A stretch of 64,000 nt of DNA, taken from contig CAVQXL010000005.1 of the NCBI GenBank assembly GCA_963717865.1, forward strand, positions 337,716 through 401,715. The letters are read 5' to 3'. This document shows positions 1 to 64,000 of this stretch, one piece after another. The stretch comes from Candidatus Aminicenantes bacterium. GTDB lineage: Bacteria; Acidobacteriota; Aminicenantia; Aminicenantales; Saccharicenantaceae. The notes below the pieces were generated by a model. It was given only the letters and a program-made list of their open reading frames with translations. It was not told the DNA's origin and made no database searches. Every line of letters begins with the position of its first letter. Within the stretch, counting starts at the first letter, position 1. The translations under genes were made by a program, and so were the position numbers.

Positions 1-168
1 CCCAGGTCGGCCAGGCGGAGGCGGCTCTTATCGCCGGGGAACACGGTTTCCAGGATCCGCCGCGTGGAAATGACCAGGGGATGGACCTCCATCGAATAAT
101 CGTCATCGGGCTTGGTCAGAGTCCCGTCGTCGAGGCGGATGTTGTGCGAAGTGAATTCGACGCCCATA
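1..168 (-). CDS. hypothetical protein, N-terminal fragment (gene runs off window start)
   Basis: Minus-strand reading frame from ATG at 168 (MGVEFTSHNIRLDDGTLTKPDDDYSMEVHPLVISTRRILETVFPGDKSRLRL...) with no stop before position 1. No family recognised. Confidence 0.3.
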
Positions 169-183
169 TCAGGCCCCTCTCCG

Positions 184-948
184 TCAGATCGGCCGACGCG
201 GATCGAGGAAGAGACTGCCCTCTCCTTTTTCGCCGGTCTCAGGGTCCGTTATGGTGACCGTGATGATGCGGCATCCAATGGACTTATTCCGCTTCGGCAA
301 CTCCGTCTGGATGATATAGCCGATCATGTCCTGCCCGGGTCCTACGGCCTCGAGGACCTTGTTGATCTTCAGTATCCCCACGGCCTCTCCGTCGATGGTC
401 ACGGCGATGTCCCCGGCGGCCAGGACCGGGGCGATGTCGATGAGCGCGAGCTTCCCGAGGCCTTCCATGCCGCCGGCCTCTTCGATCCTTTTCATGGTCC
501 GGGTCAGGCTCATGGGCCGGAAATACATCTGATATGAAGGGTAGCCCCCCTGGGGCCGCCAGGCGTTCAGAGCATAGACCTCGAGCCGGTCGAACCTCGG
601 GTTGATCTCCAGCTCTCCGTCCGCGGGAACGTTCCATGCCCAGTACTCGAGGCACTTGGTCTGGTAGTCTTTCACGGCCAGAAGGGCCATATATTCCCCC
701 TTCGGGGCGGTCAAGGAATAGCTTCCGTCCGGGCCGGAGGTCGCCGCGGCCACGGTCTCGAAACGGGAGTCCTTCAGTTCGATGGAGGCGCCGGCGATAG
801 GCTGGTTCTTGAAATCCGTCACCCGGCCGAAAATTCTCGCTTGATCCTCCTCGCCGGCGGGCGCGGCGGACGCCGGCACGAAATGAAGCGGCCGCCAGGG
901 CCATGAGAACAAATACGGGTATCGCGACGATCATCCGTTTTCCGGACA
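184..948 (-). CDS. secreted carboxypeptidase-regulatory-like (CarbopepD_reg) domain protein, apparent frameshift near 880-900
   Basis: Signal peptide MSGKRMIVAIPVFVLMALAAAS lies in one frame (start 948). The mature part in the 184..912 frame has the CarbopepD_reg-like stretch RIFGRVTDFKNQPIAGASIELKD...GSYSL. Confidence 0.5.
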
Positions 949-1058
949 TGGCAACCCTCCTCGAGATCTCTCTGCGCGAATTATAAGCGACTTCCCGACC
1001 GGATGCCAGGCCGCTGATGACCGGAGCATGCGTCCCGCTCAAGAGAGCGGAAAGCGTC

Positions 1059-1983
1059 CTATCTTCTCCGGTACACATCGGTGCTCAGGTACTTGAGGCC
1101 GGAGTCGGCCATCAGCGTGACTACCCTGGCGTTCGGCCCGAGCCGCTCTGCGACGCGTATCGCGGCGACGACGTTCGCTCCGGAAGACGTCCCCGCGAAG
1201 AGGGCCTCCTCCCGCGCGAGGCGCCTCGCCATTTCCTTCGCGTCGTCCGTCCTGACCGGCAGGATATCGTCGATAAGAGACGGCTCCCAGAGCGGAGGAG
1301 TGTAGCCGATCCCCACTCCTTCGATCTTGTGAGGGCCTGCCGGTCCTCCCAGCAGAACCGAGGATTCCGCGGGTTCGACGGCGACGATCCTGATGCCCGG
1401 CTTGTGCCGCTTCAGCACGGTGGCGACCCCGCGCGAGGACGCCGCCGTTCCCACGCAGTGAACGAAGGCGTCGATCTCCCCGTTCATCTGGCTCCAGATC
1501 TCCTCGCCCAGCGGGTAGTAGCCCGCGATGCTGTCCTGGTTGTTGAGCTGGTCGGTCCAGTAGGTGTGAGGTTCCCGGCTCAACCCGCGGGCGGCCTCGA
1601 TCATGTCCAGGATCAGCTTCTTGGTGGTGAGGCCTCCCTCGCTCGGGACGAGCGTCAGCTCGGCGCCGAGCGCCGCCATATGATCCAGCTTCTCCTTGCT
1701 GAAGGCATCGGAGCTGACGATCCGGAGACGGTAGCCTTTGGCGGCGCAGACCAGGGCCAGCGATGTCCCGGTGCTGCCGCCCGTGTACTCGACGACGGTG
1801 TCACCGGGCTTCAGTCGGCCGTCCTCCTCCGCCCGCGAGATCACGGCCCGCGCCATCCGGTCCTTGACGCTGCCGGTGGGATTCTCCCACTCGAGCCTTC
1901 ACGAAGATGGCCGCGCAACCGGCCGGAACGACCTTGCGAAGTCGAACGAGCGACGTGTTTCCGATGGCCTGGAGAATGTCCAT
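1059..1983 (-). CDS. cysK: cysteine synthase (PLP-dependent, CysK/CysM family), apparent +1 insertion near 1895
   Basis: N-terminus MDILQAIGNTSLVRLRKVVPAGCAAIFVK is in ORF 1801..1983. The rest (ARAVISRAEEDGRLKPGDTVVEYTGGSTG...KIEGVGIGYTP...) is in ORF 1059..1856. The expected KLEWENPTGSVKDRMA is recovered if one G is removed. Confidence 0.8.
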
Positions 1984-2393
1984 GGGTCGAGACCTCCTTC
2001 GCTTCTATCCTTAACGCGAGTATAAGCGTTGCTCCCGATCCGTTCAACACGCCTTTCACCTGTCCAGGTGGCTGTGCAGGAAGGCCATCGTCTCGGCCCG
2101 GGACCGGCAGCCGCCGGATTCACGGTCTTTGATATCCGGCATGGCTCGACGTGGACGTCACGACGATAGTCCTCCCGGACGTCGGACATGAATTCAAGGG
2201 CCGGGATTGTTATGCCCGGCCTCTATGGCGCCGCCGCTCCCTGGGTAACGGCCCCGCCCCGAATCTTGACACAGTCTTGACGAATCCATGACAAGTCGTC
2301 GGCCCGGCCGCTTTATCCTTTGGCTGCAGCCAAGCATGGACATCGAGGAGATGAATTGTTATATGATACTCCTGTCTCGGGGGGAGGTTGGTC

Positions 2394-3410
2394 ATGGGTG
2401 CTACCGGTGTCGGCATCGTTTCCATGAGCTATCGGACGCCGGTTCGGGCGGTCTCGAGCGCCGAGCTCGAGGACAAGCTCGAGCTGGGGCGGGGGGTGAT
2501 CGAGCGTTTGACGGGGATCCGCAGCCGGCGCTGGCTGGGACCCGGCGAATCCCTTCAAGGCCTGGCTCTCGACTCCTGCCTCGAGGCCTTGGCCGCGGCG
2601 GGTCCGGACGGCATCGACAGCCTGATCTACTACTCGGACACGCCCCCGACGCGGCCCGAGGGAGGCGAGCATAAGCGGATCTACTATGATGTCTCGGCCC
2701 ATCTCCAGAACCTCCTGGCTGAATCGGGGATGCCGTTGGCCTGCGACTGCGTCGGCATCGCGGGGAGCTGCGTCTCCTTCCTGCTCTCCCTCCAGATGGC
2801 CGCCGGGCTTATCAAGTCGGGGATGAAGCGGCGGGTCCTGCTCGTGGGGGCGGCCTCGAACTCGCTTTTCCTGGAGGACACCGACAAGAACGTGTCCATG
2901 ACCTTCGGCGACGGCGCCGCCGCCTGCGTCCTGGGCGGAGAGGCGGAGATCGAGCTTCTGGGCGTGCACTGCAGGACCGACGGGAGGGGCTACGCGGCCG
3001 GCGGGTATCCCGACTACGCCTCGCTCTTCGTCGACCGCAAGAGAGTGGCCGAATTCGCCCCCCTCGGCCTCCAGGCGGGTTGGCACGGGCTTCTGGAGGC
3101 GACCGGACTACGTCCCGACGATATCGACGTCGTCATCCCTCATCAGGCCGGGATCAAGATCATCGAGCGCGGAATGGCGCTGGCGAACATTCCGGCCGAG
3201 AAAGTATTCCTCTGCCTGCACGATGTGGGGAACATCGGCGCGCCGGCGGTGCAGATGGCCCTGGCCCGGGCCGTTGAGGAGGGCCGCGTCCGGGACGGGG
3301 ACGTCGTGGCCCTGATCGCTTTCGGGACAGGCTGGAACTACGGAGGGGCGGCCCTGCGCTACCGGACCCGGCGGGGACGGGCGCGGGACGGATGGGAGAC
3401 GCGGCCATGA
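2394..3410 (+). CDS. 3-oxoacyl-ACP synthase III-like condensing enzyme (KAS III / FabH family)
   Basis: 338 aa with a GGGAGG RBS 5 nt upstream of ATG 2394. Catalytic triad context is visible: Cys in LACDCVGIAGSC, His in VIPHQAG, Asn in HDVGNIGAPAV. The C-terminal GTGWNYGGA is typical of the thiolase-fold KAS III family. Confidence 0.8.
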   Translation: MGATGVGIVSMSYRTPVRAVSSAELEDKLELGRGVIERLTGIRSRRWLGPGESLQGLALDSCLEALAAAGPDGIDSLIYYSDTPPTRPEGGEHKRIYYDVSAHLQNLLAESGMPLACDCVGIAGSCVSFLLSLQMAAGLIKSGMKRRVLLVGAASNSLFLEDTDKNVSMTFGDGAAACVLGGEAEIELLGVHCRTDGRGYAAGGYPDYASLFVDRKRVAEFAPLGLQAGWHGLLEATGLRPDDIDVVIPHQAGIKIIERGMALANIPAEKVFLCLHDVGNIGAPAVQMALARAVEEGRVRDGDVVALIAFGTGWNYGGAALRYRTRRGRARDGWETRP

Positions 3411-3438
3411 AGACCGCGCCGCCGCAGAGCTTTTCCGG

Positions 3439-4629
3439 ATGCCCTGGTCGGCCTCGGACAATGCCATGACCTGGCTCGAGCCGACCCGCAAGTGCAACAT
3501 CGCCTGCGACGCCTGCTTTGCCACGAACGATCCTCAAAGCGAGAAGCCGCTGGAGCGCATCCAGGCCGAGATCCGGTCGATGCGCCGCCTGCGCCGCTCC
3601 GACGGCATGTTCATCGCGGGCGGGGAGCCCTTGACCCATCCCCGGATCCTGGACATCGTCCGGCTCGTCCGGGCCAGCGACTATAAGCCCGTCCTCGTCA
3701 CGAACGGGGTCGGTCTGACTTCCGTCCGGGTGAAGGACCTGAAGCTGGCCGGCTTGTTCGGCTTCACTTTCCACGTCGATAGCCACCAAAACCGGCCCGG
3801 CTGGAAGGGGAGGGATGAGAAGGCCCTTAACGCCCTGCGGCAGGAGCTGGCCGACATGGTCCTCGAGGCCGGCGGGATGGTCTGCGGGTTCAACCTGACC
3901 GTCTTCCCCGATACCCTGGACCAGATGCCCGATGTCGTGGCCTGGGCTTTGCGCAACATCGACCGTGTCCAGTCCTACACTCTGACCGCCCTACGACAGG
4001 TCGACCCGGAGTTGCCGTTCGACGCTTATGTGGGCGGCCGGAAGCTCGACCTGGCCGGGACCGTCTACTTCTCGCCGGGGCCGCGGCGCAACCTGATGTC
4101 CGAGGACATCCTGGCCCAGGTCCGAAGGATCATGCCGGACTACCGCCCGAGCGCGTTCCTGGGGGGGACGGTCCGGCCGCACGCCCTGAAGCTGGCCATG
4201 GGCTCACGCATCGGAACGACCCGGGAGTCCTTCGGCAACCTGGGACCGAGAAGCATGGAGTTCCTACAGAGCGCCCATCACTGGCTGAAAGGGACGTACC
4301 TGGCCTTTCCCCGCCCCGGCTTCAGCCGGAAGGGCCGGTCCGCCTTCCTGTTCGCCGTTTTCGACGCCGAGGTCCGGCGGGCGCTGGGAGCCTACCTGCG
4401 CGCCGCGGCCCGCGCCCCCTGGATCCTCTTCCGCCGGGTCCACGTCCAGAGCCTCAACATCGAGCAGGCCTTCGACGTCCTGCCCAACGGCGAGCAGGAC
4501 CATTGCGACGGCTGCCCCAACAAGACCCTCTGGGGCGACCGGCTCGTCTCGGCCTGCGTCCTGGACGAGTACATCAAGTACGGGGCCCAGGCCGTGCTCG
4601 TGCCCAAGGCCCGGGCCGAGGGGTCTTGA
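3439..4629 (+). CDS. radical SAM enzyme, paralog 1 (HpnH-like organisation)
   Basis: CX3CX2C motif CNIACDAC at residues 19-26, [34 protein letters not shown], and C-terminal CDGCPNK...C cluster. 396 aa. Paralog of 6321..7517. Confidence 0.8.
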   Translation: MPWSASDNAMTWLEPTRKCNIACDACFATNDPQSEKPLERIQAEIRSMRRLRRSDGMFIAGGEPLTHPRILDIVRLVRASDYKPVLVTNGVGLTSVRVKDLKLAGLFGFTFHVDSHQNRPGWKGRDEKALNALRQELADMVLEAGGMVCGFNLTVFPDTLDQMPDVVAWALRNIDRVQSYTLTALRQVDPELPFDAYVGGRKLDLAGTVYFSPGPRRNLMSEDILAQVRRIMPDYRPSAFLGGTVRPHALKLAMGSRIGTTRESFGNLGPRSMEFLQSAHHWLKGTYLAFPRPGFSRKGRSAFLFAVFDAEVRRALGAYLRAAARAPWILFRRVHVQSLNIEQAFDVLPNGEQDHCDGCPNKTLWGDRLVSACVLDEYIKYGAQAVLVPKARAEGS

Positions 4630-4631
4630 TC

Positions 4632-5756
4632 ATGGGCGGCGCCGTCGAGATCCGTGAGGTCGGGACGAAGCGCGAGCTGCGGGCGTTCATCCGCCTGCCA
4701 TGGGCCCTGCATGCCGGCCACGACCGATGGGTGCCGCCCCTGCTGGCCGAGGAGCGGGCCTTCTTCCGGGCGCAGTCGAACCCCGCCTTCGCCTACTCCG
4801 ATACGCTTCTCCTGCTGGCCCGGCGCAACGGCGTCGCCGTCGGCCGCGTCATGGGCATCGTCAACCGCCGCTATAACGAAGCTAAGGGGGACAGCCAAGC
4901 CCGCTTCGCCTGTCTCGAGTGCGGCGACGACCTCGATCTCGTCCGGCGGCTTCTCGGCCGGGTGGAGGAGTGGGCCCGCGGTTTGGGTCTGCGGCGTCTG
5001 GTCGGCCCGCTCGGCTTCACCGACCAGGATCCGCAGGGCTTCTTGATGGACGGGTACGAGCACGAGCCCTCCATCGGGACCTACGTCAACCTTCCTTATA
5101 TGCCCCGCCTGATGGAAGCCCTGGGCTACGACAAGGAGATGGGATACGTCGTCTACCGGATCGACCTGCCGAGGCAGGTCCCCGAGTTCTACTGCAAGGT
5201 GGCGGAGCGGGCGGCCCTCAAGAGCGGCGTCCTCCTCCTCGACATCCGGCGCCGCCGCGAGCTCCGGCCGCACATCCGTCCGGTCCTGGTCCTGATGAAC
5301 GAATGTTTCCGAGAGCTCTACGGCTACTCCGTCCTCGATGATCGGGAGATGGAAGCGCTGGCCCGCCGCTTCCTCCCCGTCCTGGACCCCCGCTTCGTTA
5401 AGATCGCCGTGCGAGGCGGAGAAGTCGTGGGTTTCAACATCGCCATGCCGAACCTGGCCGAGGGCTTCCGCCGCGCCGACGGCCGGCTGTTGCCCCTGGG
5501 CTTCCTGAAGCTCCTCCGGGCCGGGCGCCGGACGCACCAGCTCGACACCCTTGTCGGGGGGGTCCGGGCCGATTTCCGGGGCAAGGGCATCGATGCGATG
5601 ATCGGCTGCGCGACCATGGCCGCGGCCATCGAGGCCGGGTTCGAGTTCGTCGACAGCCATCACGAGCTCGAATACAACCAGAAGGTCCGCAGCGAGATGG
5701 AGCGGCTGGGCGGCCGGATCTACAAGTCCTACCGCATCTTCCGCAAGGATTTGTGA
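4632..5756 (+). CDS. GNAT-fold (acyl-CoA N-acyltransferase-like) protein, 374 aa
   Basis: ATG 4632 lies 2 nt after the previous stop (TGATCATG). N-terminal IREVGTKRELRAFIRLPWALHAGHDRWVPPLL is typical of a large two-lobed GNAT-like family. The stop overlaps the next gene start. Confidence 0.5.
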   Translation: MGGAVEIREVGTKRELRAFIRLPWALHAGHDRWVPPLLAEERAFFRAQSNPAFAYSDTLLLLARRNGVAVGRVMGIVNRRYNEAKGDSQARFACLECGDDLDLVRRLLGRVEEWARGLGLRRLVGPLGFTDQDPQGFLMDGYEHEPSIGTYVNLPYMPRLMEALGYDKEMGYVVYRIDLPRQVPEFYCKVAERAALKSGVLLLDIRRRRELRPHIRPVLVLMNECFRELYGYSVLDDREMEALARRFLPVLDPRFVKIAVRGGEVVGFNIAMPNLAEGFRRADGRLLPLGFLKLLRAGRRTHQLDTLVGGVRADFRGKGIDAMIGCATMAAAIEAGFEFVDSHHELEYNQKVRSEMERLGGRIYKSYRIFRKDL

Positions 5757-5764
5757 GGAGGCCC

Positions 5765-6298
5765 ATGCGAGCCCGCTTCGATCGCTGGCTGATGGAACGG
5801 CCGCTGCGGGGCCCTGTGATCTTCCTGGGCCGCTGCGGCCTGCGGCCGAACGCGGTCACTGCGACCGGGCTGGCATTGGGCGCGGCGATCCCCGTGCTCC
5901 ACCAAGCCCGGCGATTCGGCTGGGTCGCCGCGGCCATGATCGTCCGGCAACTCCTGGACTGCCTGGACGGGGAGATCGCCCGCCGCTTCCGGCTCGAATC
6001 GCGGGCCGGCGCGGTCCTGGACTCCGTTTCCGACGGGTTCTTCTTCTTCGCCCTGGTCTGGCTCGCGGCGTCCCGCTTCTCCGGCCGGGTCGCCGTCGAC
6101 TTGGCCTTGACCGCGGGGGCGCTCGCGATCCTGGCCGCGATCCATGTCGCATTCTGCGGGCTCGCCGCGCTGACCGACCACTCGGTGAAAACCTACGACA
6201 CGCCGTCCCTCTACCGGAAGAGCTACGCCTTCCTGATCAGCAACAGCATGCTTTTCGTGCCCGCGCTCGCCGGGCTCTACCTGGGGTTCCCGGAATGA
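5765..6298 (+). CDS. CDP-alcohol phosphatidyltransferase family membrane protein (alternative GTG start 5753)
   Basis: Motif DGEIARRFRLESRAGAVLDSVSD fits D-G-x2-A-R-x8-G-x3-D-x3-D. The protein is hydrophobic, with GGAGG 3 nt before ATG 5765. Confidence 0.75.
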   Translation: MRARFDRWLMERPLRGPVIFLGRCGLRPNAVTATGLALGAAIPVLHQARRFGWVAAAMIVRQLLDCLDGEIARRFRLESRAGAVLDSVSDGFFFFALVWLAASRFSGRVAVDLALTAGALAILAAIHVAFCGLAALTDHSVKTYDTPSLYRKSYAFLISNSMLFVPALAGLYLGFPE

Positions 6299-6320
6299 GG
6301 ACCGCGATGGAGGACTCCCG

Positions 6321-7517
6321 TTGAGCATAGACCGCCGGCGACTCTATCGGTTTCCATGGTCCAAGACCGACAACCCGGGCGGCTGGGTGGACGTCACGGA
6401 CGTCTGCAACCTGCACTGCCCGCTCTGCTACCGGGTCTCCCGGGAGGGGCACCGCCTGCTGGGGGAGGTCCTGGCCGACGTCGACGCTTGCCGGGCCATG
6501 ACCAACTGCGACGACATGAAGATCGCCGGGGGCGAGCCCCTGACCTATCCGCACCTGCTCGACGTCGTCCGCCATATCGCCAACCGCGGGATGAAGCCGT
6601 TCCTGCTGACGAACGGCATGGGCCTCGACCGGGTGATGGTCCGGTCCCTGGCGGCGGCGGGGCTCTGCAAGTTCAATTTCCACGTCGATTCGGGTCAGAA
6701 CCGGCCGGGATGGGAGGGAAGGACCGAAGCGGAACTCAACGGGCTGCGGCAGTCCCTGGCCGACCTCGTGGCCGGGGTGCGCGGCCTTGGCTGCGGCTTC
6801 AACGTCACCGTCTCGCCCGCCAACCTGCCGGACCTCCCGGACGTCCTGGGTTGGGCCTTGCGCAACGTCCGGATCGTCCACCACATGACCTTGATCGCCT
6901 TACGCGGGATCGCTGTCGGCGACGACGTGGCCCTGTTCGCCAACGGTCGGCGCCTGCCGGACGGGCTTCTCCCCACGGCGGCCCCGGACGCCGGCTCGGT
7001 CGGACTGACGACGGACGATCTCCTGCAAAGCCTGCGCGGCCGCTACCCGTCCCTGGTTCCCTCGGCCTACCTCAACGGCGCGGCCTTCCCCGAGACCAAC
7101 AAGTACCTCGTCTCGGTGCTGATCGCCTCGCGGCGCGAGCTTTTCGGCTCGCTCGGCCCCAAGTCGATGGAGATCGTCCAGACGGCCATCCACCTCGTCC
7201 GCGGCCGCTACGCGGCCATCACCCGGCGGACCAAGGCGGGTCGGAAGACGTTCTTGCTGGCGGCCTTCGACGCGGAGGTCCGGCGTGCCCTGGGGCGATA
7301 CCTTCGTTCTGCCGTCCGCCGCCCGTGGCGCCTGCTCGACGGGATCTACATCCAGTCCATCGCCCTGGAGCAGCCCCTCGAGATCCTCGACGGCGAGGCC
7401 AACGTCTGCGACGACTGCATCAACATGATGATCCACCGCGGCCGCCTCATCCCGTCCTGCCGGTTGGAAGAATACCGGACGTTCGGCTCGGCCCTGACGT
7501 CCCAGAAGATCGTCTGA
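6321..7517 (+). CDS. radical SAM enzyme, paralog 2 (HpnH-like organisation), TTG start
   Basis: CX3CX2C motif [42 protein letters not shown], and C-terminal [18 protein letters not shown]. 398 aa. A GGAGGA RBS lies 6 nt before TTG 6321. Confidence 0.8.
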
Positions 7518-7665
7518 GCCGTCGGCTGTCGACCCAGGACGTCCGCAGGAGGCTCAGCTCCTTGTCGTCTTTCGCGGCGTTTGCCCGGAAAAACCCCGCT
7601 CTACCTCAAGGAGACGGAATTCCGATATAATCATCGCCGGTCAAGACCGTGTGAGGAGAGATCCC

Positions 7666-7800
7666 ATGAAAGACGTTATGATCGCGGGTGCCGTCCGAAC
7701 GGCCATAGGAAAATTCAATGGCACGCTATCGGGTACTCCGGCCGTCCGGCTGGGGGCTATAGCTATTAAAGAGGCTCTCAAGCGGCGAGGAACATCGCTT
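7666..7800 (+). pseudogene. acetyl-CoA acetyltransferase (thiolase) N-terminal stump
   Basis: [42 protein letters not shown] matches a thiolase N-terminus but the frame collapses after about 45 codons. A GAGGAG RBS is present. An unrelated C-terminal tail (..[34 protein letters not shown]) ends at 7922. Confidence 0.6.
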
Positions 7801-7953
7801 CCGTCGCGGGAGCGAAGGGCGACGTCCTCGAGGCGATCGTGGACAGAATGGTCAAAGAAAAGAACGTCCGATTGGAATATGCCCAGGAGCTCTTGAAGGA
7901 ATATTCCGGCAAGAAGTCCTGATGAGCGCGATCCGGATGAAAGGGGGACTCAA

Positions 7954-9193
7954 ATGCATTTAACGGAACAGGAAAAAGCGATCCTGGCGGGCGCGGAAGG
8001 GGAAGCCCCGAAGCTGGCCATGGAGATCCTGCAAAAGGTGGGAGAGATCAACGAGGCGGAGAGATTGATCCCGATCCAGAGCGTGCACCTTGTCCTGCAC
8101 GCCTACAAAAGCGCATTTGACGCGGGCGTCGACGCGGCCGTCAAGATCGCCGAGATGGGCGGCAAGTTCACCGTGCCCACCACGATCGACCCTTACGGGA
8201 TGGACGCCGAGGACTGGAAAGGGGCGAGGACCCCGGAACACTATGCCAAACAGCAGATCAGGCTGGATGAGGCCGTGTCGAAGATGGGCGTCCTGCCGGT
8301 TTGGACATGCACTCCTTATTACGGGTTCAACGTGCCGCGATTCGGAGACCATATCGCCTGGTCTGAATCGTCCGCCGTCGCCTATGCCAACACCGTGATC
8401 GGCGCGAGGACCAATAGGCAGACGGCCATCGTCGACATTTGCTGCGGCATCCTGGGGAAGGTCCCCGAGACCGGGTTGCACCTTCAGAAGAACCGTTACG
8501 GGGAAGTCCTGATCCGCTTCGATGTCGACAGGGAGCTCGAGTCATGGGAATTTCCGGCTCTCGGCTATCTCCTCGGCAAAAGGCTCGGCAGCCGGATCGG
8601 CGTCGTCCATGGAATGAAAGGCGCTCCGAAGCACGAGGCCCTCAAGTCTCTCTGCGCCGCGGCGGCCGCCGCCGGCTCCGTGACCCTGCTCCATATCGTC
8701 GGCGTGACGCCGGAGGCCAGGACGCTGGAAGAGGCGTTCGGGCCCAATAAGCCCGTCGAGGAATTCACGGGTCACGGCCGATGATCTGATGCAAACGCGC
8801 CATGATATGTGCACCTATAAAGGCGACAAGATCGATTTTGTCGCGCTGGGCTGTCCTCACTACACCATCAACGAGATCGTCAATGTCCACAATCTGCTCA
8901 AAGGGCGCAAGGTGAATCCCGGGACCCATTTCTGGATCTATGCCAATAGCTACGCTATCGACCTGGCGGAGCAAATGGGTCTGCGCAAGTCGCTGGAGGA
9001 AGCGGGCGTCGTCATCCGCGCGGAAACATGCATGATCATTTCGCCGATAGCCAATTGGGGCTTCAAAACGCTGATGACGGATTCGGGGAAGTGTTCCTAT
9101 TATGGCCCGGCGGAATGCGGCACGGAGATGATCTTCGCCGGCGTGGATGAATGCGTGGAAGCCGCCGTTTCGGGCAAGCTATCGAAATCGTAG
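7954..9193 (+). CDS. aconitase X catalytic subunit (AcnX large, DUF521), apparent frameshift at ~8780
   Basis: ORFs 7954..8784 and 8789..9193 are consecutive pieces (..PVEEFTGHGR / DLMQTRHDMCTYKGDKIDFVALGCPHYTINEI..). Together they are about 410 aa of AcnX/mevalonate-5-phosphate dehydratase-like sequence. Confidence 0.75.
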
Positions 9194-9208
9194 GACAGGG
9201 GTGGAGCT

Positions 9209-9628
9209 ATGAGAAAGATATCGGGGAGAGGCGTCATCGAAGGCACGGCCAAGGGGGAGGCGATCGTTTCGACCCAGCCTTTCGGCTTTTTCGGAGGCGT
9301 GGATCCGTCGACCGGACGGGTCATCGATAAACGCCACGAGCTTTATGGGCAGAACATCAAAGGGAAGATCATGGTATACCCTGAAGGCAGGGGCTCGACC
9401 GTGGGCGCCGCGGTGGTTCTGGAGCTGATGCGCACAGGCTGCGCTCCGGCGGCCATCATCAACGTGAAGATAGAGACCATTACCGCGGCCGGCGGCTTGA
9501 TGGCCAAGAAGTTCTACAACAAAGACATCCCCATGGTGGATCGCCTTTCCGAAGATCCGGTCAAGGCCATAAAGACCGGCGATATCGTCGAAGTGAACGG
9601 CACCACGGGAGAAGTGACCATTTATTGA
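9209..9628 (+). CDS. aconitase X swivel-domain subunit (AcnX small, DUF126)
   Basis: 139 aa (..GEAIVSTQPFGFFGGVDPSTGRVID..KIMVYPEGRGSTVGAAVVLEL..) immediately after the large subunit. Confidence 0.75.
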   Translation: MRKISGRGVIEGTAKGEAIVSTQPFGFFGGVDPSTGRVIDKRHELYGQNIKGKIMVYPEGRGSTVGAAVVLELMRTGCAPAAIINVKIETITAAGGLMAKKFYNKDIPMVDRLSEDPVKAIKTGDIVEVNGTTGEVTIY

Positions 9629-9708
9629 TTTCCCGCTATTCGATGGAGGTCTCATGAAAAGAAATATAGGCTTCGATATTCTCTGGGGATTCTTGCCTTC
9701 TGCTGCTT

Positions 9709-10311
9709 TTGCTGTTCTTGCTGAATCCGGCAGGGCTTAAGCTTTTTGTTTCGGCGACAAAAGCCCATCCGATCCTCATGGGATTCTCCAAGTTCTTTAT
9801 CCTGGCCTCCATGGGCGAGCTTCTGGCCATCCGGATCACAAGAAAGGCTTGGGCATTCAAGGGCATTCATCTTTTTAAAAAGGCCCTCGGCTGGGGTTTT
9901 CTGGGGATCCTCGTCACTTACGCCTTCCCGCTTTTCAACGCGGGCGTCAATGCCCTCGTCGAGGCGGGAATGCTCCCCGTTTTCAAAGAAGGGCTCAAGC
10001 GGACGATCCTGGTCGCCGTCTACAAATCGACGTTTTTCAATATCGTCTTCGGTTTCGAGTTCATGACCCTGCATAGGATCATGGATTCTTACATCAGTCG
10101 TCCCAGGCCGTTCCTCGAGATCTTCAAGGGCATCGATTGGGACAACATGTGGAAGGTCGTGGGCTTTTCCCTGCTCTGGTTCTGGATCCCGGCCCAGACC
10201 GTGACCTTTTCTTTCCCGCCGGAATTCAGGATCCTCATCGCCGCATTGCTTTCGATCTGTCTGGGCGTGATCCTGGCGCTCGCCAGGAGCCGGAGTCAGC
10301 AAACCTCCTGA
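9709..10311 (+). CDS. hypothetical integral membrane protein (lower-GC)
   Basis: 200 aa with multiple hydrophobic segments and no recognised family. The region is visibly more AT-rich than its flanks. Confidence 0.45.
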   Translation: MLFLLNPAGLKLFVSATKAHPILMGFSKFFILASMGELLAIRITRKAWAFKGIHLFKKALGWGFLGILVTYAFPLFNAGVNALVEAGMLPVFKEGLKRTILVAVYKSTFFNIVFGFEFMTLHRIMDSYISRPRPFLEIFKGIDWDNMWKVVGFSLLWFWIPAQTVTFSFPPEFRILIAALLSICLGVILALARSRSQQTS

Positions 10312-10336
10312 GCCGGCCCCGCAAGAAAGGCAGACA

Positions 10337-10561
10337 ATGCTCGAGGAATTGCTGCGGGACTATAATGAAGGCCGATCGATGAGCTTTTACTGCAAAGCCT
10401 GCGCGAGAATGCCTGTCGACCTGATCGACAGATCGATAAAAATGGCAAAGGAAAAATTGGCCTGTGAGAAAATGGATAGATCCGATCTGAGAACGAAGGC
10501 AAATCTTGTCAAAGCGATGATCAAAGATATCGCGCTTGGGGCCGGCGTTAGCTTGGATTGA
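10337..10561 (+). CDS. small hypothetical protein (74 aa, lower-GC)
   Basis: ORF only. Cys-x2-Cys (CKAC) near the N-terminus. No family recognised. Confidence 0.3.
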   Translation: MLEELLRDYNEGRSMSFYCKACARMPVDLIDRSIKMAKEKLACEKMDRSDLRTKANLVKAMIKDIALGAGVSLD

Positions 10562-10664
10562 AAGGAAGCGTCTTTTCTCGGCTTTGCCGGCGCCGGGATC
10601 AGGATCCCCTTAAGCGCATCGCTTCACTATCGATGTGATGCCGAAGCTCTGACGGGCTCCGGCA

Positions 10665-11588
10665 TTATTTCTTCGGAGGGACGCGGTCTCCTTTGGACGG
10701 GTCGGGCGGAAAGACGTCCTGGACCGCGAAGTCCACCCAGATCAGCGTCTCGGTGTTCGGCGTCGCGGCCAGGATGCGGTCGCCGATCTCCTTGACCGGG
10801 TCCTTCATCTGGCTCCACCAAGGCTTATCGGTCCGGTAGCCGTACTGGAACCCGACGGGCGCCGGGGCGAAGGTCTTGCCCCATTTGGCGAACTCGGCGA
10901 TCATGTCGTCCGACGACTTGAAGATCTGGCTGTCGTCGACGAACATGATGCCGTCGCGGACGGTCGGGGGCATGACGTCCTCGCGGAAGTGCTTCAGGAA
11001 CATGCGGTAGGAGGGGTTGTGGGACCGGGCTGCCGCCAGCCATGTCTTGGCCAGCTCATCGGTCACCGGGTCGCCGAGGTCGGGGTTATTGGAGCGGTGC
11101 CACTCGATGTCGACGCCGACCCCGATGACGCACTTATGGTGGCCGTAGCGGTCGAGCATAACATGGAAGGCCTTATCGACGGGCGCCCAGCCCGGCTCGG
11201 TCTGGAGCCAGACGCGGTAGCCGAGCTTGTCGAAGAGCTGGAGCACGGGCTCGCTGAGGTCTTCGGGCATCCCCGTGATGAGCGGGTCGCCGCCGGGAGG
11301 GACAGGGAACGACATCTCGGTGCCGCGGCCCTTCAGCCGGCTCACGATCCAGATGGCTTCCGGTTTCGCGCCGGGGAACTTGGCCGCGATCTCGGTTCCG
11401 GTGCGCGCCCAATACCCGGGGCCGGGGTCGTTCGGGCGGCCATAGGTCGAGCTTCGGATGCCCGCGCCCTGGAGCTTGTCGGTCCGTTCCGCCAGCAAGG
11501 ACCCGCAGATCGCCACGGCCATGAGGACCGTCAGCCCCGCCGCCATTACCGGCAGCGCCCCGCGCCCATTTGTCCGCATTAGGGTCAT
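10665..11588 (-). CDS. secreted hypothetical protein (possible TIM-barrel glycosidase-like)
   Basis: 307 aa with N-terminal signal/TM MTLMRTNGRGALPVMAAGLTVLMAVAICG. No confident family. Confidence 0.5.
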   Translation of the reverse strand: MTLMRTNGRGALPVMAAGLTVLMAVAICGSLLAERTDKLQGAGIRSSTYGRPNDPGPGYWARTGTEIAAKFPGAKPEAIWIVSRLKGRGTEMSFPVPPGGDPLITGMPEDLSEPVLQLFDKLGYRVWLQTEPGWAPVDKAFHVMLDRYGHHKCVIGVGVDIEWHRSNNPDLGDPVTDELAKTWLAAARSHNPSYRMFLKHFREDVMPPTVRDGIMFVDDSQIFKSSDDMIAEFAKWGKTFAPAPVGFQYGYRTDKPWWSQMKDPVKEIGDRILAATPNTETLIWVDFAVQDVFPPDPSKGDRVPPKK

Positions 11589-11779
11589 GTTATCCTCCCT
11601 CCGCGATCCGGTTCGATGAAATCAGGTTGATTCGACAATAGCATAGGAAAAGGCCGGGTTCAAGGTTCCGCTCAGTGCCATTGACGTTGCGAGCCGCCTT
11701 TCTCTATGATATTTTCAGGTCAACTTTTAAAGAAGATGAATTCCCGAAGGGCCCGCGAAAACAAAAGGAGGGTTGCTCT

Positions 11780-12400
11780 ATGGTCATAACCAACGTTGCC
11801 AGGAAGATCGAATATTTTCATGCCTCGAAGTATGGAAATGGAACCATGGTTGCGGAAGAGTTCAAGAAACAGATGGCCGCCAAGGGGGTCGCTGTCATCG
11901 TCCATCATGTCAGGGATGTGAGGCCAAAGGAATTTCATGCCTCGAAGTATGGAAACGGAGCCATGGTCGCGGAGGAGTTCAAGAAGCAGATGGCCGCCAA
12001 GGGGGTCACGGTCAACGTCCATCACATCCGGGATGCGAGGCCAAAGGAGATGCCGCCGGCCGACCTGTACCTGTTCAGCTCACCGGGGCGCATGGGCAAG
12101 CCCATCGGACGCATGCGCCGTTTCCTGAAGAAGGTCAAGCTGCCGTCGGGAACGAAGTACGCCATCCTGACCACCGAGGGCGCCCCTCGGCCGGACAAGA
12201 AGACCGGACGGATGCCCACCGAAGAGGAGCTGGCCAAGTGGCAGCGCGTCATCCCTATCATGAACGAAATACTGCAGGAAAAGGGCCTGGTCAAGGTCGC
12301 CGAGGGCAAGATCCTGGTGACCGGCCTCAAGGGGCCGCTGGAAGAGGGCTGGCAGAAGAAAGTGGAAGCCTTCGCATCCCAGATCCCCATCCTGCCTTAA
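11780..12400 (+). CDS. flavodoxin-like fold protein with internal in-frame 117-bp tandem duplication
   Basis: AAAAGGAGG RBS 7 nt before ATG 11780. KIEYFHASKYGNGTMVAEEFKKQMAAKG resembles the flavodoxin/WrbA N-terminus. A 39-aa segment is duplicated. Confidence 0.55.
   Translation: MVITNVARKIEYFHASKYGNGTMVAEEFKKQMAAKGVAVIVHHVRDVRPKEFHASKYGNGAMVAEEFKKQMAAKGVTVNVHHIRDARPKEMPPADLYLFSSPGRMGKPIGRMRRFLKKVKLPSGTKYAILTTEGAPRPDKKTGRMPTEEELAKWQRVIPIMNEILQEKGLVKVAEGKILVTGLKGPLEEGWQKKVEAFASQIPILP
11816..12049. repeat. 2 x 117-bp tandem direct repeat (~88% identical) inside flavodoxin-like CDS
   Basis: Unit 1 is 11816..11932 and unit 2 is 11933..12049. Both begin TTTCATGCCTCGAAGTATGGAAA. Confidence 0.85.
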
Positions 12401-12423
12401 TGCCCCGGCGGGTGAGGGCGATA

Positions 12424-13254
12424 ATGAACGGCAGAAAACTCATAGCAGGCATGTTTTTGATCGGGCTCTTGTCAGGGATCGCGCCCGCGTCCCCATGGGG
12501 CGAACCCGGCAGCGCCCTCCAGCCGGGTTATCATCTCGGGGGGAAGTATCTCTTGAACTTCGCCCCGGATTTCAAGAACATCGTCGTTTCCCCGTTCCAC
12601 TGGAAGGGGCGAGACGCGCTCCTATTCGGCGGCACCGCGGCGCTTACGGGTTTGCTGTATGCCTACGATGGGGACATCGGTCGATGGGTCCTGGACCATC
12701 GATCGCTCACGTCGAACGGCACGACCCGCTTCCTGACCCATCTCGCCGAGCCGCCGGCCATGCTGGGTCTGATCACGACGATGTACGCCACGGGCGAGGT
12801 CTTCGGCAAGCCGGGGCTGAGGCGAACGGCCCTGCTCAGCCTGGAAGCCTATGTCCTCCACTCCGCCACCAGCAGCTTCATAAAATTCATCACGGGGCGT
12901 TTGCGCTATGAAGCGGGCGAAGGTCCCCATTCCTTTCATCCATTCTCGATCGACTTCTCCAAGACATCTTTCCCTTCGGGCCATTCCGGCTCGATCTTCT
13001 CCGTGGCCGCGGTCATCGCCGGGGAAGCCGACAGCTGGGCCGTCGGCGCCCTGGCCTACGGCGTGGCGGGATTGGCGGCCATTTCGCGATTGCACGATAT
13101 GGACCATTGGGCCTCCGACATCCTGGCGGGGTCGGTCCTGGGTTTTTTCATCGGCAAAATGGTGCGGCATCTCAATCCGCACCGGGGGGCGGATTCTCCC
13201 GGCGCGGCGGGCGGGCGCGGGCCGGTCGGATTTTCCCTGTCGTTTCGATTCTGA
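12424..13254 (+). CDS. PAP2-family phosphatase (phosphatidic acid phosphatase type 2-like), alternative start 12400
   Basis: Signal-like N-terminus MNGRKLIAGMFLIGLLSGIAPASP. PAP2 motifs FPSGHSGS and SRLHDMDHWASDILAG. Confidence 0.75.
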   Translation: MNGRKLIAGMFLIGLLSGIAPASPWGEPGSALQPGYHLGGKYLLNFAPDFKNIVVSPFHWKGRDALLFGGTAALTGLLYAYDGDIGRWVLDHRSLTSNGTTRFLTHLAEPPAMLGLITTMYATGEVFGKPGLRRTALLSLEAYVLHSATSSFIKFITGRLRYEAGEGPHSFHPFSIDFSKTSFPSGHSGSIFSVAAVIAGEADSWAVGALAYGVAGLAAISRLHDMDHWASDILAGSVLGFFIGKMVRHLNPHRGADSPGAAGGRGPVGFSLSFRF

Positions 13255-13350
13255 AGAAAGGTCCAACGACCGATGTCCTCACCCCAAGGAGATGCTGAAA
13301 AAGGCCTTTTTTGGGGACAAATTGGACACAAACTGAAAAGTCCGAACAAA

Positions 13351-13380
13351 AGAGCCCCTTGTGCTTTTCTAGGGCAGGAC
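13351..13380 (+). promoter_or_regulatory. putative sigma70-type promoter (TTGTGC-N17-CATAAT) for amidohydrolase gene
   Basis: Hexamers seen 10-40 nt upstream of ATG 13390. Confidence 0.3.
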
Positions 13381-13389
13381 CCATAATCA

Positions 13390-14337
13390 ATGATGCATAA
13401 AAGGTCCGGGGTGGCAGCGCGCGTGAAATTCCTGAAGCTTTCGGTCATCTTTTTCGCCGCGGCCGGACTGTCCTGCGGCCGAGGCAAGACGGAACGCCCG
13501 CCCATGATCGATATGCACCTGCACGCGTTCAGCTTGGCCGACGGATCTGCCCCGCCGGAGAATCCGGTGACCGGGCGACCGTCCGCTTCCCGAACAACCG
13601 CGGAGCTTCGCGAGGCATCGCTGGCGGCGCTGGCGCACTACAACATCGTCAAGGCCTGCACCAGCGGTCCGCCGGAAACGGTCGCCCAGTGGCGTGCGGC
13701 GGCGCCGGATCGTGTGCTGGTCGGCGTGCATGTCGATGAGAATAACCCGCTGCCCGACTTAGCCTCGCTCCGAGCTGACATACTGGCGGGGCGCGTCCAT
13801 GTCCTCGGCGAGCTCGTCCTTCAGTACGTGGGCATGGGCCCCGACGATCCGCGGCTGGAACCATATTACGAGCTGGCCGAAGAGTTGGACATCCCCGTTG
13901 CCATCCATACGGGCATCGGCCCCCCTGGAACGCCCTATCTTCCCGGCCTCCAGGGCTTCCGTGTGACCCTGGGGAATCCGGCTCTCGTCGAGGACGTGCT
14001 CGTCCATCATCCGCGTCTGCGCGTCTACCTGATGCACGGGGGAGCTCCATACCTGCAGGAGACGAAGGCCATCCTGTCGGTGTATCCGCAGGTTTATCTG
14101 GATCTCGCGACGATTAATTGGATCCTGCCTCGCCAGGAGTTCCACAACTACCTCCACGAGCTCATGGTGGCGGGCTTCGGCAAGCGGCTGCTGTTCGGTT
14201 CGGATCAGATGTTCTGGCCCGAAGCGATTGGAATGGCCATCGAGGGGATCGAATCCGCCTCGTTCCTGTCAAAACAGGAAAAGCGCGACATCTTCTATAA
14301 CAATGCCGTCCGCTTCCTCAAGATCGAAGGGAAGTAA
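13390..14337 (+). CDS. amidohydrolase-2 family TIM-barrel metal-dependent hydrolase, lipoprotein-type signal
   Basis: 315 aa. The lipobox-like LSCG follows the signal peptide. HxH-type metal site (IDMHLHAF) and further His/Asp ligands. Confidence 0.65.
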   Translation: MMHKRSGVAARVKFLKLSVIFFAAAGLSCGRGKTERPPMIDMHLHAFSLADGSAPPENPVTGRPSASRTTAELREASLAALAHYNIVKACTSGPPETVAQWRAAAPDRVLVGVHVDENNPLPDLASLRADILAGRVHVLGELVLQYVGMGPDDPRLEPYYELAEELDIPVAIHTGIGPPGTPYLPGLQGFRVTLGNPALVEDVLVHHPRLRVYLMHGGAPYLQETKAILSVYPQVYLDLATINWILPRQEFHNYLHELMVAGFGKRLLFGSDQMFWPEAIGMAIEGIESASFLSKQEKRDIFYNNAVRFLKIEGK

Positions 14338-14564
14338 CGCTCGGACTCGCGCTGAGCCGGCCCACGGCTCCTTGGCCCCTTCCCGCCGGTTTCAGCGTCA
14401 TTGACATCCGATGATCCCCCGATCTATCATGCACAATTCGGGGATGAGACGATCTCGGTTCCAAAAACGCTCATAATGCCGGCGAAACAGAAAAAAGCCG
14501 TTGCTGATGCTTCAACACACGCCGACGGGACGGCGCGAGACTGAGGTTCTGATCGGAGCCCATC

Positions 14565-15350
14565 ATGCATATTGTCGTCTGTATCAAGCAGGTTCCCAAC
14601 ACCACCAACGTCGAGATCGATCCCGGCACCGGGACGCTGAAACGGGAAGGGGTCGAATCCGTCATCAATCCGTTCGATGAATTTGCCATCGAAGAAGGCG
14701 TTCGTCTCAAAGAACGGACGGGAGGACGGGTGACCGTCATGACCATGGGCCCTCCCCAGGCGGAATCCGCGCTTCGGGAAGCTGTGGCCCGGGGCGCTGA
14801 CCGGGCGGTCCTGATCACGGACCGCGCCTTCGCCGGCGCGGATACGTGGGCGACATCCTATACCCTGGCCAGCGCCATAAGAGCGATAGGGGACTACGAC
14901 CTCGTCCTCTGCGGGAAACAAGCTTCGGACGGAGACACCGCACAGGTGGGCCCCGGTGTCGCGGAAATGCTCGACATCCCGCATGTGGCCTACGTTAAAA
15001 AAATAGAAGAGATCGGGCCCGAGAGCATCCGGGTGGAGCGGATGATGGAAGACGGTTACGACCTGATCGAAATGCCTCTGCCCGCCCTGATCACGGTGGT
15101 CAAGGAGATCAACTTCCCGCGCCTGCCGTCCCTGAAGGGAATGATGGCGGCCAGGAAGGCCGTTATCGAAAAATGGGACGCGGCCCGGATCGGGGCGGAG
15201 GCTCCGAACATAGGGCTCACGGGCTCTCCCACCCAGGTGATGAAGATATTCAATCCTCCGCCCCGGCAGGGTGGGGAAGCGCTTTCCGGTTCCGTCGAGG
15301 AAATGGCGGCAGGGCTTGTCGAGCGCCTGAAAAAAGCACAGATGATCTAG
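14565..15350 (+). CDS. etfB: electron transfer flavoprotein beta subunit
   Basis: MHIVVCIKQVPNTTNVEIDPGTGTLKREGVESVINPFDEFAIEEGVRLKE is a classic EtfB N-terminus. 261 aa. Confidence 0.9.
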   Translation: MHIVVCIKQVPNTTNVEIDPGTGTLKREGVESVINPFDEFAIEEGVRLKERTGGRVTVMTMGPPQAESALREAVARGADRAVLITDRAFAGADTWATSYTLASAIRAIGDYDLVLCGKQASDGDTAQVGPGVAEMLDIPHVAYVKKIEEIGPESIRVERMMEDGYDLIEMPLPALITVVKEINFPRLPSLKGMMAARKAVIEKWDAARIGAEAPNIGLTGSPTQVMKIFNPPPRQGGEALSGSVEEMAAGLVERLKKAQMI

Positions 15351-15388
15351 CGGGATACGAGGCTGTTCCAACGAAGGAGATAGGACCC

Positions 15389-16630
15389 ATGTCACATCGG
15401 ATCGAGGTCATTCCGGAAAAATGCAGCGGATGTCGCCTGTGCGTGCCTCAGTGTCCGTTCGGGGCCATCACCATGGCGGAACGTCCCGACCACCCCAGGA
15501 AATTCAAGCTGGCGGTGATCGATCTCCAGAAATGCACCTACTGCGGGGCCTGTGTCGACGCCTGTAAGAAGTTTTCCGCGATCCTGATCGTCAAAGATGA
15601 ACCGGTCCGTCTCGACATCGACCCTGCCCGCTACCGGGGGATCTGGGTTTACGCCGAACAGCGCCACGGGGAGATCTCTCCGGTCGCCTACGAGCTGTTG
15701 AACGAAGCCCGGCGCCTTGCGCGAAAGCTGGACGTCCCGTTGAGCGCTATCCTGATCGGGGACCGCATCGAAGCCAAGGCGCGCGATCTCATCCAGCACG
15801 GGGCGGACAAGGTCTATATCTATGACGACCCGATGTTCGTGGAGTTCCAGGATGACCCATACAGCGACGTCCTGTCCCATCTGATCGAGGAGGAAAAGCC
15901 CGAGATCGTCCTCATGGGAGCGACCAATATCGGGCGGTCGTTCGCCTCCCGCGTGGCTGCCAGGATCCGCACGGGCCTGACCGCGGACTGCACGGGACTC
16001 GAAGTCGACCCGGCGACGAGAAATCTGCTCCAGACCCGCCCCGCGTTCGGCGGCAATATCATGGCCACCATCCTGACTCCGCGCCACCGTCCCCAGATGG
16101 CCACGGTCCGCCACAAGGTGTTCAAACCGGCGCCTCGGGACGCATCGCGGACGGGTGAGATCATCAGGAAAAAGGTCGATCCTGCAGGGATCCGGAACCG
16201 GACCCGCTTCCTTGAATTCGTCAAGGACACGACCGCCCGCGTCAACCTGGCGGAAGCGGACATCATTTGCTCGGGCGGCAGGGGACTTGCCAGGCCGGAA
16301 GGATTCAAGCTCATCGAGGACCTTGCGGACTGCCTGGGAGGAGCGGTCGGGGCTTCGCGCGCCGCGGTGGACGAGGGCTGGATCCCCTACTCGCACCAGG
16401 TGGGACAGACAGGGCGGACGGTGAGCCCGAAGATCTATTTCGCCTGCGGTATTTCCGGACAGATCCAGCATCTGGTCGGCATGGGATCATCCGAGGTGAT
16501 CGTCGCGATCAATACGGACGCGGCCGCTCCGATGATGAAGATCGCCACCTACGCGCTGGAAGGCGACGTGTACGAGGTCGTCCCCTGGATCATCGCCAAG
16601 GTCAAAGCATTCAAGGGGCAGAGCGCCTGA
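15389..16630 (+). CDS. etfA: electron transfer flavoprotein alpha subunit with N-terminal 2x[4Fe-4S] ferredoxin domain
   Basis: AGGAG RBS. Two CxxCxxCxxxCP motifs (CSGCRLCVPQCP and CTYCGACVDACK) precede an EtfA body (..RTGLTADCTGLEVD..YFACGISGQIQHLVGM..). Confidence 0.9.
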   Translation: MSHRIEVIPEKCSGCRLCVPQCPFGAITMAERPDHPRKFKLAVIDLQKCTYCGACVDACKKFSAILIVKDEPVRLDIDPARYRGIWVYAEQRHGEISPVAYELLNEARRLARKLDVPLSAILIGDRIEAKARDLIQHGADKVYIYDDPMFVEFQDDPYSDVLSHLIEEEKPEIVLMGATNIGRSFASRVAARIRTGLTADCTGLEVDPATRNLLQTRPAFGGNIMATILTPRHRPQMATVRHKVFKPAPRDASRTGEIIRKKVDPAGIRNRTRFLEFVKDTTARVNLAEADIICSGGRGLARPEGFKLIEDLADCLGGAVGASRAAVDEGWIPYSHQVGQTGRTVSPKIYFACGISGQIQHLVGMGSSEVIVAINTDAAAPMMKIATYALEGDVYEVVPWIIAKVKAFKGQSA

Positions 16631-16644
16631 CCGCTCAAAGGATC

Positions 16645-17211
16645 ATGATGCAAAACAAGAACATTATCCGTATTGTGCTCGCGACCGCGTTCATTCTGCT
16701 GCTGCCCCTGTTGGCGATGCAGATCACCGATGAAGTGGTCTGGGACCTGGCCGATTTCGCTGTCGCCGCCGTCCTCCTGCTCGGCACTGGTCTCATGTAT
16801 GAGCTGGTAGCGAGGAAGGGGGACAATGTTGCGTACCGCGCCGCCGTCGGCGTTGCGCTTGCGGCAGCGCTCTTCCTCGTCTGGATGGCCCTTGCTGTCG
16901 GCATCCTCGGAGTCGAGGGCGACCCCGCCGACTTGATGTATATCGGGGTGCTTGCCGTCGGAATCATCGGTGCCATCATTGTGCGCTTCCAGCCGCATGG
17001 AATGGCACGCGCATTGTTCGCGACGGCGACCGCTCAGGCGTTGGTCGCCGTGATCGCGCTGATTGCCGGAATGCAGCATGCCGAGTTCAGCTCCGTGTCA
17101 GAAATCTTGGGGGTTAATGGGCTCTTCGTCGCGCTGTGGGTCGTATCGGCTATGCTGTTTCGACGCGCGGCGCGCAAGCGCAACGGACCCGGCGTGGAAC
17201 CAACGGCTTGA
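16645..17211 (+). CDS. hypothetical integral membrane protein
   Basis: 188 aa with 5-6 hydrophobic helices. Starts 15 nt after the etfA stop. Confidence 0.5.
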   Translation: MMQNKNIIRIVLATAFILLLPLLAMQITDEVVWDLADFAVAAVLLLGTGLMYELVARKGDNVAYRAAVGVALAAALFLVWMALAVGILGVEGDPADLMYIGVLAVGIIGAIIVRFQPHGMARALFATATAQALVAVIALIAGMQHAEFSSVSEILGVNGLFVALWVVSAMLFRRAARKRNGPGVEPTA

Positions 17212-17260
17212 CGGACGGCTGATCGCGCGATAGACGTCAATTCCACTTCCCTTTTGAACT

Positions 17261-17359
17261 ATATCTTATCCCCCAACCCCCTTACAATAAGGGGGCATTT
17301 GTCAGCCTCGCGGGCAGGGAGTGGTGGGCGATAGAGGAATTGAACCTCTGACTCCTACC
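17261..17359. repeat. 99-bp direct repeat copy 1 (partial tRNA-Val 3' half plus 61 nt of flank), att-like
   Basis: 98/99 identical to 20034..20132. Contains ..TGGTGGGCGATAGAGGAATTGAACCTCTGAC.. which is the 3' half of tRNA-Val. Confidence 0.85.
17269..17295. repeat. hairpin repeat TCCCCCAACCCCCTTA-CAA-TAAGGGGG (variant of the C-run/G-run family)
   Basis: Identical copy at 20042..20068. Both lie inside the 99-bp att-like repeats. Confidence 0.7.
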
Positions 17360-17367
17360 CAATAATG

Positions 17368-19812
17368 TTAGAATTCCGCGATAAGGGAGAACCATTTCCC
17401 CGCGGATGAGCCCCACACTTCCTTATAGGTAGCCGTATTGAACTGAGGCCAATAGGGCGTATCCTCATTGCCTCGCGACTCCATGCCGACAGGGATCGCC
17501 CCGACCATTTCGCCCGGCAGGGCCGTGTAGAGCTGCGGATAATTGCTGCCTTCTCCCCAGATCAGGGACTGCCCAAAAGGATTTCGGCCGACGATCCAGA
17601 AGAGCTGCTGTTCGGCGATGTTCATCAGTTCCTTGTCGTTGAGAAACTTCCCGCAGAGAGCGGCGGCCTTGCCGGTCGCGAGGTGCACGGCCGCATTTCC
17701 CTTGAATGAGAACCAGACCGGGAAACGGCGAAGATAATGGTCTTCATCCAGCCGGATCCCGTTTTCGAGCTGTTCCTTGAAATCGGCGGAAAGATCCGCG
17801 TCCGGGCCGATCCTCGGATGGCTCGCGAGGAAATTCTCCTTGTCCTTGGCCTCGTCTTTCTGATACACGCCGCTGGGGATCATGCCATAGGGCTGGACGT
17901 ACCGATAGATACTCTTCAAATATCCGCCAAACAACCGGATCGCGTTCTCCCACGCCGCGTGATCGGAGTGATGCGGTTGCGTCTCGCAGAGGGCGGTCAG
18001 CGCCTGCATATAGACCTGGTCTCTCGACTGGTGGTTGAAGTGCACGATCGATTTCCGGTCGAGGTCCCGGTAGAAGAATCCGGCGGTCCTGTTGGCATCG
18101 TTGAGCGGCTCCGTCCGCTGACACTGAAGCGCGTACTTGATGCTCTCGGCCGCCTTGTCGGCGTAAGGCTTCTCATTCGTCAGCTTATAGAGCATGCTCT
18201 CCGCCCAGGACATGGTCGCCATGTACTGGCTGCGGGAAGTCATGCCGCTGTGCCCGGGGTTCCCCGAGCTCATCTCCTTGAACCCGAGCTCGGCGAAACG
18301 CTTTTCCGCGAACCCGAAGTCTTCTTTCGCGATCTTGCGGAGGTTTGCCGCGAGCAGCGGGTCGTTCGCGATCGACATCGAGGCATAGGCCTCGATGCCC
18401 GACAGCAGGAAATTCACAAAGCCGCTGTTCGAGGCCCTCACCTGGCGCCGGCCCGCGTCGTCCGTGGACCCGATATAGCCGTCCGTCCACAGGTTCGTCC
18501 CCCATCCCTGGAAGCGGTCCCCGTTCTCGAGCCTCGTCCTCATGACCACGTCCAGCCCCCAGAGGGCCTCCTCCATCAGGCGCAGGTAGAGATCCGTGTC
18601 GCCCTTTTCCTTCGCCCTGTTCGCCATTTCGAGCATGGCGAAGGCGATCTCGCCCGTCTGCGCGAATGACTGGGACATGTCGGCGGCGTCATGCCAGCCG
18701 CCGTTCACGGGATAGACGCGCCCCCGGTATTCGCCGTGCAGCTCCGTGTGGCAGGAGCCGTGCTTGCCGGGCACCGGATAGCCGCAGCGCTCGCAGAACA
18801 TGAAATTGAGCACGCGCCAGGCCGAGTCATCCCATAGATTATCGTCGATATAAAATGGCGCCGTCGTGATGTCCCCGACCCTGATCCGATATCGCCCCTT
18901 GCGGCCAACCGAGGAGAAATCGGCCGTATCGAAGCCTCCGAGACTCGTCTTGACCGGCTTGATGTCCCCCTCATAGACGACCTGAGAGGTCGCATCATCC
19001 ACGATCTGGAACGTCCCTTTGTGCTTGGCGACATTGACGATGGCGGATTTCTCGCTGTCGGGGCGATATCCGGAGGTCGAGAAGATGATCCTGTTTCGAG
19101 CCGGCTTCCACCCGCTCACGACCTCCGGCTCGTCGACGACCTGCAAGGCCACGTTGGAAACGTCGAATTGCAGGAGATCCCCCATCGTGAGTTCCTTCCC
19201 AAAGACTTCGATGGCAAAGGATATCTTGGTGACCTTGTCGCGCGGCAGTTCCGACATCTCGACAAAGCATTCGTTCCATTGGCCGTTGATCAGGTTCATC
19301 TCATGATACCCTTCCCGGCCGTAGATGTCCGGCACCTTGGTCTTCCCGTCGTTCTCCACATAGAGGTTCAGATAGACCGTGCGGGCGCCTTCGCAGTCCG
19401 GATAAACGTAGAGATGGATGCGGTTGTACTTCTCCCAGTTCTTGCCGCCCACGTCGAAGGTGGCCATGGACGTTCCCCGGCCAAGGCCCCATTTGGGCAT
19501 TTCATCGACATAGCTGGGCGCCGTCAATCTCAGGCTGTGCTTCCCGGAGATGCTTCTTTCGGCGGTCTGAGAGATGCTTCCGATGCCGCTGTGCGACCAT
19601 GGGCTCATGTCTTCCATGTCGCAGAGCACATCGGAGATCAGCACGATTTTCGTGAGCCCAAAAGTCTCGAAAGACTTGCTGAAGTCAAGCGGCAACGGGC
19701 TGTGAATGTATCCCGTGCCGCGGATATCGTCCTTCAGCTTCTCATCCACCTGCGGAAATAGTAAGGACGAGCTGCAGAGAATGATCAGGGCTATGATCTT
19801 CAATTCTCTCAT
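17368..19812 (-). CDS. secreted (alpha/alpha)6-barrel glycoside hydrolase, GH9-like, with N-terminal Ig-like region (lower-GC)
   Basis: 814 aa, intact, with signal peptide MRELKIIALIILCSSSLLF. NGGWHDAADMSQ resembles the GH9 GGWYDAGD box. GC is clearly lower than the flanks. Confidence 0.5.
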   Translation of the reverse strand: MRELKIIALIILCSSSLLFPQVDEKLKDDIRGTGYIHSPLPLDFSKSFETFGLTKIVLISDVLCDMEDMSPWSHSGIGSISQTAERSISGKHSLRLTAPSYVDEMPKWGLGRGTSMATFDVGGKNWEKYNRIHLYVYPDCEGARTVYLNLYVENDGKTKVPDIYGREGYHEMNLINGQWNECFVEMSELPRDKVTKISFAIEVFGKELTMGDLLQFDVSNVALQVVDEPEVVSGWKPARNRIIFSTSGYRPDSEKSAIVNVAKHKGTFQIVDDATSQVVYEGDIKPVKTSLGGFDTADFSSVGRKGRYRIRVGDITTAPFYIDDNLWDDSAWRVLNFMFCERCGYPVPGKHGSCHTELHGEYRGRVYPVNGGWHDAADMSQSFAQTGEIAFAMLEMANRAKEKGDTDLYLRLMEEALWGLDVVMRTRLENGDRFQGWGTNLWTDGYIGSTDDAGRRQVRASNSGFVNFLLSGIEAYASMSIANDPLLAANLRKIAKEDFGFAEKRFAELGFKEMSSGNPGHSGMTSRSQYMATMSWAESMLYKLTNEKPYADKAAESIKYALQCQRTEPLNDANRTAGFFYRDLDRKSIVHFNHQSRDQVYMQALTALCETQPHHSDHAAWENAIRLFGGYLKSIYRYVQPYGMIPSGVYQKDEAKDKENFLASHPRIGPDADLSADFKEQLENGIRLDEDHYLRRFPVWFSFKGNAAVHLATGKAAALCGKFLNDKELMNIAEQQLFWIVGRNPFGQSLIWGEGSNYPQLYTALPGEMVGAIPVGMESRGNEDTPYWPQFNTATYKEVWGSSAGKWFSLIAEF

Positions 19813-20033
19813 GCCGTGTCTCCTTCAAAGCGAAATCGCCGAACACCGTTGAATTAATATCATGGGCGAATTTAAGGGGTCAATCCCTATTTTAGCTGAA
19901 AAACTGCGAACCTCTTAAGCCATGGGCCTGGGTTTTCATGCTCCTGGCGTGGCCGTTCGCGGAAATCTTCGCGCACTCCAGCGAAGGGCATCTTCACGGC
20001 GAAGAGGTCCCGCGAGGCTCCCGACTGGGTTCA

Positions 20034-20132
20034 TATCTTATCCCCCAACCCCCTTACAATAAGGGGGCATTTGTCAGCCTCGCGGGCAGGGAGTGGTGGG
20101 CGATAGAGGAATTGAACCTCTGACTTCTACCG
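20034..20132. repeat. 99-bp direct repeat copy 2 (overlaps intact tRNA-Val 3' half), att-like
   Basis: See 17261..17359. Confidence 0.85.
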
Positions 20133-20171
20133 TGTGAAGGTAGCACTCTACCTCTGAGTTAATCGCCCACG
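20095..20171 (-). tRNA. tRNA-Val (anticodon CAC), CCA encoded
   Basis: Reverse complement GTGGGCGATTAACTCAGAGGTAGAGTGCTACCTTCACACGGTAGAAGTCAGAGGTTCAATTCCTCTATCGCCCACCA folds as a cloverleaf with anticodon loop TTCACAC. 77 nt. Confidence 0.9.
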
Positions 20172-20230
20172 GCACGGATATTTTACGTTATTCCGGGGTG
20201 AAGTCAATTTCCTGGGGCCCTGTCCTGGCC

Positions 20231-20592
20231 CTACTTGGCCGCCGGGTCTTCCTCGAACAGCCCGAACGTGTTGCCTTCCGTGTCGGAGCACATAGCCGTC
20301 CAACCGACGCCCGGGATGGGCATCTTGGGCGTCAAGCCTTGCCCCGGCCGTCGACCTTTTTCAGGAACTCGAGGACCGAGGGCACCTGGATCGAGTTCTG
20401 GGTCTGGTCCGAGGGTTGCCGTCTCGGGCCGATGCCGCCGTTGATCCCGGGCTGGTCATCCGGCCCCGTAGTGACCAGCCAATAATCCATCCCGGGCCAG
20501 CCTTCGGCCTTCCAGTCGAAGACCTCCCCGTAGAACTTGACGGCCCTGGCCGTATCGTCCGCCATGATGTTGAAGTGAACGACGCGATTCAT
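20231..20592 (-). CDS. VOC/glyoxalase-family protein, apparent frameshift mid-gene
   Basis: N-terminus MNRVVHFNIMADDTARAVKFYGEVFDWK.. is in ORF 20332..20592. The C-terminus ..KMPIPGVGWTAMCSDTEGNTFGLFEEDPAAK* is in a second frame ending at 20231. Confidence 0.7.
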
Positions 20593-20638
20593 TGCTCGCT
20601 CCTCTTCCCCGTCCTATGATGAATGCCGGCCCTTGGAC

Positions 20639-21633
20639 TCAGTCCTTAAGGCGATATCCCTTCTCTTGAAACAGCTCGAGGCAGGCGTCGACCGCTTCGG
20701 GATCATACAGGGTCCCCTTTTTTGCCGAGATCTCTTCCAGCGCCTTATCGATCCCCAATGTTGCCCTGTAAGGGCGATGGGACGCCATCGCTTCGACGAC
20801 ATCGGCGACGCCGATGATCCTTGCCTCGAGCAATATGTCCTCCCCCTTTAGGCCCTGAGGATATCCTGATCCGTCAATGCGCTCATGATGCTGGAGGATG
20901 ATGTCGGCGACCGGCCAGGGGAGATCGACCGTTTTGAGGATGTCATATCCGGATATAGGGTGAAGTCTGATAAGGCGGAATTCGGCATCCGTCAACTTGC
21001 CCGGTTTTGCGAGGATCTCGGCAGGGATCGAGATCTTCCCTATGTCGTGGATGGTGGCCGCCAGGCGGACGGCATCGACTTGGATTTCGGACAGCCCCAT
21101 GTCTTTCGCTATGGAGCGGGCCAGGTCGGCCACACGGTCCTGGTGACCTGCCGTGCCCGGATCTCTTCTTTCGACGACCTCCTGGATGACCGTAATGATT
21201 CCCCCCAACGCGGTTCGCAGTTTGGCCAGGGTACTTTGAAGCTGTTCCTGGGAGGTTTTCTTATCGGTGATATCGAATACCATATGGAGATAGACCCCTC
21301 GACCGCTCTGAGTCCGGAAGATCGTGGGATAGATCCTGGAATCCATCCATCTTCCATGCTCGAGGATCGTAGAATTCGACGATTTCGGCGTTCCCCGATT
21401 TTACAGCGATCTCCAGGGGACAGCCGGGGAAGTTCCCCTCGATACCGTGGATCAGCTCTGGGACAGTACTTGCCGACGATCTGACAGTTATCCAGGCCGA
21501 GGGTCCTATTCGTCGCATCATTGGCTAAAACGATGTGATGGCAATCATCCACGAGCAGGACGTAGAAATCGAGGGCATCGATGATGTTCTGGATCAGCTC
21601 TTGATTCCGGCCGGTGATCGTTTTTTCGAACAT
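20639..21633 (-). CDS. PAS-domain HD-GYP phosphodiesterase (c-di-GMP), two apparent frameshifts in PAS region
   Basis: The C-terminal 235 aa carry HD..HHERIDGSGYP. The PAS segments (ELIQNIIDALDFYVLLVDDCHHIVLANDATN.. and CPLEIAVKSGNAEIVEFYDPRAW) lie in two other frames. Confidence 0.7.
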
Positions 21634-21677
21634 GAGCTCGAATGCCGCCAGGGGTGGGGACGATCGTCGTCCGCGAA

Positions 21678-22154
21678 TCACGGGAAGAGCTTGTTGGCCG
21701 CCTCGGCGAGATTTTCAGCGTAAGCGATGCAATCCGCCTTCGCCTGCTCGTTCGGCGCCCCAAGGCTGACCGGGCCGAAGTAGTTCCGGCTCGGGTTGCC
21801 CTGGATGAGCATGCCGTGGATGAGAAACGCCCGGAGGATCCCCATGAGAGTCGATTCGTTGCCTCCCCCGAGGTAGGCGCAGGACGTGAAGGCCCCGCCG
21901 ATCTTGCCGATCAGCTCTCCGTGAAGCTTGACGGTCTCGTCGAGGAACTTCTTCACGGGCCAGGCGATCGAACCGTACACGGTCGGAGAGCCGACGAGTA
22001 TGCAATCGAAATTCTTCAGCTCTTCGATGACCGTTTCCGTGACGGATTTGGTAGTGACCTCGACGCCGCATTGTTTGAGAGCGTCCGAAATGATCTTAGC
22101 CATTTCCTGGACGTTCCCGGTCTTCGTGTAGTAACAGACGAGCGCCTTTGCCAT
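21678..22154 (-). CDS. flavodoxin-family (FMN-dependent reductase-like) protein
   Basis: MAKALVCYYTKTGNVQEMAKIISDALKQCGVEVT.. matches the flavodoxin-like fold. 158 aa, lower GC. Confidence 0.7.
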   Translation of the reverse strand: MAKALVCYYTKTGNVQEMAKIISDALKQCGVEVTTKSVTETVIEELKNFDCILVGSPTVYGSIAWPVKKFLDETVKLHGELIGKIGGAFTSCAYLGGGNESTLMGILRAFLIHGMLIQGNPSRNYFGPVSLGAPNEQAKADCIAYAENLAEAANKLFP

Positions 22155-22256
22155 GTGATCCCCTCCTCCCGACCATTCTACTTCCGCGGCCTCTCCAATG
22201 ACAATACCTCTCCTGGGGCCCTCGGACGGACGGGGAGCCGGGCGGCGAAACTCCGA

Positions 22257-22285
22257 TTGACAAGCGGCAAAATTCTCAATATAAA
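22257..22285 (+). promoter_or_regulatory. putative sigma70 promoter TTGACA-N17-TATAAA, only ~7 nt before ATG 22293 (leaderless-like)
   Basis: Hexamers read directly from the sequence. Confidence 0.4.
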
Positions 22286-22292
22286 TTAGTTA

Positions 22293-23144
22293 ATGGCCAT
22301 CAAGCGGTGTCCTTACTGCCGGGCGCTCATCGACGAGAAAGAACAGTATTGCAATAACTGCGGGACCCAGCTGCTCTTCCCCGAGGACGGGGCCGTCGAG
22401 GAGGAGATCCCGGGGGACAAGATCATCGACGCCGACGTCGAGGAGAAGGACTACGAGATCCCCGAGCCCGGGGCGGACAAGCCCGTCGAAGACCCCGAAG
22501 ACGATGACGAGGACGAAGAGGAAGAAGAGGACGAAGTCCGGGCCTCGGCAGATGACGGGAAGCCTGAAGATGAAGACGAGGATGAAGAGGAGGACGAGGG
22601 GCCGGAGGAAGTGGTCCTCGTCGAGGACGCGGAGGGCGACCACCCCGAACTCCCGGAATCCACGAAGCCCGGGACCTCCGAGATGCCGGTGATATTCTCC
22701 GCTCCCGGGACGGATGAGCCCGTCGGCGGGGGAGCGGCCGGGCCCGCAAGCGGCGAAGGCGGGGAATCCGCCGGAGCCCCCGAGCCTGAAGAGGCCCCCG
22801 CTCAGCCTGGGCCCGAAGAGCCCGCCCCACTCGTCAAAAAACCGTTGACCTTCGATACGAGCGACCTCGACAAGATCGGCCGGACGACCGAGCTCGGGAA
22901 GGACCAGGTCGAGAATTTCCTGGAGGTCCTGAAGGCCCGGGAGGAAGAGAGCCGGCTCGGCCGGACGGCGGCCCCGGAGGCCGAGGAAAGCCTGCCGCCG
23001 TGGGCGGCGGGGATCAAGGACGCGGCCGGGGAGCCGGGTCCGGAAGTGAAGGTAGAAATGATGCGCGAGGATGACATAGAGCAGGCGGGAACCCGAGGAA
23101 CCGGAGGCCCGCGAAGAGGCGGAGACCCCGGCCGGGCTCGATGA
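22293..23144 (+). CDS. zinc-ribbon protein with long D/E-rich low-complexity linker (N-terminal part)
   Basis: CPYCRALIDEKEQYCNNCG zinc ribbon, then an ~80-aa acidic run (EDPEDDDEDEEEEEDE..). Probably continuous with 23209..23616 through a frameshift. Confidence 0.4.
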   Translation: MAIKRCPYCRALIDEKEQYCNNCGTQLLFPEDGAVEEEIPGDKIIDADVEEKDYEIPEPGADKPVEDPEDDDEDEEEEEDEVRASADDGKPEDEDEDEEEDEGPEEVVLVEDAEGDHPELPESTKPGTSEMPVIFSAPGTDEPVGGGAAGPASGEGGESAGAPEPEEAPAQPGPEEPAPLVKKPLTFDTSDLDKIGRTTELGKDQVENFLEVLKAREEESRLGRTAAPEAEESLPPWAAGIKDAAGEPGPEVKVEMMREDDIEQAGTRGTGGPRRGGDPGRAR

Positions 23145-23208
23145 AAAGGAACTTCCCAGGGCCCGCAGGCCACGGGTCGCGGATTCGGGGATAGGCCTGC
23201 CTGAAAAG

Positions 23209-23616
23209 GTGTCCCAGGCCGCCCTGCCCTTCGAGCGGGAGATCCCCCGCGACGAAGGGATCTCGCGGCCGGCCGCGCCTCCCGGCGCGGGGAGGCGGTC
23301 GATCGTCCGCGAAGAGGAAGGGGTCGAGGAGCCGGAAGAGGAGACCGCGGAGAGGGTCGCCCGCCCGCGCCCGCCCTTCAAGCTCTCGGTCTTCCTCAAG
23401 GCGAAGTCCTTCGACGTCCTCTTCGTGGCCGTCTTCTGGCTGGCATCCCTGTGGATCGCGGCGCGGTCGATGGACGTGACCCTTTTCCAGATGCTCGGAA
23501 AGGCCTCGTCCGGCCTGCTGGCCTACTTCGGGGCGCTCCTCGTCCTCTATTTCTTCCTGTTCTATTTCTTCCTCGGGGAGACGCTCGGGGACAGGCTTTT
23601 CCGCGACGAGGATTAG
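23209..23616 (+). CDS. membrane-anchored C-terminal part (likely same gene as 22293..23144)
   Basis: Contains ..FKLSVFLKAKSFDVLFVAVFWLASLWIAA..LLAYFGALLVLYFFLFYFFLG.. with two TM helices. It is in a different frame and no start context of its own is evident. Confidence 0.35.
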   Translation: MSQAALPFEREIPRDEGISRPAAPPGAGRRSIVREEEGVEEPEEETAERVARPRPPFKLSVFLKAKSFDVLFVAVFWLASLWIAARSMDVTLFQMLGKASSGLLAYFGALLVLYFFLFYFFLGETLGDRLFRDED

Positions 23617-24354
23617 GGGCGAACTTCTTCCCCCAGCTCGAATCCCTTTCCCAGGAACCGCTCGCGCGCCCGCCCGTCCGCCGCGACGGCCGACGGCGGC
23701 CCCTCGATCAGGATCTCGCCCTCGTCGATGACATACGCCCTGTCGACGACCTTGAACGTATCGCGGACGTTGTGGTCGGTGAGGACGATGCCGATCCCCT
23801 TGTCCCGGAGGCGGGCCATGATCCTCTGGAGCTCGAGGATGGTCAGCGGGTCGATGCCGGTGAACGGCTCGTCGAGAAGGAGGAACTTCGGGTCGAGGAC
23901 GAGGGCCCGGGCGATCTCGAGCCTCCGCCGCTCGCCTCCGGAGAGGCTGTCGGCGGACTGGCCGGCCAGGTCGAGGAGGCCCAACTCCTCGAGGAGCCCC
24001 CGGGCGGCGTCCTGCCGCTCCTGCCGCGTCCGGGGCTGGAGCTCGAGGACGAGGTTGAGGTTGTCGGCGACCGAGGCCTTGAGAAAGACCGAGCCCTCCT
24101 GGGGGAGATAGGTTAGGCCGTTCAGGGCCCGCCGGTAGGTCGTCATGCGGGAGATGTCCGCTCGCGTCGAGCAGAATGGTCCCGCTTTCGGGCCTGACGA
24201 GGCCGACCATCATCTGGAAGGTCGTCGTCTTGCCGGCGCCGTTGCGGCCCAGGAGGCCGATGATCTCGCCCGACCGGACTTCGAGCGTCAGCTCGCGGAC
24301 GACGACCCGGCCGTTGTAGCTCTTGGTCAGCCTCTCGGCGCGAAGCAGCGACAT
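23613..24354 (-). CDS. lptB: LPS export ABC transporter ATP-binding protein LptB, apparent frameshift near 24170
   Basis: MSLLRAERLTKSYNGRVVVRELTLEVRSGEIIGLLGRNGAGKTTTFQMMVGLVRPESGTILLD (Walker A) is in one frame. The rest ..LSGGERRRLEIARAL..LLLDEPFTGIDP.. is in ORF 23613..24146. Confidence 0.85.
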
Positions 24355-24474
24355 TGCGGGGCGTCCTTTCGTCGGCTAGAATACTAAGGGCATTTTCCGG
24401 GGGTGTCAACCCTTGCCTCCCCGGCAATGCCGGGGATTGATGGGGCCAAGCCGGCACATCGGAGTCAAGAACCG

Positions 24475-25324
24475 ATGAGCATCGTTGTCAGCGCATCCCG
24501 GCGCACGGACCTCGCGGCGTCCTTCCCGGACTGTCCTGGCCGCGGCGCCTTGAGGGAGGAGAAGGCGCGCGTCCTCGGGCCGGCGCGGCCGCGCCTATGA
24601 GGTGGACCTCCGGCCCGAGAACGTCCATACCCTCGTCCTCTGGTCCAAGGACTTCGCGAATTACCTCGCCGACCGGTCGGGGCTCAGGGGGCTTGTCGCC
24701 AAGTATGAACAGGCCTATTTCCACTTCACGATCACCGGGCTCGGCGGGACGCTCCTCGAAAAGGGCGTCCCTTCCCCGGACGAGGTCGATGGCCCAGCTC
24801 CCGAGCTCGTCGCGGTCGCCGGCTCCCCGGCGCGGGTCTCGGTCCGCTTCGATCCCGTCGTTTTTTGGCGGGAGGGGGGCGAGCTCCTGACGAACCTCCC
24901 GTTCTTCGAGCGCCTGGCTCCGCGGGTCGCCGGCGCCGGGATCGAGGACGTCCGCGTCAGCTTCGCCCAGTGGTACGGCAAGGCGAAGCGGAGGGCGGAG
25001 AAACGGGGTTTCGAGTTCGTGGATCCGGAGGAAAGCGAAAAACGGGCCCGCGCCCGGGAAATGGCCGGGACCGCCGCGAAATGGGGCCTCGTCCCTGTAT
25101 GCCTGCGCCCAGGAATTCCTGGCGGCAGTCCCCGGCTTCAGGCCTTCCTCATGCATCGACGGATCGGCGGCTCCGGGAGCTCCATCCGCGCCATGAGCCC
25201 GTATCGATCGGAAGGACCGGACCCAGCGGCCCGAGTGCGGATGCACGGAATCCAAGGATATCGGCAGCTACACCCAGGTCTGCCCGCACTCCTGCATCTA
25301 CTGTTACGCCAACCCGACGACCTG
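24475..25324 (+). CDS. DUF1848-like protein, at least 2 apparent frameshifts
   Basis: N-terminus MSIVVSASRRTDLAASFPD. The middle is in ORF 24602..25390. The C-terminus DIGSYTQVCPHSCIYCYANPTT* lies in a third frame ending at 25324. Confidence 0.55.
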
Positions 25325-25458
25325 AAGAGGGTACTAACAATGCAAATGTCGTCCCGAGGTTCGAAGGACGCGGGGATTCAGAACCGATGATCTGATCTCG
25401 GGGATTGCCACGTCGCCAGAGTTCCTGGCAATGCCCGAATCGCAGATGTCTCGCGCTC

Positions 25459-26202
25459 TCAGATGCCGAGCGTCAGCCGCTCGGCCAGCGCGGACGGGAG
25501 GCTCTGCTTCGAGGATCTTGCGCTGGGCTTCGGCGATGTCGTACTCGACGCGGTAGAATTTCACGATCCGGGCGTCGGAGTCGTAGATGGCGAAGGCGGC
25601 CATCGGGATTCCGGTCCCGGGGCTGGCCCACCGAGCCCGGGTTGATGAGGTAGCGGACGCCCTTTTCGAGCTTGACCTCGTTCGATTCGCCCTCGAGGAA
25701 GGTCCCTTCGACGATCTGGTCCTTTTCGGCGTAGACGAAGGGGAAGTGGGTGTGGCCGAAGAAGCAGACGGGCGTCTGGAAATAGGAGAAGGCCTCGGCC
25801 GCGTCGAACTCCCCGAAGATGTAGTAGTCCTCGTCGAACGGGGCGCCGTGGCAGATGGTGATCGCTCGTGGACGACGTCGCGGGCTCTTCTTGAGCCTGG
25901 TGGAGGAAGTCGAAGTTCTTCTTGGTGATGCGGCTCTTGCGTCCAGTGGATGGCCGAGGCGGCGATGGGATTGAACGTCTGGATCGAGTCCAGGCCGCAG
26001 ACGGCCTTGTCGTGGTTGCCGCGGACGAGGGACAGGGGCTTCAGCGCGGCGAGCTTCTGGACGACCTCGTTGGGCGAGGCCCCGTAGCCGACGAGGTCCC
26101 CCAGGAAGAGGTAGTGGTCGATGCGTCTTCTTCGGATGAACTTCAGCACGGCCAGGAGGCTTCCAGGTTGCCGTGGATGTCGGTGAAGACCAGATAGCGC
26201 AT
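25459..26202 (-). CDS. metallophosphoesterase (calcineurin-like), apparent frameshifts
   Basis: MRYLVFTDIHGNLEA.. plus ..DHYLFLGDLVGYGASPNEVV..VRGNHD.., then ..FFGHTHFPFVY.. and ..RIVKFYRVEYDI.. in shifted frames. Confidence 0.65.
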
Positions 26203-26207
26203 CGCGC

Positions 26208-27124
26208 TCAGGCCCTCCCCACGGCCGCGAGGAACAGCTTCTCGGCGTTATACGAGCTCCGGACCAGGGGACCGGAGGCGACGTCGGCGAACCCGAAGTC
26301 CATGGCGATGGCCTTCAGCTGTTCGAATTCCTTCGGCGTATAGTATTTCGCGACGGGAGGGTTCGCGGGCGCCGGCCTGAGGTATTGACCCAGGGTCAGG
26401 AGGTCGCACTCCGGACCGCCTGAGGTCGGACAGGGTCCGGAGGATGTCCTCCTCCCGCTCGCCCAGGCCGATCATCAGGCCCGATTTCGTGACGGCCCCC
26501 TTCTTTTTGGCCGCCGCCAGGACCGCGAGGGACCTTCGGTAGTTGGCCGCCGGGCGGTCGGATGTGGGGATAGAGGGACTCGGTCGTTTCGAGGTTGTGG
26601 TTGAGGATGTCCGGCCCCGCGGCCAGGACGGTGTCCAGGGCCTCCGGGCTCCCCTGGAAGTCGGGGATGAGGACCTCGACCTTCGTCCGCGGCGATGCCG
26701 ACCTCACGGCCGCGATCGTCCGGGCGAAGACCGAAGCCCCGCCGTCCGCGAGGTCGTCCCGCGTGACGGAGGTGATGACCGCGTATCCCAGGCCCAGGGA
26801 CTTGACGGCCTCGGCGACGCGCGCCGGCTCCTCGGGATCGAGGGGCGAGGGCGTTCCCTTCTTCACGGCGCAGAAGCCGCAGGTCCGCGTGCAGGTGTCC
26901 CCCAGGATGAGGAACGTCGCCGTCCTCCGGGACCAGCACTCCCCGACGTTGGGACATCGGGCGCTCTGGCAGATCGTGTGGAGGCGGCCCTCCTTCACGA
27001 TCCCCGAGACGCGGAAATAGTCCGCGTCCGACGGCAGGCGGACCTTCAGCCAGTCGGGCTTCCGGGTTTGCCGGGGGGCGTCGCCGCCCCCACGGACTTC
27101 TGTTTCTCGTGCGGTCGTGTTCAC
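26208..27124 (-). CDS. lipA: lipoyl synthase, GTG start, 2 apparent frameshifts near the C-terminus
   Basis: CPNVGECW and CTRTCGFC radical-SAM/auxiliary cluster motifs. The C-terminus ..[12 protein letters not shown].. and ..[56 protein letters not shown].. lies in other frames. Confidence 0.85.
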
Positions 27125-27171
27125 AAGTGCGATTCGTTCTTCAAGAATTCCGAATTGAGAAGGAGGTTCCG

Positions 27172-27393
27172 TCAGTACTCCATGTCGCGCTCTCTTCTGA
27201 TCCGGCGCCTCATCCGCTTCCGGGCCTGAGCCTCTTTCATGCGGCGCTTCTCGCCGGGTTTGAAGTAGATGGAGTGTTTCTTGATCTCCTTGATGATCGC
27301 TTCCTGCTGAACTTTCCTCTTGAACCGGCGGAGTGCGGATTCCAGGCTCTCACCTTCATCGAGCACTACAAATGCCAAAAAATTCACCTCCAT
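27172..27393 (-). CDS. rpsU: 30S ribosomal protein S21
   Basis: 73 aa with ..ESLESALRRFKRKVQQEAIIKEIKKHSIYFKPGEKRR.. and a basic C-terminus. Confidence 0.8.
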   Translation of the reverse strand: MEVNFLAFVVLDEGESLESALRRFKRKVQQEAIIKEIKKHSIYFKPGEKRRMKEAQARKRMRRRIRRERDMEY

Positions 27394-27438
27394 TCTTTCG
27401 GAAAGTACCTGATTTTATACTGGATTCCGGACGCAATG

Positions 27439-28188
27439 TCAAGGACGGCCGGCTCGCGGCCGGGAGGGCCCGAGCCGGCCCCCCGCCCGGATGACGCAGG
27501 CCCGCGCCCCGATGAGCATGGGCTCGACGAAGGGCACGTCGAGGTCTTCCGCCCGGAGGACCAGGGGGATCTCCGTGCATCCGGCCATGACGGCCTGGGC
27601 CCCGTTCCGGACGAGACGCCGGGCGACGCCCAGCACCGCGCGCCTCGAGCTTCCGGTCATGAAGCCCGCCTTGATGCCCTTGGGGCCGTAAATGGCCTCC
27701 ATGACCCTGGCCTGGTCCGCCTCGGCCGGGATCAGGACTTCGATCCCTCCGGGGGCGAACGCGTCACTGACGATGCCCGAGCGCACGGTCCCGGTCGTGG
27801 CGACGAGCCCGACCTTCCGGACCCCGGGGTGTTCCTTTCGGAGGAACTTCAGGGATTCGTCGAGGAGGCTGACGAAGGGGATTTTCACACGGGCGGCGAG
27901 CTCGGGCAGGAAATAGTGGGCCGTGACGCAGGGCATGACGGCGAAGTCGGCTCCGGCCGCCCGCAGGGCCCGCGCCCCCTCGATCAGGCAGGGCAAGGGG
28001 CTCGGGCCCCCCTCGAGGATAGCCCTGGTCCGATGGGGGACCCGCGGGTCGCTTCGGATGACGACGGGGACGTGATCCTGGTCTTCCTCCGCGTCCGTGA
28101 GCCGGATGACGAGCTCGAAGAAATAGGCCGTGGCCTCGGGCCCCATGCCCCCCAGGATGCCCAGGGTCTTTCGTTTCTCGCCGCTCAT
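27439..28188 (-). CDS. aspartate/glutamate racemase-family amino-acid racemase
   Basis: MSGEKRKTLGILGGMGPEATAYFFELVIRLTDAEEDQDHVPVVI..VMPCVTAHYF..AGCTEIPL is a typical Asp racemase. Overlaps the upstream gene by ATGA. Confidence 0.75.
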   Translation of the reverse strand: MSGEKRKTLGILGGMGPEATAYFFELVIRLTDAEEDQDHVPVVIRSDPRVPHRTRAILEGGPSPLPCLIEGARALRAAGADFAVMPCVTAHYFLPELAARVKIPFVSLLDESLKFLRKEHPGVRKVGLVATTGTVRSGIVSDAFAPGGIEVLIPAEADQARVMEAIYGPKGIKAGFMTGSSRRAVLGVARRLVRNGAQAVMAGCTEIPLVLRAEDLDVPFVEPMLIGARACVIRAGGRLGPSRPRAGRP

Positions 28189-29321
28189 CGCCGGTCGCCC
28201 TCGTTCCGCATGAGGTCTTTCAGCCGGTCGAGCGGCAGGGCCTCGGCCGCGCGGCCGTCCTTGCCCTCCATGCGGTCCGACTTGAACATCGAGTCGAGGA
28301 TGGCCTCCTCGGCGGCCTCGGCCGCGGCCAGGAACAGGGGAGACATCGCCTCGTCGCCGAGGACGGTCGTCGTCCGGAGGGGGACGAAGGCTGGTGGGCC
28401 GTCCTGATCCCCGGCGCCGTCGAGAAAGCGATGGCGTAATCGCCGCTGCCGTTGGAATAATACCCGCCCGTCCTGGCGATGCCGAGCAAGGGCGCGCCGG
28501 GCGAGCCTCTTCAGGTTCCGGGCGTCGAGGGGCGCGTCCGTGGCGACGACGATGATGCAGGAGCCTTCGGCCGTGCCTTCGAGCTCGCGTTTCGCGAGGC
28601 CCCGGCCGAGGAGAGGTCCGGCCGGAATGCGCCCGATCCTCAGGACGCCGCCGTGGTTGGTCTGGACGAGGACGCCGACCGTATAGCCTCCCTTCTCCGC
28701 GGGCAGGCGCCGGGAGGACGTCCCGATGCCGCCCTTGAAATCGAAGCAGGTCGTCCCTGTGCCGGCCCCGACCGACCCCTCGGCGACGGGGCCTCCGGCG
28801 GCCTTCCGGATGGCTTCGAGGACGTGCTCCTTGCGGACGTGCCGGCCGCGGATGTCGTTGAGCCAGCCGTCGTTGGTCTCGCCGACGACGGGGTTCACCG
28901 ATTGGACGTCCTCGTTCCCGGGGAGCCCGAGCGTGTAGTCGATGAGGGCTTCGGCCGCGGTCGGAACGCTCAGGGTGTTCGTCAGGACGATGGGCGTTTC
29001 GAGCGTCCCGAGCTCTTCCACCTGCGTGAAGCCCGCCAGCTTTCCGAACCCGTTGGCCACGGCGACGGCCGCGGGGACCTTGTCCTGAAACACGTTGCCC
29101 TCGTGCGGGACGATCGCGGTCACGCCGGTCCGGACGGCTTTGCCCTCGATGAGCGTGACGTGCCCGACCCTGACGCCGGCGACGTCGGTGATGGCATTGA
29201 GCGGGCCGGGAGGGAGCACTCCAAGGTCGACGCCGAATTCCCGGGCCCGCGGCCTGTCGGCCGACGAGCCGGCGCCAGGACCGCCGCCGCAATAGCCATC
29301 ATGATCAGCATCGAGACTCTC
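28185..29321 (-). CDS. DmpA/S58-family (P1) aminopeptidase, secreted, apparent frameshift after the signal peptide
   Basis: Signal MRVSMLIMMAIAAAVLAPA is in one frame. The body ..GVLPPGPLNAITDVAGVRVGHVTL..TNTLSVPT..GTGTTCFDFKGGIGTSSR.. is in ORF 28185..29357. Confidence 0.65.
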   Translation of the reverse strand, partial: ESLDADHDGYCGGGPGAGSSADRPRAREFGVDLGVLPPGPLNAITDVAGVRVGHVTLIEGKAVRTGVTAIVPHEGNVFQDKVPAAVAVANGFGKLAGFTQVEELGTLETPIVLTNTLSVPTAAEALIDYTLGLPGNEDVQSVNPVVGETNDGWLNDIRGRHVRKEHVLEAIRKAAGGPVAEGSVGAGTGTTCFDFKGGIGTSSRRLPAEKGGYTVGVLVQTNHGGVLRIGRIPAGPLLGRGLAKRELEGTAEGSCIIVVATDAPLDARNLKRLARRALARHRQDGRVLFQRQRRLRHRFLDGAGDQDGPPAFVPLRTTTVLGDEAMSPLFLAAAEAAEEAILDSMFKSDRMEGKDGRAAEALPLDRLKDLMRNEGDRR

Positions 29322-29394
29322 ATCTTCTTTTCCTTCAAGGCTTGTTGGCCCGCCCAATTATGTTCCAGGTCACTGGGAATTCTCAAGGCGCCTG

Positions 29395-29428
29395 AATCCC
29401 CCCCCCGCCCCCCTTTCCAAAGGGGGGG
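29395..29428. repeat. hairpin repeat AATCCCCCCCCC-G-CCCCCCTTT-CCA-AAGGGGGGG
   Basis: Same architecture as 59414..59449 and 60367..60400. Lies between the divergent S58 peptidase and pgeF genes. Confidence 0.75.
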
Positions 29429-29766
29429 TACTCAAAGCATCGGCTCCGTTGACAGGACTCGAGCTCTAGCCCGAGTTGATAGTCTCAGGCTTAGCCTGAG
29501 CTAGGGGGTCTCTTCGAGCGCGGCGAAGCCTGCGGCCACATCGACCTGCCCGCGGCACGTTTCTGGTCTCGCCCCGGCCCGCTTCGGAAGCGCAAGGGCG
29601 ACTGGTTGTTCCCCGTGTCTCCGGCAGAGGTGGCGAGGGATTGTCGGGGCCCGGCAACCGGCCCGACGTCATTGAGTATAACGAGACGACCATGGCAGAT
29701 CCTCCGAACAAGCCGATCTCGTTGACCTCGGCCCCGGCCTTGGGTATCGAGAACGGCCGGGCGAGC

Positions 29767-30484
29767 ATGCGGCGAGGCTCGGTCTCAAGACCTGACCGCA
29801 CCTATCTGACCGAGCCCCGCCTCGGGCGCATTCCGTGGCTCATCCACGGCTTCGGGACGGCCGCCTGGACCGAGGCCGACTTCGCGAAGGTGCGGGAGTG
29901 GAACGGGTTCCGGCCCGTCATCCTCGACCAGGTCCATTCGGACATCATCCACTGCGTCGACGCCCCGCCGGACGGCCGGCTCGAAGGCGACGCCCTCATC
30001 ACTTCGGCCCCCGGGCTGTTCCTCGTCGTCAAGACGGCCGATTGCCTTCCCGTCCTCGTCGCGGACGAGACCCGGCGCGTTGTCGCGGCGGTCCACTGCG
30101 GCTGGCGCGGGACGTGGAAGCGGATCCTGGAGCAGGTCGTCGGCGAGCTTCGGGCCCGCTACGGATGCGATCCCGGGGCGCTCCTCGCCGCGCTCGGCCC
30201 TTGCATCGGCCCCGAGTGCTACGAGGTCGGCCTGGAGGTCCGGGAGCGATTCGAAGCCGCGCGGATTCCCGGACAGCCTTTTCCGGCCAAACCCGGCCGC
30301 CGCCGGAAAATATTTCCTGGACATCCGGGCCGCGAACTCCCTCGGGCTCCGGCGGGCCGGCCTCCGTCCGGAGAACATCCTGTCTCTCGACGCCTGCACG
30401 CGATGCCGTCCCGAGCTCCTGTCCTACCGCCGGGACGGGACTTCCGAAGGGCGGATGTACGCGTTCATCGGGATGAAAGCCTGA
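29767..30484 (+). CDS. YfiH/PgeF (DUF152, purine nucleoside phosphorylase/laccase-domain) protein, apparent frameshift near 30290
   Basis: Contains ..DQVHSDIIHCV..TADCLPVLVAD..AAVHCGWRG.. The C-terminus YFLDIRAANSLGLRRAGLRPENILSLDACTRC..EGRMYAFIGMKA* is in a second frame. Confidence 0.7.
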
Positions 30485-30534
30485 CCTTTTCGGCATTTGC
30501 TTTTTAACGGCGGTTTTCTTTATCCTTTATCATC

Positions 30535-31431
30535 ATGGAAAAAACCATCGGCGATATCGAGCTCCGCGGTTTCGCGCTTTTCAAGAAGGGCAAGGTCCGC
30601 AACGTCTTCGACCTCGGCGACAAGCTGCTCATCGTGGCCACGGACCGCATCTCCGCGTTCGACTTCATCCTGCCCTCGCTCATCCCCTACAAGGGAAAGG
30701 TCCTCACGCAGATCTCGAAGTTCTGGTTCGATTTCACCTCCCTGGTCTGTCCGAACCACCTCATCAGCGCCGAGACGGCCGACTTTCCGGCCGCCCTCAA
30801 GCCCTACGCCGAGACGCTCGACAAGCGGTCGATGCTCGTCAAGAAGACCGAGGTCGTCCCCATCGAGTGCGTCGTCCGCGGCTACCTGGCCGGGTCGGGA
30901 TGGAAGGAATACAAGTCCTCGGGGAAGATCTGCGGTATCAAGATCGCCGCAGGCCTCCGGGAATCGGACCGGCTGGAAGAGCCCATCTTCACGCCCTCGA
31001 CCAAGGCCGAGGAAGGGCACGACCTCAACATCTCCTTCAAGGAGATGCAGAAGCTCGTGGGCGGCGACCTCGCCCGGAAGATCAAGAAAGTGTCCCTCGA
31101 GCTCTACAAGCGGGCGTCCCTGCACGCCCTGTCCAAGGGGATCATCATCGCCGACACGAAGTTCGAGTTCGGCCTCATCGGCGGGGAGCTCGTCCTCGTC
31201 GACGAGATCTTCACCCCCGATTCCTCCCGCTTCTGGCCGCTCCAGACCTACGCCCCCGGCAAGTCCCAGCCGAGCCTGGACAAACAGTTCGTCCGCGACT
31301 ACCTGGAAACGACCGGCTGGGACAAGCAGACTCCGCCGCCGCCGGTCCTGCCCGACGAGATCGTCCGGAAGACGTCCGAGAAATACCTGGAGCTCTACCG
31401 GCTCCTGACGGAGAAGAACGACCTCTCATGA
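30535..31431 (+). CDS. purC: phosphoribosylaminoimidazole-succinocarboxamide synthase
   Basis: 298 aa, intact. ..RNVFDLGDKLLIVATDRISAFD..GSGWKEY.. matches long-form PurC. Confidence 0.9.
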   Translation: MEKTIGDIELRGFALFKKGKVRNVFDLGDKLLIVATDRISAFDFILPSLIPYKGKVLTQISKFWFDFTSLVCPNHLISAETADFPAALKPYAETLDKRSMLVKKTEVVPIECVVRGYLAGSGWKEYKSSGKICGIKIAAGLRESDRLEEPIFTPSTKAEEGHDLNISFKEMQKLVGGDLARKIKKVSLELYKRASLHALSKGIIIADTKFEFGLIGGELVLVDEIFTPDSSRFWPLQTYAPGKSQPSLDKQFVRDYLETTGWDKQTPPPPVLPDEIVRKTSEKYLELYRLLTEKNDLS

Positions 31432-32312
31432 CCGGCCTCGTCGATTTCCACGTCCACTCCAACCGGAGCTGTGACGGCGACTTTTCCCCGGCCGAGCTCG
31501 TCGGCTTTGCCGCGGCCCGGGGATTCAGGGCCATCTCCATCGCCGACCATGACACGGTCGCGGCCTATCCCGCGGTCCTCGAGGACGGGAAGAAGGCCGG
31601 CGTGGAAGTCATCCCCGGGATCGAGGTCACGACGCTCTACGACGGCCGCGAGTTCCATCTTCTCCTGCCGTTCGTCGATTGGGGGTCGGCCGCCGTGGCC
31701 GCGATCGTCGGGCGGATGACCGAATCGCGGATGGCCGAGGCCCGGGAACGGGTCGAGCGGCTCCGGGCCAGCGGCCTCGAGATCAGCTGGGACGAGGTCT
31801 GGGAGGGGGCGCAGTCCTGCCCGCCCCTCGGCGTCAAGATCGCCCAGATCCTCCTCGACAAGCCGGGGAGCGAAAAGATGCCCGGGCTGGGGAAGTACTT
31901 CGAAGCGGAAAAGCGTGCCTTCGGGCCGTACATGTTCTACCGGGACTATTTCATGGAGGGCAAACCCGCCTTTGTGCCCAAGCGGCACATCCCGCTCGAG
32001 GAGGCCCTGGCGGCCGCCCCGGCGACGGGCGGCGTCCCCGTCCTATCTCATCCCGGCGCCGATTTCCAGCGGACGAGCCGCGAAGACCTCGAGGACCTCA
32101 AGTTGCGCGGGCTCGCCGGCATCGAGGTCTATACGTTCTACCACACGGCGGAGCAGACCGCGTTCTACCGGTCGCTGGCCGACGACCTCGGACTCGTTCC
32201 CACGGCCGGCTCGGATTTCCACGGCAAGATCAAGCCGCACGTGAGCTTCGGCGCTATCACCGACGGGCGCTATTGGATGGTGGAAGAATTACGCCGGAGG
32301 AGGCCGCAATGA
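31428..32312 (+). CDS. PHP-domain metal-dependent phosphoesterase
   Basis: N-terminus MTGLVDFHVHSNRSCDGDF, then ..ISIADHD.. and ..SDFHG.. His/Asp ligands. Start overlaps the purC stop (TCATGA). Confidence 0.65.
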   Translation: MTGLVDFHVHSNRSCDGDFSPAELVGFAAARGFRAISIADHDTVAAYPAVLEDGKKAGVEVIPGIEVTTLYDGREFHLLLPFVDWGSAAVAAIVGRMTESRMAEARERVERLRASGLEISWDEVWEGAQSCPPLGVKIAQILLDKPGSEKMPGLGKYFEAEKRAFGPYMFYRDYFMEGKPAFVPKRHIPLEEALAAAPATGGVPVLSHPGADFQRTSREDLEDLKLRGLAGIEVYTFYHTAEQTAFYRSLADDLGLVPTAGSDFHGKIKPHVSFGAITDGRYWMVEELRRRRPQ

Positions 32313-32845
32313 GCCTGAGCACCCTCGACATCATCCTCTTGATCGTTCTCCTCGTCACGCTGGTCTTCGGACTGATCAAGGGCCTGGTCCGGCAGGCCAT
32401 CGGACTCGTGGCGGTCGTCGCCGGTCTCGTCCTGGCCGCCCGGTATTATCCGCGAGCCGGGGCCTTCGTGCATAAGGTCGTCTCCAACCCCATCGTTGCC
32501 GATTTCGTAGGCTTTCTGGCCGTGTTCGCCGTGGTGATCGCCGCGGGCTGGCTGATCGGACTGCTCGTCTCGAAGCTCATGAAGGGCCCGCTGAACTTCC
32601 TCGACCATGTCCTCGGCGGGGTGTTCGGGCTCATCAAGGGAGTCCTCATCTGCGGGGTCATCGTGTTCGCCCTCCTCGTGTTCGAGGTGCGGCGGGATGC
32701 GCTGGCGGGGTCGAAACTGGCGCCCTTGTGTTTCCACGCGACCAGGACGGTCGTCCGTCTTATTCCCGGGGAACTCAAGGCGAAATTCAAGTCGGCTTAC
32801 GAGGGGGCGCGGAAGGGGGGGGCGTCTCATGGACAGGAAATTTAG
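32309..32845 (+). CDS. cvpA: CvpA-family membrane protein
   Basis: MSLSTLDIILLIVLLVTLVFGLIKGLVRQAIGLVAVVAGLVLAA.., four TM helices, 178 aa. Confidence 0.7.
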   Translation: MSLSTLDIILLIVLLVTLVFGLIKGLVRQAIGLVAVVAGLVLAARYYPRAGAFVHKVVSNPIVADFVGFLAVFAVVIAAGWLIGLLVSKLMKGPLNFLDHVLGGVFGLIKGVLICGVIVFALLVFEVRRDALAGSKLAPLCFHATRTVVRLIPGELKAKFKSAYEGARKGGASHGQEI

Positions 32846-33065
32846 CGACCTCAACATCCACCAGAAGCTCGAGGTGACCATCCAGGAGATGGTCGAGAAG
32901 GAGCTGGACCTCAAAGCCGCCCTCAAGGAATTCGAAAAGATCTTCTTCGAGACCGCGGCCAAGAAGTACAACGGCAACCAGACGAAGATGGCCAAGGCCC
33001 TGGGCATCCACCGCAATACGCTCCACAACAGGAGCCAATCCCTCAAGATACGAAGAAAATCTTAG
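32829..33065 (+). CDS. Fis-family helix-turn-helix DNA-binding protein
   Basis: 78 aa. The C-terminal TKMAKALGIHRNTLHNR is a Fis-type HTH. Overlaps the cvpA end. Confidence 0.6.
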   Translation: MDRKFSDLNIHQKLEVTIQEMVEKELDLKAALKEFEKIFFETAAKKYNGNQTKMAKALGIHRNTLHNRSQSLKIRRKS

Positions 33066-33100
33066 CAGTCTCTTATCAAGACTGCTAGATTTTGCCGTTT
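33063..33100 (+). terminator. rho-independent terminator (AGCAGTCT-loop-AGACTGCT then T-rich tail)
   Basis: Perfect 8-bp inverted repeat followed by GATTTTGCCGTTTT. Confidence 0.55.
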
Positions 33101-33105
33101 TCCTC

Positions 33106-33134
33106 TTGACAAGGCCCTCGAAATCCCTTACATT
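33106..33134 (+). promoter_or_regulatory. sigma70-type promoter TTGACA-N17-TACATT for groESL
   Basis: Hexamers read directly, 47 nt upstream of the groES ATG. Confidence 0.6.
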
Positions 33135-33159
33135 AGCACTACGGACATAGTCCTGCTAA
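33133..33159 (+). promoter_or_regulatory. degenerate CIRCE-like inverted repeat (HrcA operator candidate) TTAGCACT-N10-TCCTGCTAA
   Basis: Compare CIRCE consensus TTAGCACTC-N9-GAGTGCTAA. The left arm is perfect and the right arm is diverged. Confidence 0.45.
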
Positions 33160-33181
33160 ATATTTCAAAACGGAGGTTTAT

Positions 33182-35103
<1,922 letters not shown>

Positions 35104-35133
35104 GGCGGTCGGTAACGGTATCGAATTTCCGCA

Positions 35134-35168
35134 GGCCCCGGGCATCCGTGCCCGGGGCCTTTTTTTTC
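35134..35168 (+). terminator. rho-independent terminator after groEL (GGCCCCGGGCA-TCCG-TGCCCGGGGCC then T8)
   Basis: Strong GC hairpin followed by TTTTTTTT. Confidence 0.8.
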
Positions 35169-35208
35169 GGTCCCGCGAAAACCTCCGGCCCCGGTTTTAT
35201 GGTATAAA

Positions 35209-36430
35209 TTGGGCTGCATGTTCAAGTTCTTCGACCGCTATATCCTGAGGGAAGTCGCCCCGCCCTTCGGCATCGGCCTTCTCCTCTGCACGTTCGTCCT
35301 CCTGATGAACCAGATCCTCGTCCTGTCCGAGCTCTTCATCGCCAAGGGCGTCTCCTTCGGGCTGGCGGCCGAGGTCCTCATCTACCTCATTCCGTCGCTC
35401 CTGGCGTTCGCCGTCCCGATGGCCGTCCTGATGGGCTTCCTGGCCGGCCTCAGCCGGCTTTCGACCGACTCCGAGATCACGGCGTTCCGGACGCTCGGGA
35501 TCAGCTCCCGGCGGCTGGCCTGGCCCCTCTTCGTCTTCGCCTTCGCCGGCTGGCTCGTGACGTCCTACCTGACCCTTTTCCTCGCTCCGCGGGCCAACTA
35601 TAAATGGGTCCAGACCATCACCGGCTCGGTCCTGGCCAAGGTCCAGGTTCGGATCGTCCCCCGGGAGTTCAACGAGACCGTTCCCAAGATGGTCCTCTAC
35701 ATCCAGGAGATCGACCGGGACAAGACGTGGCGGAACGTCTTCGTCTACCTGACCAAGGACCCCGCCGAGCCGCGGCTGATCCTGGCCCGGGAGGGAAGGC
35801 TCGACCTCTTCCCCGAGGCCAAGAAGGCGACCCTCGTCCTCACGGACGGCACGGTCCATTCCTATCCGCTGGCCCAGCCGGAGAAATACAGCATCACGTC
35901 GTTCAAGCGGCTCGAGGAGGGGATCGACGTCGAGAGCCTCTTCGCGTCGATGGCCGGCCGGAAGCGGGTCCGGGAGAAGGATATCCTGGAGCTCCGGGAG
36001 GGCGTGCGGGAGCTTCGGGCGGACCTCGCCCTCCGTGAGTCCGAGGGAAAAGCGGTCGCGAAGCCCGGCGCGGAGAAGGCGGAGACCGCGGCCCCGGACC
36101 GGGCCCTCCGGGACAAGACCCGGGACCTCCGCGCCCACTGGGTCGAGATCCACAAGAAGTTCGCCCTTCCCTTCGTCTGTTTCATCTTCGTCCTCCTGGG
36201 CCTGCCCCTGGGCATGACGACGAAGAAGGGCGGGCGGACGAGCGGCTTCACCATCAGCATCGCCGTCATCCTGCTCTATTACATCCTGATCACCGCCGGG
36301 GAGAAGCTGGCCATGGACGGCCGGGTCCCGCCCTTCCTGGGGATGTGGGGCCCGAACATCCTCCTCTTCGCGACCGGCCTCTATCTGTTCCTGAAGTCGC
36401 TGCAGGGAGACCGCCCTCTTTTCCGGGCTG
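35209..36430 (+). CDS. lptF: LPS export permease LptF-like (YjgP/YjgQ family); 3' boundary uncertain
   Basis: MFKFFDRYILREVAPPFGIGLLLCTFVLLMNQ.. with six TM segments. The frame reads through into the next gene in this high-GC region, so the true stop is unclear. Confidence 0.55.
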
Positions 36431-36469
36431 GCGGGCTTCCTTCGAAAGCGCGGGGCGCTCGCCGGCCCG

Positions 36470-37607
36470 GCCCGCCGGCCGCGCCGGGGCGGGCCCCGAT
36501 TCCCGCGCATCCCGGTCCGCTTCCCCAACATCCTCGACCGGTACATCATCCGGAAGTACCTGGCCATCTTCGCCCTGATCTTCGCCGGCCTCGTCTCGGT
36601 CTCGGTCATCGTGACCTTCTTCGAGAGGATCGACAACGTCTACGCCCACGACAAGCCCCTGTCGCTGTTCTTCCAGTACATCTGGGCCCGCGTTCCCGAG
36701 TTCGCGTTCTTCATCCTCCCGGTCACGGCCCTGACGACGACCCTGCTCGCCCTGGGCATCCTGACGAAGTTCAACGAGGTCACCGCCATGAAGGCCTGCG
36801 GCATCAGCCTGTACCGCCTGATCTTCCCCGTCCTCTTCATGGCCCTCGTCGGCGAGCCTGTTCGCCTTCTACCTCCAGGAACGCATCCTCCCCCGCGCCA
36901 ACAACAAGGCGGAGGAGATCTGGAACCGCATCAACGACGCCCCGTCGCGGAGCTACAGCTACCTCAACCGGCACTGGGTCCTGGGCCGGGACAAGAACCG
37001 CATCTATCATTATGATTTCTTCGATCCCGGGCGGTCCGTTTTCAGCCGGCTCTCGGTCTTCGACATCGACCTCGCGTCCTGGACGCTGGCCGGGCGGACG
37101 TATGCCGAGAAGGCCGTCCTCGCCGGAGAGACCCTCCGGATGCAGGACGGCTGGGCCCGGCGCTTTTCCGGCGACCTGGCCGGAGGCTACCAGACGACCG
37201 CCGAGACGGAGATGCCGGGGATCGAGAGGAAGGATTATTTCCTCAAGGAGTGGAAGGAACCCTCCCAGATGACCTATGCCGAGCTCCGGGCCTATACGGC
37301 CGAGGTCGCGGAGATGGGGTTCGACACGACGCGCTTCCGGGTGGACCTCCACGGCAAGATCGCCTTTCCCTTCGTCTGCCTCGTCATGACCCTGCTCGGC
37401 GTCCCGTTCGCCTTCTCCATGGGCCGGAAGGGCACCCTGGTCGGCATCGGCCTGAGCGTCGTCATCGCCATGGTCTACTGGGGGGCGATCGGCGTGTTCC
37501 GCAGTCTCGGCTACGTCGCCTACCTGGCGCCGTTCCTGGCCGCCTGGACGCCGAACCTGGTTTTCGGGCTGGCGGGCATCTACCTTCTTTTCCGCTTAAG
37601 GACCTGA
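36470..37607 (+). CDS. lptG: LPS export permease LptG-like (YjgP/YjgQ family), at least 2 apparent frameshifts; 5' boundary uncertain
   Basis: Pieces ..FPNILDRYIIRKYLAIFALIF.. (ORF 36611..37015), ..YLQERILPRANNKAEEIWNRIND.. and ..KIAFPFVCLVMTLLGVPFAF..GLAGIYLLFRLRT* lie in different frames. Confidence 0.5.
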
Positions 37608-38020
37608 GGCCGTTCGGTACGTCCCTAGGCAAGTTTCAATCGGAGCTTCTTCCGCTGCGTACGGACGCCGAGGATATCCGGACCCGGATACAAGATGATT
37701 GCGGGCTGGCGTCCAGTTCAGGGCGTTCTCGAGCGCGTGGAGGTTAGAAGATGGCGCAGGGGCGACGCAAGGAGACTCGGGCTCGTGATGTCTGAGCGAT
37801 GCCTGAAGCTGGCGAGAAGGACCACGATGTAGACATAATCAGATGGAAGGGGGCCAGCTGTTATCGCGAGTTAGAGGCCGCTGAAGAGTCGGCGAGGGAA
37901 CGGCGTTAAAAGTCCCGGATCGGGAGTCGAGGGCCGGCCGTCCGAGCCCGAAAACAGCCCACGACGGAGTCTCGGGTTTCCAAGGGATGTTCCCGAAGCC
38001 CTGAGACAGGCGATCCGGCC

Positions 38021-38506
38021 TTACATCTTGTACTTGCCGAAGTCCTCGGGACCGAGTCCTTCGAGCCACTTCCGGAGCTTCTCCGAGCCCTCGACGTTGT
38101 CGTCGAACTTGAGGCCGTGGGCCTTGCGGACGACCTCGTCCTCGACGAAGATGGGCGAGCTCATCCGGAGGGCGAGGGCGATGGCGTCGGACGGCCGGGA
38201 ATCGATGACGATCCGGTGGTCGTCGTGGCGGCAGTGGATGAGGGCGTAGAAGGTGTTGTTCCGGACGTCGTTGACGACGATCTTCTCGATGGCGATGTCG
38301 AGCTTCTCCAGGAAGTTCCGGAGCAGGTCGTGGGTCATCGGGCGGGGCGTGGGGACGTTCTCGATGGTCAGGGCGATCGCGTTGGCCTCGAAGACGCCGA
38401 TCCAGATCGGCAGGATCTTCTCGGAATGCGTGTCTTCCAGGACGACGATGGGCATCTTGGAGATGGGGTCGACCACCAACCCCTTGATCTTCATCTCGAT
38501 TTCCAT
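38021..38506 (-). CDS. bifunctional nuclease (BFN, DUF151) family protein
   Basis: 161 aa, intact. ..LPIWIGVFEANAIAL..SRPSDAIALALRM.. is typical of the BFN domain. Confidence 0.65.
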   Translation of the reverse strand: MEIEMKIKGLVVDPISKMPIVVLEDTHSEKILPIWIGVFEANAIALTIENVPTPRPMTHDLLRNFLEKLDIAIEKIVVNDVRNNTFYALIHCRHDDHRIVIDSRPSDAIALALRMSSPIFVEDEVVRKAHGLKFDDNVEGSEKLRKWLEGLGPEDFGKYKM

Positions 38507-38588
38507 GTCGCCGTCCTCTGCCGGATGATATGTCTAATATAGGGGGGGCGGGCGGCCTTGTCAACACGGCCCCGGGGAACCGCGCCCT

Positions 38589-39888
38589 TCAGAAGAGCGA
38601 CATCTGGGGCCCATCCTCCGCGGCGTCGGGGCCGTCGTCGAAGAGGCGGACGCAGCCGTATTCGCCGTCGTGCCCGGGGACGATCTGGACCCGGCCCTTC
38701 CGCATCCGGTCGACGCCCTCGCCGACCCGCTCCGGGGCGAGGCGGCAGAGGTCGGCGATCGGGACCTCGGTCAGGACCTTGTGCTCGTCCCCGAACTCGC
38801 GGATGAACCGGAAGGCAGACGTCCCAGACGCTCTGGCAGTCCGGGCGTTTTCCCCAGGGCCTCGGCGACGATCTCGTTGAGGGGGATGAGGTTCAGGTAC
38901 GGGGATCCGGAACGGCGCCTCGACGTCCGAGCTCCGGTCGGCCAGCTCCTCGACCCGGTGCATGACGCCGATGGTCAGCCTCTTGCCGCACTTCGGGCAG
39001 ATATCGTTGTGGGCCAGGCTTTCCCCGGGGGTGAAGACGACGCCGCACTTGCGGTGGCCGTCGTAATGGTACTTTCCCTCCTCGGGGAAGAACTCCACGG
39101 TGTGGAGGAACTTCGACGGGTCCTTCGACCGCAGGGCGTCGATGAGGCCGGCGTAGCTGAAGTCCGTGTCGAAGACGTTGGCTTCCCGGCCGATCTTCGA
39201 CGGCGAATGGGCGTCGGAGTTCGAGACCAGGGCGTACCGGTCGAGGGCCGACAGCCGCCGGTTCATCGGCGGGTCGGAGGACAGGCCGGTCTCCAGGGCG
39301 AAGATGAAGGGCGTCATCTCCTCGAAGCACTCCTCGATCGCGTCGAACCCGGAGTTGGCGCCGAAGAGCGAGAACCAGGGGGTCCAGATGTGGGAGGGGA
39401 TGACCGCGCAGCGGGGGCAGGTGTCGGCGATCATCTTCAGGAATAGCCTGACGTCCATCCCCAGGATGGGCCGTCCGTCCGAGCGCAGGTTGCCGACGCC
39501 GGCGAGCTTGGTGTTGATCTTCTCGACCGACTCGAGGTCCGGGGCGAGGAGCAGGAGATGGACCTTCCGGACCTTTCCCATCTTGGAGTAGATGAAGCTG
39601 ATCTCGGTCGAGAGGACGAAGGCGACGTCCCTGGCGGACGGGGCGATCGCCTTGAGGTGGGGATTGTCCGGGGGTTGGACCGCCGTTCTTGAAGCGGAGG
39701 AATCCGTTCCCGGCCGGCTCGAGCTTTTCCTTCATCAGGAAGAGCCATTCCGGGTGGGTGAAGTCGCCCGTGGCCAGGAGCCGGACGCCCTTGGCCCGGG
39801 CCCAGCAGGCCATCGCGTCGAAGGTCATGTCCTTCGACGTGGCCCGCGAGAATTTCGAGTGAAGGTGGAGGTCGGCGACGAATTTCAT
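38589..39888 (-). CDS. endonuclease Q (EndoQ)-like PHP-type nuclease with zinc finger, 2 or more apparent frameshifts
   Basis: N-terminus MKFVADLHLHSKFSRATSKDMTFDAMACWARAKGVRLLATGDFTHPEW (ORF 38893..39888). The body with CPKCGKRLT (ORF 38589..39581) is in another frame. Confidence 0.55.
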
Positions 39889-39958
39889 GGGGAATTATGA
39901 GGTCCCAGTGTATGCTTTCCCGCGGGGGAATTCAAGCGACGGCGGGGAAGGCGGCCTC

Positions 39959-40936
39959 CTACTTCTTGATCTTGTCGATGGTGTCCAGGATGCCCTTGAC
40001 GACGGCCGCGCGCTCGCCCTCGGGCTCGAGCTCGAGGACCTTGCTCAGGTTCTGCCGGGCCATTTCGTAGTCCGCCTTGTTCAGGTACGCGAGCCCCAGC
40101 TTGTAATAGGGGTCGCTCCAGCCGGGCTTGATCTTGATCGCGAGGCTGAAGTAGGTGATCGCCTCGTCGAGCTTCTGGTTCGAGAAATAGATCTCGCCGA
40201 CGTTGTAGGCGAGCACCTCGTCCTCGGGGAAGGCCTCGATGGACTGCTTGAAGAACCCCTGGGCCGTTTCGAGGTCCCCCTTCTTGAGGTGGCATTCGCC
40301 GATCCTGGCCAGGGCCTTGGCGGTCATCTGCTTGCCGCCCTCCGTGTCGGTCTTGGCCTGTTCGAGGACGCCCGTGTAGGTCTCCAGGGCCGCGTCGATC
40401 TCGCCCTTTTCCCGAAGGCAGTCGCCGATGCTGATGTTGACCTGGTAAAGCTCGGGGTTGCCGGCCAGGATCTGCCGGTAGGTCACCAGGGCGCCGTCAT
40501 AGTTCCCGGCGGTGAAGAGCTGGTTGGCCTGTTCGATGAGGACCAGGGTGGCATCGTCCTGGGCGACGGGCCTGCCGCCGGCGCCGGCCTTTTTCAGGGT
40601 GACGGTGATGGCCGGATTCCGCTCGAGCTGTTTGACTTGGATGTCCATCGTCGCCGGCAGGTATCCTTCGGCCGTGGCGTCGAGCGTCCACTGGGTCGTG
40701 CCGAGGCCGATGATCGCCCATTCGCCCTTCTTGTCCGTCACGGCTTCCCGCTTGACGGAGTCGTTATCGAGGAGGGTGATCGTGACCTTGGCGCCGGGAA
40801 CGGCCTTGCCGGTCTCGTCCACGACCGTGCCTTTGATGCGGCCGGTGCCCCGTCCGGCCTGGGCGGCCGCGGACCCGACGACGAGCCCCACGCCAAGGGC
40901 GACGAGGGCGATATCGTGTTAATGTTCTTGATCTCA
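39959..40936 (-). CDS. secreted CarbopepD_reg-domain + TPR-repeat protein, apparent frameshift in the signal peptide
   Basis: GGAGG RBS and ATG at 40936 (MRSRTL..), then frame change into ..LVALGVGLVVGSAAAQAGRGTGRIKGTVVDETGKAVPGAKVTI.. followed by TPR-like repeats. Confidence 0.55.
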
Positions 40937-40952
40937 TGACAACCTCCGTTAT

Positions 40953-41855
40953 TCAGAGCTCGAAATCCAGGTCCTTCCGGACCCGGACGCCGTCGGCCCG
41001 GTTCGCGATCTCGGCCCTCAAGGCGTAGCGTCCCCGGCCTCCCGCCGGGAGGGCGGGGATCTCGAGGACGAAGTCGGTCCCGATGACCGACATCAGCTTC
41101 TCTTCCGTGAGCTCGATCGCCCGGTCTTCGCGGAGCGTCCCAGGCGGTCTTCCCGGACCCGTCCGTGATCTCGAAGGAAAGCTCGAGCGCCGTCGTGAGC
41201 CGCTCTCCCTCCGAGGTGAACCAGACGTTCCGATAAGGGATGCGGACGGTGATCAGGATCCCGCCGCTCCGCGGCCTCGGCCGACGGCGGCGCGGAAATC
41301 GAAGACCCCCTTCTCCGTCGGGACAGCGGGCTTGGAGTCCATCTGCGCCTTGTTGATCATGGCGATCTCCCGGGCGCTTTCGGACCTGAGCTCGTAGGTG
41401 CCGTTCCAGTCGCTGTCGACGAAGACGACCGGGAAGCTCCCGTAGTACCAGATCTCGGTCGGCTTTCCGTAGAACGATATGCCGCGCGGGTAGGCCTGCC
41501 GTTCCCAGGGCGGCCCGAGGAGGATGTGGATCCGGCCCCGGTCCTCGAGCCAGCCGTTGGGCCCGCCGTCCGAGAACAGGCGGTTGGCCTGCTCGATCCT
41601 CCGGTAGTACTCGTCCTTGAACTCGTTCGCTTCCGTGGCGGGCACGGGGTCCCGCTTCTTCCAGAACGCGTCGATGAGCTCGTCCCGGCCCGGGCCGGGG
41701 GTGTTCAGGAAGATCCGCCGCTCCTGCTTGGTGATGACGAACCGGGCCTCGGAAAGGAACTTCCGGTGCCCGGCGTCCATGTCCTTCGGAAGCCCCCCCG
41801 TCGCGCAGGAAACGGCGAGCGCCGCCCCCAGCAGCGGGAGGAACGCCGTTCTCAT
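40953..41855 (-). CDS. GWxTD-domain protein paralog 1 (secreted), apparent frameshifts
   Basis: MRTAFLPLLGAALAVSCATG signal. ..FWKKRDPVPATEANEFKDEYYRRIEQANRLF..NGWLEDRGRIHILLGPP.. (GWxTD-like). The C-terminus ..VRKDLDFEL* is in another frame. Confidence 0.5.
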
Positions 41856-43921
41856 TTCTTTTCCTTCAGGGATTCGACGAGCGTCCGGATCTTCTCCTGG
41901 GCGGGGCTGATCTCGAGGGACTTCTCCCAGATCGCCAGGGCCTCGGCGCTCCGGCCGAGCTTGAGGTGGCATTCGCCGATGGAGTTCATGACGTTGATGT
42001 TCGTCCCGTAGTGGCTCAGATATTCCTGGTAGTAGGCGATGGCCGTCTCGTAGTCCCCCCGGGCCTGGGAGGCCTGGCCGAGGAGCCCGGTGAATTCGGC
42101 CCTCTGCGGCCCCTTCATGAAGGGCTCGCCGACCCTCAGGACGGCCGCGGGGTCGCCCGAGGCGAGGAGCCACTTGCTGTAATCGAGGGCGTAGCGGGTC
42201 GAGGCCGGATCGGCTCTGTAGGCCCTTTCGAGCAGGCGGCCCGGCTTCCGCGAATTCCTTCTTGTTCAGGAGCTGGTTCCCGATGATGTTGGCGAAGAGG
42301 GGATCGCCGGACGGCGGGAGCGGCATGGACATGACGAAGGGCCGCGGCAGGGCGGGCGCCAGGGAGATGACGAATTGGGCTTCCCGGGCTCCCGCCTCCG
42401 CCCGTTCGCGTCGATGAGGGCGACCCGGAGCGTGTAGATGGCGGGCGTCAGCGAGGCCAGGGGGATCGCTTCGAAGATATCCGGGGCCGTGGGGTAGGAG
42501 GCGAGCGCTTTCGTCGCCGTGAACGCCGTCGCCTTGTCGTCGGCGATGGTGAACCGGAGACTGCCTCCGGCCTTCAGCGCCTCGGACATGCCCGCGACCT
42601 GGAAGAAGACGTGGAGGGTCTCGTTCCGGGCGAAATCGTTCCGCGGGGACGGCACGAGCTGGACGCCCCGGATGAGGTAAGGCTTGCTCATCCCCCGATA
42701 GGAGGAGTTCTCGATGATGCGGTTCGCCAGGACGAGGGGCTCGAGTCCCGGCCCGGATGCCGCGGGCACGGTGACCTGCGTCTCCGCCGAAGCGAATTCC
42801 TTCGAGACCATGTTCTTGACGAGGACGTTCACCCGGTAGGCGCCGGGCACGAGGGGGAAGAGGTCCTGGAAGCTGAACAGCCGGTTCCCGATCTTCTCGA
42901 CCTGGTCGCCGTCGAGCTCGATGGGGAGGGACTTCTCGTCCTGGTAAACGGGGGCGCCCTTCGGATCGGAGACGAGGATGTTGACCTGCAGGGTCGTATA
43001 GAACCGGTTCCCCTCCCCTTCGAGCGAGAGCTTGCGCGGCTCGATGAGGTAATGGACGAACGCCATCCCCGACGCGTCCCGGATGACGCTGGCGGCAAAG
43101 TCGCTGTCGATGTAATTGGCGGTGTATTCGACGCCGACGCTGTCCTTGTACTTGTAGAAGTTCTCGGCGTAGGCGTCCTTGACCTTCTCCCGCGGCGCCG
43201 AGGGGATCTTGGATTGAAGAAGGACCTCGGAGGCGATCGACGGTGTCGCGAGCCCCATGGAGGATTCCCCCGGGATCAGGGACATGGAGACGTAGGCGAC
43301 GCTCGGCTCGACCTCCATCAGCTGCCGGTAGGCCGAGAGGTAATCCGTCTGGTCGCCGGCGTATTGGATGAGCAGGGCTTGGGGGCCGTACTTGATCGGG
43401 CTGTACAGCTTCCATTCGACGTCCCCCCCCGGCTTGAAGAAGACGACGTTGAAGGCGTTCGGGAGCCCGTATTCGAGCTTCCCGTCGTAGAACCAGATGA
43501 TGCGTCGGGTAGATATTGGTGATGGTTCTCGAACTTGTCGATGGTGTTCGGCTCGCCGAGGATGATGTAGATCCGGCCCATCTCGGTCCGCCAGCCGGGC
43601 CCCGGCGAGTCCCGCCCCAGCCACTGGTTGGCGTAGGCGATGCGGCGAGTAGTGCTCCTTCTTGAACTCGTTCTCGGGCGTGTTGGGATTCGGGTCCCGC
43701 TGTTTCCAGAACGCTTCGATGAAGAGCTCCCGCTCCCGGTCGTTCTCCAGCTTGAGGAAGACCTCCTTCTCCTTGGGCGTGATGATGTAGACGACCTCCT
43801 CCTCGAGCCATTTTCTGTGGTTCGGGGGGAGGTTCTTGCTCGATTTTTGGGGAGAGGCGGAAATGCCGAAGCCGGAGAGGGATACGACCAGCAGGATCAC
43901 CGCGAGAAGGGTTTTTTTCAT
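41852..43921 (-). CDS. GWxTD-domain protein paralog 2 with C-terminal TPR region, at least 3 apparent frameshifts
   Basis: MKKTLLAVILLVVSLSGFG signal. ..FWKQRDPNPNTPENEFKKEHY.. then (other frame) MGRIYIILGEPNTIDKF.. The C-terminal TPR tail ..YYQEYLSHYGTNINVMNSIGECHLKLG..KEKK* ends at 41852 and overlaps the start of paralog 1. Confidence 0.5.
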
Positions 43922-44071
43922 TGCCCGGCCATTATAGGCCAGGCCCCGGGGGCATTTCAAGCCAATGAGGTGCCGTCGGGCCTTTCCCCGCGCCGAAAGG
44001 GCCGAAAAGCGCGCCGGACCCGCCGGACAGGGCGATTCCCGAGCAGGGAGCTGATGATTCAAGATATTGGA

Positions 44072-44110
44072 TTGAATTCAATTCGTTGGATATTTCCGCC
44101 GGCCGGAAAT
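44072..44110. promoter_or_regulatory. two perfect palindromes (TTGAATTCAA; ATTTCCG-N5-CGGAAAT) in the divergent intergenic region between GWxTD paralogs 2 and 3
   Basis: Read directly. Located 40-85 nt upstream of the paralog 3 start. Confidence 0.35.
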
Positions 44111-44149
44111 TTGTATCTTGCCGGACCGTATGCTATTTTAGGGGCCAGG

Positions 44150-46228
44150 ATGCTGATCATGAAACGAATTCTCCCCCTGGCCGTCGTCCTCCTCGCCGGC
44201 TTCCTGGCGGCCGCCGGCTCCGCGGCCGATGCTCTCTCGCCCGCCCAACGCAGCTGGCTCGAAGAGGTCACTCCGATCCTCACCAAGACCGAACGGGAGG
44301 TTTTCCTCAAGCTCCGGACCGACGCCGAGCGGGACAAGTTCGTCCGGTTCTTCTGGCGACAGCGCGACCCTCTGCCGGACACTTCGGAGAACGAATTCTA
44401 CAAGGAATACATGGATCGGGTCCAATTCGCCGACCGGTACTTCGGGATCGGCTCGGCCAAGCGGGGCTGTCTGACGGAGCGTGGGTTCTTTTACCTCGTC
44501 CTCGGGAAGCCCCTCGAGCGGAACGTCTTCGCGACGTTCTCCGAGTTCTGGCCGCTCGAGCTGTGGTTCTACAAGGGCGAGGAGGCTTATGGCCTTCCCG
44601 CGTACTTCTACCTCATCTTCTACCAGCCCGAGGGGATCGGGGACTACCGCCTGTATTATCCCGGGATCGAGGGACCCGAGAAGCTGGTCATCCCGAACGT
44701 CGGCACGCGGGCGAACACCCGGGCTTCGGCCGCCGAGATCCTACGGAAGACGAACAGCGAGCTTGCGAGCGCCGCCGTGAGCTATCTGCCGGGCGACCGT
44801 CCGCTCGGCTCCGGGTCCTTTTCCTCGGATAACATCATCGCGGCGGCCAAGGCCCTGCCCGAGAAGAAGTTCAACGACGCCTACGCCCGCGGCTATATGG
44901 ATTACAAGGACCGCGTGGAGACCGAATACGTGGACAACTATATCGGCGCCGGCGCCAAGGTCCGGCTCTTCCGGACCGCCGGCCAGCCCTTCCTCCACTG
45001 GTCCATCGAGCCCGACCGGATGAGCTTCGCCCAGCGCGGCGACGTCTTCTACGCCGGGTTCGAGCTCGTCGTCCGGATGGAGGACCTCAAGGGAAACCTC
45101 ATCCTCGAAAGGACCGAGGAGATCCCCGTCCGCCTGACGCCGGCCCAGTACAAGACCAACGAGCGCCGGCGGTTCGCTTTCCAGGACCTCCTGCCGCTCA
45201 TCCCCGGCGACCATAAGCTGTTCTTCCTGTTCAAGAACAAGACGTCCAGGGAGTTCACGTCCTTCGATACGATCGTTTCGGTCCCTCGCCCGAAGGACGG
45301 CCCGGAGCTCAGCAGTCTCCTTCTTCTCCACGGGCGCGAGCCGGTCGCCGACGGCCAGAGGGCGAATCTCAAGGCCTTCACGTTCGACGGCGTCCAGTGC
45401 GTCGTCAGCGCGAAGAACGAGTTCCTCCCCGGAGAGAGCCTGGAGGCCTATGTCCAGGCTTTCGGGCTCAAGGACGCCGCGGCGGACCCCGGGGCCGCGC
45501 TCGACTTCGCGGTCGCCTCGCTCGACGGCGGCGCCGTCGTCCTCGAGCGGAGGGTCTCCCTGGCCGACGTCGCGGCCGGCCCGGGAGGAAGCGTATTTTT
45601 CGGGCCCTTCGCCCTTGCGAGCGTCAAGCCCGGCTATTACAGGGCCGACGTCTCCCTCGTCGTCCGGGACAAGGCGGTCCTCTCGGAACGGGAGAATTTC
45701 ATCGTCCTGGCCACGCCCTACCCGGTCCTCCCTCTGGTCTATGCCAAGGTCCACGATCCGTTCCCCTCCGCCGAGCACCTCGGCGTCCTGGGCTCGGAGC
45801 ACTTCATGGCCGGCGAATACGACGCCGCCCTGGACCTCTTCCGTCGTTCCCTCAAAACGAAGGACGATCCCGCGACCTGGCTTTACGTGGGCAAGTCCCT
45901 GTTCGCCCTGGGCCGCTTCCGCGAGTCCCTCGCGGAGCTCGTCCCCCGCTACGAGGCGGCGCCCGAACGGGAGACGGCCAAGGTCATCGCCCTGGACCAC
46001 GCGGGGCTCAAGGATTGGGCTTCCGCCCTCGTTTACCTCGAAAAGCTCATGTCCGAGGCCACCGAGATCCCTGTGCTCAACCTCGCGGCGGAATGCCATA
46101 TGAACCTCGGGGAGCCGGAGAAGGCCCTGCCTCTCATCGAAAAATCCCTGTCCCTCAACCCGTCCCAGCCCCCGATGCGGGAGATGGAAGAAAGGGCGAA
46201 GAAGGGTCCCGGGCGCGAGTCCCGATGA
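44150..46228 (+). CDS. GWxTD-domain protein paralog 3 with C-terminal TPR region (intact)
   Basis: 692 aa, with signal MKRILPLAVVLLAGFLAAAGSAADA. ..FFWRQRDPLPDTSENEFYKEYMDRVQFADRYF..RGCLTERGFFYLVLGKP.. and a C-terminal TPR-like region. Confidence 0.65.
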   Translation: MLIMKRILPLAVVLLAGFLAAAGSAADALSPAQRSWLEEVTPILTKTEREVFLKLRTDAERDKFVRFFWRQRDPLPDTSENEFYKEYMDRVQFADRYFGIGSAKRGCLTERGFFYLVLGKPLERNVFATFSEFWPLELWFYKGEEAYGLPAYFYLIFYQPEGIGDYRLYYPGIEGPEKLVIPNVGTRANTRASAAEILRKTNSELASAAVSYLPGDRPLGSGSFSSDNIIAAAKALPEKKFNDAYARGYMDYKDRVETEYVDNYIGAGAKVRLFRTAGQPFLHWSIEPDRMSFAQRGDVFYAGFELVVRMEDLKGNLILERTEEIPVRLTPAQYKTNERRRFAFQDLLPLIPGDHKLFFLFKNKTSREFTSFDTIVSVPRPKDGPELSSLLLLHGREPVADGQRANLKAFTFDGVQCVVSAKNEFLPGESLEAYVQAFGLKDAAADPGAALDFAVASLDGGAVVLERRVSLADVAAGPGGSVFFGPFALASVKPGYYRADVSLVVRDKAVLSERENFIVLATPYPVLPLVYAKVHDPFPSAEHLGVLGSEHFMAGEYDAALDLFRRSLKTKDDPATWLYVGKSLFALGRFRESLAELVPRYEAAPERETAKVIALDHAGLKDWASALVYLEKLMSEATEIPVLNLAAECHMNLGEPEKALPLIEKSLSLNPSQPPMREMEERAKKGPGRESR

Positions 46229-46272
46229 CAAAATAGGCGGGCCGCGGGAGAGCGGTCCGGAAGGAGAACGCC

Positions 46273-47187
46273 ATGTTCAGGAAGCCGTTCCTTGCCGCCG
46301 TGATAATCCTGGCCGTTTCCGCGGCGGCCTGGCCCCAGGTCCAGGGGAAATTGATGGGCGTCGTCAGCGACGCGCAGGGGAATCCCCTGGAAAAGGCGTC
46401 GGTCCATATCGTCTCGACGAGGACGACGTCGATCGCCTACGAGCTCACGACGAACAAGGATGGACGGTTCCTCCAGGTCGGCATCCAGCCCGGCTATTTC
46501 CAGGTCACCGTCAGAAAGGACGGATTCAGGCCGCAGACGACCGAGGCCCGGGTCAGCCTGGCGGGCGAGACGAACCTGGAGTTCAAGCTCGAAACGGCGG
46601 ACGCGGTCGACCTGATGAACATCTCGGCCGCCGACAAGGTCTTCCTCAAGGGGAACAAGCTCTACGGAGATCAGAAATACGCCGAGGCCGCCGCGGCCTA
46701 CGAAGAGGCCGTCGGGATGAGTCCGTCCAACTGGGGCTATTATCTGAACCTCGGCCTGGCCTACAAGAAGCTGGACAAGAAGGACGAGTCGCTGGCCGCC
46801 TTCCGCAAGGCGGTCGAGCTCAACCCCGAAAGCTACAGCGCCAATAAGGAGCTGGGCGAGTTCCTGGCCAAGAGCGACGCGTTCGACGAGGCCAAGAAGT
46901 ACTATCAGAAGGCGGTCGAGCTCAGCCCGGACGATCCCGACGCCCACTTCAACCTGGGCGCCTGTCTGACCAACACGGGCGAGCAGGACGCCGCCCTGGA
47001 ACATTTCCGGAAGACGACCGAGCTCAAGGCCGATTACGCCGATGCCTATTACCAGATGGGGACGATCTACATCGGCCGGAACATGGTCCCGGAAGCCGTC
47101 CAGAGCCTCGAGAAATTCCTCGAGCTCGCCCCGACCCACGAAAAGGCGCCCCTGGCGAAACAGCTCCTTCAGTACCTTAAAAAATAG
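46273..47187 (+). CDS. secreted CarbopepD_reg-domain + TPR-repeat protein (paralog of 39959..40936)
   Basis: AAGGAGA RBS. Signal MFRKPFLAAVIILAVSAAAWPQ, then ..KLMGVVSDAQGNPLEKASVHIVS..KDGRF.., then four TPR-like repeats. Confidence 0.6.
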   Translation: MFRKPFLAAVIILAVSAAAWPQVQGKLMGVVSDAQGNPLEKASVHIVSTRTTSIAYELTTNKDGRFLQVGIQPGYFQVTVRKDGFRPQTTEARVSLAGETNLEFKLETADAVDLMNISAADKVFLKGNKLYGDQKYAEAAAAYEEAVGMSPSNWGYYLNLGLAYKKLDKKDESLAAFRKAVELNPESYSANKELGEFLAKSDAFDEAKKYYQKAVELSPDDPDAHFNLGACLTNTGEQDAALEHFRKTTELKADYADAYYQMGTIYIGRNMVPEAVQSLEKFLELAPTHEKAPLAKQLLQYLKK

Positions 47188-47193
47188 CCGCCC

Positions 47194-48216
47194 TCAGGGC
47201 CTGTCCGGGCCCTTTTTCGCCCGGTATCTCCGGACCGCGGCAAGATGCTCACGGTAGCTCCGGCTGAACGAATGGCGTCCCTCGGCGTCGGCGACGAAAT
47301 AGAGGTATTCCCCGGGGGCGGGGCTCAGGGCGGCCTGGAGCGATCCCTCTCCGGGACTGCAGATGGGTCCGGGGGGTAGGCCGGGAGAAACGTAGGTGTT
47401 GTACGGCGAGGGATGCCTGAGGTCCTTGAGGAGAAGCCGGCCGCGCCAAAGACCGTCCCTTTTGAGGGCGAAGATGACCGTCGGGTCGCAGTCGAGCTTC
47501 ATGCCGATCCGGAGCCGGTTGTGGAAGACCGCGGAGATGAGCGGTCTCTCTTCCGGGACGGCGGTCTCCTTTTCGATCAGGGACGCCATCGTCACGACCT
47601 CCCGGACGGTCATCCGGAGCTCGGCGGCGCGCCGGGCTTCCGCTCCGCCGAAGGCCTTCCCGAATCGCGCGGCCATCGTCGCCGCCGCGACGGAGGCCGG
47701 CGTGTCCTTCGCGAAACGGTACGTGTCCGGAAAGAGGTAGCCCTCCAGGTCCGGGGCCCGGGCGTCCCAGGACGCGGCGGGGCCGGGGTCCGCCGCGGCA
47801 TCGGCGAAGGACCCCTTGATCGGGAAGGCGGAAGCGCGGAAGAGCTCGTCGACCTCCGCGACCGTCAGCCCCTCGGGCACCGTGATCGGGCGCAGGAAGA
47901 CCTTTCCGGCGAGGAGCTTGCTCAGAACGTCGCGGGCGGCGGCCGGGAGGGCGATCTCGTATTCCCCGGCCTTGAGGGTCCGCCCGGCGTGAAAGAGGCG
48001 ATAGCCGGCCAGGAAGGCCCAGGGGCGGCGGATGATCCCCTCCGTCCGGAGGTTCCCGGCGATCGTCCGGACGCTCTGGCCGGGCGCGATCTCAAAGAGG
48101 ACCTTTCCCGCCGGCCCGGCGGGCACGCGGTCGTAATCGCGGACGAAGAACAGGGTCGCCGCGGCCAGGAGGGCGACGGCGAGGAGCAGGGCGGCGTTAA
48201 GGATTCTTCGAGCCAT
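47194..48216 (-). CDS. mltG: endolytic murein transglycosylase MltG (YceG-like)
   Basis: 340 aa, intact, with N-terminal TM anchor. ..GEYEI.. and ..YNTYVSPGLPPGPICSPG.. fit the YceG family. Confidence 0.85.
   Translation of the reverse strand: MARRILNAALLLAVALLAAATLFFVRDYDRVPAGPAGKVLFEIAPGQSVRTIAGNLRTEGIIRRPWAFLAGYRLFHAGRTLKAGEYEIALPAAARDVLSKLLAGKVFLRPITVPEGLTVAEVDELFRASAFPIKGSFADAAADPGPAASWDARAPDLEGYLFPDTYRFAKDTPASVAAATMAARFGKAFGGAEARRAAELRMTVREVVTMASLIEKETAVPEERPLISAVFHNRLRIGMKLDCDPTVIFALKRDGLWRGRLLLKDLRHPSPYNTYVSPGLPPGPICSPGEGSLQAALSPAPGEYLYFVADAEGRHSFSRSYREHLAAVRRYRAKKGPDRP
47197..47217. terminator. bidirectional rho-independent terminator (GGGCC-TGTCCG-GGCCC with flanking T/A runs) overlapping the last codons of mltG
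   Basis: Sits between convergent genes: AAAAAA upstream and TTTTT downstream on the plus strand. Confidence 0.55.
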
Positions 48217-48637
48217 CGGCGTCGGCGCGGAGCGTCTCCAGGTAGGTCGAGAGAATGATGACGGCGGCGATCTGGTCCTCGCAATCCTTCTTCCGCTTTC
48301 CCTTGACCTTCTGGTCCTGGAGGAAGTGGAGGGCCTGCTGGGTCGTCAGGCGCTCGTCCTGGAAGACGATGGGCTTGTGGACGGCCGCCTCGAGCCAGGC
48401 CGCGAATTCCCGCGTCTTCTCCGTCCGCGTCCCCGCGGTCCCGTCCATCCGCAGGGGATTGCCGATGACGATCTTCTCGATCGATCGGCCGGCGACGAGG
48501 TCCCTGAAGAACGCCTTGTTCTCTTTGTCGGAAGCCTTGAGTTCGTAGGTGCAGAGGGGCTGGGCCGTCAGCTGCAGGAGGTCGCTGACGGCGAGGCCGA
48601 TGTGCCTGTCCCCGTAATCGATCCCGAGGATCCTCAT
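48197..48637 (-). CDS. ruvX: Holliday-junction resolvase-like YqgF/RuvX
   Basis: MRILGIDYGDRHIGLAVSD.. 146 aa. Overlaps mltG and ddl at both ends. Confidence 0.85.
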   Translation of the reverse strand: MRILGIDYGDRHIGLAVSDLLQLTAQPLCTYELKASDKENKAFFRDLVAGRSIEKIVIGNPLRMDGTAGTRTEKTREFAAWLEAAVHKPIVFQDERLTTQQALHFLQDQKVKGKRKKDCEDQIAAVIILSTYLETLRADADGSKNP

Positions 48638-49701
48638 CCGGGCTCCCGGTCCGTCAGCCGGCGCTTGCGGGCGTGGCGCTCGAGCGCCAGTCCGACGAGC
48701 TCGTCCAGGAGGCGGGGAAAGGACAAGCCGCTCACGTCCCAGAGCTTGGGATACATGCTGATCTCGGTGAAGCCGGGGATGGTGTTGACCTCGTTGAGGA
48801 AGAGCGTCCCGGAGGCTTCCTCGTAGAGGAAATCGACCCGGGCCATGCCGGCCCCGTCGATGGCCTTGAACGCGGCGATCGCGGCCTCCTGGATCTCCTT
48901 GACGAGGGCCGGAGGGAGGGAGGCGGGGATGACGAAAGCGGTCTTGCCATCGACGTACTTGTCCGTGTAGTCGTAGAACTCCCGGGCGGGGAGGACCTCT
49001 CCGGGGAGCGAGGCCCGCGGGGCGTCGTTGCCGAGGACACTGCACTCGAATTCGCGGCATCGGATGCCCTCCTCGACGACAACCTTCCTGTCGTAGCGGA
49101 AGGCGAGCTCGAGGGCCGCTTCGAGTCCCGCCGCGTCCTTGGCTTTGGAGATGCCGACGGACGAACCGAGGTTGGCGGGCTTGACGAACATGGGATAGGG
49201 GAGGGCATCGCCGAGCTCCCTGACGGCCGCCGCCCGGTCGCGGTTCCAGTCCTCTTCGAGGAGGACCCGGAAGCGGACCTGAGGCAGTCCCTTGTCCCGG
49301 AAGAGGGACTTCGAGAGGGCCTTGTCCAGGCCGACGGCCGAGGCCGCGACGCCGCAGCCGATGTACGGGACGTCCGCCATCTCCAGGAGGCCCTGGATGG
49401 TCCCGTCCTCGCCGTTCGGGCCGTGGAGGACCGGAAAATAGACGTCGGCGGCCAGGACGCCGTCCCCCGCCCTCTTTCCCCAGGGCAGGAAGGAGCCGGC
49501 CCCCCCGGAGGCAGCCGGTTTCCCGGGCTCGGCCGGCGAGGCGACGGCCCGCCAGAGGCCTTGCTTGCCGATGAGGATGCAGAGGACTTCGTATTTGTCG
49601 GGGTCGAGGTTCTTGTACACGGAAGCCGATGAGGCGAGCGAGACTTCGTGCTCTGCCGAGCGCCCGCCGAATATCAATCCGATCCGTATCTTTGGCGTCA
49701 T
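48634..49701 (-). CDS. ddl: D-alanine--D-alanine ligase
   Basis: 355 aa, intact. MTPKIRIGLIFGGRSAEHEVSL..VLHGPNGEDGTIQGLLE..EVNTIPGFT.. Confidence 0.9.
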   Translation of the reverse strand: MTPKIRIGLIFGGRSAEHEVSLASSASVYKNLDPDKYEVLCILIGKQGLWRAVASPAEPGKPAASGGAGSFLPWGKRAGDGVLAADVYFPVLHGPNGEDGTIQGLLEMADVPYIGCGVAASAVGLDKALSKSLFRDKGLPQVRFRVLLEEDWNRDRAAAVRELGDALPYPMFVKPANLGSSVGISKAKDAAGLEAALELAFRYDRKVVVEEGIRCREFECSVLGNDAPRASLPGEVLPAREFYDYTDKYVDGKTAFVIPASLPPALVKEIQEAAIAAFKAIDGAGMARVDFLYEEASGTLFLNEVNTIPGFTEISMYPKLWDVSGLSFPRLLDELVGLALERHARKRRLTDREPG

Positions 49702-49794
49702 ATGGGGCCCTCTTTCGATAGGCTATTCTATAAGAACCCGGCGGGAAAAGCCAGCCCGGGGCGCGACGCCCGGCTCAGGGCTCGTTCCCGGACT

Positions 49795-49878
49795 GGCCCC
49801 GGCCCTGGCCTCGCCAGGACCGGGACTGGGAAGCCCGGCCCCGGTTCTGGCCTTGCCAGGACCGGGACTGGGAAGCCC
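49795..49878. repeat. 2 x 42-bp tandem direct repeat (GGCCCCGG(C/T)(C/T)CTGGCCT(C/T)GCCAGGACCGGGACTGGGAAGCCC)
   Basis: Unit 1 is 49795..49836 and unit 2 is 49837..49878, with 4 mismatches, in the ddl-divergent intergenic region. Confidence 0.8.
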
Positions 49879-49910
49879 CGCCCCCGGCTTTCAAGCCGGA
49901 AGTCGAGGGA

Positions 49911-49940
49911 TTGACATGGCGGGAAACTCCCGAATATAAT
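49911..49940 (+). promoter_or_regulatory. near-consensus sigma70 promoter TTGACA-N18-TATAAT
   Basis: Read directly. Lies 39 nt upstream of ATG 49979 (RBS AAGAGG). Confidence 0.6.
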
Positions 49941-49978
49941 GAACCCAAGCGGAATCAAAACAGCCAAGAGGTGAGCGC

Positions 49979-50811
49979 ATGAGAAGATCCTTCTTTTTTC
50001 TCATTCTGGGTTTGGGCGTGATATTCCTCGGGACGGGACTGGCCCAGGACCAGATCGAAAAGGCGAAGATCTTCCAGGAGAACTATCCCCTCAGCACCGA
50101 ATCCGACCTCTACTGCAGCATATTCGTCCTGAACGGCGAGCTCCCCGCCATGAGGATCATCGGGGCCGAGAGGCAGGATGAAAAGGTCCTCCTCAGCGAC
50201 GCGGACAAATTCTACGTCGACAAAGGGAGCGCGGACGGCCTGGAGGTCGGCCAGGTGTTCCTCGTCGTCTCCGTCGGGCGCAAGATCGGGAATCATGGCC
50301 TCCTGTCCCGGCGGACGGGCCGGGCCCGGGTCGTGTCGGCTCGAGGAGAGGCGGGGCGTCGTCCTCGTCGACAAGACCTGCGGCGAAGTCGCCCTCGGGG
50401 CCTATCTCGTCCCGTTCGAGGAGCGGGAAGGCCCGGTCGGAAAGGACGAAGGGTACTCCGCCGCGCTGGACGAGAACCAGGGGCTCAAAGGGGATCATGA
50501 TCCACATCGAGACGGAGTTCAATATCGCCGGCACCGGGGGCTGGGGCCTCATCGACCTGGGGAACGACCAGGGCATCCGCGAGGGCCAGCAGCTGACCGT
50601 GTTCAAGCGCGTCAAGAGGGGCTTTCCCCGGGAGGCGATCGGCAACGTCGTCGTGATCGACGTCCAGAAGACCACGTCCACGGTCAAGGTCCTTTCCTGC
50701 CGCGACGCCGTCGAGGTCGGTTTCCAGGTCCAGACGAAGATAACGCAGGCCGTCCGCCTCGTATCCTCGCCCTTACTGCCCTATGTTGACAGACAGATAC
50801 GATTTTGCTAG
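49979..50811 (+). CDS. secreted hypothetical protein, 2 apparent frameshifts
   Basis: Signal MRRSFFFLILGLGVIFLGTGLA. Three consecutive frames (49979..50500, 50178..50789, 50497..50811) carry continuous-looking sequence. No family recognised. Confidence 0.35.
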
Positions 50812-50836
50812 TTTAGACCGAGAACGAACACGCTCG

Positions 50837-50911
50837 AGCGGGCGTAGTTCAGTGGTAGAACGTCTGCTTGCCATGCAGAAGGTCGTGGGTTCAAGTCCCA
50901 TCGCCCGCTCC
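50837..50911 (+). tRNA. tRNA-Gly (anticodon GCC), CCA encoded
   Basis: GCGGGCGTAGTTCAGTGGTAGAACGTCTGCTTGCCATGCAGAAGGTCGTGGGTTCAAGTCCCATCGCCCGCTCCA. Anticodon loop TTGCCAT. Confidence 0.9.
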
Positions 50912-50946
50912 ATGATAGAGAATACGTGGTCCCCGGATGATCGGCA

Positions 50947-51019
50947 AGGCGCGGTACCCAAGAGGCTAAGGGAGAGGTCTGCAAAACCTTTATTCGTCGG
51001 TTCGAGTCCGACCCGCGCC
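50947..51019 (+). tRNA. tRNA-Cys (anticodon GCA), CCA not encoded
   Basis: GGCGCGGTACCCAAGAGGCTAAGGGAGAGGTCTGCAAAACCTTTATTCGTCGGTTCGAGTCCGACCCGCGCCT. Acceptor GGCGCGG/CCGCGCC, anticodon loop CTGCAAA. Confidence 0.8.
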
Positions 51020-51153
51020 TCTCACTGTCCGCCGACACGGTCCCTCCTATCATCGACAGATTCCCTCGCTTCATCTTCGATTGACCTTATTGACACCGCC
51101 TTCTAATTGATTATATAGTTTGGGCAACCGTAATCCTGAACAAGGAGGAGCAC

Positions 51154-51752
51154 ATGGATCTCTGGCAGCAGCGTCCAGGCGATCATCCTGAAACCCAAGG
51201 AAGAGTGGGTCAAGATCAAGGCCGAGACGACGACCGTCTCCGAGCTCTTCACTTCCTACGCGATGATCCTGGCGGCCATTCCCGCCGTCGCCCAGTTCAT
51301 CGGCTTCGGTCTCATCGGCCGGAGGTACCCGTTCATCGGCTGGGTGAGGATGGGGCTCGGGACCTCCCTGCTCAGGGCGGTCTTCTCCTATATCCTGTCC
51401 CTGGTCATGGTCTACGTCTTCGCGCTGATCATCAACGCCCTGGCCCCGACCTTCGCTTCCACCCCCAACCAGCTCAACGCGATGAAGCTGGCGGTCTACA
51501 GCATGACCCCGGGCTGGGTGGCGGGGATCCTCTACATCGTTCCGTTCCTGGAATGGCTCGTGATCCTGGCCAGCCTTTACGGCCTGTACGTCCTTTATCT
51601 CGGGTTCGCGACGCCGCATGATGGACACGCCCAAGGAAAAGGTCATGGGCTACCTCGTCGTGAGCATCGTCGTCGTCGTCGTGCTCTCGGTGGTGGTCGG
51701 ACTGGTCCTAGGAGCGATCTTCGCGGTCGGCGGCGTCTACCGGCCGCTCTGA
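51154..51752 (+). CDS. Yip1-family membrane protein, 2 apparent frameshifts
   Basis: MDL then (shifted) ..SGSSVQAIILKPKEEWVKIKAETTTVSELFTSYAMILAAIPAVAQFIGFGL.. The C-terminus ..MMDTPKEKVMGYLVVSIVVVVVLSVVVGLVLGAIFAVGGVYRPL* is in a third frame. Confidence 0.5.
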
Positions 51753-52465
51753 GCCAGTTCTTCGACGATCCTTCGGAACGCGTCCCGCCGGTGACGGCGC
51801 CCCTGTGATGGGGCGGCCGATCACGAGATAATCCGCGCCTTTGGCGACGGCCTCGGCCGGCGTCATGATCCTCTTCTGGTCCTGGGCGGCCGCCCAGGCG
51901 GGGCGGATCCCCGGCGTCACGACGAGCAATTCCCGGCCGAATTCCTTCCGGACGATCTCGATCTCCTGCGGGGAGCAGACGACCCCGTCCATCCCGGCCG
52001 CCTTGGCCAGCCCGGCCAGCCGGAGGACCTGGGCGGCCACGTCCGGGTTCATCCCGACCTCGTCGAGCTCGGCGGCCTTGAGGCTCGTCAGGACGGTCAC
52101 GCCGAGGAGGAGCGGCTTCGGAGCTTTTCCGCTTCGGCCGTCTCGCGGGCGGCGGCCGACGGCCCGGGCCATCATCTCCTGTCCCGCCGGACGTATGGAC
52201 GGTCATCATCTGGACGCCGTGCCGGACCGCCGACCGCGCGGCGCCGGCCACGGTATTGGGGATGTCGTGGAGCTTGAGGTCGAGGAAGATGTCCTTCCGG
52301 AGGACCTTGAGCTTCTTGAAGAGCGCCGGGCCCTCGGCCGTGAAGAGCTCGAGCCCGACCTTGAACGTCCGGGCGTCCTTGAGGCCGGAGACGACCTTCG
52401 CCGCCTCGTCCCTGTCCTTGACGTCCAGGGCGATGATGATCCTGTCCTTCGGAGTGTCTGGTCAT
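51737..52465 (-). CDS. pyrF: orotidine 5'-phosphate decarboxylase, 2 or more apparent frameshifts
   Basis: MT then (shifted) DTPKDRIIIALDVKDRDEAAKVVSGLKDARTFKVGLELF..DLKLHDIPNTVAGAARSAV.. then ..VVTPGIRPAWAAAQDQKRIMTPAEAVAKGADYLVIGRPIT.. Confidence 0.8.
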
Positions 52466-52477
52466 GACGGGTCCTTT

Positions 52478-53397
52478 CTAATCGAGTTCGAGCGTTCCGG
52501 AGACGTCTTCGATCCGGGAAACGCCCCGGCGCTCGCAGTATTCTTCGATCTCCCGGACGATCCGGACGGCGGCGTCGGGGTCGACGAAGTTCGCCGTCCC
52601 GACCTCGACGGCCTTCGCCCCGGCGATGAGGAACTCCAGGGCGTCGGCGCCGGTCATGATCCCGCCCAGGCCGATGACCGGGATCTGGACGCGCGGACGC
52701 GACCTGGTAGACCATCCGCAGGGCGATCGGCCTGATGGCCGGGCCGCTCAGGCCGCCGAACACGTTGCGCGAGCTTCGGCCGCCGCGTCTCGATGTCGAC
52801 GGCCATCGCCAGGAACGTGTTGACGAGGGAGATGCGCGTCGGCGCCCCCCTCTTCCGCGGCCGCCGCGATCTCGGCGATGCTCGTCACGTTGGGCGAGAG
52901 CTTGACGATGAGCGGGAGCCGGGAGGCCTGTCTTGACCGTCCTCGACGAGGTCCCGGGTCGTCCCGGGGGCGAGGGCCGGGCAGGCTCCGCCCTGCCGGA
53001 CGTTCGGGCAGGAGATATTGAGCTCGAAGGCGTCGATCCCTTCCAGGCGGCCGAGGAATTCCACGACACGGACGTATTCCTCCTCCGTCTCGCCGCAGAC
53101 GTTGACGATGACCGCGGTCTTCAGGCGCGCCAGCCGGGGAAGGATCTTTTCGGCGAACGCCTCGACGCCGATCCCCTGGAGGCCGATGGCGTTGATGAGA
53201 CCGCTCGGGGTCTCCACGAGCCGCGGCGGCGGATTGCCCTCGCGAGGGCCGTAGTAAAGGCCCTTGACGACGAGGCCGCCGAGCGCTTCGAGGTCGAGGA
53301 ACGGCTCGAACTCGAGGCCGTAGCCGAACGTGCCGCTGGCCGTGAGGACGGGGTTGCGGAGCTTCAGGAATCCCAGGTCGACGGAGAGGTCGGTCAT
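52478..53397 (-). CDS. pyrD: dihydroorotate dehydrogenase catalytic subunit (class 1B), 2 or more apparent frameshifts
   Basis: MTDLSVDLGFLKLRNPVLTASGTFGYGLEF..NVCGETEEEYV..LNISCPNV.. then ..NVFGGLSGPAIRPIALRMVYQVASAR.. and ..IEDVSGTLELD* in other frames. Confidence 0.85.
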
Positions 53398-54194
53398 CAG
53401 TCGCCCTCCTTCCCAGACGATCGCGCTGGCGCGCGAAGACCGGGCCGTCCTCGCAGATCTTGACCCAGCCCTCGCCGTGCTCGTCGCCGGATGCGCTTGA
53501 CGCAGCCCCAGCAGGCTCCGATGCCGCATCCCATCAGGGATTCCAGGGAAAATTCGGCCGGGATGCCGCGCGCCGCGGCCAGGCCCGAGGCGGTCTTCAT
53601 CATGGCTTCCGGACCGCAGGCGAAGAGGAACGCCGGCTCGCTGCGCCCGATCTCCCTTTCCGCGAGGGCCGTGACCAGGCCCGGGAAGCCGAACGAGCCG
53701 TCGTCGGTGGAGCAGAGGAGGGGGAGGCCCGCCCGTTCGAACTTCGGACGGAGCGGGATGTCCCCGGCGGTCCTCCCGCCGTAAAGGACGACGGGCTCGG
53801 CGCCCAGGGCTCGGAGCTCTTTCGCCAGGAAGTAGATCGGCGCGATACCGCGGCCGCCGCCGACACAGAGGACGCGCCGGCCCTTGAGCCGGGCGTCCAG
53901 TGTGAATCCTTTGCCCAGAGGGCCGATGATGTCGAGGACCTCGCCCTCTTCCCTGGCGGCCAGGATCTCCGTCCCCTTCCGGCGACCTGGAAGAAGATCT
54001 CCGAGGCGGTCCCCTTCGCGGGCGTGGATGCTGATCGGCCGTCGGAGGAGGGGGGCGGTCTCGCCGGAGACCCGGATCATCAGGAACTGGCCCGGCCGGG
54101 CGTCCCGGGCGATCGCCGGGGTCTCGATCTCGAACAGGCGGTAGCTTCCCCAACGCTCGACGCCGACGATCCGCGCTCGGGGGTCCTTGGTCAT
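53397..54194 (-). CDS. pyrK: dihydroorotate dehydrogenase electron-transfer subunit, C-terminal frameshift
   Basis: MTKDPRARIVGVERWGSYRLFEIETPAIARDARPGQFLMIRV..RRPISI..CVGGGRGIAPIYFLAKEL.. with the C-terminal Cys cluster ..CGIGACWGC..ICEDGPVF in shifted frames. Stop overlaps the pyrD ATG. Confidence 0.75.
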   Translation of the reverse strand: MTKDPRARIVGVERWGSYRLFEIETPAIARDARPGQFLMIRVSGETAPLLRRPISIHAREGDRLGDLLPGRRKGTEILAAREEGEVLDIIGPLGKGFTLDARLKGRRVLCVGGGRGIAPIYFLAKELRALGAEPVVLYGGRTAGDIPLRPKFERAGLPLLCSTDDGSFGFPGLVTALAEREIGRSEPAFLFACGPEAMMKTASGLAAARGIPAEFSLESLMGCGIGACWGCVKRIRRRARRGLGQDLRGRPGLRAPARSSGKEGD

Positions 54195-54312
54195 CGCGCT
54201 CCTCGGAAGTTCCTGCCTTTTCCCCGAATAGATAACAGAATCGGGGCGGGTTTGGCAAGTTGGCAATCCCTCATCCGTTGGACTATAATGAGCGGACCGG
54301 GAGGAATCATCC

Positions 54313-55510
54313 ATGCATATCTCGCGCAGAGCCCATCATATCCAGGCGTCTCCCATCCGGAAGCTCAAGCCGTACGCGGACAAGGCCAAGGAAAGGGGGA
54401 TCCACGTCTATCATCTGAACATCGGCGACCCCGACGTCCCGACGCCCCGGCCGGTCCTCGACGCCTTCCATGCCTACAACGAGCCCGTGATCGGATACGG
54501 CCCGTCCCAGGGCTTCCTCGAGCTGCGTCAGGCCATGACCCGCTATTTCGCGACCTACGGCATCCCGCTCCAGGCGGACGACGATCCTCGTAACGACGGG
54601 CGGCTCGGAGGCCATCCATTTCGCCTTCTCGGTCGTCGCCGACCCGGGGGACGACATCCTCATCCCCGAGCCGTATTACACGAACTACAACGGCTTCGCC
54701 TCGTTCGCCTCGGTCGGCATCGTCCCCATCCCGCTCAACGTCGAGGACGGTTTCCGCCTGCCGTCGGAGGAGGACATCGAGGCCCGCCTCACCCCGAGGA
54801 CCAAGGCGATCGTTCTCTGCTCGCCCAACAATCCGACGGGCACCGTTTACTCTCCCGAGGAGCTGTCCCGCGTCGTCCGGCTGGTCGTCAAGCACGACCT
54901 CTTCCTCATCGGGGACGAGGTCTATAAGGAATTCATCTACGACGGCCTGGTCCACAAAAGCCTCCTCGAGTTCGAGGAGGCGCGGGACAGGGTCATCGTC
55001 GTCGACAGCATCTCCAAGCGGTTCAGCTGTTGCGGGTCCCGGATCGGGGCCCTCATTTCGCGGAACAAGGACGTCATGCAGGCCGCTCTCAAGTTCGGCC
55101 AGGCGCGGCTCTGCCCGCCCTCGGTCGAACAGATCGGGGCCCTGGCGGCCTACAACATGGGCCGGGGCTATTTCGAGCCCATCCTCAAGGAATACCAGAA
55201 GCGCCGCGACATCCTCTTCGAGGGGCTCAAGGACGTCCCCGGCGTCGTCATCCGCCGGCCGCAGGGCGCCTTCTACATCATCGCCCGCCTGCCGGTCAAG
55301 GACGCCGAGCACTTCACCGTCTGGATGCTCTCCGAGTTCGCCCTGGACGGCAAGACCGTCATGTTCGCCCCGGCCGAGGGCTTTTACGGCACGCCGGGAC
55401 GGGGCCGGGACGAGGTCCGGATGGCCTATGTCCTCAACGAGCACGACCTCCGGGACTCGATCCGCATCTTCAAGGCGGGCCTCGAAAGGTATCACCAGCT
55501 GTTCCCGTGA
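54313..55510 (+). CDS. class I/II PLP-dependent aminotransferase (aspartate aminotransferase-like), apparent frameshift near 54590
   Basis: ..NIGDPDVPTP.. and ..SISKRFSCCGSRIG.. (PLP-Lys). N-terminal and C-terminal parts are in two frames. Confidence 0.8.
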
Positions 55511-56010
55511 CCGCGAGGGGGGCCTTGTTCCTCACGAAACGGACCGTCCGCGAGGCCGCTCTCATCGTCGGCGTCTCGGCGGTCCTGGGACTCGCCGTCC
55601 AAGCCCCTCTCGTCATTCGGTACCTGAGGGGGGATTTCAAGGGGGGATTTCTCGCGGCCGGGACATTTCCGGGGGTCGTCCAGATCTCCTTGGCCGAGGC
55701 CGAGGACCTGTTCGCCCGCGGCAGGGGCTTTTTCGTGGACGCCCGGCCTTCCGAGGATTTCCGGGCCGGACATATCGCCGGGGCAACGAATGTGCCGTTC
55801 GCGACCGCCGACGAACGGGCCCTGGAGGCTCTGATGATCGCGACCGGGCCCGATAAGGAGCTCGTCGTTTATTGTTCGGGCGGGGATTGCCAGTCGAGCC
55901 TCGGCCTGGCCCGGCTCCTTACGGGCAGGGGCCTGAAAGAGGTCCGGGTCTTCCCGGGCGGCTGGGAGGAATGGACGGCCGCCGGGCTTCCGGGGGAGGA
56001 GGGCGAATGA
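55506..56010 (+). CDS. rhodanese-like domain protein with N-terminal membrane anchor, GTG start
   Basis: ..FFVDARPSEDFRAGHIAGATNVPF..VVYCSGGDCQSS.. (active-site Cys loop). GTGA overlap with the upstream stop. Confidence 0.7.
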
Positions 56011-56447
56011 TCCGGAACAGGATCGTCCTCCTGCTTTTCCGGATCGTTGTCGGCGGACTTTTCGTTTATGCCGGCGTCCTCAAGATCGCCGATCCCATCG
56101 GTTTTGCCCAGGACATCGAGGACTACAGGCTCGTGCCGCGGGCCGTCGCGTTCTTCACGGCCCTCGTTCTTCCCTGGCTCGAGACCCTGGCCGGAGCCGC
56201 CCTCGTCGCCGGTCTCTTCAAGAGGACGAGCGCCGGGCTCATCGCCCTCATGCTTGCCGGGTTCATCGTCCTTGTCGCGGTCACGATGCTCCGGGGCCTC
56301 GACGTGGACTGCGGCTGTTTCGGGGCCCTGAGCCGCAAGGCCGGCTGGGCGCTCCTCCTCGAGGACGCCCTGATGCTTTTCATGGCCCTCGAGGTGGCCC
56401 TGTCCGGAAGAGCGGCCGGGGGTCCCGGGCACGGGAAACCTGCCTGA
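56007..56447 (+). CDS. DoxX-family membrane protein
   Basis: ..LFRIVVGGLFVYAGVLKIADPIGFA.. 146 aa. ATGA overlap with the rhodanese gene. Confidence 0.7.
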   Translation: MIRNRIVLLLFRIVVGGLFVYAGVLKIADPIGFAQDIEDYRLVPRAVAFFTALVLPWLETLAGAALVAGLFKRTSAGLIALMLAGFIVLVAVTMLRGLDVDCGCFGALSRKAGWALLLEDALMLFMALEVALSGRAAGGPGHGKPA

Positions 56448-56519
56448 ACCCCTCCGCGCCTTGATATTTTTCCTCCCACCGTGTATATTTCCAAAGTTAA
56501 CCACTCAAGGAGATGAACC

Positions 56520-59321
<2,802 letters not shown>

Positions 59322-59367
59322 GCGGGTTTCCGTAAAGTCGCCTCTTTGAAAAAAGGGGCAGAGACTT

Positions 59368-59449
59368 CCCCCCTTGGAAAAGGGGGGCATGGGGGGATTT
59401 TGTCGAGTCCCCTAAATCCCCCCCCCAACCCCCCTTTAGGAAAGGGGGG
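59368..59449. repeat. cluster of three G-run/C-run hairpins (CCCCCCTT-GGAA-AAGGGGGG; GGGGGGATTT-N13-AAATCCCCCC; CCCCCCTTT-AGGA-AAGGGGGG)
   Basis: Read directly downstream of the ppdK stop. The last unit is identical to the one after folD. Confidence 0.8.
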
Positions 59450-59513
59450 AGGCAAATCAGTGGCCCGAGGGCGGCGGCGGTGTTAGAATTCATCCGCTGA
59501 GGAGGGAACGGAC

Positions 59514-60368
59514 ATGGGGAACATCCTCGACTGCAGGGCCATAGCCCGGGGATACAGGGAGCGGATCCGCGCCGAGCTGGCGGGGTTCCCTTTCCGGCCG
59601 AAGCTCATGACCATTCTGGCCGCCGACGATTTCGGCTCGAAAACCTATGCCTCCCTCATTGCGAAAGACTGCGCGGACATGGGCGTTCTTCTCGAGGAGC
59701 GCCGGGTATCCTCGAAGGAGGAATTGCGGGCGGCCGTCGCGATCGGCAACGCCGACGCGGAGACCAACGGCATCTTCATCCTCTACCCGGTGAATTATCC
59801 CGGCCTCGACGACCAGATCGTCATGAACTGGGTGCACCCGCGGAAGGACGTCGAGGGGCTCCACGCGGAGAACCTGGGATACCTCGTGCAATACCGGCGC
59901 CATCTCGACGCGGCGGGAGACTTCAAATGCATCGTCCCCTGCACCCCTAAGGCGGTGGTGAAGACCCTGCGGGCCTATCCGGACATCGTCCTCGAGGGCG
60001 CCTACGTCACCATCGTCAACAATTCCATCCCGGTGGGGAAGGCCTTGGGGATGATGCTCGAGAACCTGGAGGCGACGGTCATCAACTGCCACGTCAAGAC
60101 ACAGCGCGAAGACCTGGAGACGTGCGTGCGGATGGCCGACATCCTCGTCACGGCCGTCCCGGGCGAGGATTTCGTCCTGAATTCGGCCCTCGTCAGGCCC
60201 GGCGCGGTCGTCGTGGATATGGCCTACCAGGGCAACGTCGTTTACGAGGAGCTCGCGCCCCGGGTCCGCTACATCACGCATCCCCGGAACGGGATCGGCG
60301 TCATGACCAGGACGATGCTGTTCCAGAACCTGGCTTACGCCGCGAAGTACAGGGGAACATACTATTAA
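59514..60368 (+). CDS. folD: bifunctional methylenetetrahydrofolate dehydrogenase/cyclohydrolase
   Basis: 284 aa, intact. ..PKLMTILAADDFGSKTYA.., ..ILYPVNYPGLDDQ.., ..VVVDMAYQG.. Confidence 0.9.
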   Translation: MGNILDCRAIARGYRERIRAELAGFPFRPKLMTILAADDFGSKTYASLIAKDCADMGVLLEERRVSSKEELRAAVAIGNADAETNGIFILYPVNYPGLDDQIVMNWVHPRKDVEGLHAENLGYLVQYRRHLDAAGDFKCIVPCTPKAVVKTLRAYPDIVLEGAYVTIVNNSIPVGKALGMMLENLEATVINCHVKTQREDLETCVRMADILVTAVPGEDFVLNSALVRPGAVVVDMAYQGNVVYEELAPRVRYITHPRNGIGVMTRTMLFQNLAYAAKYRGTYY

Positions 60369-60400
60369 ATCCCCCCTGACCCCCCTTTAGGAAAGGGGGG
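60367..60400. repeat. hairpin repeat AAATCCCCCC-TGA-CCCCCCTTTAGGAAAGGGGGG
   Basis: Same core as 59421..59449 and 29395..29428. Confidence 0.8.
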
Positions 60401-60524
60401 ATCGTTGCCGCGGCTTCCCCGAGCCGTAACCGCAGGCGTCTCGGAAGAGCTCAGGCTAAAGCCTGAGGCTACAAAGACAAGACGCGACTATAAGTTGCGG
60501 TTGCAGGCTTCGCGCAAGCTCACG

Positions 60525-62655
60525 CTATTCCTTGTCCAACCCCCGATTCCGCAGAAGCGGCTCGATCCCCGGCTCCCGTCCCCGGAAGCGCACGTACTGG
60601 GCCATGGGCTCCTCGGTCCCGAACGGCTCCAGGATGTTCTTGCGGAAGGACAGCGGCCGTCTCCCGGTCGAAGATCCCCTTCTCCTTGAACGCCTCGAAG
60701 GCGTCGCAGTCGAGGACCTCCGACCAGATGTAGACGTAGTAGCCGGCCGAATAGCCGCCGCTGAAGATGTGGCTGAAGTAGGTGCAGCGGTAGCGCGGCA
60801 CGATCTCCGGGATGAGCCCGATCGCGGCCATGGCGTCGCTCTCGAACTTGCGGACGTCGACCGCTGCCGCGTCGGGGAGCGTGTGCCAGGCCATGTCCAG
60901 GATGGAGGCGGCCAGGTACTCCGCCGTGATGAAGCCCTGGTTGAAGAGACTGCTCTTCTTGAGCTTCTCGACGAGCTCCGCGGGGATGATCTCGCCGGTC
61001 TGGTAGTGCTTGGCATAGACGGCCAGGAGCTCCGGGCTCGAACGCCCAATGCTCCATGATCTGCGAGGGAAGCTCGACCGAGTCCCGGGCCACGGTGCGG
61101 TCGCGGTAAGCGGCCCTGCGAGAAGAGCGTGGCGAGGGAGTGGCCGAATTCGTGGAAGAACGTCTCGACCTCGTCGGTCGAAAGCAGCGACGGCGCGTCG
61201 GCCGTGGGCCGGGTGAGGTTGCAGACGATCGTGGAGATCGGGCGGGACGCGCTTGCCGTTCTCGACGAAGGAGCGCCGGAAGCGCGCCCGACCAGGCGCC
61301 GCCCCGCTTGCTCTCGCGGGGGTGGAAGTCCAGGTAGAGGACGCCGAGGTGGCTCGCCGTCGGCCTCCTTGACCTCGAAGACCTGGACCTCGGGGTGGTA
61401 GCGGGGCAGGTCGGTCCGCTCCGATGAACTTCAGGCCGTAGAGCTTGCCGCACAGGGCGAAGATGCCGTCGCGGACGTTGTCCAGCTTGAAGTAGGGGCG
61501 GAGGGCGGAGTCGTCGAGGGCGTATTTCTCCTGGCGCAGCTTCTCGGTGGAGTACCACCAGTCCCAGGAGGCGAGCTTATAGCCGCCGCCCGTCGCGGTC
61601 GATGAGGGCCTGCAGGTCCGCGGCCTCCTTCTTTGCCTTGACCAGCGTCGGCTCCCAGAGGCGCTTCAGGAAGGCGTCGACCCGTTCCGGCGTCTTGGCC
61701 ATGTTCTCTTCGAGGATGAACGCGGCGTGGCTCGGGATAGCCGAGGAGCCGGGCTCTTTCCTGCCGGAGGGCGACGATCCCGCGGACGTTCTCCTTGTTG
61801 TCGTTCTCGTTGTCGTTGTCGCCCTTCATGAAATAGGCCCGGTGGAGCTTCTCCCGCAGGTCCCGTTTCTCCGAGTACTGGAGGAAGGGGGTCATGCTGG
61901 GGACCTGGATGGTGAAGAGCCATTTCCCGTCGAGCCCGGCCTGCTTGGCCGTTTCGGCGGCCATGGCGACGACGGAGGCGCGGAAGCCCGGCCAGGTCGG
62001 CCGGGTCCTCGATGACGAGCTTGAAGGCGTTGGTCTCGGCCAGGACGTTCTCGCCGAATTTCACGCTCAGCAGGGAGAGCTCCTGGTTGATCTCGCGAAA
62101 CCGGGCCTTGCTGCTTCGCGTCGAGCAGGGCGCCGCCGCGGACGAAGCCGCGGTAGGCGTTCTCCAGGAGGAAGAGCTCCTCCCGGTCGAGCTTCAGGGC
62201 GGCGCGGCCGTCGTAGACGGCCTTGACCCGGAGGAAGAGCTTCTCGTTGAGGCCGATGTCGTCCCGGTGGGCGGCCAGCATGGGAGCCGTCTTCCGGGCC
62301 AGGGCCTGGAGCTCCTTGTTCGTATTCGCGCCCTGGAGGGCGCCGAAGACGGCCGTCCACCTGGGCGAGCAGGATCCCGGTGTGGTCGAGGGCGGCGATG
62401 GTGTTCTCGAAGGTGGGCGGCTCGGGATTGTCGACGATGGCCGCGATCTCGGCCTGCTCGCGGCGCGATCCCCTCCTCGATGGCCGGCAGGAAGTGCTCG
62501 TTCCTGATGCGGTCGAAGGGCGGGACGTCGAACGGCGTGCCGTAGGGCTTGAAGAACGGATTGTCGGTTTCGACGGGCGGGGCCGCGGGCAGGGGGGATA
62601 TCGCGGACGCAAAGCCCAAAGCCAGAAGGAATAGGACGATGAGACTTTTTTTCAT
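60525..62655 (-). CDS. dcp: M3-family peptidyl-dipeptidase (Dcp/oligopeptidase A-like), secreted, at least 4 apparent frameshifts
   Basis: MKKSLIVLFLLALGFASA signal. ..NPFFKPYGTPFDVPPFDRIRNEHFLPAIEEG.., ..NPEPPTFENTIAALDHTG.. The C-terminus ..FRKNILEPFGTEEPMAQYVRFRGREPGIEPLLRNRGLDKE* is spread over several frames. Confidence 0.8.
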
Positions 62656-62723
62656 GGCCGTTCGCACCTCCTATTAAGGTCGGGGAGGGCTCATTATACA
62701 CAAGTCGCTCCGGAAAAAAACGC

Positions 62724-62752
62724 TTGACAAATAATACGATTAGTATTATTAT
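62724..62752 (+). promoter_or_regulatory. sigma70-type promoter TTGACA-N17-TATTAT upstream of padR-like gene
   Basis: Read directly. Lies 10 nt before ATG 62762 in an AT-rich leader. Confidence 0.55.
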
Positions 62753-62761
62753 ACTATCGCT

Positions 62762-63340
62762 ATGACGAAACGTAATATAGATTCCGATCTGAACCTGGCC
62801 ATCCTGGGACTGCTCTCCCTTCAGCCGCTGTCGGGCTACGGCCTGCGCAAGGTCTTCCTGACCACGGCCATGGGGAATTTCAGCGCGAGCCCGGGAGCCA
62901 TCTATCCGGCCCTCCGGAACCTCGAGGCGGCGGGCCTCGTCAAGGGAACCGTCGAGAACGCGAGGACGCTCCGCCCCCGCCGGGCCTTCACCCTGACCCC
63001 GGAAGGTCGGAGCGCCCTGAGAAGCACATTGTCGCGACCCGTCACCCGGGATGCGGTCAAGAGAGGGATGGACACCCTCCTCCTGCGATTCTCGTTCATG
63101 GACGGGTTGATGCCGAAGGAGGCGATCCTCGGCTTCCTGCGCTCGCTCCGGACCGAGCTCGAGGCCTACCTCGAGGTCCTCGAAAATGAGATCCGGCGCG
63201 ATGCGCCCGGGATGCCCTTCTGCGGCCGGGCCGCGGCCGAATTGGGCCTGGAGGGCTATCGGATGAATGCGCAGTGGGCCGGGAGGATCTATTCCAGGCT
63301 CCTGAAGAAGGAGCTTGACGTCAAAGGAGAAACATCATGA
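62762..63340 (+). CDS. PadR-family transcriptional regulator
   Basis: ..LNLAILGLLSLQPLSGYGLRKVF..SPGAIYPALRNLEAAGLV.. is a winged HTH of the PadR type. 192 aa. Confidence 0.8.
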   Translation: MTKRNIDSDLNLAILGLLSLQPLSGYGLRKVFLTTAMGNFSASPGAIYPALRNLEAAGLVKGTVENARTLRPRRAFTLTPEGRSALRSTLSRPVTRDAVKRGMDTLLLRFSFMDGLMPKEAILGFLRSLRTELEAYLEVLENEIRRDAPGMPFCGRAAAELGLEGYRMNAQWAGRIYSRLLKKELDVKGETS

Positions 63341-64000
63341 GGAAACACAGAGCCAAACCGTTCGGGACCATCGCCTTAGCCCTGTTCGGCCTATCCGCGG
63401 CATTGGTCGCGGCTCCGGCCGCGGCGGAGCCGAAGGAAGGCCTTTCCGGGCTCGCGGGGCCGTTCGACCTGGCGGGGCCGAGGAAGGCCGAGGTCCGGGA
63501 GTACGTCCAGGAAACGCGCCTCGTCCATATGAACATGAAGGGACAGAGGACCGGGACGGAGATCCTCACGCTCAAGCTCCGCTGTGTCCCGTCGGAGCTA
63601 CGCGGCAAGCCCGGCGACGAGTACACCTGCCTCGAGTTCAGCCTCCGGAAGAACGATTCGGAACCCGTGACCGTTCCGGCCCTGGCCGGGTGGACCTACG
63701 TCTTCCTGACAACGACCATGGGCACGGATGAGAAGGGCCAGGTCTTCGGCATTCCGCACGACAAGTTCGAAAACCTCGTGGACAGCCGGGGGGCCAAGAT
63801 CGATGTCGAACACCGATACTTCGTCTACAACAGCTTCATCGATTTCCATGGCTTCGGCGACGTCTTCGCCCGTCCGAGCCCCGGGGGCGCCGGGCTCCAG
63901 GACCTGAAGGTCCCCGGCCAGTCGATCGTTCACGCGGCGGCGTTCACCGAGCCCCCTGTCAATCTCGGGAAAGGGATCAAGGCCGGTTCGTACTTCCGTA
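63337..64000 (+). CDS. secreted hypothetical protein, partial (continues beyond window end)
   Basis: ATG 63337 overlaps the padR stop (ATGA). Signal MRKHRAKPFGTIALALFGLSAALVAAPAAA. The frame is open to the window end. Confidence 0.5.
   Translation, partial: MRKHRAKPFGTIALALFGLSAALVAAPAAAEPKEGLSGLAGPFDLAGPRKAEVREYVQETRLVHMNMKGQRTGTEILTLKLRCVPSELRGKPGDEYTCLEFSLRKNDSEPVTVPALAGWTYVFLTTTMGTDEKGQVFGIPHDKFENLVDSRGAKIDVEHRYFVYNSFIDFHGFGDVFARPSPGGAGLQDLKVPGQSIVHAAAFTEPPVNLGKGIKAGSYFR

Follow-up and report, generated by a model that had tools for sequence, protein, structure and literature searches.

The window analyzed here is a 64 000-nucleotide stretch of DNA from an uncultured Aminicenantes (Acidobacteriota) bacterium. 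ORF reading places five uninterrupted, closely packed genes on its + strand at 2394–7517, and these genes form one operon with the following features.

2383–2387, + strand: GGAGG ribosome-binding site, read directly, 6 nt 5′ of the KAS III ATG
2394–3410, + strand: KAS III (FabH)-like condensing enzyme, 338 aa; Pfam ACP_syn_III and ACP_syn_III_C
3439–4629, + strand: radical SAM protein rSAM-a, the 'a-type' paralog, 396 aa; Tes/GDGT-MAS-like fold
4632–5756, + strand: predicted tandem-repeat GNAT acyltransferase, 374 aa, assigned by fold
5753–6298, + strand: CDP-alcohol phosphotransferase (CDP-OH), 181 aa, polytopic; PF01066
6321–7517, + strand: radical SAM protein rSAM-b, the 'b-type' paralog, 398 aa
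7547–7562, + strand: weak terminator-like hairpin, 30 nt past the rSAM-b stop codon

The GGAGG box marks the start of the operon, and the hairpin may mark its end; terminator-like sites in the region are no more numerous than the shuffled expectation, and the hairpin is only suggestive. The sequence upstream of the KAS III gene, 2190–2393, is non-coding on the + strand, and scanning it with the sigma-70 consensus revealed no promoter on that strand. There is a 28-nt gap between the KAS III and rSAM-a genes and a 2-nt gap (TGAtcATG) between rSAM-a and GNAT. GNAT and CDP-OH share a 4-nt overlap (GTGA), which hinges on the choice of start, since public gene calls begin CDP-OH later (177 aa), and rSAM-b follows 22 nt after CDP-OH with a TTG start preceded by a GGAGGA box. 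A preliminary description of this DNA had listed five intact same-strand ORFs, their junctions, and the motifs given below, and all of these are present at 2394–7517. Purifying selection acts on all five genes, with dN/dS of 0.11–0.22 against a 91%-identical relative (KAS III-like, 0.17; rSAM-a, 0.11; rSAM-b, 0.11). Because of these values, and because the same order occurs in other MAGs and metagenome contigs, the gene set is beyond chance.

The catalytic triad of the KAS III-like enzyme is intact when aligned to solved FabH structures, with Cys126 (GSCVSF), His250 (PHQA), and Asn280 (GNIG). Its score to the NCBIfam FabH subfamily is 159.6 bits, with a cut-off of 249; it is a divergent enzyme that lies under the FabH family cut-offs. 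The CDP-OH protein has at least three hydrophobic segments and contains, at residue 72, the motif DGEIARRFRLESRAGAVLDSVSD, an exact DGx2ARx8Gx3Dx3D, which 13 of the 15 cluster copies retain. It matches Pfam PF01066 with 48 bits (GA 22), and its best NCBIfam matches are archaetidylinositol-phosphate and PIP synthases, at 48.7 against a cut-off of 180; its relatives in the PDB are AF2299 and PIP synthases. No head-group subfamily is assignable.

The GNAT protein, with no Pfam or NCBIfam match and otherwise unannotated, has a tandem GNAT fold. A conserved loop, R316-x-x-G319-x-D321, lies at the expected CoA pyrophosphate-binding site of the C-terminal GNAT domain. The enzymes closest to this protein in structure use amino sugars and small amines rather than lipids as substrates. 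About 70 of 80 genomic loci of the GNAT family are 'solo', near rnf, polA, or plsX-fabG-fabF, so the GNAT is not strictly dependent on an rSAM in cis.

Full-length alignment of the two radical SAM proteins gives 43% identity. The CX3CX2C motif is CNIACDAC at residue 19 in rSAM-a (C19/C23/C26) and CNLHCPLC at residue 29 in rSAM-b (C29/C33/C36). At the C terminus, rSAM-a has the cysteine motif CDGCPNKTLWGDRLVSAC at 356, which provides C356, C359, and C373 (plus C149) as candidate auxiliary-cluster ligands, and rSAM-b has C363, C366, and C380 in an 18-residue motif from 363. Exactly three C-terminal cysteines are invariant or near-invariant across the family, in which the a-type and b-type proteins are separately conserved orthologous groups that are co-retained. 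A Pfam search found no B12 domain in either protein.

The nearest solved relative of both rSAMs is the archaeal tetraether synthase Tes/GDGT-MAS (PDB 7TOL/7TOM; NCBIfam NF045702), by four methods. Against the PDB, 7tol was matched with E 6e-8 by phmmer with a single sequence and with E 3e-14 by the family profile, for which the next match was at 1e-6. The rSAM-a AF2 model has a pLDDT of 89.9, and Foldseek gave Tes with E 8e-13 and TMq 0.57–0.60, compared with 1.6e-8 and 0.36 for BlsE. In hhalign, two re-joined Tes genes were matched with a probability of 97.8% and E 7e-13 over 324 columns. However, outside the rSAM core the resemblance to Tes is confined to structure, and neither sequence nor profile searches gave a significant match for the C-terminal half of the rSAMs. 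The window proteins score 44 and 37 bits to NF045702, whose cut-off is 450, and fall far short of the published criterion for Tes homologs, E<1e-50 (PMC8941075). They are also about 100–130 aa shorter than Tes and do not have its N-terminal Zn-ribbon/rubredoxin domain (PF23545) or its [4Fe-4S]N domain, so their chemistry could differ. The catalytic [4Fe-4S]C cluster of Tes is ligated by three Cys plus Met (PMC13459092). The C-terminal cysteines are spaced C...C-x13/14-C in Tes but CxxC...C in the window proteins, which, in addition, belong to conserved a/b pairs adjoining a tandem GNAT, a setting unreported for Tes. Mss, the bacterial membrane-spanning lipid synthase, is an rSAM of anaerobes (Thermotoga, Thermoanaerobacter) by which two fatty-acyl tails are joined; it has been described as a remote relative of Tes and reported absent from the cultured Acidobacteria examined (PMC13159169). 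No GNAT, AOS (α-oxoamine synthase), or CDP-OH neighborhood has been described for Mss, beside which we set the window proteins by description only. As pared-down relatives of Tes, which joins lipid tails in archaea, the two rSAMs are candidates for the synthesis of orphan bacterial cross-linked or membrane-spanning lipids.

The operon represents one version within a family of modular lipid-biosynthesis clusters, in which relatives add an AOS, a saccharopine-dehydrogenase (SacDH)-like reductase, or a B12-rSAM, or have PAP2_3 in place of CDP-OH. The invariant core of this family is a Tes-like rSAM plus a tandem GNAT acyltransferase, recurring widely beside lipid enzymes. At 31 flanked metagenome rSAM loci, the neighbors were GNAT (17), a second rSAM paralog (15), AOS (10), SacDH (10, plus 4 divergent), CDP-OH (7), KAS (7), B12-rSAM (6), and PAP2_3 (3); at 14 of the 31, GNAT was absent within 6 kb. 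The gene order is shared by many independent assemblies at 39–92% identity. Conservation of the five-gene neighborhood, which the preliminary description suggested checking, holds for close Aminicenantes relatives, but the exact order is confined to these, and most GNAT-family members in Aminicenantes adjoin none of the other operon genes. A 75%-identity relative has the operon AOS-KAS-rSAMa-GNAT-CDPOH-rSAMb, with AOS directly upstream of KAS. The AOS proteins of related clusters score highest to serine palmitoyltransferase (Spt), with 407–488 bits (cut-off 640), but their scores to BioF/Kbl are nearly equal, and no cut-off is passed. CDP-OH and PAP2_3, which are non-homologous phospho-head-group transferases, alternate among clusters, and some loci (L122) have up to four rSAM paralogs in tandem. 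Upstream in three relatives lies an AhbD-like rSAM/SPASM protein extended at its N terminus by about 125 aa; Gms, encoded in bacteria in clusters with tes or mss, has been reported to have the same architecture. The B12-rSAMs of these neighborhoods are weak HpnJ-like matches (38–50 bits; cut-off 578). Some of the related contigs come from a peat MAG (SPRUCE isolate, L007).

Fusion proteins also occur. On 38 contigs, recurrently in archaeal MAGs, a PlsC-type acyltransferase and a family rSAM of full length (hhalign 99.9%, E 2e-31) form one protein, and the neighboring gene encodes a relative of the tandem GNAT (96.7%, E 3.5e-10). PAP2_3-rSAM and rSAM-rSAM fusions are single copy each.

No described system matches the operon. 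None of the five proteins reached a curated family cut-off in the NCBIfam profile search, and a 2026 review of lipid rSAM enzymes has no counterpart to the set, in agreement with its earlier characterization as an undescribed lipid-related system; the set is also coherent and conserved. The bacterial ceramide pathway of Caulobacter, Spt-bCerS-CerR, consists of an AOS, an N-acyltransferase, and a reductase, often clustered (PMC11087976, PMC11334938). Related clusters follow the same logic with a Spt-like AOS, the tandem GNAT, and the SacDH-like reductase; however, their AOS is under every Spt cut-off, the GNAT has no NCBIfam match, the reductase is of another family (Sacchrp_dh), and there is neither AOS nor SacDH in the window. 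We know of no rSAM in ceramide synthesis. Ornithine and other amino-acid lipids are made by OlsB, an N-acyltransferase, and OlsA, which is PlsC-type, or by the fused OlsF. This pairing of a GNAT-fold N-acyltransferase with a PF01553 acyltransferase is also seen at the archaeal fusion locus, but sequence comparison gave no match to families of the OlsB type, a PlsC gene is absent from the window, and the rSAM, KAS III, and CDP-OH genes have no counterpart. A phospho-alcohol is transferred onto a hydroxyl-bearing lipid by two known non-homologous routes, the CDP-alcohol-type CPE synthase and the PAP2-type SMS/IPC synthases. The alternation of CDP-OH and PAP2_3 resembles these at the level of family membership alone, and the comparison for ceramide head-group transfer gave a weak match to NCBIfam NF052609.

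Building on the established gene integrity, purifying selection, conserved neighborhood, folds, catalytic motifs, and Tes as nearest characterized relative, we tentatively suggest, with somewhat less than even confidence, that the product of the operon is an N-acylated phospholipid with saturated tails cross-linked by radical chemistry. The KAS III-like enzyme would prime or build a dedicated acyl chain, plausibly with a branched terminus. The tandem GNAT would then use a thioester donor to acylate a lipid precursor at an amine, so that the product is an amide-linked lipid resembling a ceramide or ornithine lipid. In related clusters, the amine could be provided by the Spt-like AOS and SacDH-like reductase; as the window has neither, the amine-forming genes must, on this pathway, sit elsewhere in this genome. 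CDP-OH, or PAP2_3 in other variants, would put on the phospho-alcohol head group. Finally, the rSAM pair, probably together or sequentially, would remove hydrogen at unactivated carbons along the saturated alkyl tails, and one C-terminal auxiliary Fe-S cluster would aid C–C bond formation, as in Tes/GDGT-MAS, to give a macrocyclic or membrane-spanning lipid. The relationship to Tes, the three C-terminal cysteines, the lipid neighbors, the fusions, the Gms-like architecture, the a/b co-retention, and the purifying selection are consistent with this pathway. Against it are the missing Tes N-terminal domains, the lack of an AOS or SacDH in the window, the unmatched C-terminal half, the mostly solo GNAT with its non-lipid relatives, and the 14 loci where GNAT is absent. 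The preliminary interpretation had offered cross-linking of a hydrocarbon tail as an example, which fits rSAMs closest to Tes, and an amino-lipid, which gains support from the GNAT fold and the Spt-like AOS. The undescribed lipid-related set, the cross-linking, and the amino-lipid are supported, but a self-contained pathway is not, given the genes that relatives add, nor is adenosylation.

The rSAM pair could instead be a bacterial membrane-spanning-lipid synthase that couples the iso-branched tails of ordinary glycerolipids to iso-diabolic-acid or brGDGT-type lipids, which we consider rather unlikely. KAS III, the enzyme class that selects branched primers, would give the iso-branched chains, and GNAT and CDP-OH would have only head-group or unrelated roles. 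The Tes-like fold, the recurrent fusion to a PlsC-type glycerolipid acyltransferase, and the Gms-like and B12-rSAM genes agree with this, as does an Acidobacteriota host with relatives in peat, the iso-diabolic-acid synthase of Acidobacteria being still unknown (PMC13159169). However, it leaves unexplained the tandem GNAT as the most constant neighbor and the recurrent Spt-like AOS and SacDH; ether-lipid genes of the plsA/Ger, elb, or agps type are absent from the neighborhood listings inspected, and all hosts are uncultured. Equally doubtful is a different radical modification of lipids, such as ring formation, hydroxylation or desaturation, intrachain cross-linking, or head-group rearrangement, with the Tes similarity reflecting only a shared lipid-binding scaffold. 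Two of the four Tes metal sites are missing and the C-terminal half is unalignable in sequence, lipid rSAM chemistry is known to be diverse (Grs, Cds, HpnJ, Jaw5), and four tandem paralogs suggest diversified reactions. Yet the retained candidate ligands are those of a [4Fe-4S]C-type cluster, used for radical parking during C–C coupling, and the B12 domain needed for Grs-type cyclization or methylation is absent.

It is improbable that the product of the cluster is a non-membrane specialized metabolite or signal, such as a CAI-1- or alaremycin-like amino-ketone derived from an AOS, with the GNAT as a tailoring N-acetyltransferase and the rSAMs acting on a small molecule. Signals and natural products are indeed known from AOS enzymes, the AOS of related clusters is nearly as close to BioF/Kbl as to Spt, the nearest GNAT structures act on soluble amines, and the variable composition is natural-product-like. 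But the integral-membrane head-group transferases and the PlsC fusion point to membrane lipids for this family, the rSAMs have a lipid enzyme as their closest relative, and the neighborhoods inspected have no consistently associated NRPS, PKS, transporter, or regulator. Far less probable still is that a housekeeping FabH and functionally unrelated genes are adjacent by chance or by assembly artifact; the GNAT is mostly solo elsewhere and the assemblies are error-prone long-read contigs, but the order recurs in independent assemblies, adjacent genes overlap or have very little between them, purifying selection acts on all five, and the KAS is under FabH cut-offs. The HpnH analogy of the preliminary description, by which the rSAMs would add 5′-deoxyadenosyl to a lipid C=C in, for example, a split hopanoid pathway, is effectively refuted: HpnH is a lipid-modifying rSAM of similar length and is among the weak matches, but the similarity is to the rSAM core alone (36.7 and 35.9 bits; cut-off 225), a level that some 20 other rSAM families reach as well, adenosylating rSAMs are not favored in the fold ranking, and the neighborhoods inspected have no hopanoid-family Pfam or NCBIfam match save the HpnJ-like B12-rSAMs.

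The preliminary description had much of the window disrupted by frameshifts; a local check for these showed a truncated PALP gene at 1059–1856, a thiolase stub at 7651–7896, and an AcnX gene split at 8784/8789. A public contig that is 99% identical has a 1-nt insertion within rSAM-b that is absent from the window.

The operon comprises five genes on the + strand, each of them an intact open reading frame:

2394-3410, + strand, KAS III-like protein, intact ORF
3439-4629, + strand, first radical SAM protein (rSAM-a), intact ORF
4632-5756, + strand, tandem GNAT protein of 374 aa, intact ORF
5753-6298, + strand, CDP-alcohol phosphotransferase (CDP-OH), intact ORF
6321-7517, + strand, second radical SAM protein (rSAM-b), intact ORF

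The preliminary description had placed five same-strand ORFs at exactly these positions, and the motifs that it cited, the radical SAM stretch ([16 protein letters not shown]), the C-terminal Cys motif, and the CDP-OH motif, can all be read in the translations. Gaps of 28 and 2 nt separate the first three genes, the third and fourth overlap by 4 nt (GTGA), and 22 nt lie between the fourth and fifth; GGAGG boxes precede the first gene (KAS III-like) and the last (rSAM-b). Comparison of the window with a relative of 91% identity (L005) gave dN/dS of 0.11-0.22 for all five, showing that these are real, functional genes. In L085, a public contig about 99% identical to the window, rSAM-b is split by a 1-nt insertion (L085:13504); the window copy is intact. 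The NCBIfam curated cut-offs were reached by none of the five proteins, and Pfam gives superfamily-level domains only. The hosts of the operon and of its relatives are all uncultured.

The KAS III-like protein has the thiolase fold and contains both Pfam KAS III domains, and its Cys126, His250, and Asn280 align with the triad of solved FabH structures, bearing out the Cys/His/Asn context that had been read from the sequence. It scores 159.6 and 154.1 bits with the FabH models TIGR00747 and NF006829, below their cut-offs of 249 and 292; the ortholog in L099, a related locus of 75% identity, gives 180 and 176 bits. The CDP-OH protein is polytopic, with at least three hydrophobic segments, matches PF01066 at 48.1 bits (GA 22), and has an exact DGx2ARx8Gx3Dx3D motif at residue 72. 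This catalytic motif is kept in 13 of 15 cluster copies, at identities down to 39-46%. The protein stays below the equivalog cut-off of every specific subfamily (AIP/PIP synthase, PgsA, PssA, ClsA); it scores highest with archaetidylinositol-phosphate synthase, 48.7 bits where 180 are required. The 374-aa protein consists of two consecutive GNAT folds in one chain, a tandem-repeat type like MshD and MAB_4324. It gave no match in Pfam or NCBIfam; some of its homologs carry PF00583. In its C-terminal domain, the expected loop carries R316-G-K-G319-I-D321, which is invariant; compared with the canonical acyl-CoA pyrophosphate-binding loop Q/R-x-x-G-x-G/A, it has Asp at the last position.

The two radical SAM proteins are 43% identical over their full length, and their CX3CX2C cluster motif (Pfam PF04055) is formed by C19/C23/C26 in rSAM-a and C29/C33/C36 in rSAM-b. 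An exhaustive profile search at E ≤ 1e-30 found 277 representatives (50%-identity clusters) of the family around them, mostly of 370-430 aa, in which the a-type and b-type proteins are separately conserved orthologous groups that are found together. The closest characterised relative of this family is Tes, the archaeal tetraether synthase (GDGT-MAS, PDB 7tol). The family profile matches 7tol with E 3e-14 and all other solved radical SAM enzymes with 1e-6 or worse, and a single-sequence phmmer search gives 7tol E 6e-8. Foldseek with a model of rSAM-a (pLDDT 89.9) finds Tes at E 8e-13 and TMq 0.57-0.60, followed by the next family at 1.6e-8 and 0.36. Furthermore, hhalign of the family with two re-joined Tes genes, rebuilt to full length from the split ORFs of contigs L170 and L171, gave 97.8% probability and E 7e-13 over 324 columns. 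A Tes core fragment used as the large-database query had matched truncated Tes proteins only (≤326 aa). The scores with the Tes model NF045702, 43.6 bits for rSAM-a and 36.6 bits for rSAM-b against a cut-off of 450, come from the radical SAM core alone. The published criterion for a Tes homolog is BLASTP E<1e-50 (PMC8941075), under which this family would never have been counted.

The partial TIM-barrel core of the family aligns with residues 105-290 of 7tol. Tes has N-terminal Zn-ribbon/rubredoxin and [4Fe-4S]N domains, whereas the family lacks both and begins directly at the radical SAM core; only 18 residues precede CX3CX2C in rSAM-a, and a Pfam search of the window proteins found no PF23545, which is present in Tes fragments. 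Of the seven Cys in rSAM-a, three are in CX3CX2C, so one auxiliary cluster could be accommodated. Every family member has C359 and C373, C149 and C356 are kept in at least 90% of sequences, and both window proteins have a C-terminal CxxC-x13-C. The catalytic [4Fe-4S]C cluster of Tes, held by three Cys and one Met, parks the first substrate radical (PMC13459092). The C-terminal half of the family alone gave noise only against PDB sequences, and no significant match by hhalign with the two Tes C-terminal parts. In the alignment of family and Tes, hhalign chose two collinear mini-motifs on invariant residues, HxxxGTYL and C-x13-C with G[KR]L[IV]P.C. A different radical modification of lipids by rSAM-a and rSAM-b, rather than the C-C bond formation of Tes, is in our judgment unlikely.

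Assignment as SPASM/twitch peptide maturases was rejected, with no SPASM match in the window proteins and with SuiB, SkfB, and PqqE ranking far below Tes; no precursor-peptide-like context was seen around them. Adenosylation of the HpnH type, one of the examples offered in the preliminary description, and with it a hopanoid role, is rejected on the scores (TIGR03470, 36.7 and 35.9 bits against a cut-off of 225) and on the fold ranking. The neighbourhood listings inspected contain no Pfam or NCBIfam match to hopanoid-pathway families, apart from weak HpnJ-like scores (38-50 bits, cut-off 578) of the B12-type radical SAM proteins. Radical SAM enzymes usually have flavodoxin as their physiological reductant. 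About 4 kb downstream of the operon is a flavodoxin-like ORF (11675-12400, +) with an internal tandem duplication of ~35 aa, in which FHASKYGNGxMVAEEFKKQMAAKGVxVxVHHxRDxRPKE occurs twice.

The neighbourhoods of relatives were compared from Pfam-annotated gene calls. GNAT-centred loci were drawn from 451 species genomes, nearly all Aminicenantes MAGs. The full five-gene order was found among these in L005, L006, and L007 only, and of the best 80 loci about 70 have a solo GNAT gene, between rnf genes, polA, and plsX-fabG-fabF. Such solo homologs (~50% identity) are present in most Aminicenantes/Saccharicenans genomes (L008-L084; e.g. L009 7998-9125 and L046 7974-9119), at a conserved housekeeping site with an rnf operon or Mrp-like antiporter upstream and polA, then yceD-plsX-fabG-(acpP)-fabF, downstream. 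Since most members of the GNAT family are solo, neighbourhoods defined by GNAT are misleading, and loci centred on the radical SAM genes were used instead.

Genes within 6 kb of the family radical SAM gene in 31 metagenome loci (flanks of 2.5 kb or more on each side)
Tandem GNAT: 17/31
Second family radical SAM: 15/31
Alpha-oxoamine synthase (AOS): 10/31
Saccharopine-dehydrogenase-like reductase (SacDH): 10/31
Divergent SacDH: 4 further loci of 31
CDP-OH: 7/31
KAS III: 7/31
B12-type radical SAM, ~525 aa: 6/31
PAP2_3: 3/31

The locus L099 is a six-gene operon, AOS-KAS-rSAMa-GNAT-CDPOH-rSAMb. The window contains neither AOS nor SacDH, and therefore its five genes are not the self-contained pathway that had been proposed. 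The AOS proteins of related clusters are most similar to serine palmitoyltransferase, with BioF/Kbl close behind; they score 407-488 bits, whereas in the Spt-bCerS-CerR sphingolipid pathway an Spt above the equivalog cut-off of 640 is expected. CDP-OH and PAP2_3 alternate among the related clusters, and one PAP2 protein shows a weak match to phosphoinositol-dihydroceramide synthase.

In three of the related loci (L001, L112, and L145), an AhbD-like radical SAM/SPASM protein with an N-terminal extension of ~125 aa is encoded upstream of the family radical SAM gene. This extended AhbD-like architecture is the one described for Gms, whose gene is reported to cluster with tes or mss in bacteria, and the likeness to Gms is one of architecture. 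A gene for a 627-aa protein that matches nothing in Pfam or NCBIfam is always paired with the AhbD-like gene (L001 4742-8020; L112 3423-~6000; L145 4393-~7100), and the pair lies upstream of genes for the Tes-like radical SAM, B12-type radical SAM, GNAT, and PAP2_3 proteins.

A fusion protein, P0510, joins a PlsC-type acyltransferase domain (PF01553, 51 bits) to a full-length family radical SAM protein and is encoded on 38 contigs from archaeal MAGs. It aligns with the family by hhalign at 99.9% and E 2e-31 over 354 columns, spanning the N-terminal PW..N..W.EPT and C-terminal C.GCP...C motifs, and beside it is a 336-aa protein related to the tandem GNAT (96.7%, E 3.5e-10). Because of this adjacency, the radical SAM and tandem GNAT pair is a conserved core across both domains, always among lipid enzymes. 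Fusions of PAP2_3 with radical SAM and of two radical SAM proteins are singletons and could be gene-calling artefacts. On contigs L172 and L173 (5079-10688), P0510 is accompanied by a DAG-kinase-like lipid kinase, a DUF3419 protein, a 301-aa unknown protein, and the tandem-GNAT relative. PCNA and wyosine genes are near the archaeal P0510 loci. The acyl-lipid gene set is of a bacterial type, here in an archaeon.

The operon is intact, under selection, and conserved, in a context of lipid enzymes that includes a recurrent fusion to a lipid acyltransferase. We suggest that the radical SAM proteins probably act on lipid alkyl chains. A fuller mechanism can be proposed more tentatively, as plausible and somewhat short of probable. 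The tandem GNAT would N-acylate an amine-bearing lipid precursor, the CDP-OH enzyme would add a phospho-alcohol head group, the KAS III-like enzyme would supply a dedicated chain, and the radical SAM pair would carry out Tes-like radical C-C bond formation on saturated tails. Cross-linked amide lipids, of which no description is known, are possible products, because the family is constantly associated with an N-acyltransferase and Spt-like enzymes. The same C-C chemistry on ordinary glycerolipids would instead give iso-diabolic-acid or brGDGT-type products, which we consider improbable. A non-membrane metabolite as the product is very unlikely. More speculatively, and with considerable doubt on our part, the Tes-like radical SAM and tandem GNAT proteins might be the tail-coupling machinery still to be found in anaerobic Acidobacteriota (Aminicenantes) and in further uncultured phyla. 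Their products would be either the orphan brGDGT/iso-diabolic-acid-type lipids or new amide-linked membrane-spanning lipids (a "bola-ceramide" or macrocyclic ceramide), made by a minimal two-cluster Tes mechanism.

The bacterial sources and enzymes of iso-diabolic acid, brGDGTs, and brGMGTs are a long-standing open problem, and membrane-spanning lipids underpin widely used palaeotemperature and pH proxies. The bacterial membrane-spanning lipid synthase, Mss, was missing from those cultured Acidobacteria that were examined, and just 3 of 14 producers had canonical homologs of Tes (PMC13159169). The present family is structurally closest to Tes, is invisible to the homology thresholds of the field, and occurs in Acidobacteriota-lineage MAGs, one of them from peat. 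Its two soluble enzymes of ~400 aa are clonable candidates, suited to the assay in anaerobic E. coli with which Mss was studied, and could serve to test where bacterial membrane-spanning lipids come from in anoxic soils, peat, and sediments. A naturally minimal Tes-like enzyme, with two of the four metal sites missing, would also aid work on the mechanism of C(sp3)-C(sp3) coupling.

The statement that no characterised operon has this composition stands after targeted literature searches and a 2026 review of lipid radical SAM enzymes up to 2025. None of the enzymes in that review (Tes, Mss, Gms, GrsA/B, Gmm, Cds, HpnH/J/P/R, Jaw5, and the ladderane enzymes) is tied to a GNAT, AOS, or CDP-OH cluster. 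No description of this system was found in the literature on radical SAM with Spt/bCerS, Aminicenantes lipids, or membrane-spanning sphingolipids. The system works like a lipid-tail radical SAM within a lipid gene cluster, which is a known kind. By the criteria applied, it falls outside Tes, HpnH, FabH, every CDP-OH subfamily, and the Spt pathway.

A divergent trio of genes precedes KAS III in relatives (L086, of 64% identity, 3197-7395, -; L002 2481-5224, -), encoding a UbiG-type O-methyltransferase (137.6 bits, cut-off 103), an overlapping 619-633-aa FAD_binding_4 oxidoreductase, and a beta-lactamase-fold protein. Window 1-167 (-) matches the start of this methyltransferase, which is at 6209-7039 in L085. 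The trio may be an accessory tailoring module; a CMAS/BfaAB-type mid-chain methylation pair of the methyltransferase and FAD_binding_4 protein was rejected, as the methyltransferase passes the UbiG cut-off. Downstream in L002 are a sulfotransferase and a GT21 (ceramide-glucosyltransferase-family) glycosyltransferase. L086 encodes a 509-aa multihaem cytochrome-like protein (13057-14586), which appears to be co-transcribed with rSAM-b because of a 4-nt overlap with its stop codon; it could be a radical SAM electron donor, or unrelated.

Downstream of the operon, window 7651-9628 contains an 81-aa thiolase N-terminal stub, an aconitase-X (AcnX) large subunit broken into separate ORFs at 7954-8784 (profile positions 1-269) and 8789-9193 (positions 279-400), and the AcnX swivel/small subunit (9209-9628). 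The GC content is ~0.58, with flanks at 0.65. The 99%-identical L085 lacks segment 7785-9621, which is therefore a strain-level indel or an acquired piece. The large and small AcnX subunits beside a thiolase are presumably similar to the phosphomevalonate dehydratase that acts in the archaeal-type mevalonate pathway. The window differs from L085 mainly in two indel-dense patches upstream of the operon, 1474-1530 and 2026-2207 (L085 8345-8382 and 8612-8770), and the beta-lactamase and PALP genes are fragmented in L085, as is rSAM-b by the 1-nt insertion. The pattern resembles errors in a long-read consensus more than a biological difference, and a frameshift-riddled appearance would follow from such errors. 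Canonical Tes is likewise split into two adjacent ORFs in L170 (2501-4138, 297+245 aa) and L171 (2501-3968, 304+177 aa), long contigs in the same ENA accession series (ERZ250394xx-ERZ250395xx) as the operon-bearing contig, which suggests frameshift errors in these assemblies. The Tes gene is flanked by a DUF3738 gene in L170 and by CarS (archaeal) in L171.

Follow-up and report, generated by a model that had tools for sequence, protein, structure and literature searches.

To our knowledge, the radical-SAM enzymes known to modify lipids amount to a handful (Tes, Mss, Gms, GrsA/B, Cds and HpnH/J/P/R), and each of the earlier discoveries opened a class of membrane lipids, together with geochemical biomarkers, to genetic tracing. 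The Grs enzymes are B12-binding radical-SAM proteins. Mss, which is abundant in Bacillota and Thermotogota, is said to have been described by Sahonero-Canavesi in 2022 as a Tes-like enzyme with fatty-acyl lipid substrates in anaerobic bacteria, and its homologues are reportedly recognized at E ≤ 1e-50 and at least 30% identity (against WP_129545148.1 or Tmari_0825). We know of no radical-SAM enzyme in the known bacterial ceramide pathway. Tes (GDGT-MAS), the tetraether lipid synthase of archaea, has four domains, with a rubredoxin-like and an N-terminal [4Fe-4S] domain ahead of the radical-SAM core (PMC13459092). A remote kinship with Tes has been described for the radical-SAM protein Mss, whose anaerobic hosts include the FCB group, Chloroflexi and deltaproteobacteria (PMC13159169), and models of Mss reportedly share the catalytic architecture of Tes (PMC13274423). 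Gms combines a SPASM/twitch radical-SAM protein with COG4001 (PMC11214058).

The locus analyzed here lies in a stretch of 64,000 nucleotides from Candidatus Aminicenantes bacterium (contig CAVQXL010000005.1; hereafter the window), and comprises, in this order, genes for a KAS III-like condensing enzyme, the radical-SAM protein rSAM-A, a tandem GNAT, a CDP-alcohol phosphotransferase and a second radical-SAM protein, rSAM-B, with intergenic gaps of 2-28 nt (Table 1). The probable role of the two radical-SAM proteins is an oxygen-independent modification of an unusual membrane lipid.

Table 1. Features of the operon, in window coordinates.
Feature	Position	Strand	Basis
KAS III (FabH)-like condensing enzyme, encoded first in the operon	2394..3410	+	Pfam ACP_syn_III + ACP_syn_III_C
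rSAM-A, A-clade paralogue, 396 aa	3439..4629	+	PF04055, clade A placement
Tandem-GNAT-fold N-acyltransferase (predicted), 374 aa	4632..5756	+	AF2 model + Foldseek
Small CDP-alcohol phosphotransferase, 181 aa, putative head-group transferase	5753..6298	+	PF01066 at 48 bits
rSAM-B, B-clade paralogue, 398 aa	6321..7517	+	PF04055, TTG start
Weak terminator-like hairpin after rSAM-B, possible operon end	7547..7572	+	Consensus scan; such sites no commoner than in shuffled sequence

The reading frame of the KAS III-like gene is opened by a TTG at 2388, and the ATG at 2394 is preceded by a GGGGGGAGG run. Its translation shows the Cys-His-Asn motifs (GSCVSF, PHQAG and VGNIGA) and scored 154-160 bits against NCBIfam FabH models, under their cutoffs of 249-292; a gene of this kind occupies the equivalent position in L002, L003, L004, L085, L086 and L087. 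The GNAT protein gave no Pfam or NCBIfam match above threshold, its profile retrieved nothing from the PDB by sequence, and it was identified by fold search only: the best Foldseek matches of its AF2 model (pLDDT 89.7) were tandem GNATs (5kf1, 7q3a, 2wpw and MshD 1ozp), with E down to 5e-14. The CDP-alcohol phosphotransferase, whose translation carries a complete DxxDGxxAR(x8)GxxxDxxxD motif, best matched the NCBIfam archaetidylinositol-phosphate synthase (48.7 bits; cutoff 180), and was found in part of the clade only, being missing from L086 and L087. With regard to the gene starts, the rSAM-A orthologue of L002 (92% identical) begins at an ATGA that overlaps the stop codon of the preceding gene (MKTGASAELFRMPWS); in the window the same ATGA, at 3407, is shifted by one base relative to the rSAM-A reading frame, which therefore starts at the ATG at 3439, and its 5' end was probably shortened by this 1-nt offset. 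A further apparent frame offset lies at 8784-8789. rSAM-B (93% identical to P0001) starts at the TTG at 6321, with GGAGGA 5 nt upstream. Promoter and terminator scans of the window gave nothing better than shuffled sequence, and an Rfam search of the whole window returned three tRNAs only, with no riboswitch or other RNA upstream.

Both radical-SAM reading frames were confirmed, and the two proteins are, as the earlier note had said, full-length paralogues flanking a co-directional operon. They were aligned by BLASTP with 167/384 identities (43%), 59% positives and 7 gaps (E 2e-106), above the 25% under which the shared blocks might be spurious, and every block quoted earlier was found in both (IAGGEPLT(H/Y)P, (V/L)TNG(V/M)GL, FxFHVDSxQNRPGWxGR, CGFN(L/V)TV, WALRN, a further block of 19 letters and CD(G/D)CxN). 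Among 122 family members GGEPL, HxD, RPGW and CDxCxN...C were near-invariant, while a shared block of ten letters turned out to be lineage-specific. The described pattern of divergence was also recovered, with 15-35% identity at rSAM-B residues ~196-260 and over the N-terminal ~60 residues and 45-75% elsewhere; the N-terminal divergence is real, but part of the difference is an annotation effect of the rSAM-A start. The term "tandem" did not hold, since two genes separate the copies and the duplication is ancient. Third-codon identity was near background, at ~50% even in the most similar block, and on this ground and that of the deep A and B clades of the tree a recent tandem duplication or gene conversion was rejected.

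An NJ tree of 122 family members places rSAM-A in one deep clade (A) and rSAM-B in another (B), both within a single uncharacterised family of proteins of about 400 aa, with some 274 clusters when grouped at 50% identity. A+B pairs (L002-L004, L007, L011, L026, L028, L029, L031, L033, L037 and L040) recur in Aminicenantes, Gemmatimonadota and Ignavibacteriota, while Bacteroidales have arrays of 2-3 B-type copies, drawn from three B subclades in fixed order. The suggestion that the two copies act on different substrates or positions fits with A and B being distinct orthologous lineages co-retained in several phyla.

Membership of the radical-SAM superfamily was clear for both proteins (PF04055: 52.7 bits for rSAM-A and 46.4 bits for rSAM-B; cutoff 29.5). 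Family proteins are laid out as an N-terminal PWSxxDN segment, a CX3CX2C core with GGEPL, the SAM-binding motif of the radical-SAM core, and a C-terminal domain that is unique by sequence and carries an invariant CX2CX13C. The cluster motif reads CNIACDAC in rSAM-A (residues 19-26) and CNLHCPLC in rSAM-B (29-36), AGGEPL is present in both, and the C-terminal motif spans residues 356-373 and 363-380, respectively. In rSAM-B numbering, C29, C33 and C36 were kept in 122/122 family members and C363, C366 and C380 in 121/122, while C158 was found in 79% only. The C-terminal domain would presumably bind a second [4Fe-4S] cluster, with one site non-cysteine or open. The invariant residues of the family are for the most part polar or charged (D17, N18, H121, D123, R128, E136, R143, R195, K261, Q345 and Q351). 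Pfam detected Radical_SAM and Fer4_12 only in the two proteins, with no cobalamin-binding (B12) domain and no domain over the C-terminal half; SPASM (PF13186) was matched by neither, although a true SPASM enzyme in L087 was readily detected. By sequence score, no curated family claims either protein. Anti-phage viperin was rejected as an identity: PADLOC pVip scored 48-52 bits over the first ~100-150 of its 257 positions only, corresponding to the generic core, and NCBIfam viperin 39-44 bits against a cutoff of 180.

In terms of predicted fold, the closest solved relative is Tes/GDGT-MAS, and not HpnH or MqnE. The AF2 model of rSAM-B (pLDDT 92, pTM 0.91) best matched Tes in a Foldseek search of the PDB (7tom/7tol; E 7e-13, TMq 0.60, ~450 columns, rmsd ~10 A, one predicted model), while BlsE, viperin, MoaA and other radical-SAM structures were aligned over the core only (TMq 0.36-0.43, ~250 columns). 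Tes was also the best hit of a sequence-profile search of the PDB (E 4e-14, core only), and the Tes NCBIfam model was matched by 73/73 family members with the best E-value; nevertheless, the two proteins scored only 43.6 and 36.6 bits against NF045702, whose cutoff is 450, again over the core only, which places them outside that family. A profile of the C-terminal domain matched neither Tes nor any other PDB chain by sequence. This lack of similarity, the missing N-terminal metal domains of Tes and the origin of the likeness in one predicted model at an rmsd of ~10 A weigh against a lipid-core target.

The most constant partner of the radical-SAM family is the GNAT, found at no more than 6 kb from the radical-SAM array in 25/34 multi-copy loci, and 33/34 such loci had at least one lipid-type neighbour. 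Outside the window, the rSAM+GNAT module is accompanied by alpha-oxoamine synthase (AOS), reductases, PAP2, sulfotransferases and lipid glycosyltransferases, with PAP2_3, SDR, OleD/HpnA-like reductase and saccharopine-DH-like genes among the cassette members. The AOS of L003 best matched the CFB-type serine palmitoyltransferase of NCBIfam (413 bits, under the cutoff of 640) and lies below every NCBIfam cutoff, so that "sphingolipid-like" is used here as a putative term. A GT2 lipid glycosyltransferase and a sulfotransferase adjoin rSAM-B in L003, L086 and L087; this GT2 corresponds to Pfam Glyco_transf_21, and its best NCBIfam matches are HpnB, at a distant 109 bits against 379, and CruG. Stand-alone GNAT homologues adjoin plsX-fabG-acpP-fabF or a ketosynthase. 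The lipid-biosynthetic context proposed earlier was thus borne out, by the KAS III-like and CDP-alcohol transferase genes in the window and by AOS, PAP2 and GT2 elsewhere. Two observations run counter to a lipid-core target: tblastn of the AOS, PAP2, sulfotransferase, saccharopine-DH-like, glycosyltransferase and other partner families gave no matches in the window, and Chloroflexi singletons lack obvious lipid neighbours, being paired with a gene of the nitroreductase family. Neighbourhoods in Chloroflexi and Desulfovibrionales were otherwise uninformative beyond a nitroreductase-family or glycosyltransferase partner. Literature searches for such a combination of genes returned nothing relevant.

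Carriers of the family belong to Aminicenantes, Bacteroidales, Gemmatimonadota, Ignavibacteriota, Anaerolineae and Desulfovibrionales, from peat, fen and sediment, and include three cultured organisms (Leptolinea tardivitalis, Fundidesulfovibrio agrisoli and Carboxylicivirga marina). This distribution over anaerobic lineages fits an oxygen-independent route.

The reading that we favour, tentatively and at somewhat less than an even chance, is that rSAM-A and rSAM-B, at separate sites, carry out an O2-independent tailoring of the core of a polar, N-acylated (sphingolipid-like) lipid. Head-group enzymes vary next to an unchanging rSAM+GNAT pair, which points to the lipid core, rather than the head group, as the target. 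Three activities of the operon would together yield a polar membrane lipid: condensation (by a KAS III-like enzyme in the window and an alpha-oxoamine synthase in other phyla), N-acylation by the tandem GNAT, and head-group transfer (by the CDP-alcohol phosphotransferase in the window; elsewhere by a PAP2, sulfotransferase or lipid glycosyltransferase). The substrate scaffold would be an N-acylated, sphingolipid-like or aminolipid molecule. By analogy with Tes, SAM would be cleaved by the reduced cluster 1, the 5'-deoxyadenosyl radical would take a hydrogen from an unactivated lipid carbon, and the C-terminal cluster would capture or oxidise the substrate radical, yielding, independently of O2, either a desaturation or a C-C link (through cyclisation or cross-linking). 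The A and B enzymes may work at different positions or on successive intermediates. The paralogy, the limits of the family, its conserved cysteines, the Tes-like predicted fold and the gene neighbourhoods are shown by the data; from these we infer that a second cluster exists, that the substrate is a lipid, what kind of reaction takes place and how the labour is divided. Based on its Tes-like predicted fold, its own C-terminal cluster domain, its paralogue arrays and the reproducible link to GNAT, AOS and head-group enzymes, this compact and well-delimited family is a good candidate for an unrecognised O2-independent step in bacterial polar-lipid synthesis.

Among the alternatives, the best surviving, possible although unlikely, is that the substrate of the two enzymes is the polar portion of the molecule, or an activated and soluble precursor (e.g. 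a CDP-alcohol, NDP-sugar, inositol or amino-alcohol head), and that their chemistry resembles that of MoaA, viperin, BlsE, DesII or Cds/HpnJ; the CDP-alcohol transferase, PAP2 or glycosyltransferase would add the head group after its modification. The nearest structures after Tes are all nucleotide or nucleotide-sugar enzymes (BlsE, viperin, MoaA and DesII), yet they match the common core only (TMq ~0.4), whereas Tes is matched over the full length. The CX2CX13C spacing is that of the substrate-binding cluster motif of MoaA, whose second cluster binds the nucleotide; together with the many invariant Arg, Lys, Asp and His residues of the family, it could indicate a polar rather than a hydrocarbon site of attack. 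Moreover, in structure the GNAT comes closest to amino-sugar N-acetyltransferases and MshD, and head-group enzymes are common neighbours. Such enzymes, however, change from locus to locus next to a constant rSAM+GNAT pair, which would be unexpected if the radical-SAM proteins served one head group, and no nucleotidyltransferase or sugar-activating gene was seen in the cassettes.

A less probable alternative is that rSAM-A and rSAM-B are Mss-type membrane-spanning lipid synthases, joining the tails of two lipids, or of one, into diabolic-acid-like or macrocyclic lipids, with A and B differing in regiospecificity. The Tes-like predicted fold and a similar phyletic spread agree with this (Mss being compared here by description only). 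In the lineages in which Mss abounds, however, no genuine member of the family was seen: none of the 80 best genome loci came from Thermotogota, four were labelled "uncultured Eubacteriales", one of them neighbouring Aminicenantes in the tree with identical gene order, and 0/20 distant representative clusters looked up belonged to Bacillota or Thermotogota. Neither does the gene context agree, with no Ger/PlsA-type gene near the family loci and reported Mss partners that differ from those observed here (GNAT and AOS).

More speculative, and in our estimate doubtful, is a reading in which the family would be a minimal bacterial counterpart of Tes, forming C-C bonds in the N-acylated amino- or ceramide-like lipids of anaerobes, with each of the 1-3 paralogues making a different link (macrocycles, rings or tail-to-tail bridges). 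If true, cyclic or membrane-spanning "sphingoid" lipids would form a new class, and orphan sedimentary lipid biomarkers of peat and anoxic sediments could become accessible to genetics.

Maturation of a RiPP or other protein, where the radical-SAM enzymes would cross-link or modify a peptide acylated by the GNAT, is very improbable. RiPP clusters can hold arrays of paralogous radical-SAM genes, and weak NCBIfam matches to many SPASM-type peptide maturases were obtained; this identity was nonetheless rejected on the lack of a detectable SPASM or RRE domain and on the short intergenic gaps, which leave no room for a precursor gene, while no conserved short ORF adjoined the arrays across 80 loci and the neighbours are membrane-lipid genes (e.g. 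CDP-alcohol transferase, PAP2 and lipid glycosyltransferase). The least probable is the idea of the earlier note, an HpnH/MqnE-type addition of the 5'-deoxyadenosyl radical to a lipid double bond: apart from a generic core match of 36-37 bits and the HpnB-like GT2 adjoining the operon in L003, the resemblance found no support in TIGR03470 (36.7 and 35.9 bits against a cutoff of 225, over profile positions 31-174 only; 22/73 family members at E ≤ 1e-6), no Pfam domain covers the C-terminal half, no hpn gene occurs in the window cassette and no squalene/hopene genes in the cassettes examined (window, L002, L003, L086 and L087), so that curated scores and gene context rule out HpnH/MqnE membership and, judged by sequence, rSAM-A and rSAM-B are not the hopanoid enzyme HpnH.

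In comparison with known systems, the GDGT ring synthases GrsA/GrsB are likewise paralogous radical-SAM enzymes acting at different positions of the same lipid, a split of labour proposed here for rSAM-A and rSAM-B. The parallel drawn in the earlier note thus stands as an analogy of that kind but not as to enzyme type, since the Grs proteins, an unrelated subfamily, bind B12 and no B12 domain was detected here. MoaA, the GTP 3',8-cyclase, shares the core and the layout of an N-terminal CX3CX2C with a C-terminal CX2CX13C, but the two proteins scored only 27.8 and 39 bits against TIGR02666 (cutoff 284, core only), the TMq is ~0.41 and no molybdopterin context is present. The bacterial ceramide pathway (Spt, bCerS and CerR) resembles the cassettes of other phyla, where an AOS and a predicted N-acyltransferase are combined with NAD(P)-dependent reductases and with head-group enzymes of the PAP2_3 or GT21 type; it differs in that the cassette AOS falls under the Spt cutoff (413 vs 640) and, in the window, a KAS III-like gene replaces the AOS. 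Mss is set apart, by description, by its partner Ger, as against GNAT and AOS or KAS III. In Tes, as in the family, the radical-SAM core precedes a C-terminal domain, which has a three-cysteine cluster near the active site in Tes and three invariant cysteines here; a lipid-biosynthetic setting and anaerobic hosts are also common to both. Its two N-terminal metal domains are missing from rSAM-A and rSAM-B, where the CX3CX2C begins at residues 19 and 29, respectively, leaving no space for them, and its C-terminal domain has no sequence similarity to that of the family. Finally, the family hosts are bacteria and its partner genes are those of acyl and N-acyl lipids, whereas Tes is linked to isoprenoid ethers.

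The two radical-SAM paralogues were found, as the earlier note had claimed, to bracket an operon of five tightly spaced genes on the + strand (approximately 2394 to 7517), which either overlap or are separated by gaps of 2-28 nt. Genes for an alpha-oxoamine synthase (AOS), PAP2, sulfotransferase and glycosyltransferase were all sought in the window, and none was found.

Genes of the five-gene operon and features located downstream of it in the window
Feature	Position	Strand	Remarks
KAS III (FabH)-like condensing enzyme	2394-3410	+	
rSAM-A	3439-4629	+	396 aa
374-aa protein	4632-5756	+	no Pfam or NCBIfam match
CDP-alcohol phosphotransferase	5753-6298	+	181 aa; complete DxxDGxxAR(x8)GxxxDxxxD motif
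rSAM-B	6321-7517	+	398 aa
81-aa ORF	7651-7896		
Aconitase-X (AcnX) genes	7786-9620		large subunit split at 8784/8789; swivel subunit 9209-9628
307-aa protein	10665-11588	-	N-terminal signal-like hydrophobic segment; no Pfam match
Flavodoxin-domain protein and ETF alpha/beta pair	11675-12400 and 14565-16630		ETF alpha subunit fused to a ferredoxin domain

Both radical-SAM proteins were paralogous over their full length (43% identity across 384 residues, E 2e-106), and every shared block quoted in the earlier note was present, as were the divergent stretches, where identity was 15-35% (the N-terminal ~60 residues and residues ~196-260 of rSAM-B). The proposed tandem duplication had to be abandoned: the deepest split of a neighbour-joining tree built from 122 family members separated the two proteins (A and B clades), and their third-codon identity was at background, the duplication being neither tandem nor recent. 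The N-terminal difference is partly an artefact. In L002, the locus of a 92%-identical rSAM-A orthologue, rSAM-A starts at an ATGA overlapping the KAS III stop (MKTGASAELFRMPWS); the same ATGA occurs in the window at 3407, one base out of frame, so that the ORF opens at ATG 3439, and the conserved N-terminal ELFRMPWS is readable 5' of this annotated start (3407-3441). Either the gene is genuinely truncated at its 5' end or the assembly is wrong by one base here. Alignment of positions 7415-13154 of the near-identical contig L085 with 2022-7785 of the window (98.96% identity) contained 28 single-base gaps over 5.8 kb, suggesting that assembly indel errors are likely in one or other sequence, and rSAM-B was broken into two ORFs in L085. 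The gap pattern is typical of long-read indel errors, and frameshifts in either sequence need caution.

The AcnX genes were missing from L085, pointing to a strain-level indel; AcnX was also detected near the operon in the related locus L003. The 81-aa ORF matched only the first 39 residues of a thiolase N-terminal domain, and resembles the remnant of a gene, situated between the AcnX genes and the lipid operon. Homologues of the 307-aa protein occurred in L002, immediately downstream of the rSAM genes, and close to these genes in another locus (L001). The flavodoxin-domain protein and the ETF pair, within 8 kb downstream, are possible low-potential electron donors for the radical-SAM enzymes.

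What had been described as one unusual signature resolved into two separate components, family-wide motifs (PWSxxDN, GGEPL, HxD, RPGW and CDxCxN...C) and a lineage-specific helix (window 7245-7331, residues 309-337 of rSAM-B, and the matching part of rSAM-A). In this helix, identity between A and B was 69% in the window and 66% in L002 but fell to 31-45% in other genomes; B orthologues were 41% identical to one another. There was no sign of recent gene conversion in the helix, synonymous sites not being homogenised, which suggests lineage-specific co-evolution of A and B, possibly through an A-B contact, a shared interface or a surface for a common partner.

Pfam covered only the radical-SAM core (first ~170 residues), and no NCBIfam equivalog came near its cutoff for either paralogue, with scores of 36-37 vs. 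225 for adenosylhopane synthase (HpnH), 37-44 vs. 450 for archaeal tetraether synthase (Tes) and 28-39 vs. 284 for MoaA. Among 73 members, the Tes model was matched by all and with the best E-value, while HpnH was matched by only 22, against the resemblance to HpnH suggested in the earlier note. Searching 1.84 billion cluster representatives with a profile recovered only 274 at E<=1e-30; the family is small and sharply delimited. The CX3CX2C triad cysteines were present in 122 of 122 members and the C-terminal CX2CX13C in 121, whereas a fourth cysteine (C158) occurred in 79%. The best solved-structure match of the rSAM-B AlphaFold model (pLDDT 92, pTM 0.91) was Tes/GDGT-MAS (E 7e-13, TMq 0.60, ~450 columns), while BlsE, viperin, MoaA and all other structures aligned in the core only (TMq 0.36-0.43). 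By sequence profile against the PDB, Tes was again best, limited to the core, and the C-terminal domain alone had no match.

The genome scan yielded 79 loci among the matches listed, from Aminicenantes, uncultured Bacteroidales, Gemmatimonadota, Ignavibacteriota, Zixibacteria, Anaerolineae (cultured carrier, Leptolinea tardivitalis) and Desulfovibrionales (Fundidesulfovibrio agrisoli); Carboxylicivirga marina also had one member. ORFs called in 85 loci were clustered; 34 of these loci contained more than one family member (two or three), with the 374-aa protein within 6 kb in 25 and at least one lipid-type neighbour in 33. The lipid setting proposed earlier stands. Pairs of A and B were repeated in Aminicenantes, Gemmatimonadota and Ignavibacteriota; Bacteroidales carried two or three B-type subclades in fixed order, and singletons of Chloroflexi, Ignavibacteria and Desulfovibrionales belonged to the A side of the 122-member tree. 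In 16 loci from Chloroflexi (L041-L065) and Zixibacteria (L045), a single-copy member was directly followed by a nitroreductase-family gene, with no obvious lipid genes nearby, which makes this a partnership of another kind.

The 374-aa protein was modelled as a tandem GNAT fold (pLDDT 89.7), with glucosamine N-acetyltransferase, MAB_4324, clavulanate tandem GNAT and MshD as top Foldseek matches, and is thus predicted to be an N-acyl or N-acetyl transferase; its stand-alone homologues adjoin plsX-fabG-acpP-fabF or a ketosynthase. The core order in the window clade was KAS III-like, rSAM-A, GNAT, rSAM-B (L086 and L087), with a CDP-alcohol transferase inserted in the window, L002, L003, L004 and L085. 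Recurrent neighbours of the module included AOS, upstream of the core in L003 (best NCBIfam CFB-type serine palmitoyltransferase, 413 bits, below the cutoff of 640, followed closely by BioF and Kbl), a saccharopine-dehydrogenase-like protein, SDRs, an OleD/HpnA-like reductase, PAP2_3 proteins, two sulfotransferase families and a B12 radical-SAM enzyme. A further recurrent neighbour was a second radical-SAM enzyme accompanied by a 557-aa protein; this pair was found beside rSAM arrays in five loci (L014, L017, L024, L029 and L040), always comprising an unrelated radical-SAM protein (~404 aa; MoaA/AhbD-like core, 120-aa N-terminal extension) and a ~557-aa partner with no family match. A sulfotransferase and a GT2 lipid glycosyltransferase (Pfam Glyco_transf_21, GT21-type; best NCBIfam HpnB and CruG) were convergent to rSAM-B in L003 (9260-11474), L086 (11212-13402) and L087 (11306-13493), a hint that the final product of these lineages is a sulfated glycolipid.

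The constant unit was a condensing enzyme, the GNAT and at least one rSAM gene, while head-group enzymes varied by lineage (CDP-alcohol transferase, PAP2, glycosyltransferase, sulfotransferase). This fits a pathway to an N-acylated lipid core, sphingolipid-like or aminolipid, that lineages would decorate differently, and it is on this core that the radical-SAM enzymes would then act. Given this placement, a fold like that of Tes, a second site with three Cys residues and hosts that are anaerobic, we tentatively propose, at somewhat below even confidence, an O2-independent C-H activation of the lipid. The role of the C-terminal cluster would be to capture or oxidise the radical formed on the substrate, leading to C-C bond formation or desaturation. 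The two copies would serve different positions or intermediates, in keeping with the earlier idea of sub-functionalisation. Beyond paralogy, fold and neighbourhood, all of this we infer. An action on a head-group precursor, either polar or nucleotide-activated, would agree with the MoaA-like CX2CX13C spacing, the numerous invariant charged residues and structural neighbours that act on nucleotides, yet it is unlikely, as head-group enzymes are the variable part and nucleotide-acting structures match in the core only. Genuine tail coupling as by bacterial membrane-spanning lipid synthase (Mss), described as Tes-like and common across anaerobes (PMC13159169, PMC13274423), is rather improbable, no genuine Bacillota or Thermotogota member being present among the best 80 loci and 20 named representatives. 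A RiPP maturase is very improbable, HpnH-like adenosylation has a slighter chance still, and that of a prokaryotic viperin is close to nil.

Full-text literature searches turned up nothing relevant to this gene combination, and no such enzyme is among those covered by a 2026 review (PMC13459092) devoted to radical-SAM enzymes that act on lipids. We regard the proteins as a separate radical-SAM family, Tes-like and linked to genes for N-acyl lipids. Four metal-binding domains are described for Tes, and its C-terminal cluster, with three Cys ligands and one Met, is the proposed captor of the first substrate radical (PMC13459092). Compared with Tes, rSAM-A and rSAM-B retain the core and the three-Cys C-terminal domain but have neither of the two N-terminal metal domains.

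Follow-up and report, generated by a model that had tools for sequence, protein, structure and literature searches.

A 2.7-kb segment with a single GH9-family glycoside hydrolase gene in Candidatus Aminicenantes is probably a decayed, integrase-less integrative module, that is a CIME-like islet, at tRNA-Val(CAC), and its structure is of a known kind, namely that of tRNA-linked islands and their decay products. The segment lies in a 64-kb stretch of DNA, referred to here as the window, whose host is identified as Candidatus Aminicenantes by related contigs, and it is a single unit of a larger composite variable region of ~13.3-22.3 kb. The striking repeat that bounds it would thereby be explained as a scar of site-specific recombination. 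The module and its borders are made up of the following features:

16645-17211, plus strand: membrane-protein gene, 188 aa; the insertion site's conserved left flank
17248-17260, no strand: linker of 13 nt, unique to the window; left boundary of the variable region
17261-17359, minus strand: repeat copy 1, attR-like scar; 38-nt tRNA-Val 3' fragment plus 61-nt F
17261-17321, minus strand: F within copy 1, 61 nt, identical to the F of copy 2
17322-17359, minus strand: tRNA-Val 3' fragment within copy 1, one mismatch, at 17354
17360-17367, minus strand: junction of GH9 stop and tRNA fragment, 8 nt, no integrase-binding P arm
17368-19812, minus strand: GH9-family glycoside hydrolase gene, 814 aa (Pfam Glyco_hydro_9, CelD_N)
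19813-20032, minus strand: GH9 upstream region U, candidate promoter at 19856-19883 (TTGACC-16-GATATT)
20033-20131, minus strand: repeat copy 2; tRNA 3' part 20094-20131 and F 20033-20093
20094-20168, minus strand: tRNA-Val(CAC), intact, CCA encoded (ARAGORN)
20180-20207, minus strand: putative sigma-70-like promoter of tRNA-Val (TTGACT-16-TAAAAT; consensus scan, 10/12 matches; function inferred)

The direct repeat described in the earlier note is real, its copies being identical at 98 of 99 positions with a spacing of 2772 nt and a sole mismatch (C at 17354, T at 20126), although copy 2 had been placed one base off, at 20034-20132 instead of 20033-20131. As had been read from the sequence, copy 2 runs from about tRNA position 38 to the encoded CCA and on through 61 nt of downstream flank (F), which agrees with the ARAGORN call of the tRNA, and copy 1, which holds only part of a tRNA, is passed over by ARAGORN. 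No other direct repeat of more than 31 nt was reported in 15-23 kb. The tRNA 3' part is thus duplicated and an intact tRNA is restored at one end; tRNA-Val(CAC) is the attachment site and, for the DNA on its left side, the attL-type junction. The tRNA body is identical (74/74) to that of the relatives L005-L007, L018, L050 and L095, and the same promoter motif precedes tRNA-Val in L008 and L011. F holds the hairpin CCCCCTTATTGTAAGGGGG, then TTGGGGGATAAGATAT, with an ordinary folding energy (z = 0.07), and many relatives have an F-like flank after tRNA-Val or a fragment of it, whether GH9 is present or not. Two other identities considered for F were rejected: it is no intrinsic terminator, since the 9-bp hairpin has no U tract and is not called by a terminator scan, and no dispersed repeat, since it is confined to this locus in the window and the first ten loci.

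The claim of one intact, secreted (alpha/alpha)6 hydrolase gene encoding 814 aa is borne out by matches to Pfam Glyco_hydro_9 (PF00759; 4.6e-20, 72.8 bits, cut-off 27.7) and CelD_N (PF02927; 2.6e-12, 47.8 bits, cut-off 24.6), secretion resting on an N-terminus that looks signal-like by eye rather than by predictor. This hydrophobic N-terminus is followed by an uncharacterised region of ~240 aa, the Ig-like CelD_N domain and the GH9 catalytic domain, in the order that marks membership of the family. Solved GH9 structures are distant matches only (best 8.6e-13), and an exact look-up of the protein gave no match; the closest homologues are 84-94% identical, with one protein of the 89% cluster named Candidatus Aminicenantes, and those at 68-75% are named Bacteroidales, Parabacteroides, Tannerellaceae and Prevotellaceae. 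Between the repeats there is no convincing gene besides GH9 and no recombinase. GH9 is probably expressed from its own candidate promoter in U, a region that is conserved jointly with GH9 in L001 and L005-L007; the first ~27-35 nt of U beside F (~19998-20032) also come after F ahead of a PASTA gene in L005 and, GH9 being absent, in L018.

A metagenome scan with the tRNA 3' end as query shows that tRNA-Val(CAC) is a heavily used integration hot spot in uncultured Aminicenantes. Two tyrosine-integrase families adjoin tRNA-Val in relatives and match Phage_integrase with SAM-like N-terminal domains, which upholds the reading of the repeat as an att-type duplication. The 385-aa integrase of family A (L103:89-1243; Phage_integrase 4.7e-33) is encoded by a gene whose 3' end lies across the complement of the tRNA 3' end, and remnants of this gene end are present in ~18 loci. 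Of family B (368 aa; 5.6e-24), L019 and L135 have intact genes, and those of L001 and L002 are pseudogenes with frameshifts. One conserved 34-nt P arm (attP arm) is carried by 42 tRNA fragments (mean pairwise identity 0.74); in 38 of 40, one or both of the fixed offsets -115/-104 are occupied by a GTGCCCAAA-like half-site, and in 20 both are. All four junction classes are present: tRNA with F (11), tRNA with integrase 3' end (8), P arm-fragment with F (11) and P arm-fragment with integrase 3' end (4). Furthermore, ~29 small modules of 1-5 ORFs are bounded by copies of the tRNA end and lack an intact integrase, their small size owing partly to short contigs and short fetched flanks. A clean insertion polymorphism is seen between L005 and L006 (contigs 97-99% identical), which differ by a 1.6-kb cassette that carries an RCC1 gene, duplicates 31 nt of the tRNA and is present only in L005, and tandem accretions occur in L005, L088 and L099. 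Two genes beside tRNA-Val that had been candidates for divergent integrases were rejected, the 420-aa product in L005 being a secreted RCC1-repeat protein and the 355-aa product in L011 a beta-propeller-like protein. The comparison shows how the tyrosine integrases of the clade act: they join element DNA to the tRNA over the stretch between roughly the anticodon loop and the 3' end, the tRNA is made whole again, and the other end of the insert carries an incomplete tRNA copy. Through recurrent insertions, accretion in tandem and deletions, the locus has become a mosaic of small modules between copies of the tRNA-Val end.

Two parts are missing from the GH9 module. The integrase gene that tRNA-targeting islands carry inside the element, usually beside the tRNA-proximal end, is absent, as the earlier note had it, and searches of the whole window, the module included, by HMM and phmmer (with the two locus integrase families and XerD) found no tyrosine-recombinase-like ORF. 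The far repeat (copy 1) is also without the 34-nt P arm and the arm-type half-sites of the 42 related fragments: the GH9 coding end and 8 nt occupy the P-arm position, tRNA similarity begins only at GGTAG, and CACACGG, with which the conserved core opens, lies 5' of the point where the tRNA part begins. An attR of family A has the P arm TTTTCTGCNCTTTAGCTTTTTCCGCCGCTTCCTA directly 5' of CACACGGTAGAAGTC and GTGCCCAAA half-sites ~150 nt upstream, an arrangement that copy 1 does not show; without the P arm and with a tRNA part starting 3' of CACACGG, the far repeat is therefore not a typical attR of this family. At the corresponding position L011 and L073 have 115-190 nt and a full P arm. The lack of an integrase-binding arm makes the module probably a fossil and, together with the lack of an integrase, most likely immobile alone.

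How the GH9 unit, consisting of F, U, GH9 and the tRNA fragment, came to lie between the repeats can be pictured as follows. The unit would formerly have been a circle, in which the tRNA 3' part and F, the native downstream flank of the tRNA, together made up the attachment region. Most economically, GH9 would have stood beside the attachment site and been captured by aberrant excision or accretion, which would account for a host flank and a neighbour gene inside a repeat-bounded unit. In keeping with this, F and GH9 behave in L006, L122 and L124 as chromosomal flank beside the attR of other elements, so that GH9 may have been captured between att sites and not brought in as original cargo. 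The circle may then have been re-inserted at tRNA-Val, either by an integrase acting in trans or by homologous recombination over the ~100 nt of tRNA and F, and re-insertion would have given the 99-nt duplication. Loss or exchange of the module could still come about by recombination, either between its two repeats or by way of homology in the flanks.

The comparison of relatives bears on this picture in several ways. In the closest relative, L135 (ENA ERZ27297438 k141_2496404; flanks 96-97% identical, core dS 0.04-0.10), and the next, L066 (~90%), the interval from the same membrane-protein gene to tRNA-Val is filled with other DNA, the insert in L066 being an element of 4.7 kb in which both arms and 123 codons of an integrase remain. 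Synteny ends at 17247 with L135 and at ~17242 with L066, and the region of the membrane-protein gene is 97% and ~92% identical, respectively. This polymorphism of content at one site among close relatives assigns the GH9 segment to the flexible (strain-variable) genome. The comparison that the earlier note had proposed thus showed a difference in site content, but a strictly empty configuration (tRNA-Val, F, 13 nt, membrane gene) was found in none of the relatives. More distant relatives have GH9 beside tRNA-Val; since the linkage of tRNA-Val, F and GH9 is common to at least seven divergent lineages with a GH9 dS of up to ~0.48, the module is old in the clade. In L001 the order is pseudo-tRNA, F, GH9, glyoxalase-3' fragment and intact tRNA, from which no simple series of events was derived.

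Composition gives no clear mark of recent foreign import. The lower GC that the earlier note had remarked on is true (58.2% for the module against a window mean of 64.0%, SD 3.0% in 2.77-kb windows), but it is only modest, at the 5.7th percentile, and the neighbouring 20169-22289 is equally low (57.9%). GH9 has a GC3 of 0.80, inside the host range, and the tetranucleotide correlation of module and window (0.875 vs 0.939+-0.038, 11th percentile) is no outlier; the deviation in GC and tetranucleotides is a weak sign of foreign origin.

The variable region extends to both sides of the module, where it includes the following features:

13309-14337, plus strand: remnant of another tRNA-Val cassette, truncated P arm, then amidohydrolase gene
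13309-13333, plus strand: truncated P arm with arm-type half-sites, of the same remnant
13390-14337, plus strand: amidohydrolase gene of the same remnant
20231-22154, minus strand: variable segment on the tRNA 5' side with glyoxalase-like, PAS-HD and flavodoxin genes
20231-20599, minus strand: glyoxalase-like gene, apparently frameshifted
20639-21634, minus strand: PAS-HD gene, apparently frameshifted
21678-22154, minus strand: flavodoxin gene

The remnant at 13309-14337 is 90% identical to a single-gene amidohydrolase cassette that lies between tRNA-Val and a tRNA fragment in L099; the homology ends inside the P arm, which is of the family A type, at 13309, and the segment 12390-14376 is missing from L135. 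The segment at 20231-22154 is absent from L135, L066, L018, L050 and L095, in which a Zn-ribbon gene or other DNA adjoins tRNA-Val, and a scan of the genome collection with the PAS-HD protein returned one locus only. Taken together, the earlier proposal of a minimal or degraded island that delivered an enzyme holds in its att-type repeat, its flexible locus and its missing integrase, but the island reading is only partly supported, owing to the host-like GC3, the age of the module, the arm-less far repeat and the larger composite of which it is a unit.

Among other histories, it is conceivable though unlikely that GH9 is an ancestral neighbour of tRNA-Val, with F-U-GH9 as native flank that was never cargo and with the downstream fragment and F as debris of a lost tandem element, in which case the 'island' would be merely an accident of scar placement. 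In L006, L122 and L124, F-U-GH9 comes after a P arm (or element) and a tRNA fragment, and F and GH9 thus act as the B' flank of other elements. The host-like GC3 points the same way, as do a kinase element downstream of GH9 in L073 that ends in P arm-fragment-F, and the rise of GH9 dS with lineage distance (0.16-0.18, then 0.33-0.48), which fits vertical descent with losses too. However, the two closest relatives are without GH9 at this junction, and there is no GH9 downstream of tRNA-Val/F in L018, L034, L036, L099, L102 and L129. Moreover, tRNA copies bracket GH9 in two divergent lineages, that of the window and that of L011, and the joint GAATTCTRA NNNTATTGG followed by GTAGRAG, at which the GH9 stop meets the fragment, is common to the window and L005, L006 and L007, as expected of the joint of a closed circle.

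Quite improbable is that a diverged Aminicenantes lineage was the source of the whole block ~17248-22289, taken in as one piece by homologous recombination in the conserved flanks, with the repeat pre-formed in the donor. What recommends this history is that the two F copies, exactly identical to each other, are only ~80% identical to the F of L135, and the tRNA end differs as well, despite flanks that are 96-97% identical. For the favoured reading of an integrative module, the F copies and the 61 nt of non-tRNA flank in the duplication are ill-suited to a simple single integration into an L135-like empty site, and gene conversion, a donor from the same population or import en bloc would be needed. 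The arrangement of flavodoxin/HD/glyoxalase, tRNA and GH9 is also present in the L001 and L005-L007 lineages, against which GH9 has a dS of 0.16-0.18 and most flanking genes a higher one (0.19-0.84; PAP2 at 0.19 and another at 0.21 are close to GH9). As a gauge of recent horizontal transfer dS points neither way, since GH9 is always at the low end but rises with lineage distance, and the flanking genes are very heterogeneous. Yet the HD, glyoxalase and flavodoxin genes of the window are far more diverged from these lineages (dS 0.6-0.84) than GH9, so that no single known donor fits. Hardly credible is an origin of the structure in misassembly or in a tandem duplication on the spot, with tRNA-Val copies collapsed or doubled: the repeat is near-perfect and apparent frameshifts in two neighbouring genes leave the assembly quality of the window no certainty, but independent assemblies from different samples repeat the design, with GH9 bracketed by tRNA-Val and its 3' fragment in L011-L013 and with variants in L001-L004, dozens of contigs have tRNA-Val fragments with element arms, and a tandem duplication would have doubled GH9, of which a single copy is present.

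The analysis places a presumed polysaccharide-degrading enzyme among the strain-variable genes of a phylum that is uncultured and lives in sediments, and for which mobile elements are, to our knowledge, essentially undescribed. The comparison brings to light the heavily used tRNA-Val hot spot, with its two integrase families and its many tiny integrase-less modules of secreted and signalling proteins, which, if mobilised in trans, would be a route to exchange single adaptive genes within the phylum. More speculatively, and with a rather small chance of being right, the locus might be an integron-like platform, on which dozens of integrase-less modules of 1-3 genes, mobilisable in trans, are shuffled or exchanged between strains by one integrase family whose gene overlaps the att site, GH9 being an old arm-less member. 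Its cargo would then include secreted hydrolases, beta-propellers, peptidases and Zn-ribbon Ser/Thr kinases, and every module would keep a tRNA-derived core and a conserved arm with binding sites in fixed phase. Like integron cassettes, the locus shows arrays of promoter-poor modules of one to few genes with conserved recombination sites at their ends and a recombinase elsewhere. Unlike in integrons, the sites are tRNA-derived with lambda-type arms instead of attC hairpins, and a phage-type integrase, its gene overlapping the attachment site, takes part where no IntI/attI platform is seen.

Capture of GH9 as in the aberrant excision of lambda gal/bio (specialised transduction), or by accretion (Bellanger et al., 2011, as cited in PMC5704250), would be a purely inferential fit to the unit, and unlike the lambda case no phage or helper was found, the scan of viral contigs with the tRNA 3' end giving zero matches. 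As in classical tRNA islands and prophages, which tyrosine integrases insert in the stretch between anticodon loop and 3' end, the 3' part of the tRNA is duplicated and an intact tRNA restored at one end, and the locus shares with such islands the presence/absence polymorphism among relatives and the use of one tDNA by several integrase families; tDNA hot spots have been described for the Asn tDNAs of Klebsiella (PMC4891358) and for Sinorhizobium (PMC11476347). In contrast to classical islands, the module has 2.7 kb, one gene, no integrase and an almost host-like composition, and its cargo gene is widely conserved at the locus across the clade. CIMEs (cis-mobilizable elements), described for the ICESt1-related islands of Streptococcus thermophilus (review: PMC5704250), derive from an ICE or IME, retain functional attL and attR and are mobilised in cis once accreted with a functional element. 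They differ from the module in that the latter shows no sign of a conjugative ancestor, no conjugation genes being seen, belongs to an uncultured Aminicenantes host, has a far att site that has lost the arm-type region, keeping the core-type repeat (98/99) without P arm and half-sites at the fragment, and has a repeat that reaches 61 nt past the tRNA. Like a CIME, the module has att-type direct repeats at the 3' end of the target gene, holds GH9 as its sole convincing gene with a recombinase neither in the module nor in the window, lies at a locus whose counterparts in relatives clearly show related elements accreted in tandem, and would probably be movable only with outside help.

A repeat search of 15-23 kb returned a single long direct repeat, whose copies lie 2772 nt apart and agree at 98 of 99 positions (sole mismatch 17354 vs 20126). 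Reading the sequence directly confirmed the earlier note's observation of 99-bp repeats carrying the 3' part of tRNA-Val, with its coordinates correct for the first copy but one base off for the second, placed at 20034-20132. The features are as follows:

17261-17359, repeat copy 1, sequence read directly
20033-20131, repeat copy 2, sequence read directly
20094-20168, minus strand, tRNA-Val(CAC), called by ARAGORN
17368-19812, minus strand, GH9 gene, 814 aa, the sole convincing gene between the repeat copies
20207-20180, candidate promoter of tRNA-Val, consensus match only
19883-19856, candidate promoter of GH9, consensus match only

Taken with the ARAGORN call, the position of the repeat means that each copy comprises 38 nt of tRNA-Val, from immediately 3' of the anticodon through the encoded CCA, and 61 nt of downstream flank, termed F. 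Within F, a hairpin CCCCCTTATTGTAAGGGGG is followed by TTGGGGGATAAGATAT; a terminator scan and a folding test ruled out a canonical terminator. The GH9 stop codon lies 8 nt from the partial tRNA (the fragment), and the protein matches Pfam GH9 (4.6e-20) and CelD_N (2.6e-12), so that by domain content it can be taken as a bona fide GH9-family member, in line with the lone GH9-like hydrolase that had been proposed; to solved structures it is only distantly related. The closest GH9 homologues (84-94% identical) come from metagenome assemblies, and a cluster at 89% identity contains a protein named Candidatus Aminicenantes bacterium; homologues at 68-75% are by name from Bacteroidales, Parabacteroides, Tannerellaceae and Prevotellaceae, so that at some time the family has crossed between phyla. 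The neighbouring PAS-HD protein matched one locus among species-representative genomes, in the Candidatus Aminicenantes MAG L006. The lower GC that had been remarked upon is real but modest (58.2% in the GH9 module vs 64.0% in the window, the 5.7th percentile among 2.77-kb windows), while GC3 of the gene (0.80) is host-like and the tetranucleotide profile is no outlier. The lowest-GC 2.77-kb windows of the whole stretch begin at ~7750-7900 (56.4-56.5% GC). Across the whole 64-kb window the search for integrase-like ORFs found none, in agreement with what had been said of the island.

Searching metagenomes with the 3' end of the tRNA gave 120 stretches, many of them fragments rather than tRNA genes. 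A conserved 34-nt arm, TTTTCTGCNCTTTAGCTTTTTCCGCCGCTTCCTA (mean pairwise identity 0.74), here called the P arm, stands directly 5' of CACACGGTAGAAGTC in 42 fragments. Of the 40 with sufficient upstream sequence, 38 have a GTGCCCAAA-like half-site at one or both of the fixed offsets -115 and -104, which are 11 nt apart; both are occupied in 20. The pattern bears the signature of arm-type integrase-binding sites. Two integrase families are present, of which family A matches these sites. An intact family A gene (385 aa; Pfam Phage_integrase 4.7e-33) occurs in the related loci L103 (89-1243), L101, L016 and L085. At its 3' end the gene runs through the other arm and the complement of the tRNA-Val 3' end, yielding the C-terminus ...MVGDRGLEPLTSTV, and the attachment site therefore falls inside the integrase reading frame. 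Truncated remnants of this 3' end, found beside tRNA-Val or its fragments in ~18 loci, mark decayed elements. In L019 and L135, family B (368 aa, Phage_integrase 5.6e-24) is found 5' of the tRNA; in L001 and L002 it is a frameshifted pseudogene upstream of a pseudo-tRNA, F and GH9. All four expected junction classes were found, namely tRNA with F (11) or with the integrase end (8), and P arm-fragment with F (11) or with the integrase end (4), and tRNA-Val(CAC) is an attachment site for both families. Since F also follows tRNA-Val where no GH9 is near (e.g. L018, L034, L036, L099, L102, L129), it is the ordinary downstream flank of this tRNA in the clade.

Between successive tRNA-end copies lie ~29 closed modules of 1.4-6.4 kb with 1-5 ORFs (>=90 aa), a sample biased to small modules by short contigs. 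None of them holds an intact integrase; tandem accretion and decay generate such integrase-less modules. Their cargo includes Zn-ribbon Ser/Thr kinases with TPR repeats, BNR/PD40 and lactonase beta-propellers, S9 and M24 peptidases, amidohydrolase, RCC1, PASTA and GH9 proteins. Large Ser/Thr kinases of ~790-1240 aa that combine a zinc ribbon at the N-terminus with TPR repeats recur at the tRNA-Val locus, assigned by Pfam in L036, L122 and L073 and only by a similar zinc-ribbon N-terminus in L046, L050, L099 and L018. In L022 (1406-1590), L027 (both fragments), L074 and L086 a GC-rich insert of ~150 nt (CAGCGGCCGGGGCCCC...) interrupts the tRNA-derived core after ..GTAGAA; it may be a small mobile insertion targeting this core.

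At least seven divergent lineages (L001/L002, L005/L006, L007, L008, L011-L013, L080, L122/L124) have GH9 downstream of tRNA-Val(CAC) and oriented like it; the surrounding DNA is different in each of them and interspersed with tRNA-Val 3' fragments. L005 and L006 (97-99% identical) differ by an extra 1.6-kb insert in L005, consisting of one secreted RCC1-repeat gene and a 31-nt duplicate of the tRNA end, which is a clean insertion polymorphism. In L006 a PASTA-protein module separates the tRNA from a fragment followed by F and GH9. In L011-L013 the intact tRNA and F lie on one side of GH9 and a 55-nt tRNA fragment 330 nt past its stop: the window's layout recurs here in a lineage and in assemblies that are independent of it. 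F, the region upstream of GH9 (U, 19813-20032 in the window) and GH9 are situated outside the attR of other elements in L006, L122 and L124, and L073 has a kinase element downstream of GH9.

The L001 locus has a degenerate full-length tRNA-Val copy upstream of GH9 and, directly after the GH9 stop, a second copy of the glyoxalase-gene 3' end (12446-12672), followed by the tRNA upstream region and an intact tRNA-Val. L011 has an 18-nt 5' fragment of tRNA-Val with its native promoter (7514-7531); genes for a secreted propeller and an XRE-type HTH protein lie between it and the intact tRNA, which carries its own second promoter (9480-9588). Here the inserted DNA takes the place of the tRNA's 5' part, opposite to the usual orientation; the family B integrases (L019, L135, the L001 pseudogene) also lie on this 5' side.

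The closest relative, L135, found via the 188-aa membrane protein encoded beside the repeat, is 96-97% identical to the window (core dS 0.04-0.10) and colinear with it across ETF-beta, ETF-alpha and the membrane-protein gene up to 17247. Beyond this point it has 6.4 kb of other genes, an F-like flank with tRNA-Val, and then a family B integrase; GH9 is absent from the 20.5-kb locus fetched. A tRNA-Asp(GTC)-like 3' fragment (L135 10690-10735) marks the left edge of the 6.4-kb segment, ~90-130 nt from the end of synteny. The element that lies in L066 (~90% identical) between the same membrane gene and tRNA-Val is 4.7 kb long; it has both arms, a fragment of 51 nt, a 123-codon integrase remnant and metabolic cargo. 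With other DNA in both relatives, the GH9 unit (F, U, GH9 and the fragment) fills a demonstrably variable, att-bounded slot. The membrane protein itself (16645-17208) has no Pfam family and thousands of homologues, with matches at 70-80% identity that bear names from many phyla (Bryobacteraceae, Gemmatimonadota, TA06, Planctomycetes, Desulfatiglandales, Gammaproteobacteria), a cross-phylum conservation unusually high for a small membrane protein.

The island interpretation is thus partly supported, but its extent was drawn too narrowly, as the variable region reaches further. On the 5' side of the tRNA, 20231-22154 holds frameshifted glyoxalase, frameshifted PAS-HD and flavodoxin genes, a segment absent in L135, L066, L018, L050 and L095. 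Compared with intact homologues in L001 and L005, the glyoxalase-like frames shift near 20284-20344 and PAS-HD lies in three frames at ~21363-21461; the frameshifts of 20231-21634 either mark pseudogenes in a variable segment undergoing decay or are assembly indels. On the other side, ~6 kb from the tRNA, 13309-14337 comprises a truncated P arm with GTGCCCAAA-like half-sites and an amidohydrolase gene. L099 has a single-gene cassette of 90% identity to it, enclosed by tRNA-Val and a tRNA fragment; in L022 the gene likewise adjoins a tRNA fragment. Window segments 2111-7571, 7750-9620 and 12390-14376 have no counterpart in L135 and are thus further strain-specific insertions or deletions.

Several observations fit no simple account of the GH9 unit, among them the position of F, U and GH9 outside other elements' attR in L006, L122 and L124 and the kinase element of L073. 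The window's fragment lacks the P arm: after the GH9 stop come 8 nt and then the tRNA part, beginning at GGTAG. L005, L006 and L007 have the same joint, with the fragment further shortened to 8-13 nt. The two F copies are mutually identical and only ~80% identical to F of L135, against 96-97% for that relative as a whole, so that neither is a simple vertical ortholog. GH9 dS is 0.16-0.18 against L001, L006 and L007 (flanking genes 0.19-0.84) and 0.33-0.48 against L124, L080, L008, L011 and L122 (flanking genes 0.77-1.5), always at the low end of the flanking-gene range yet rising with lineage distance, which fits a slow, vertically inherited gene as well as exchange inside the clade.

The GH9 unit is bounded by copies of the tRNA end and variable among close relatives. 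As to its origin, GH9 would originally have stood beside the attachment site in the order tRNA-F-U-GH9, and aberrant excision, or alternatively recombination of the tRNA core with a site just beyond the GH9 stop codon, could have yielded a circle of the tRNA 3' part, F, U and GH9. If this circle re-inserted at tRNA-Val, whether through an integrase acting in trans or through RecA-type recombination across ~100 nt of tRNA and F homology, the 99-nt repeat would result. That the copies are so nearly identical suggests either a recent event in one population or gene conversion. Having neither arms nor integrase, the unit is most likely now a fossil, which might be lost by recombination between the repeats or replaced through flanking homology.

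The hot spot of many tiny integrase-less modules with conserved arms is a more interesting lead than the GH9 unit itself. The latter works like a classical tRNA-linked genomic islet, is not typical of the family A elements, and resembles a CIME incompletely, its att arm not being intact at the far site; it is a further case of an already known kind of structure.
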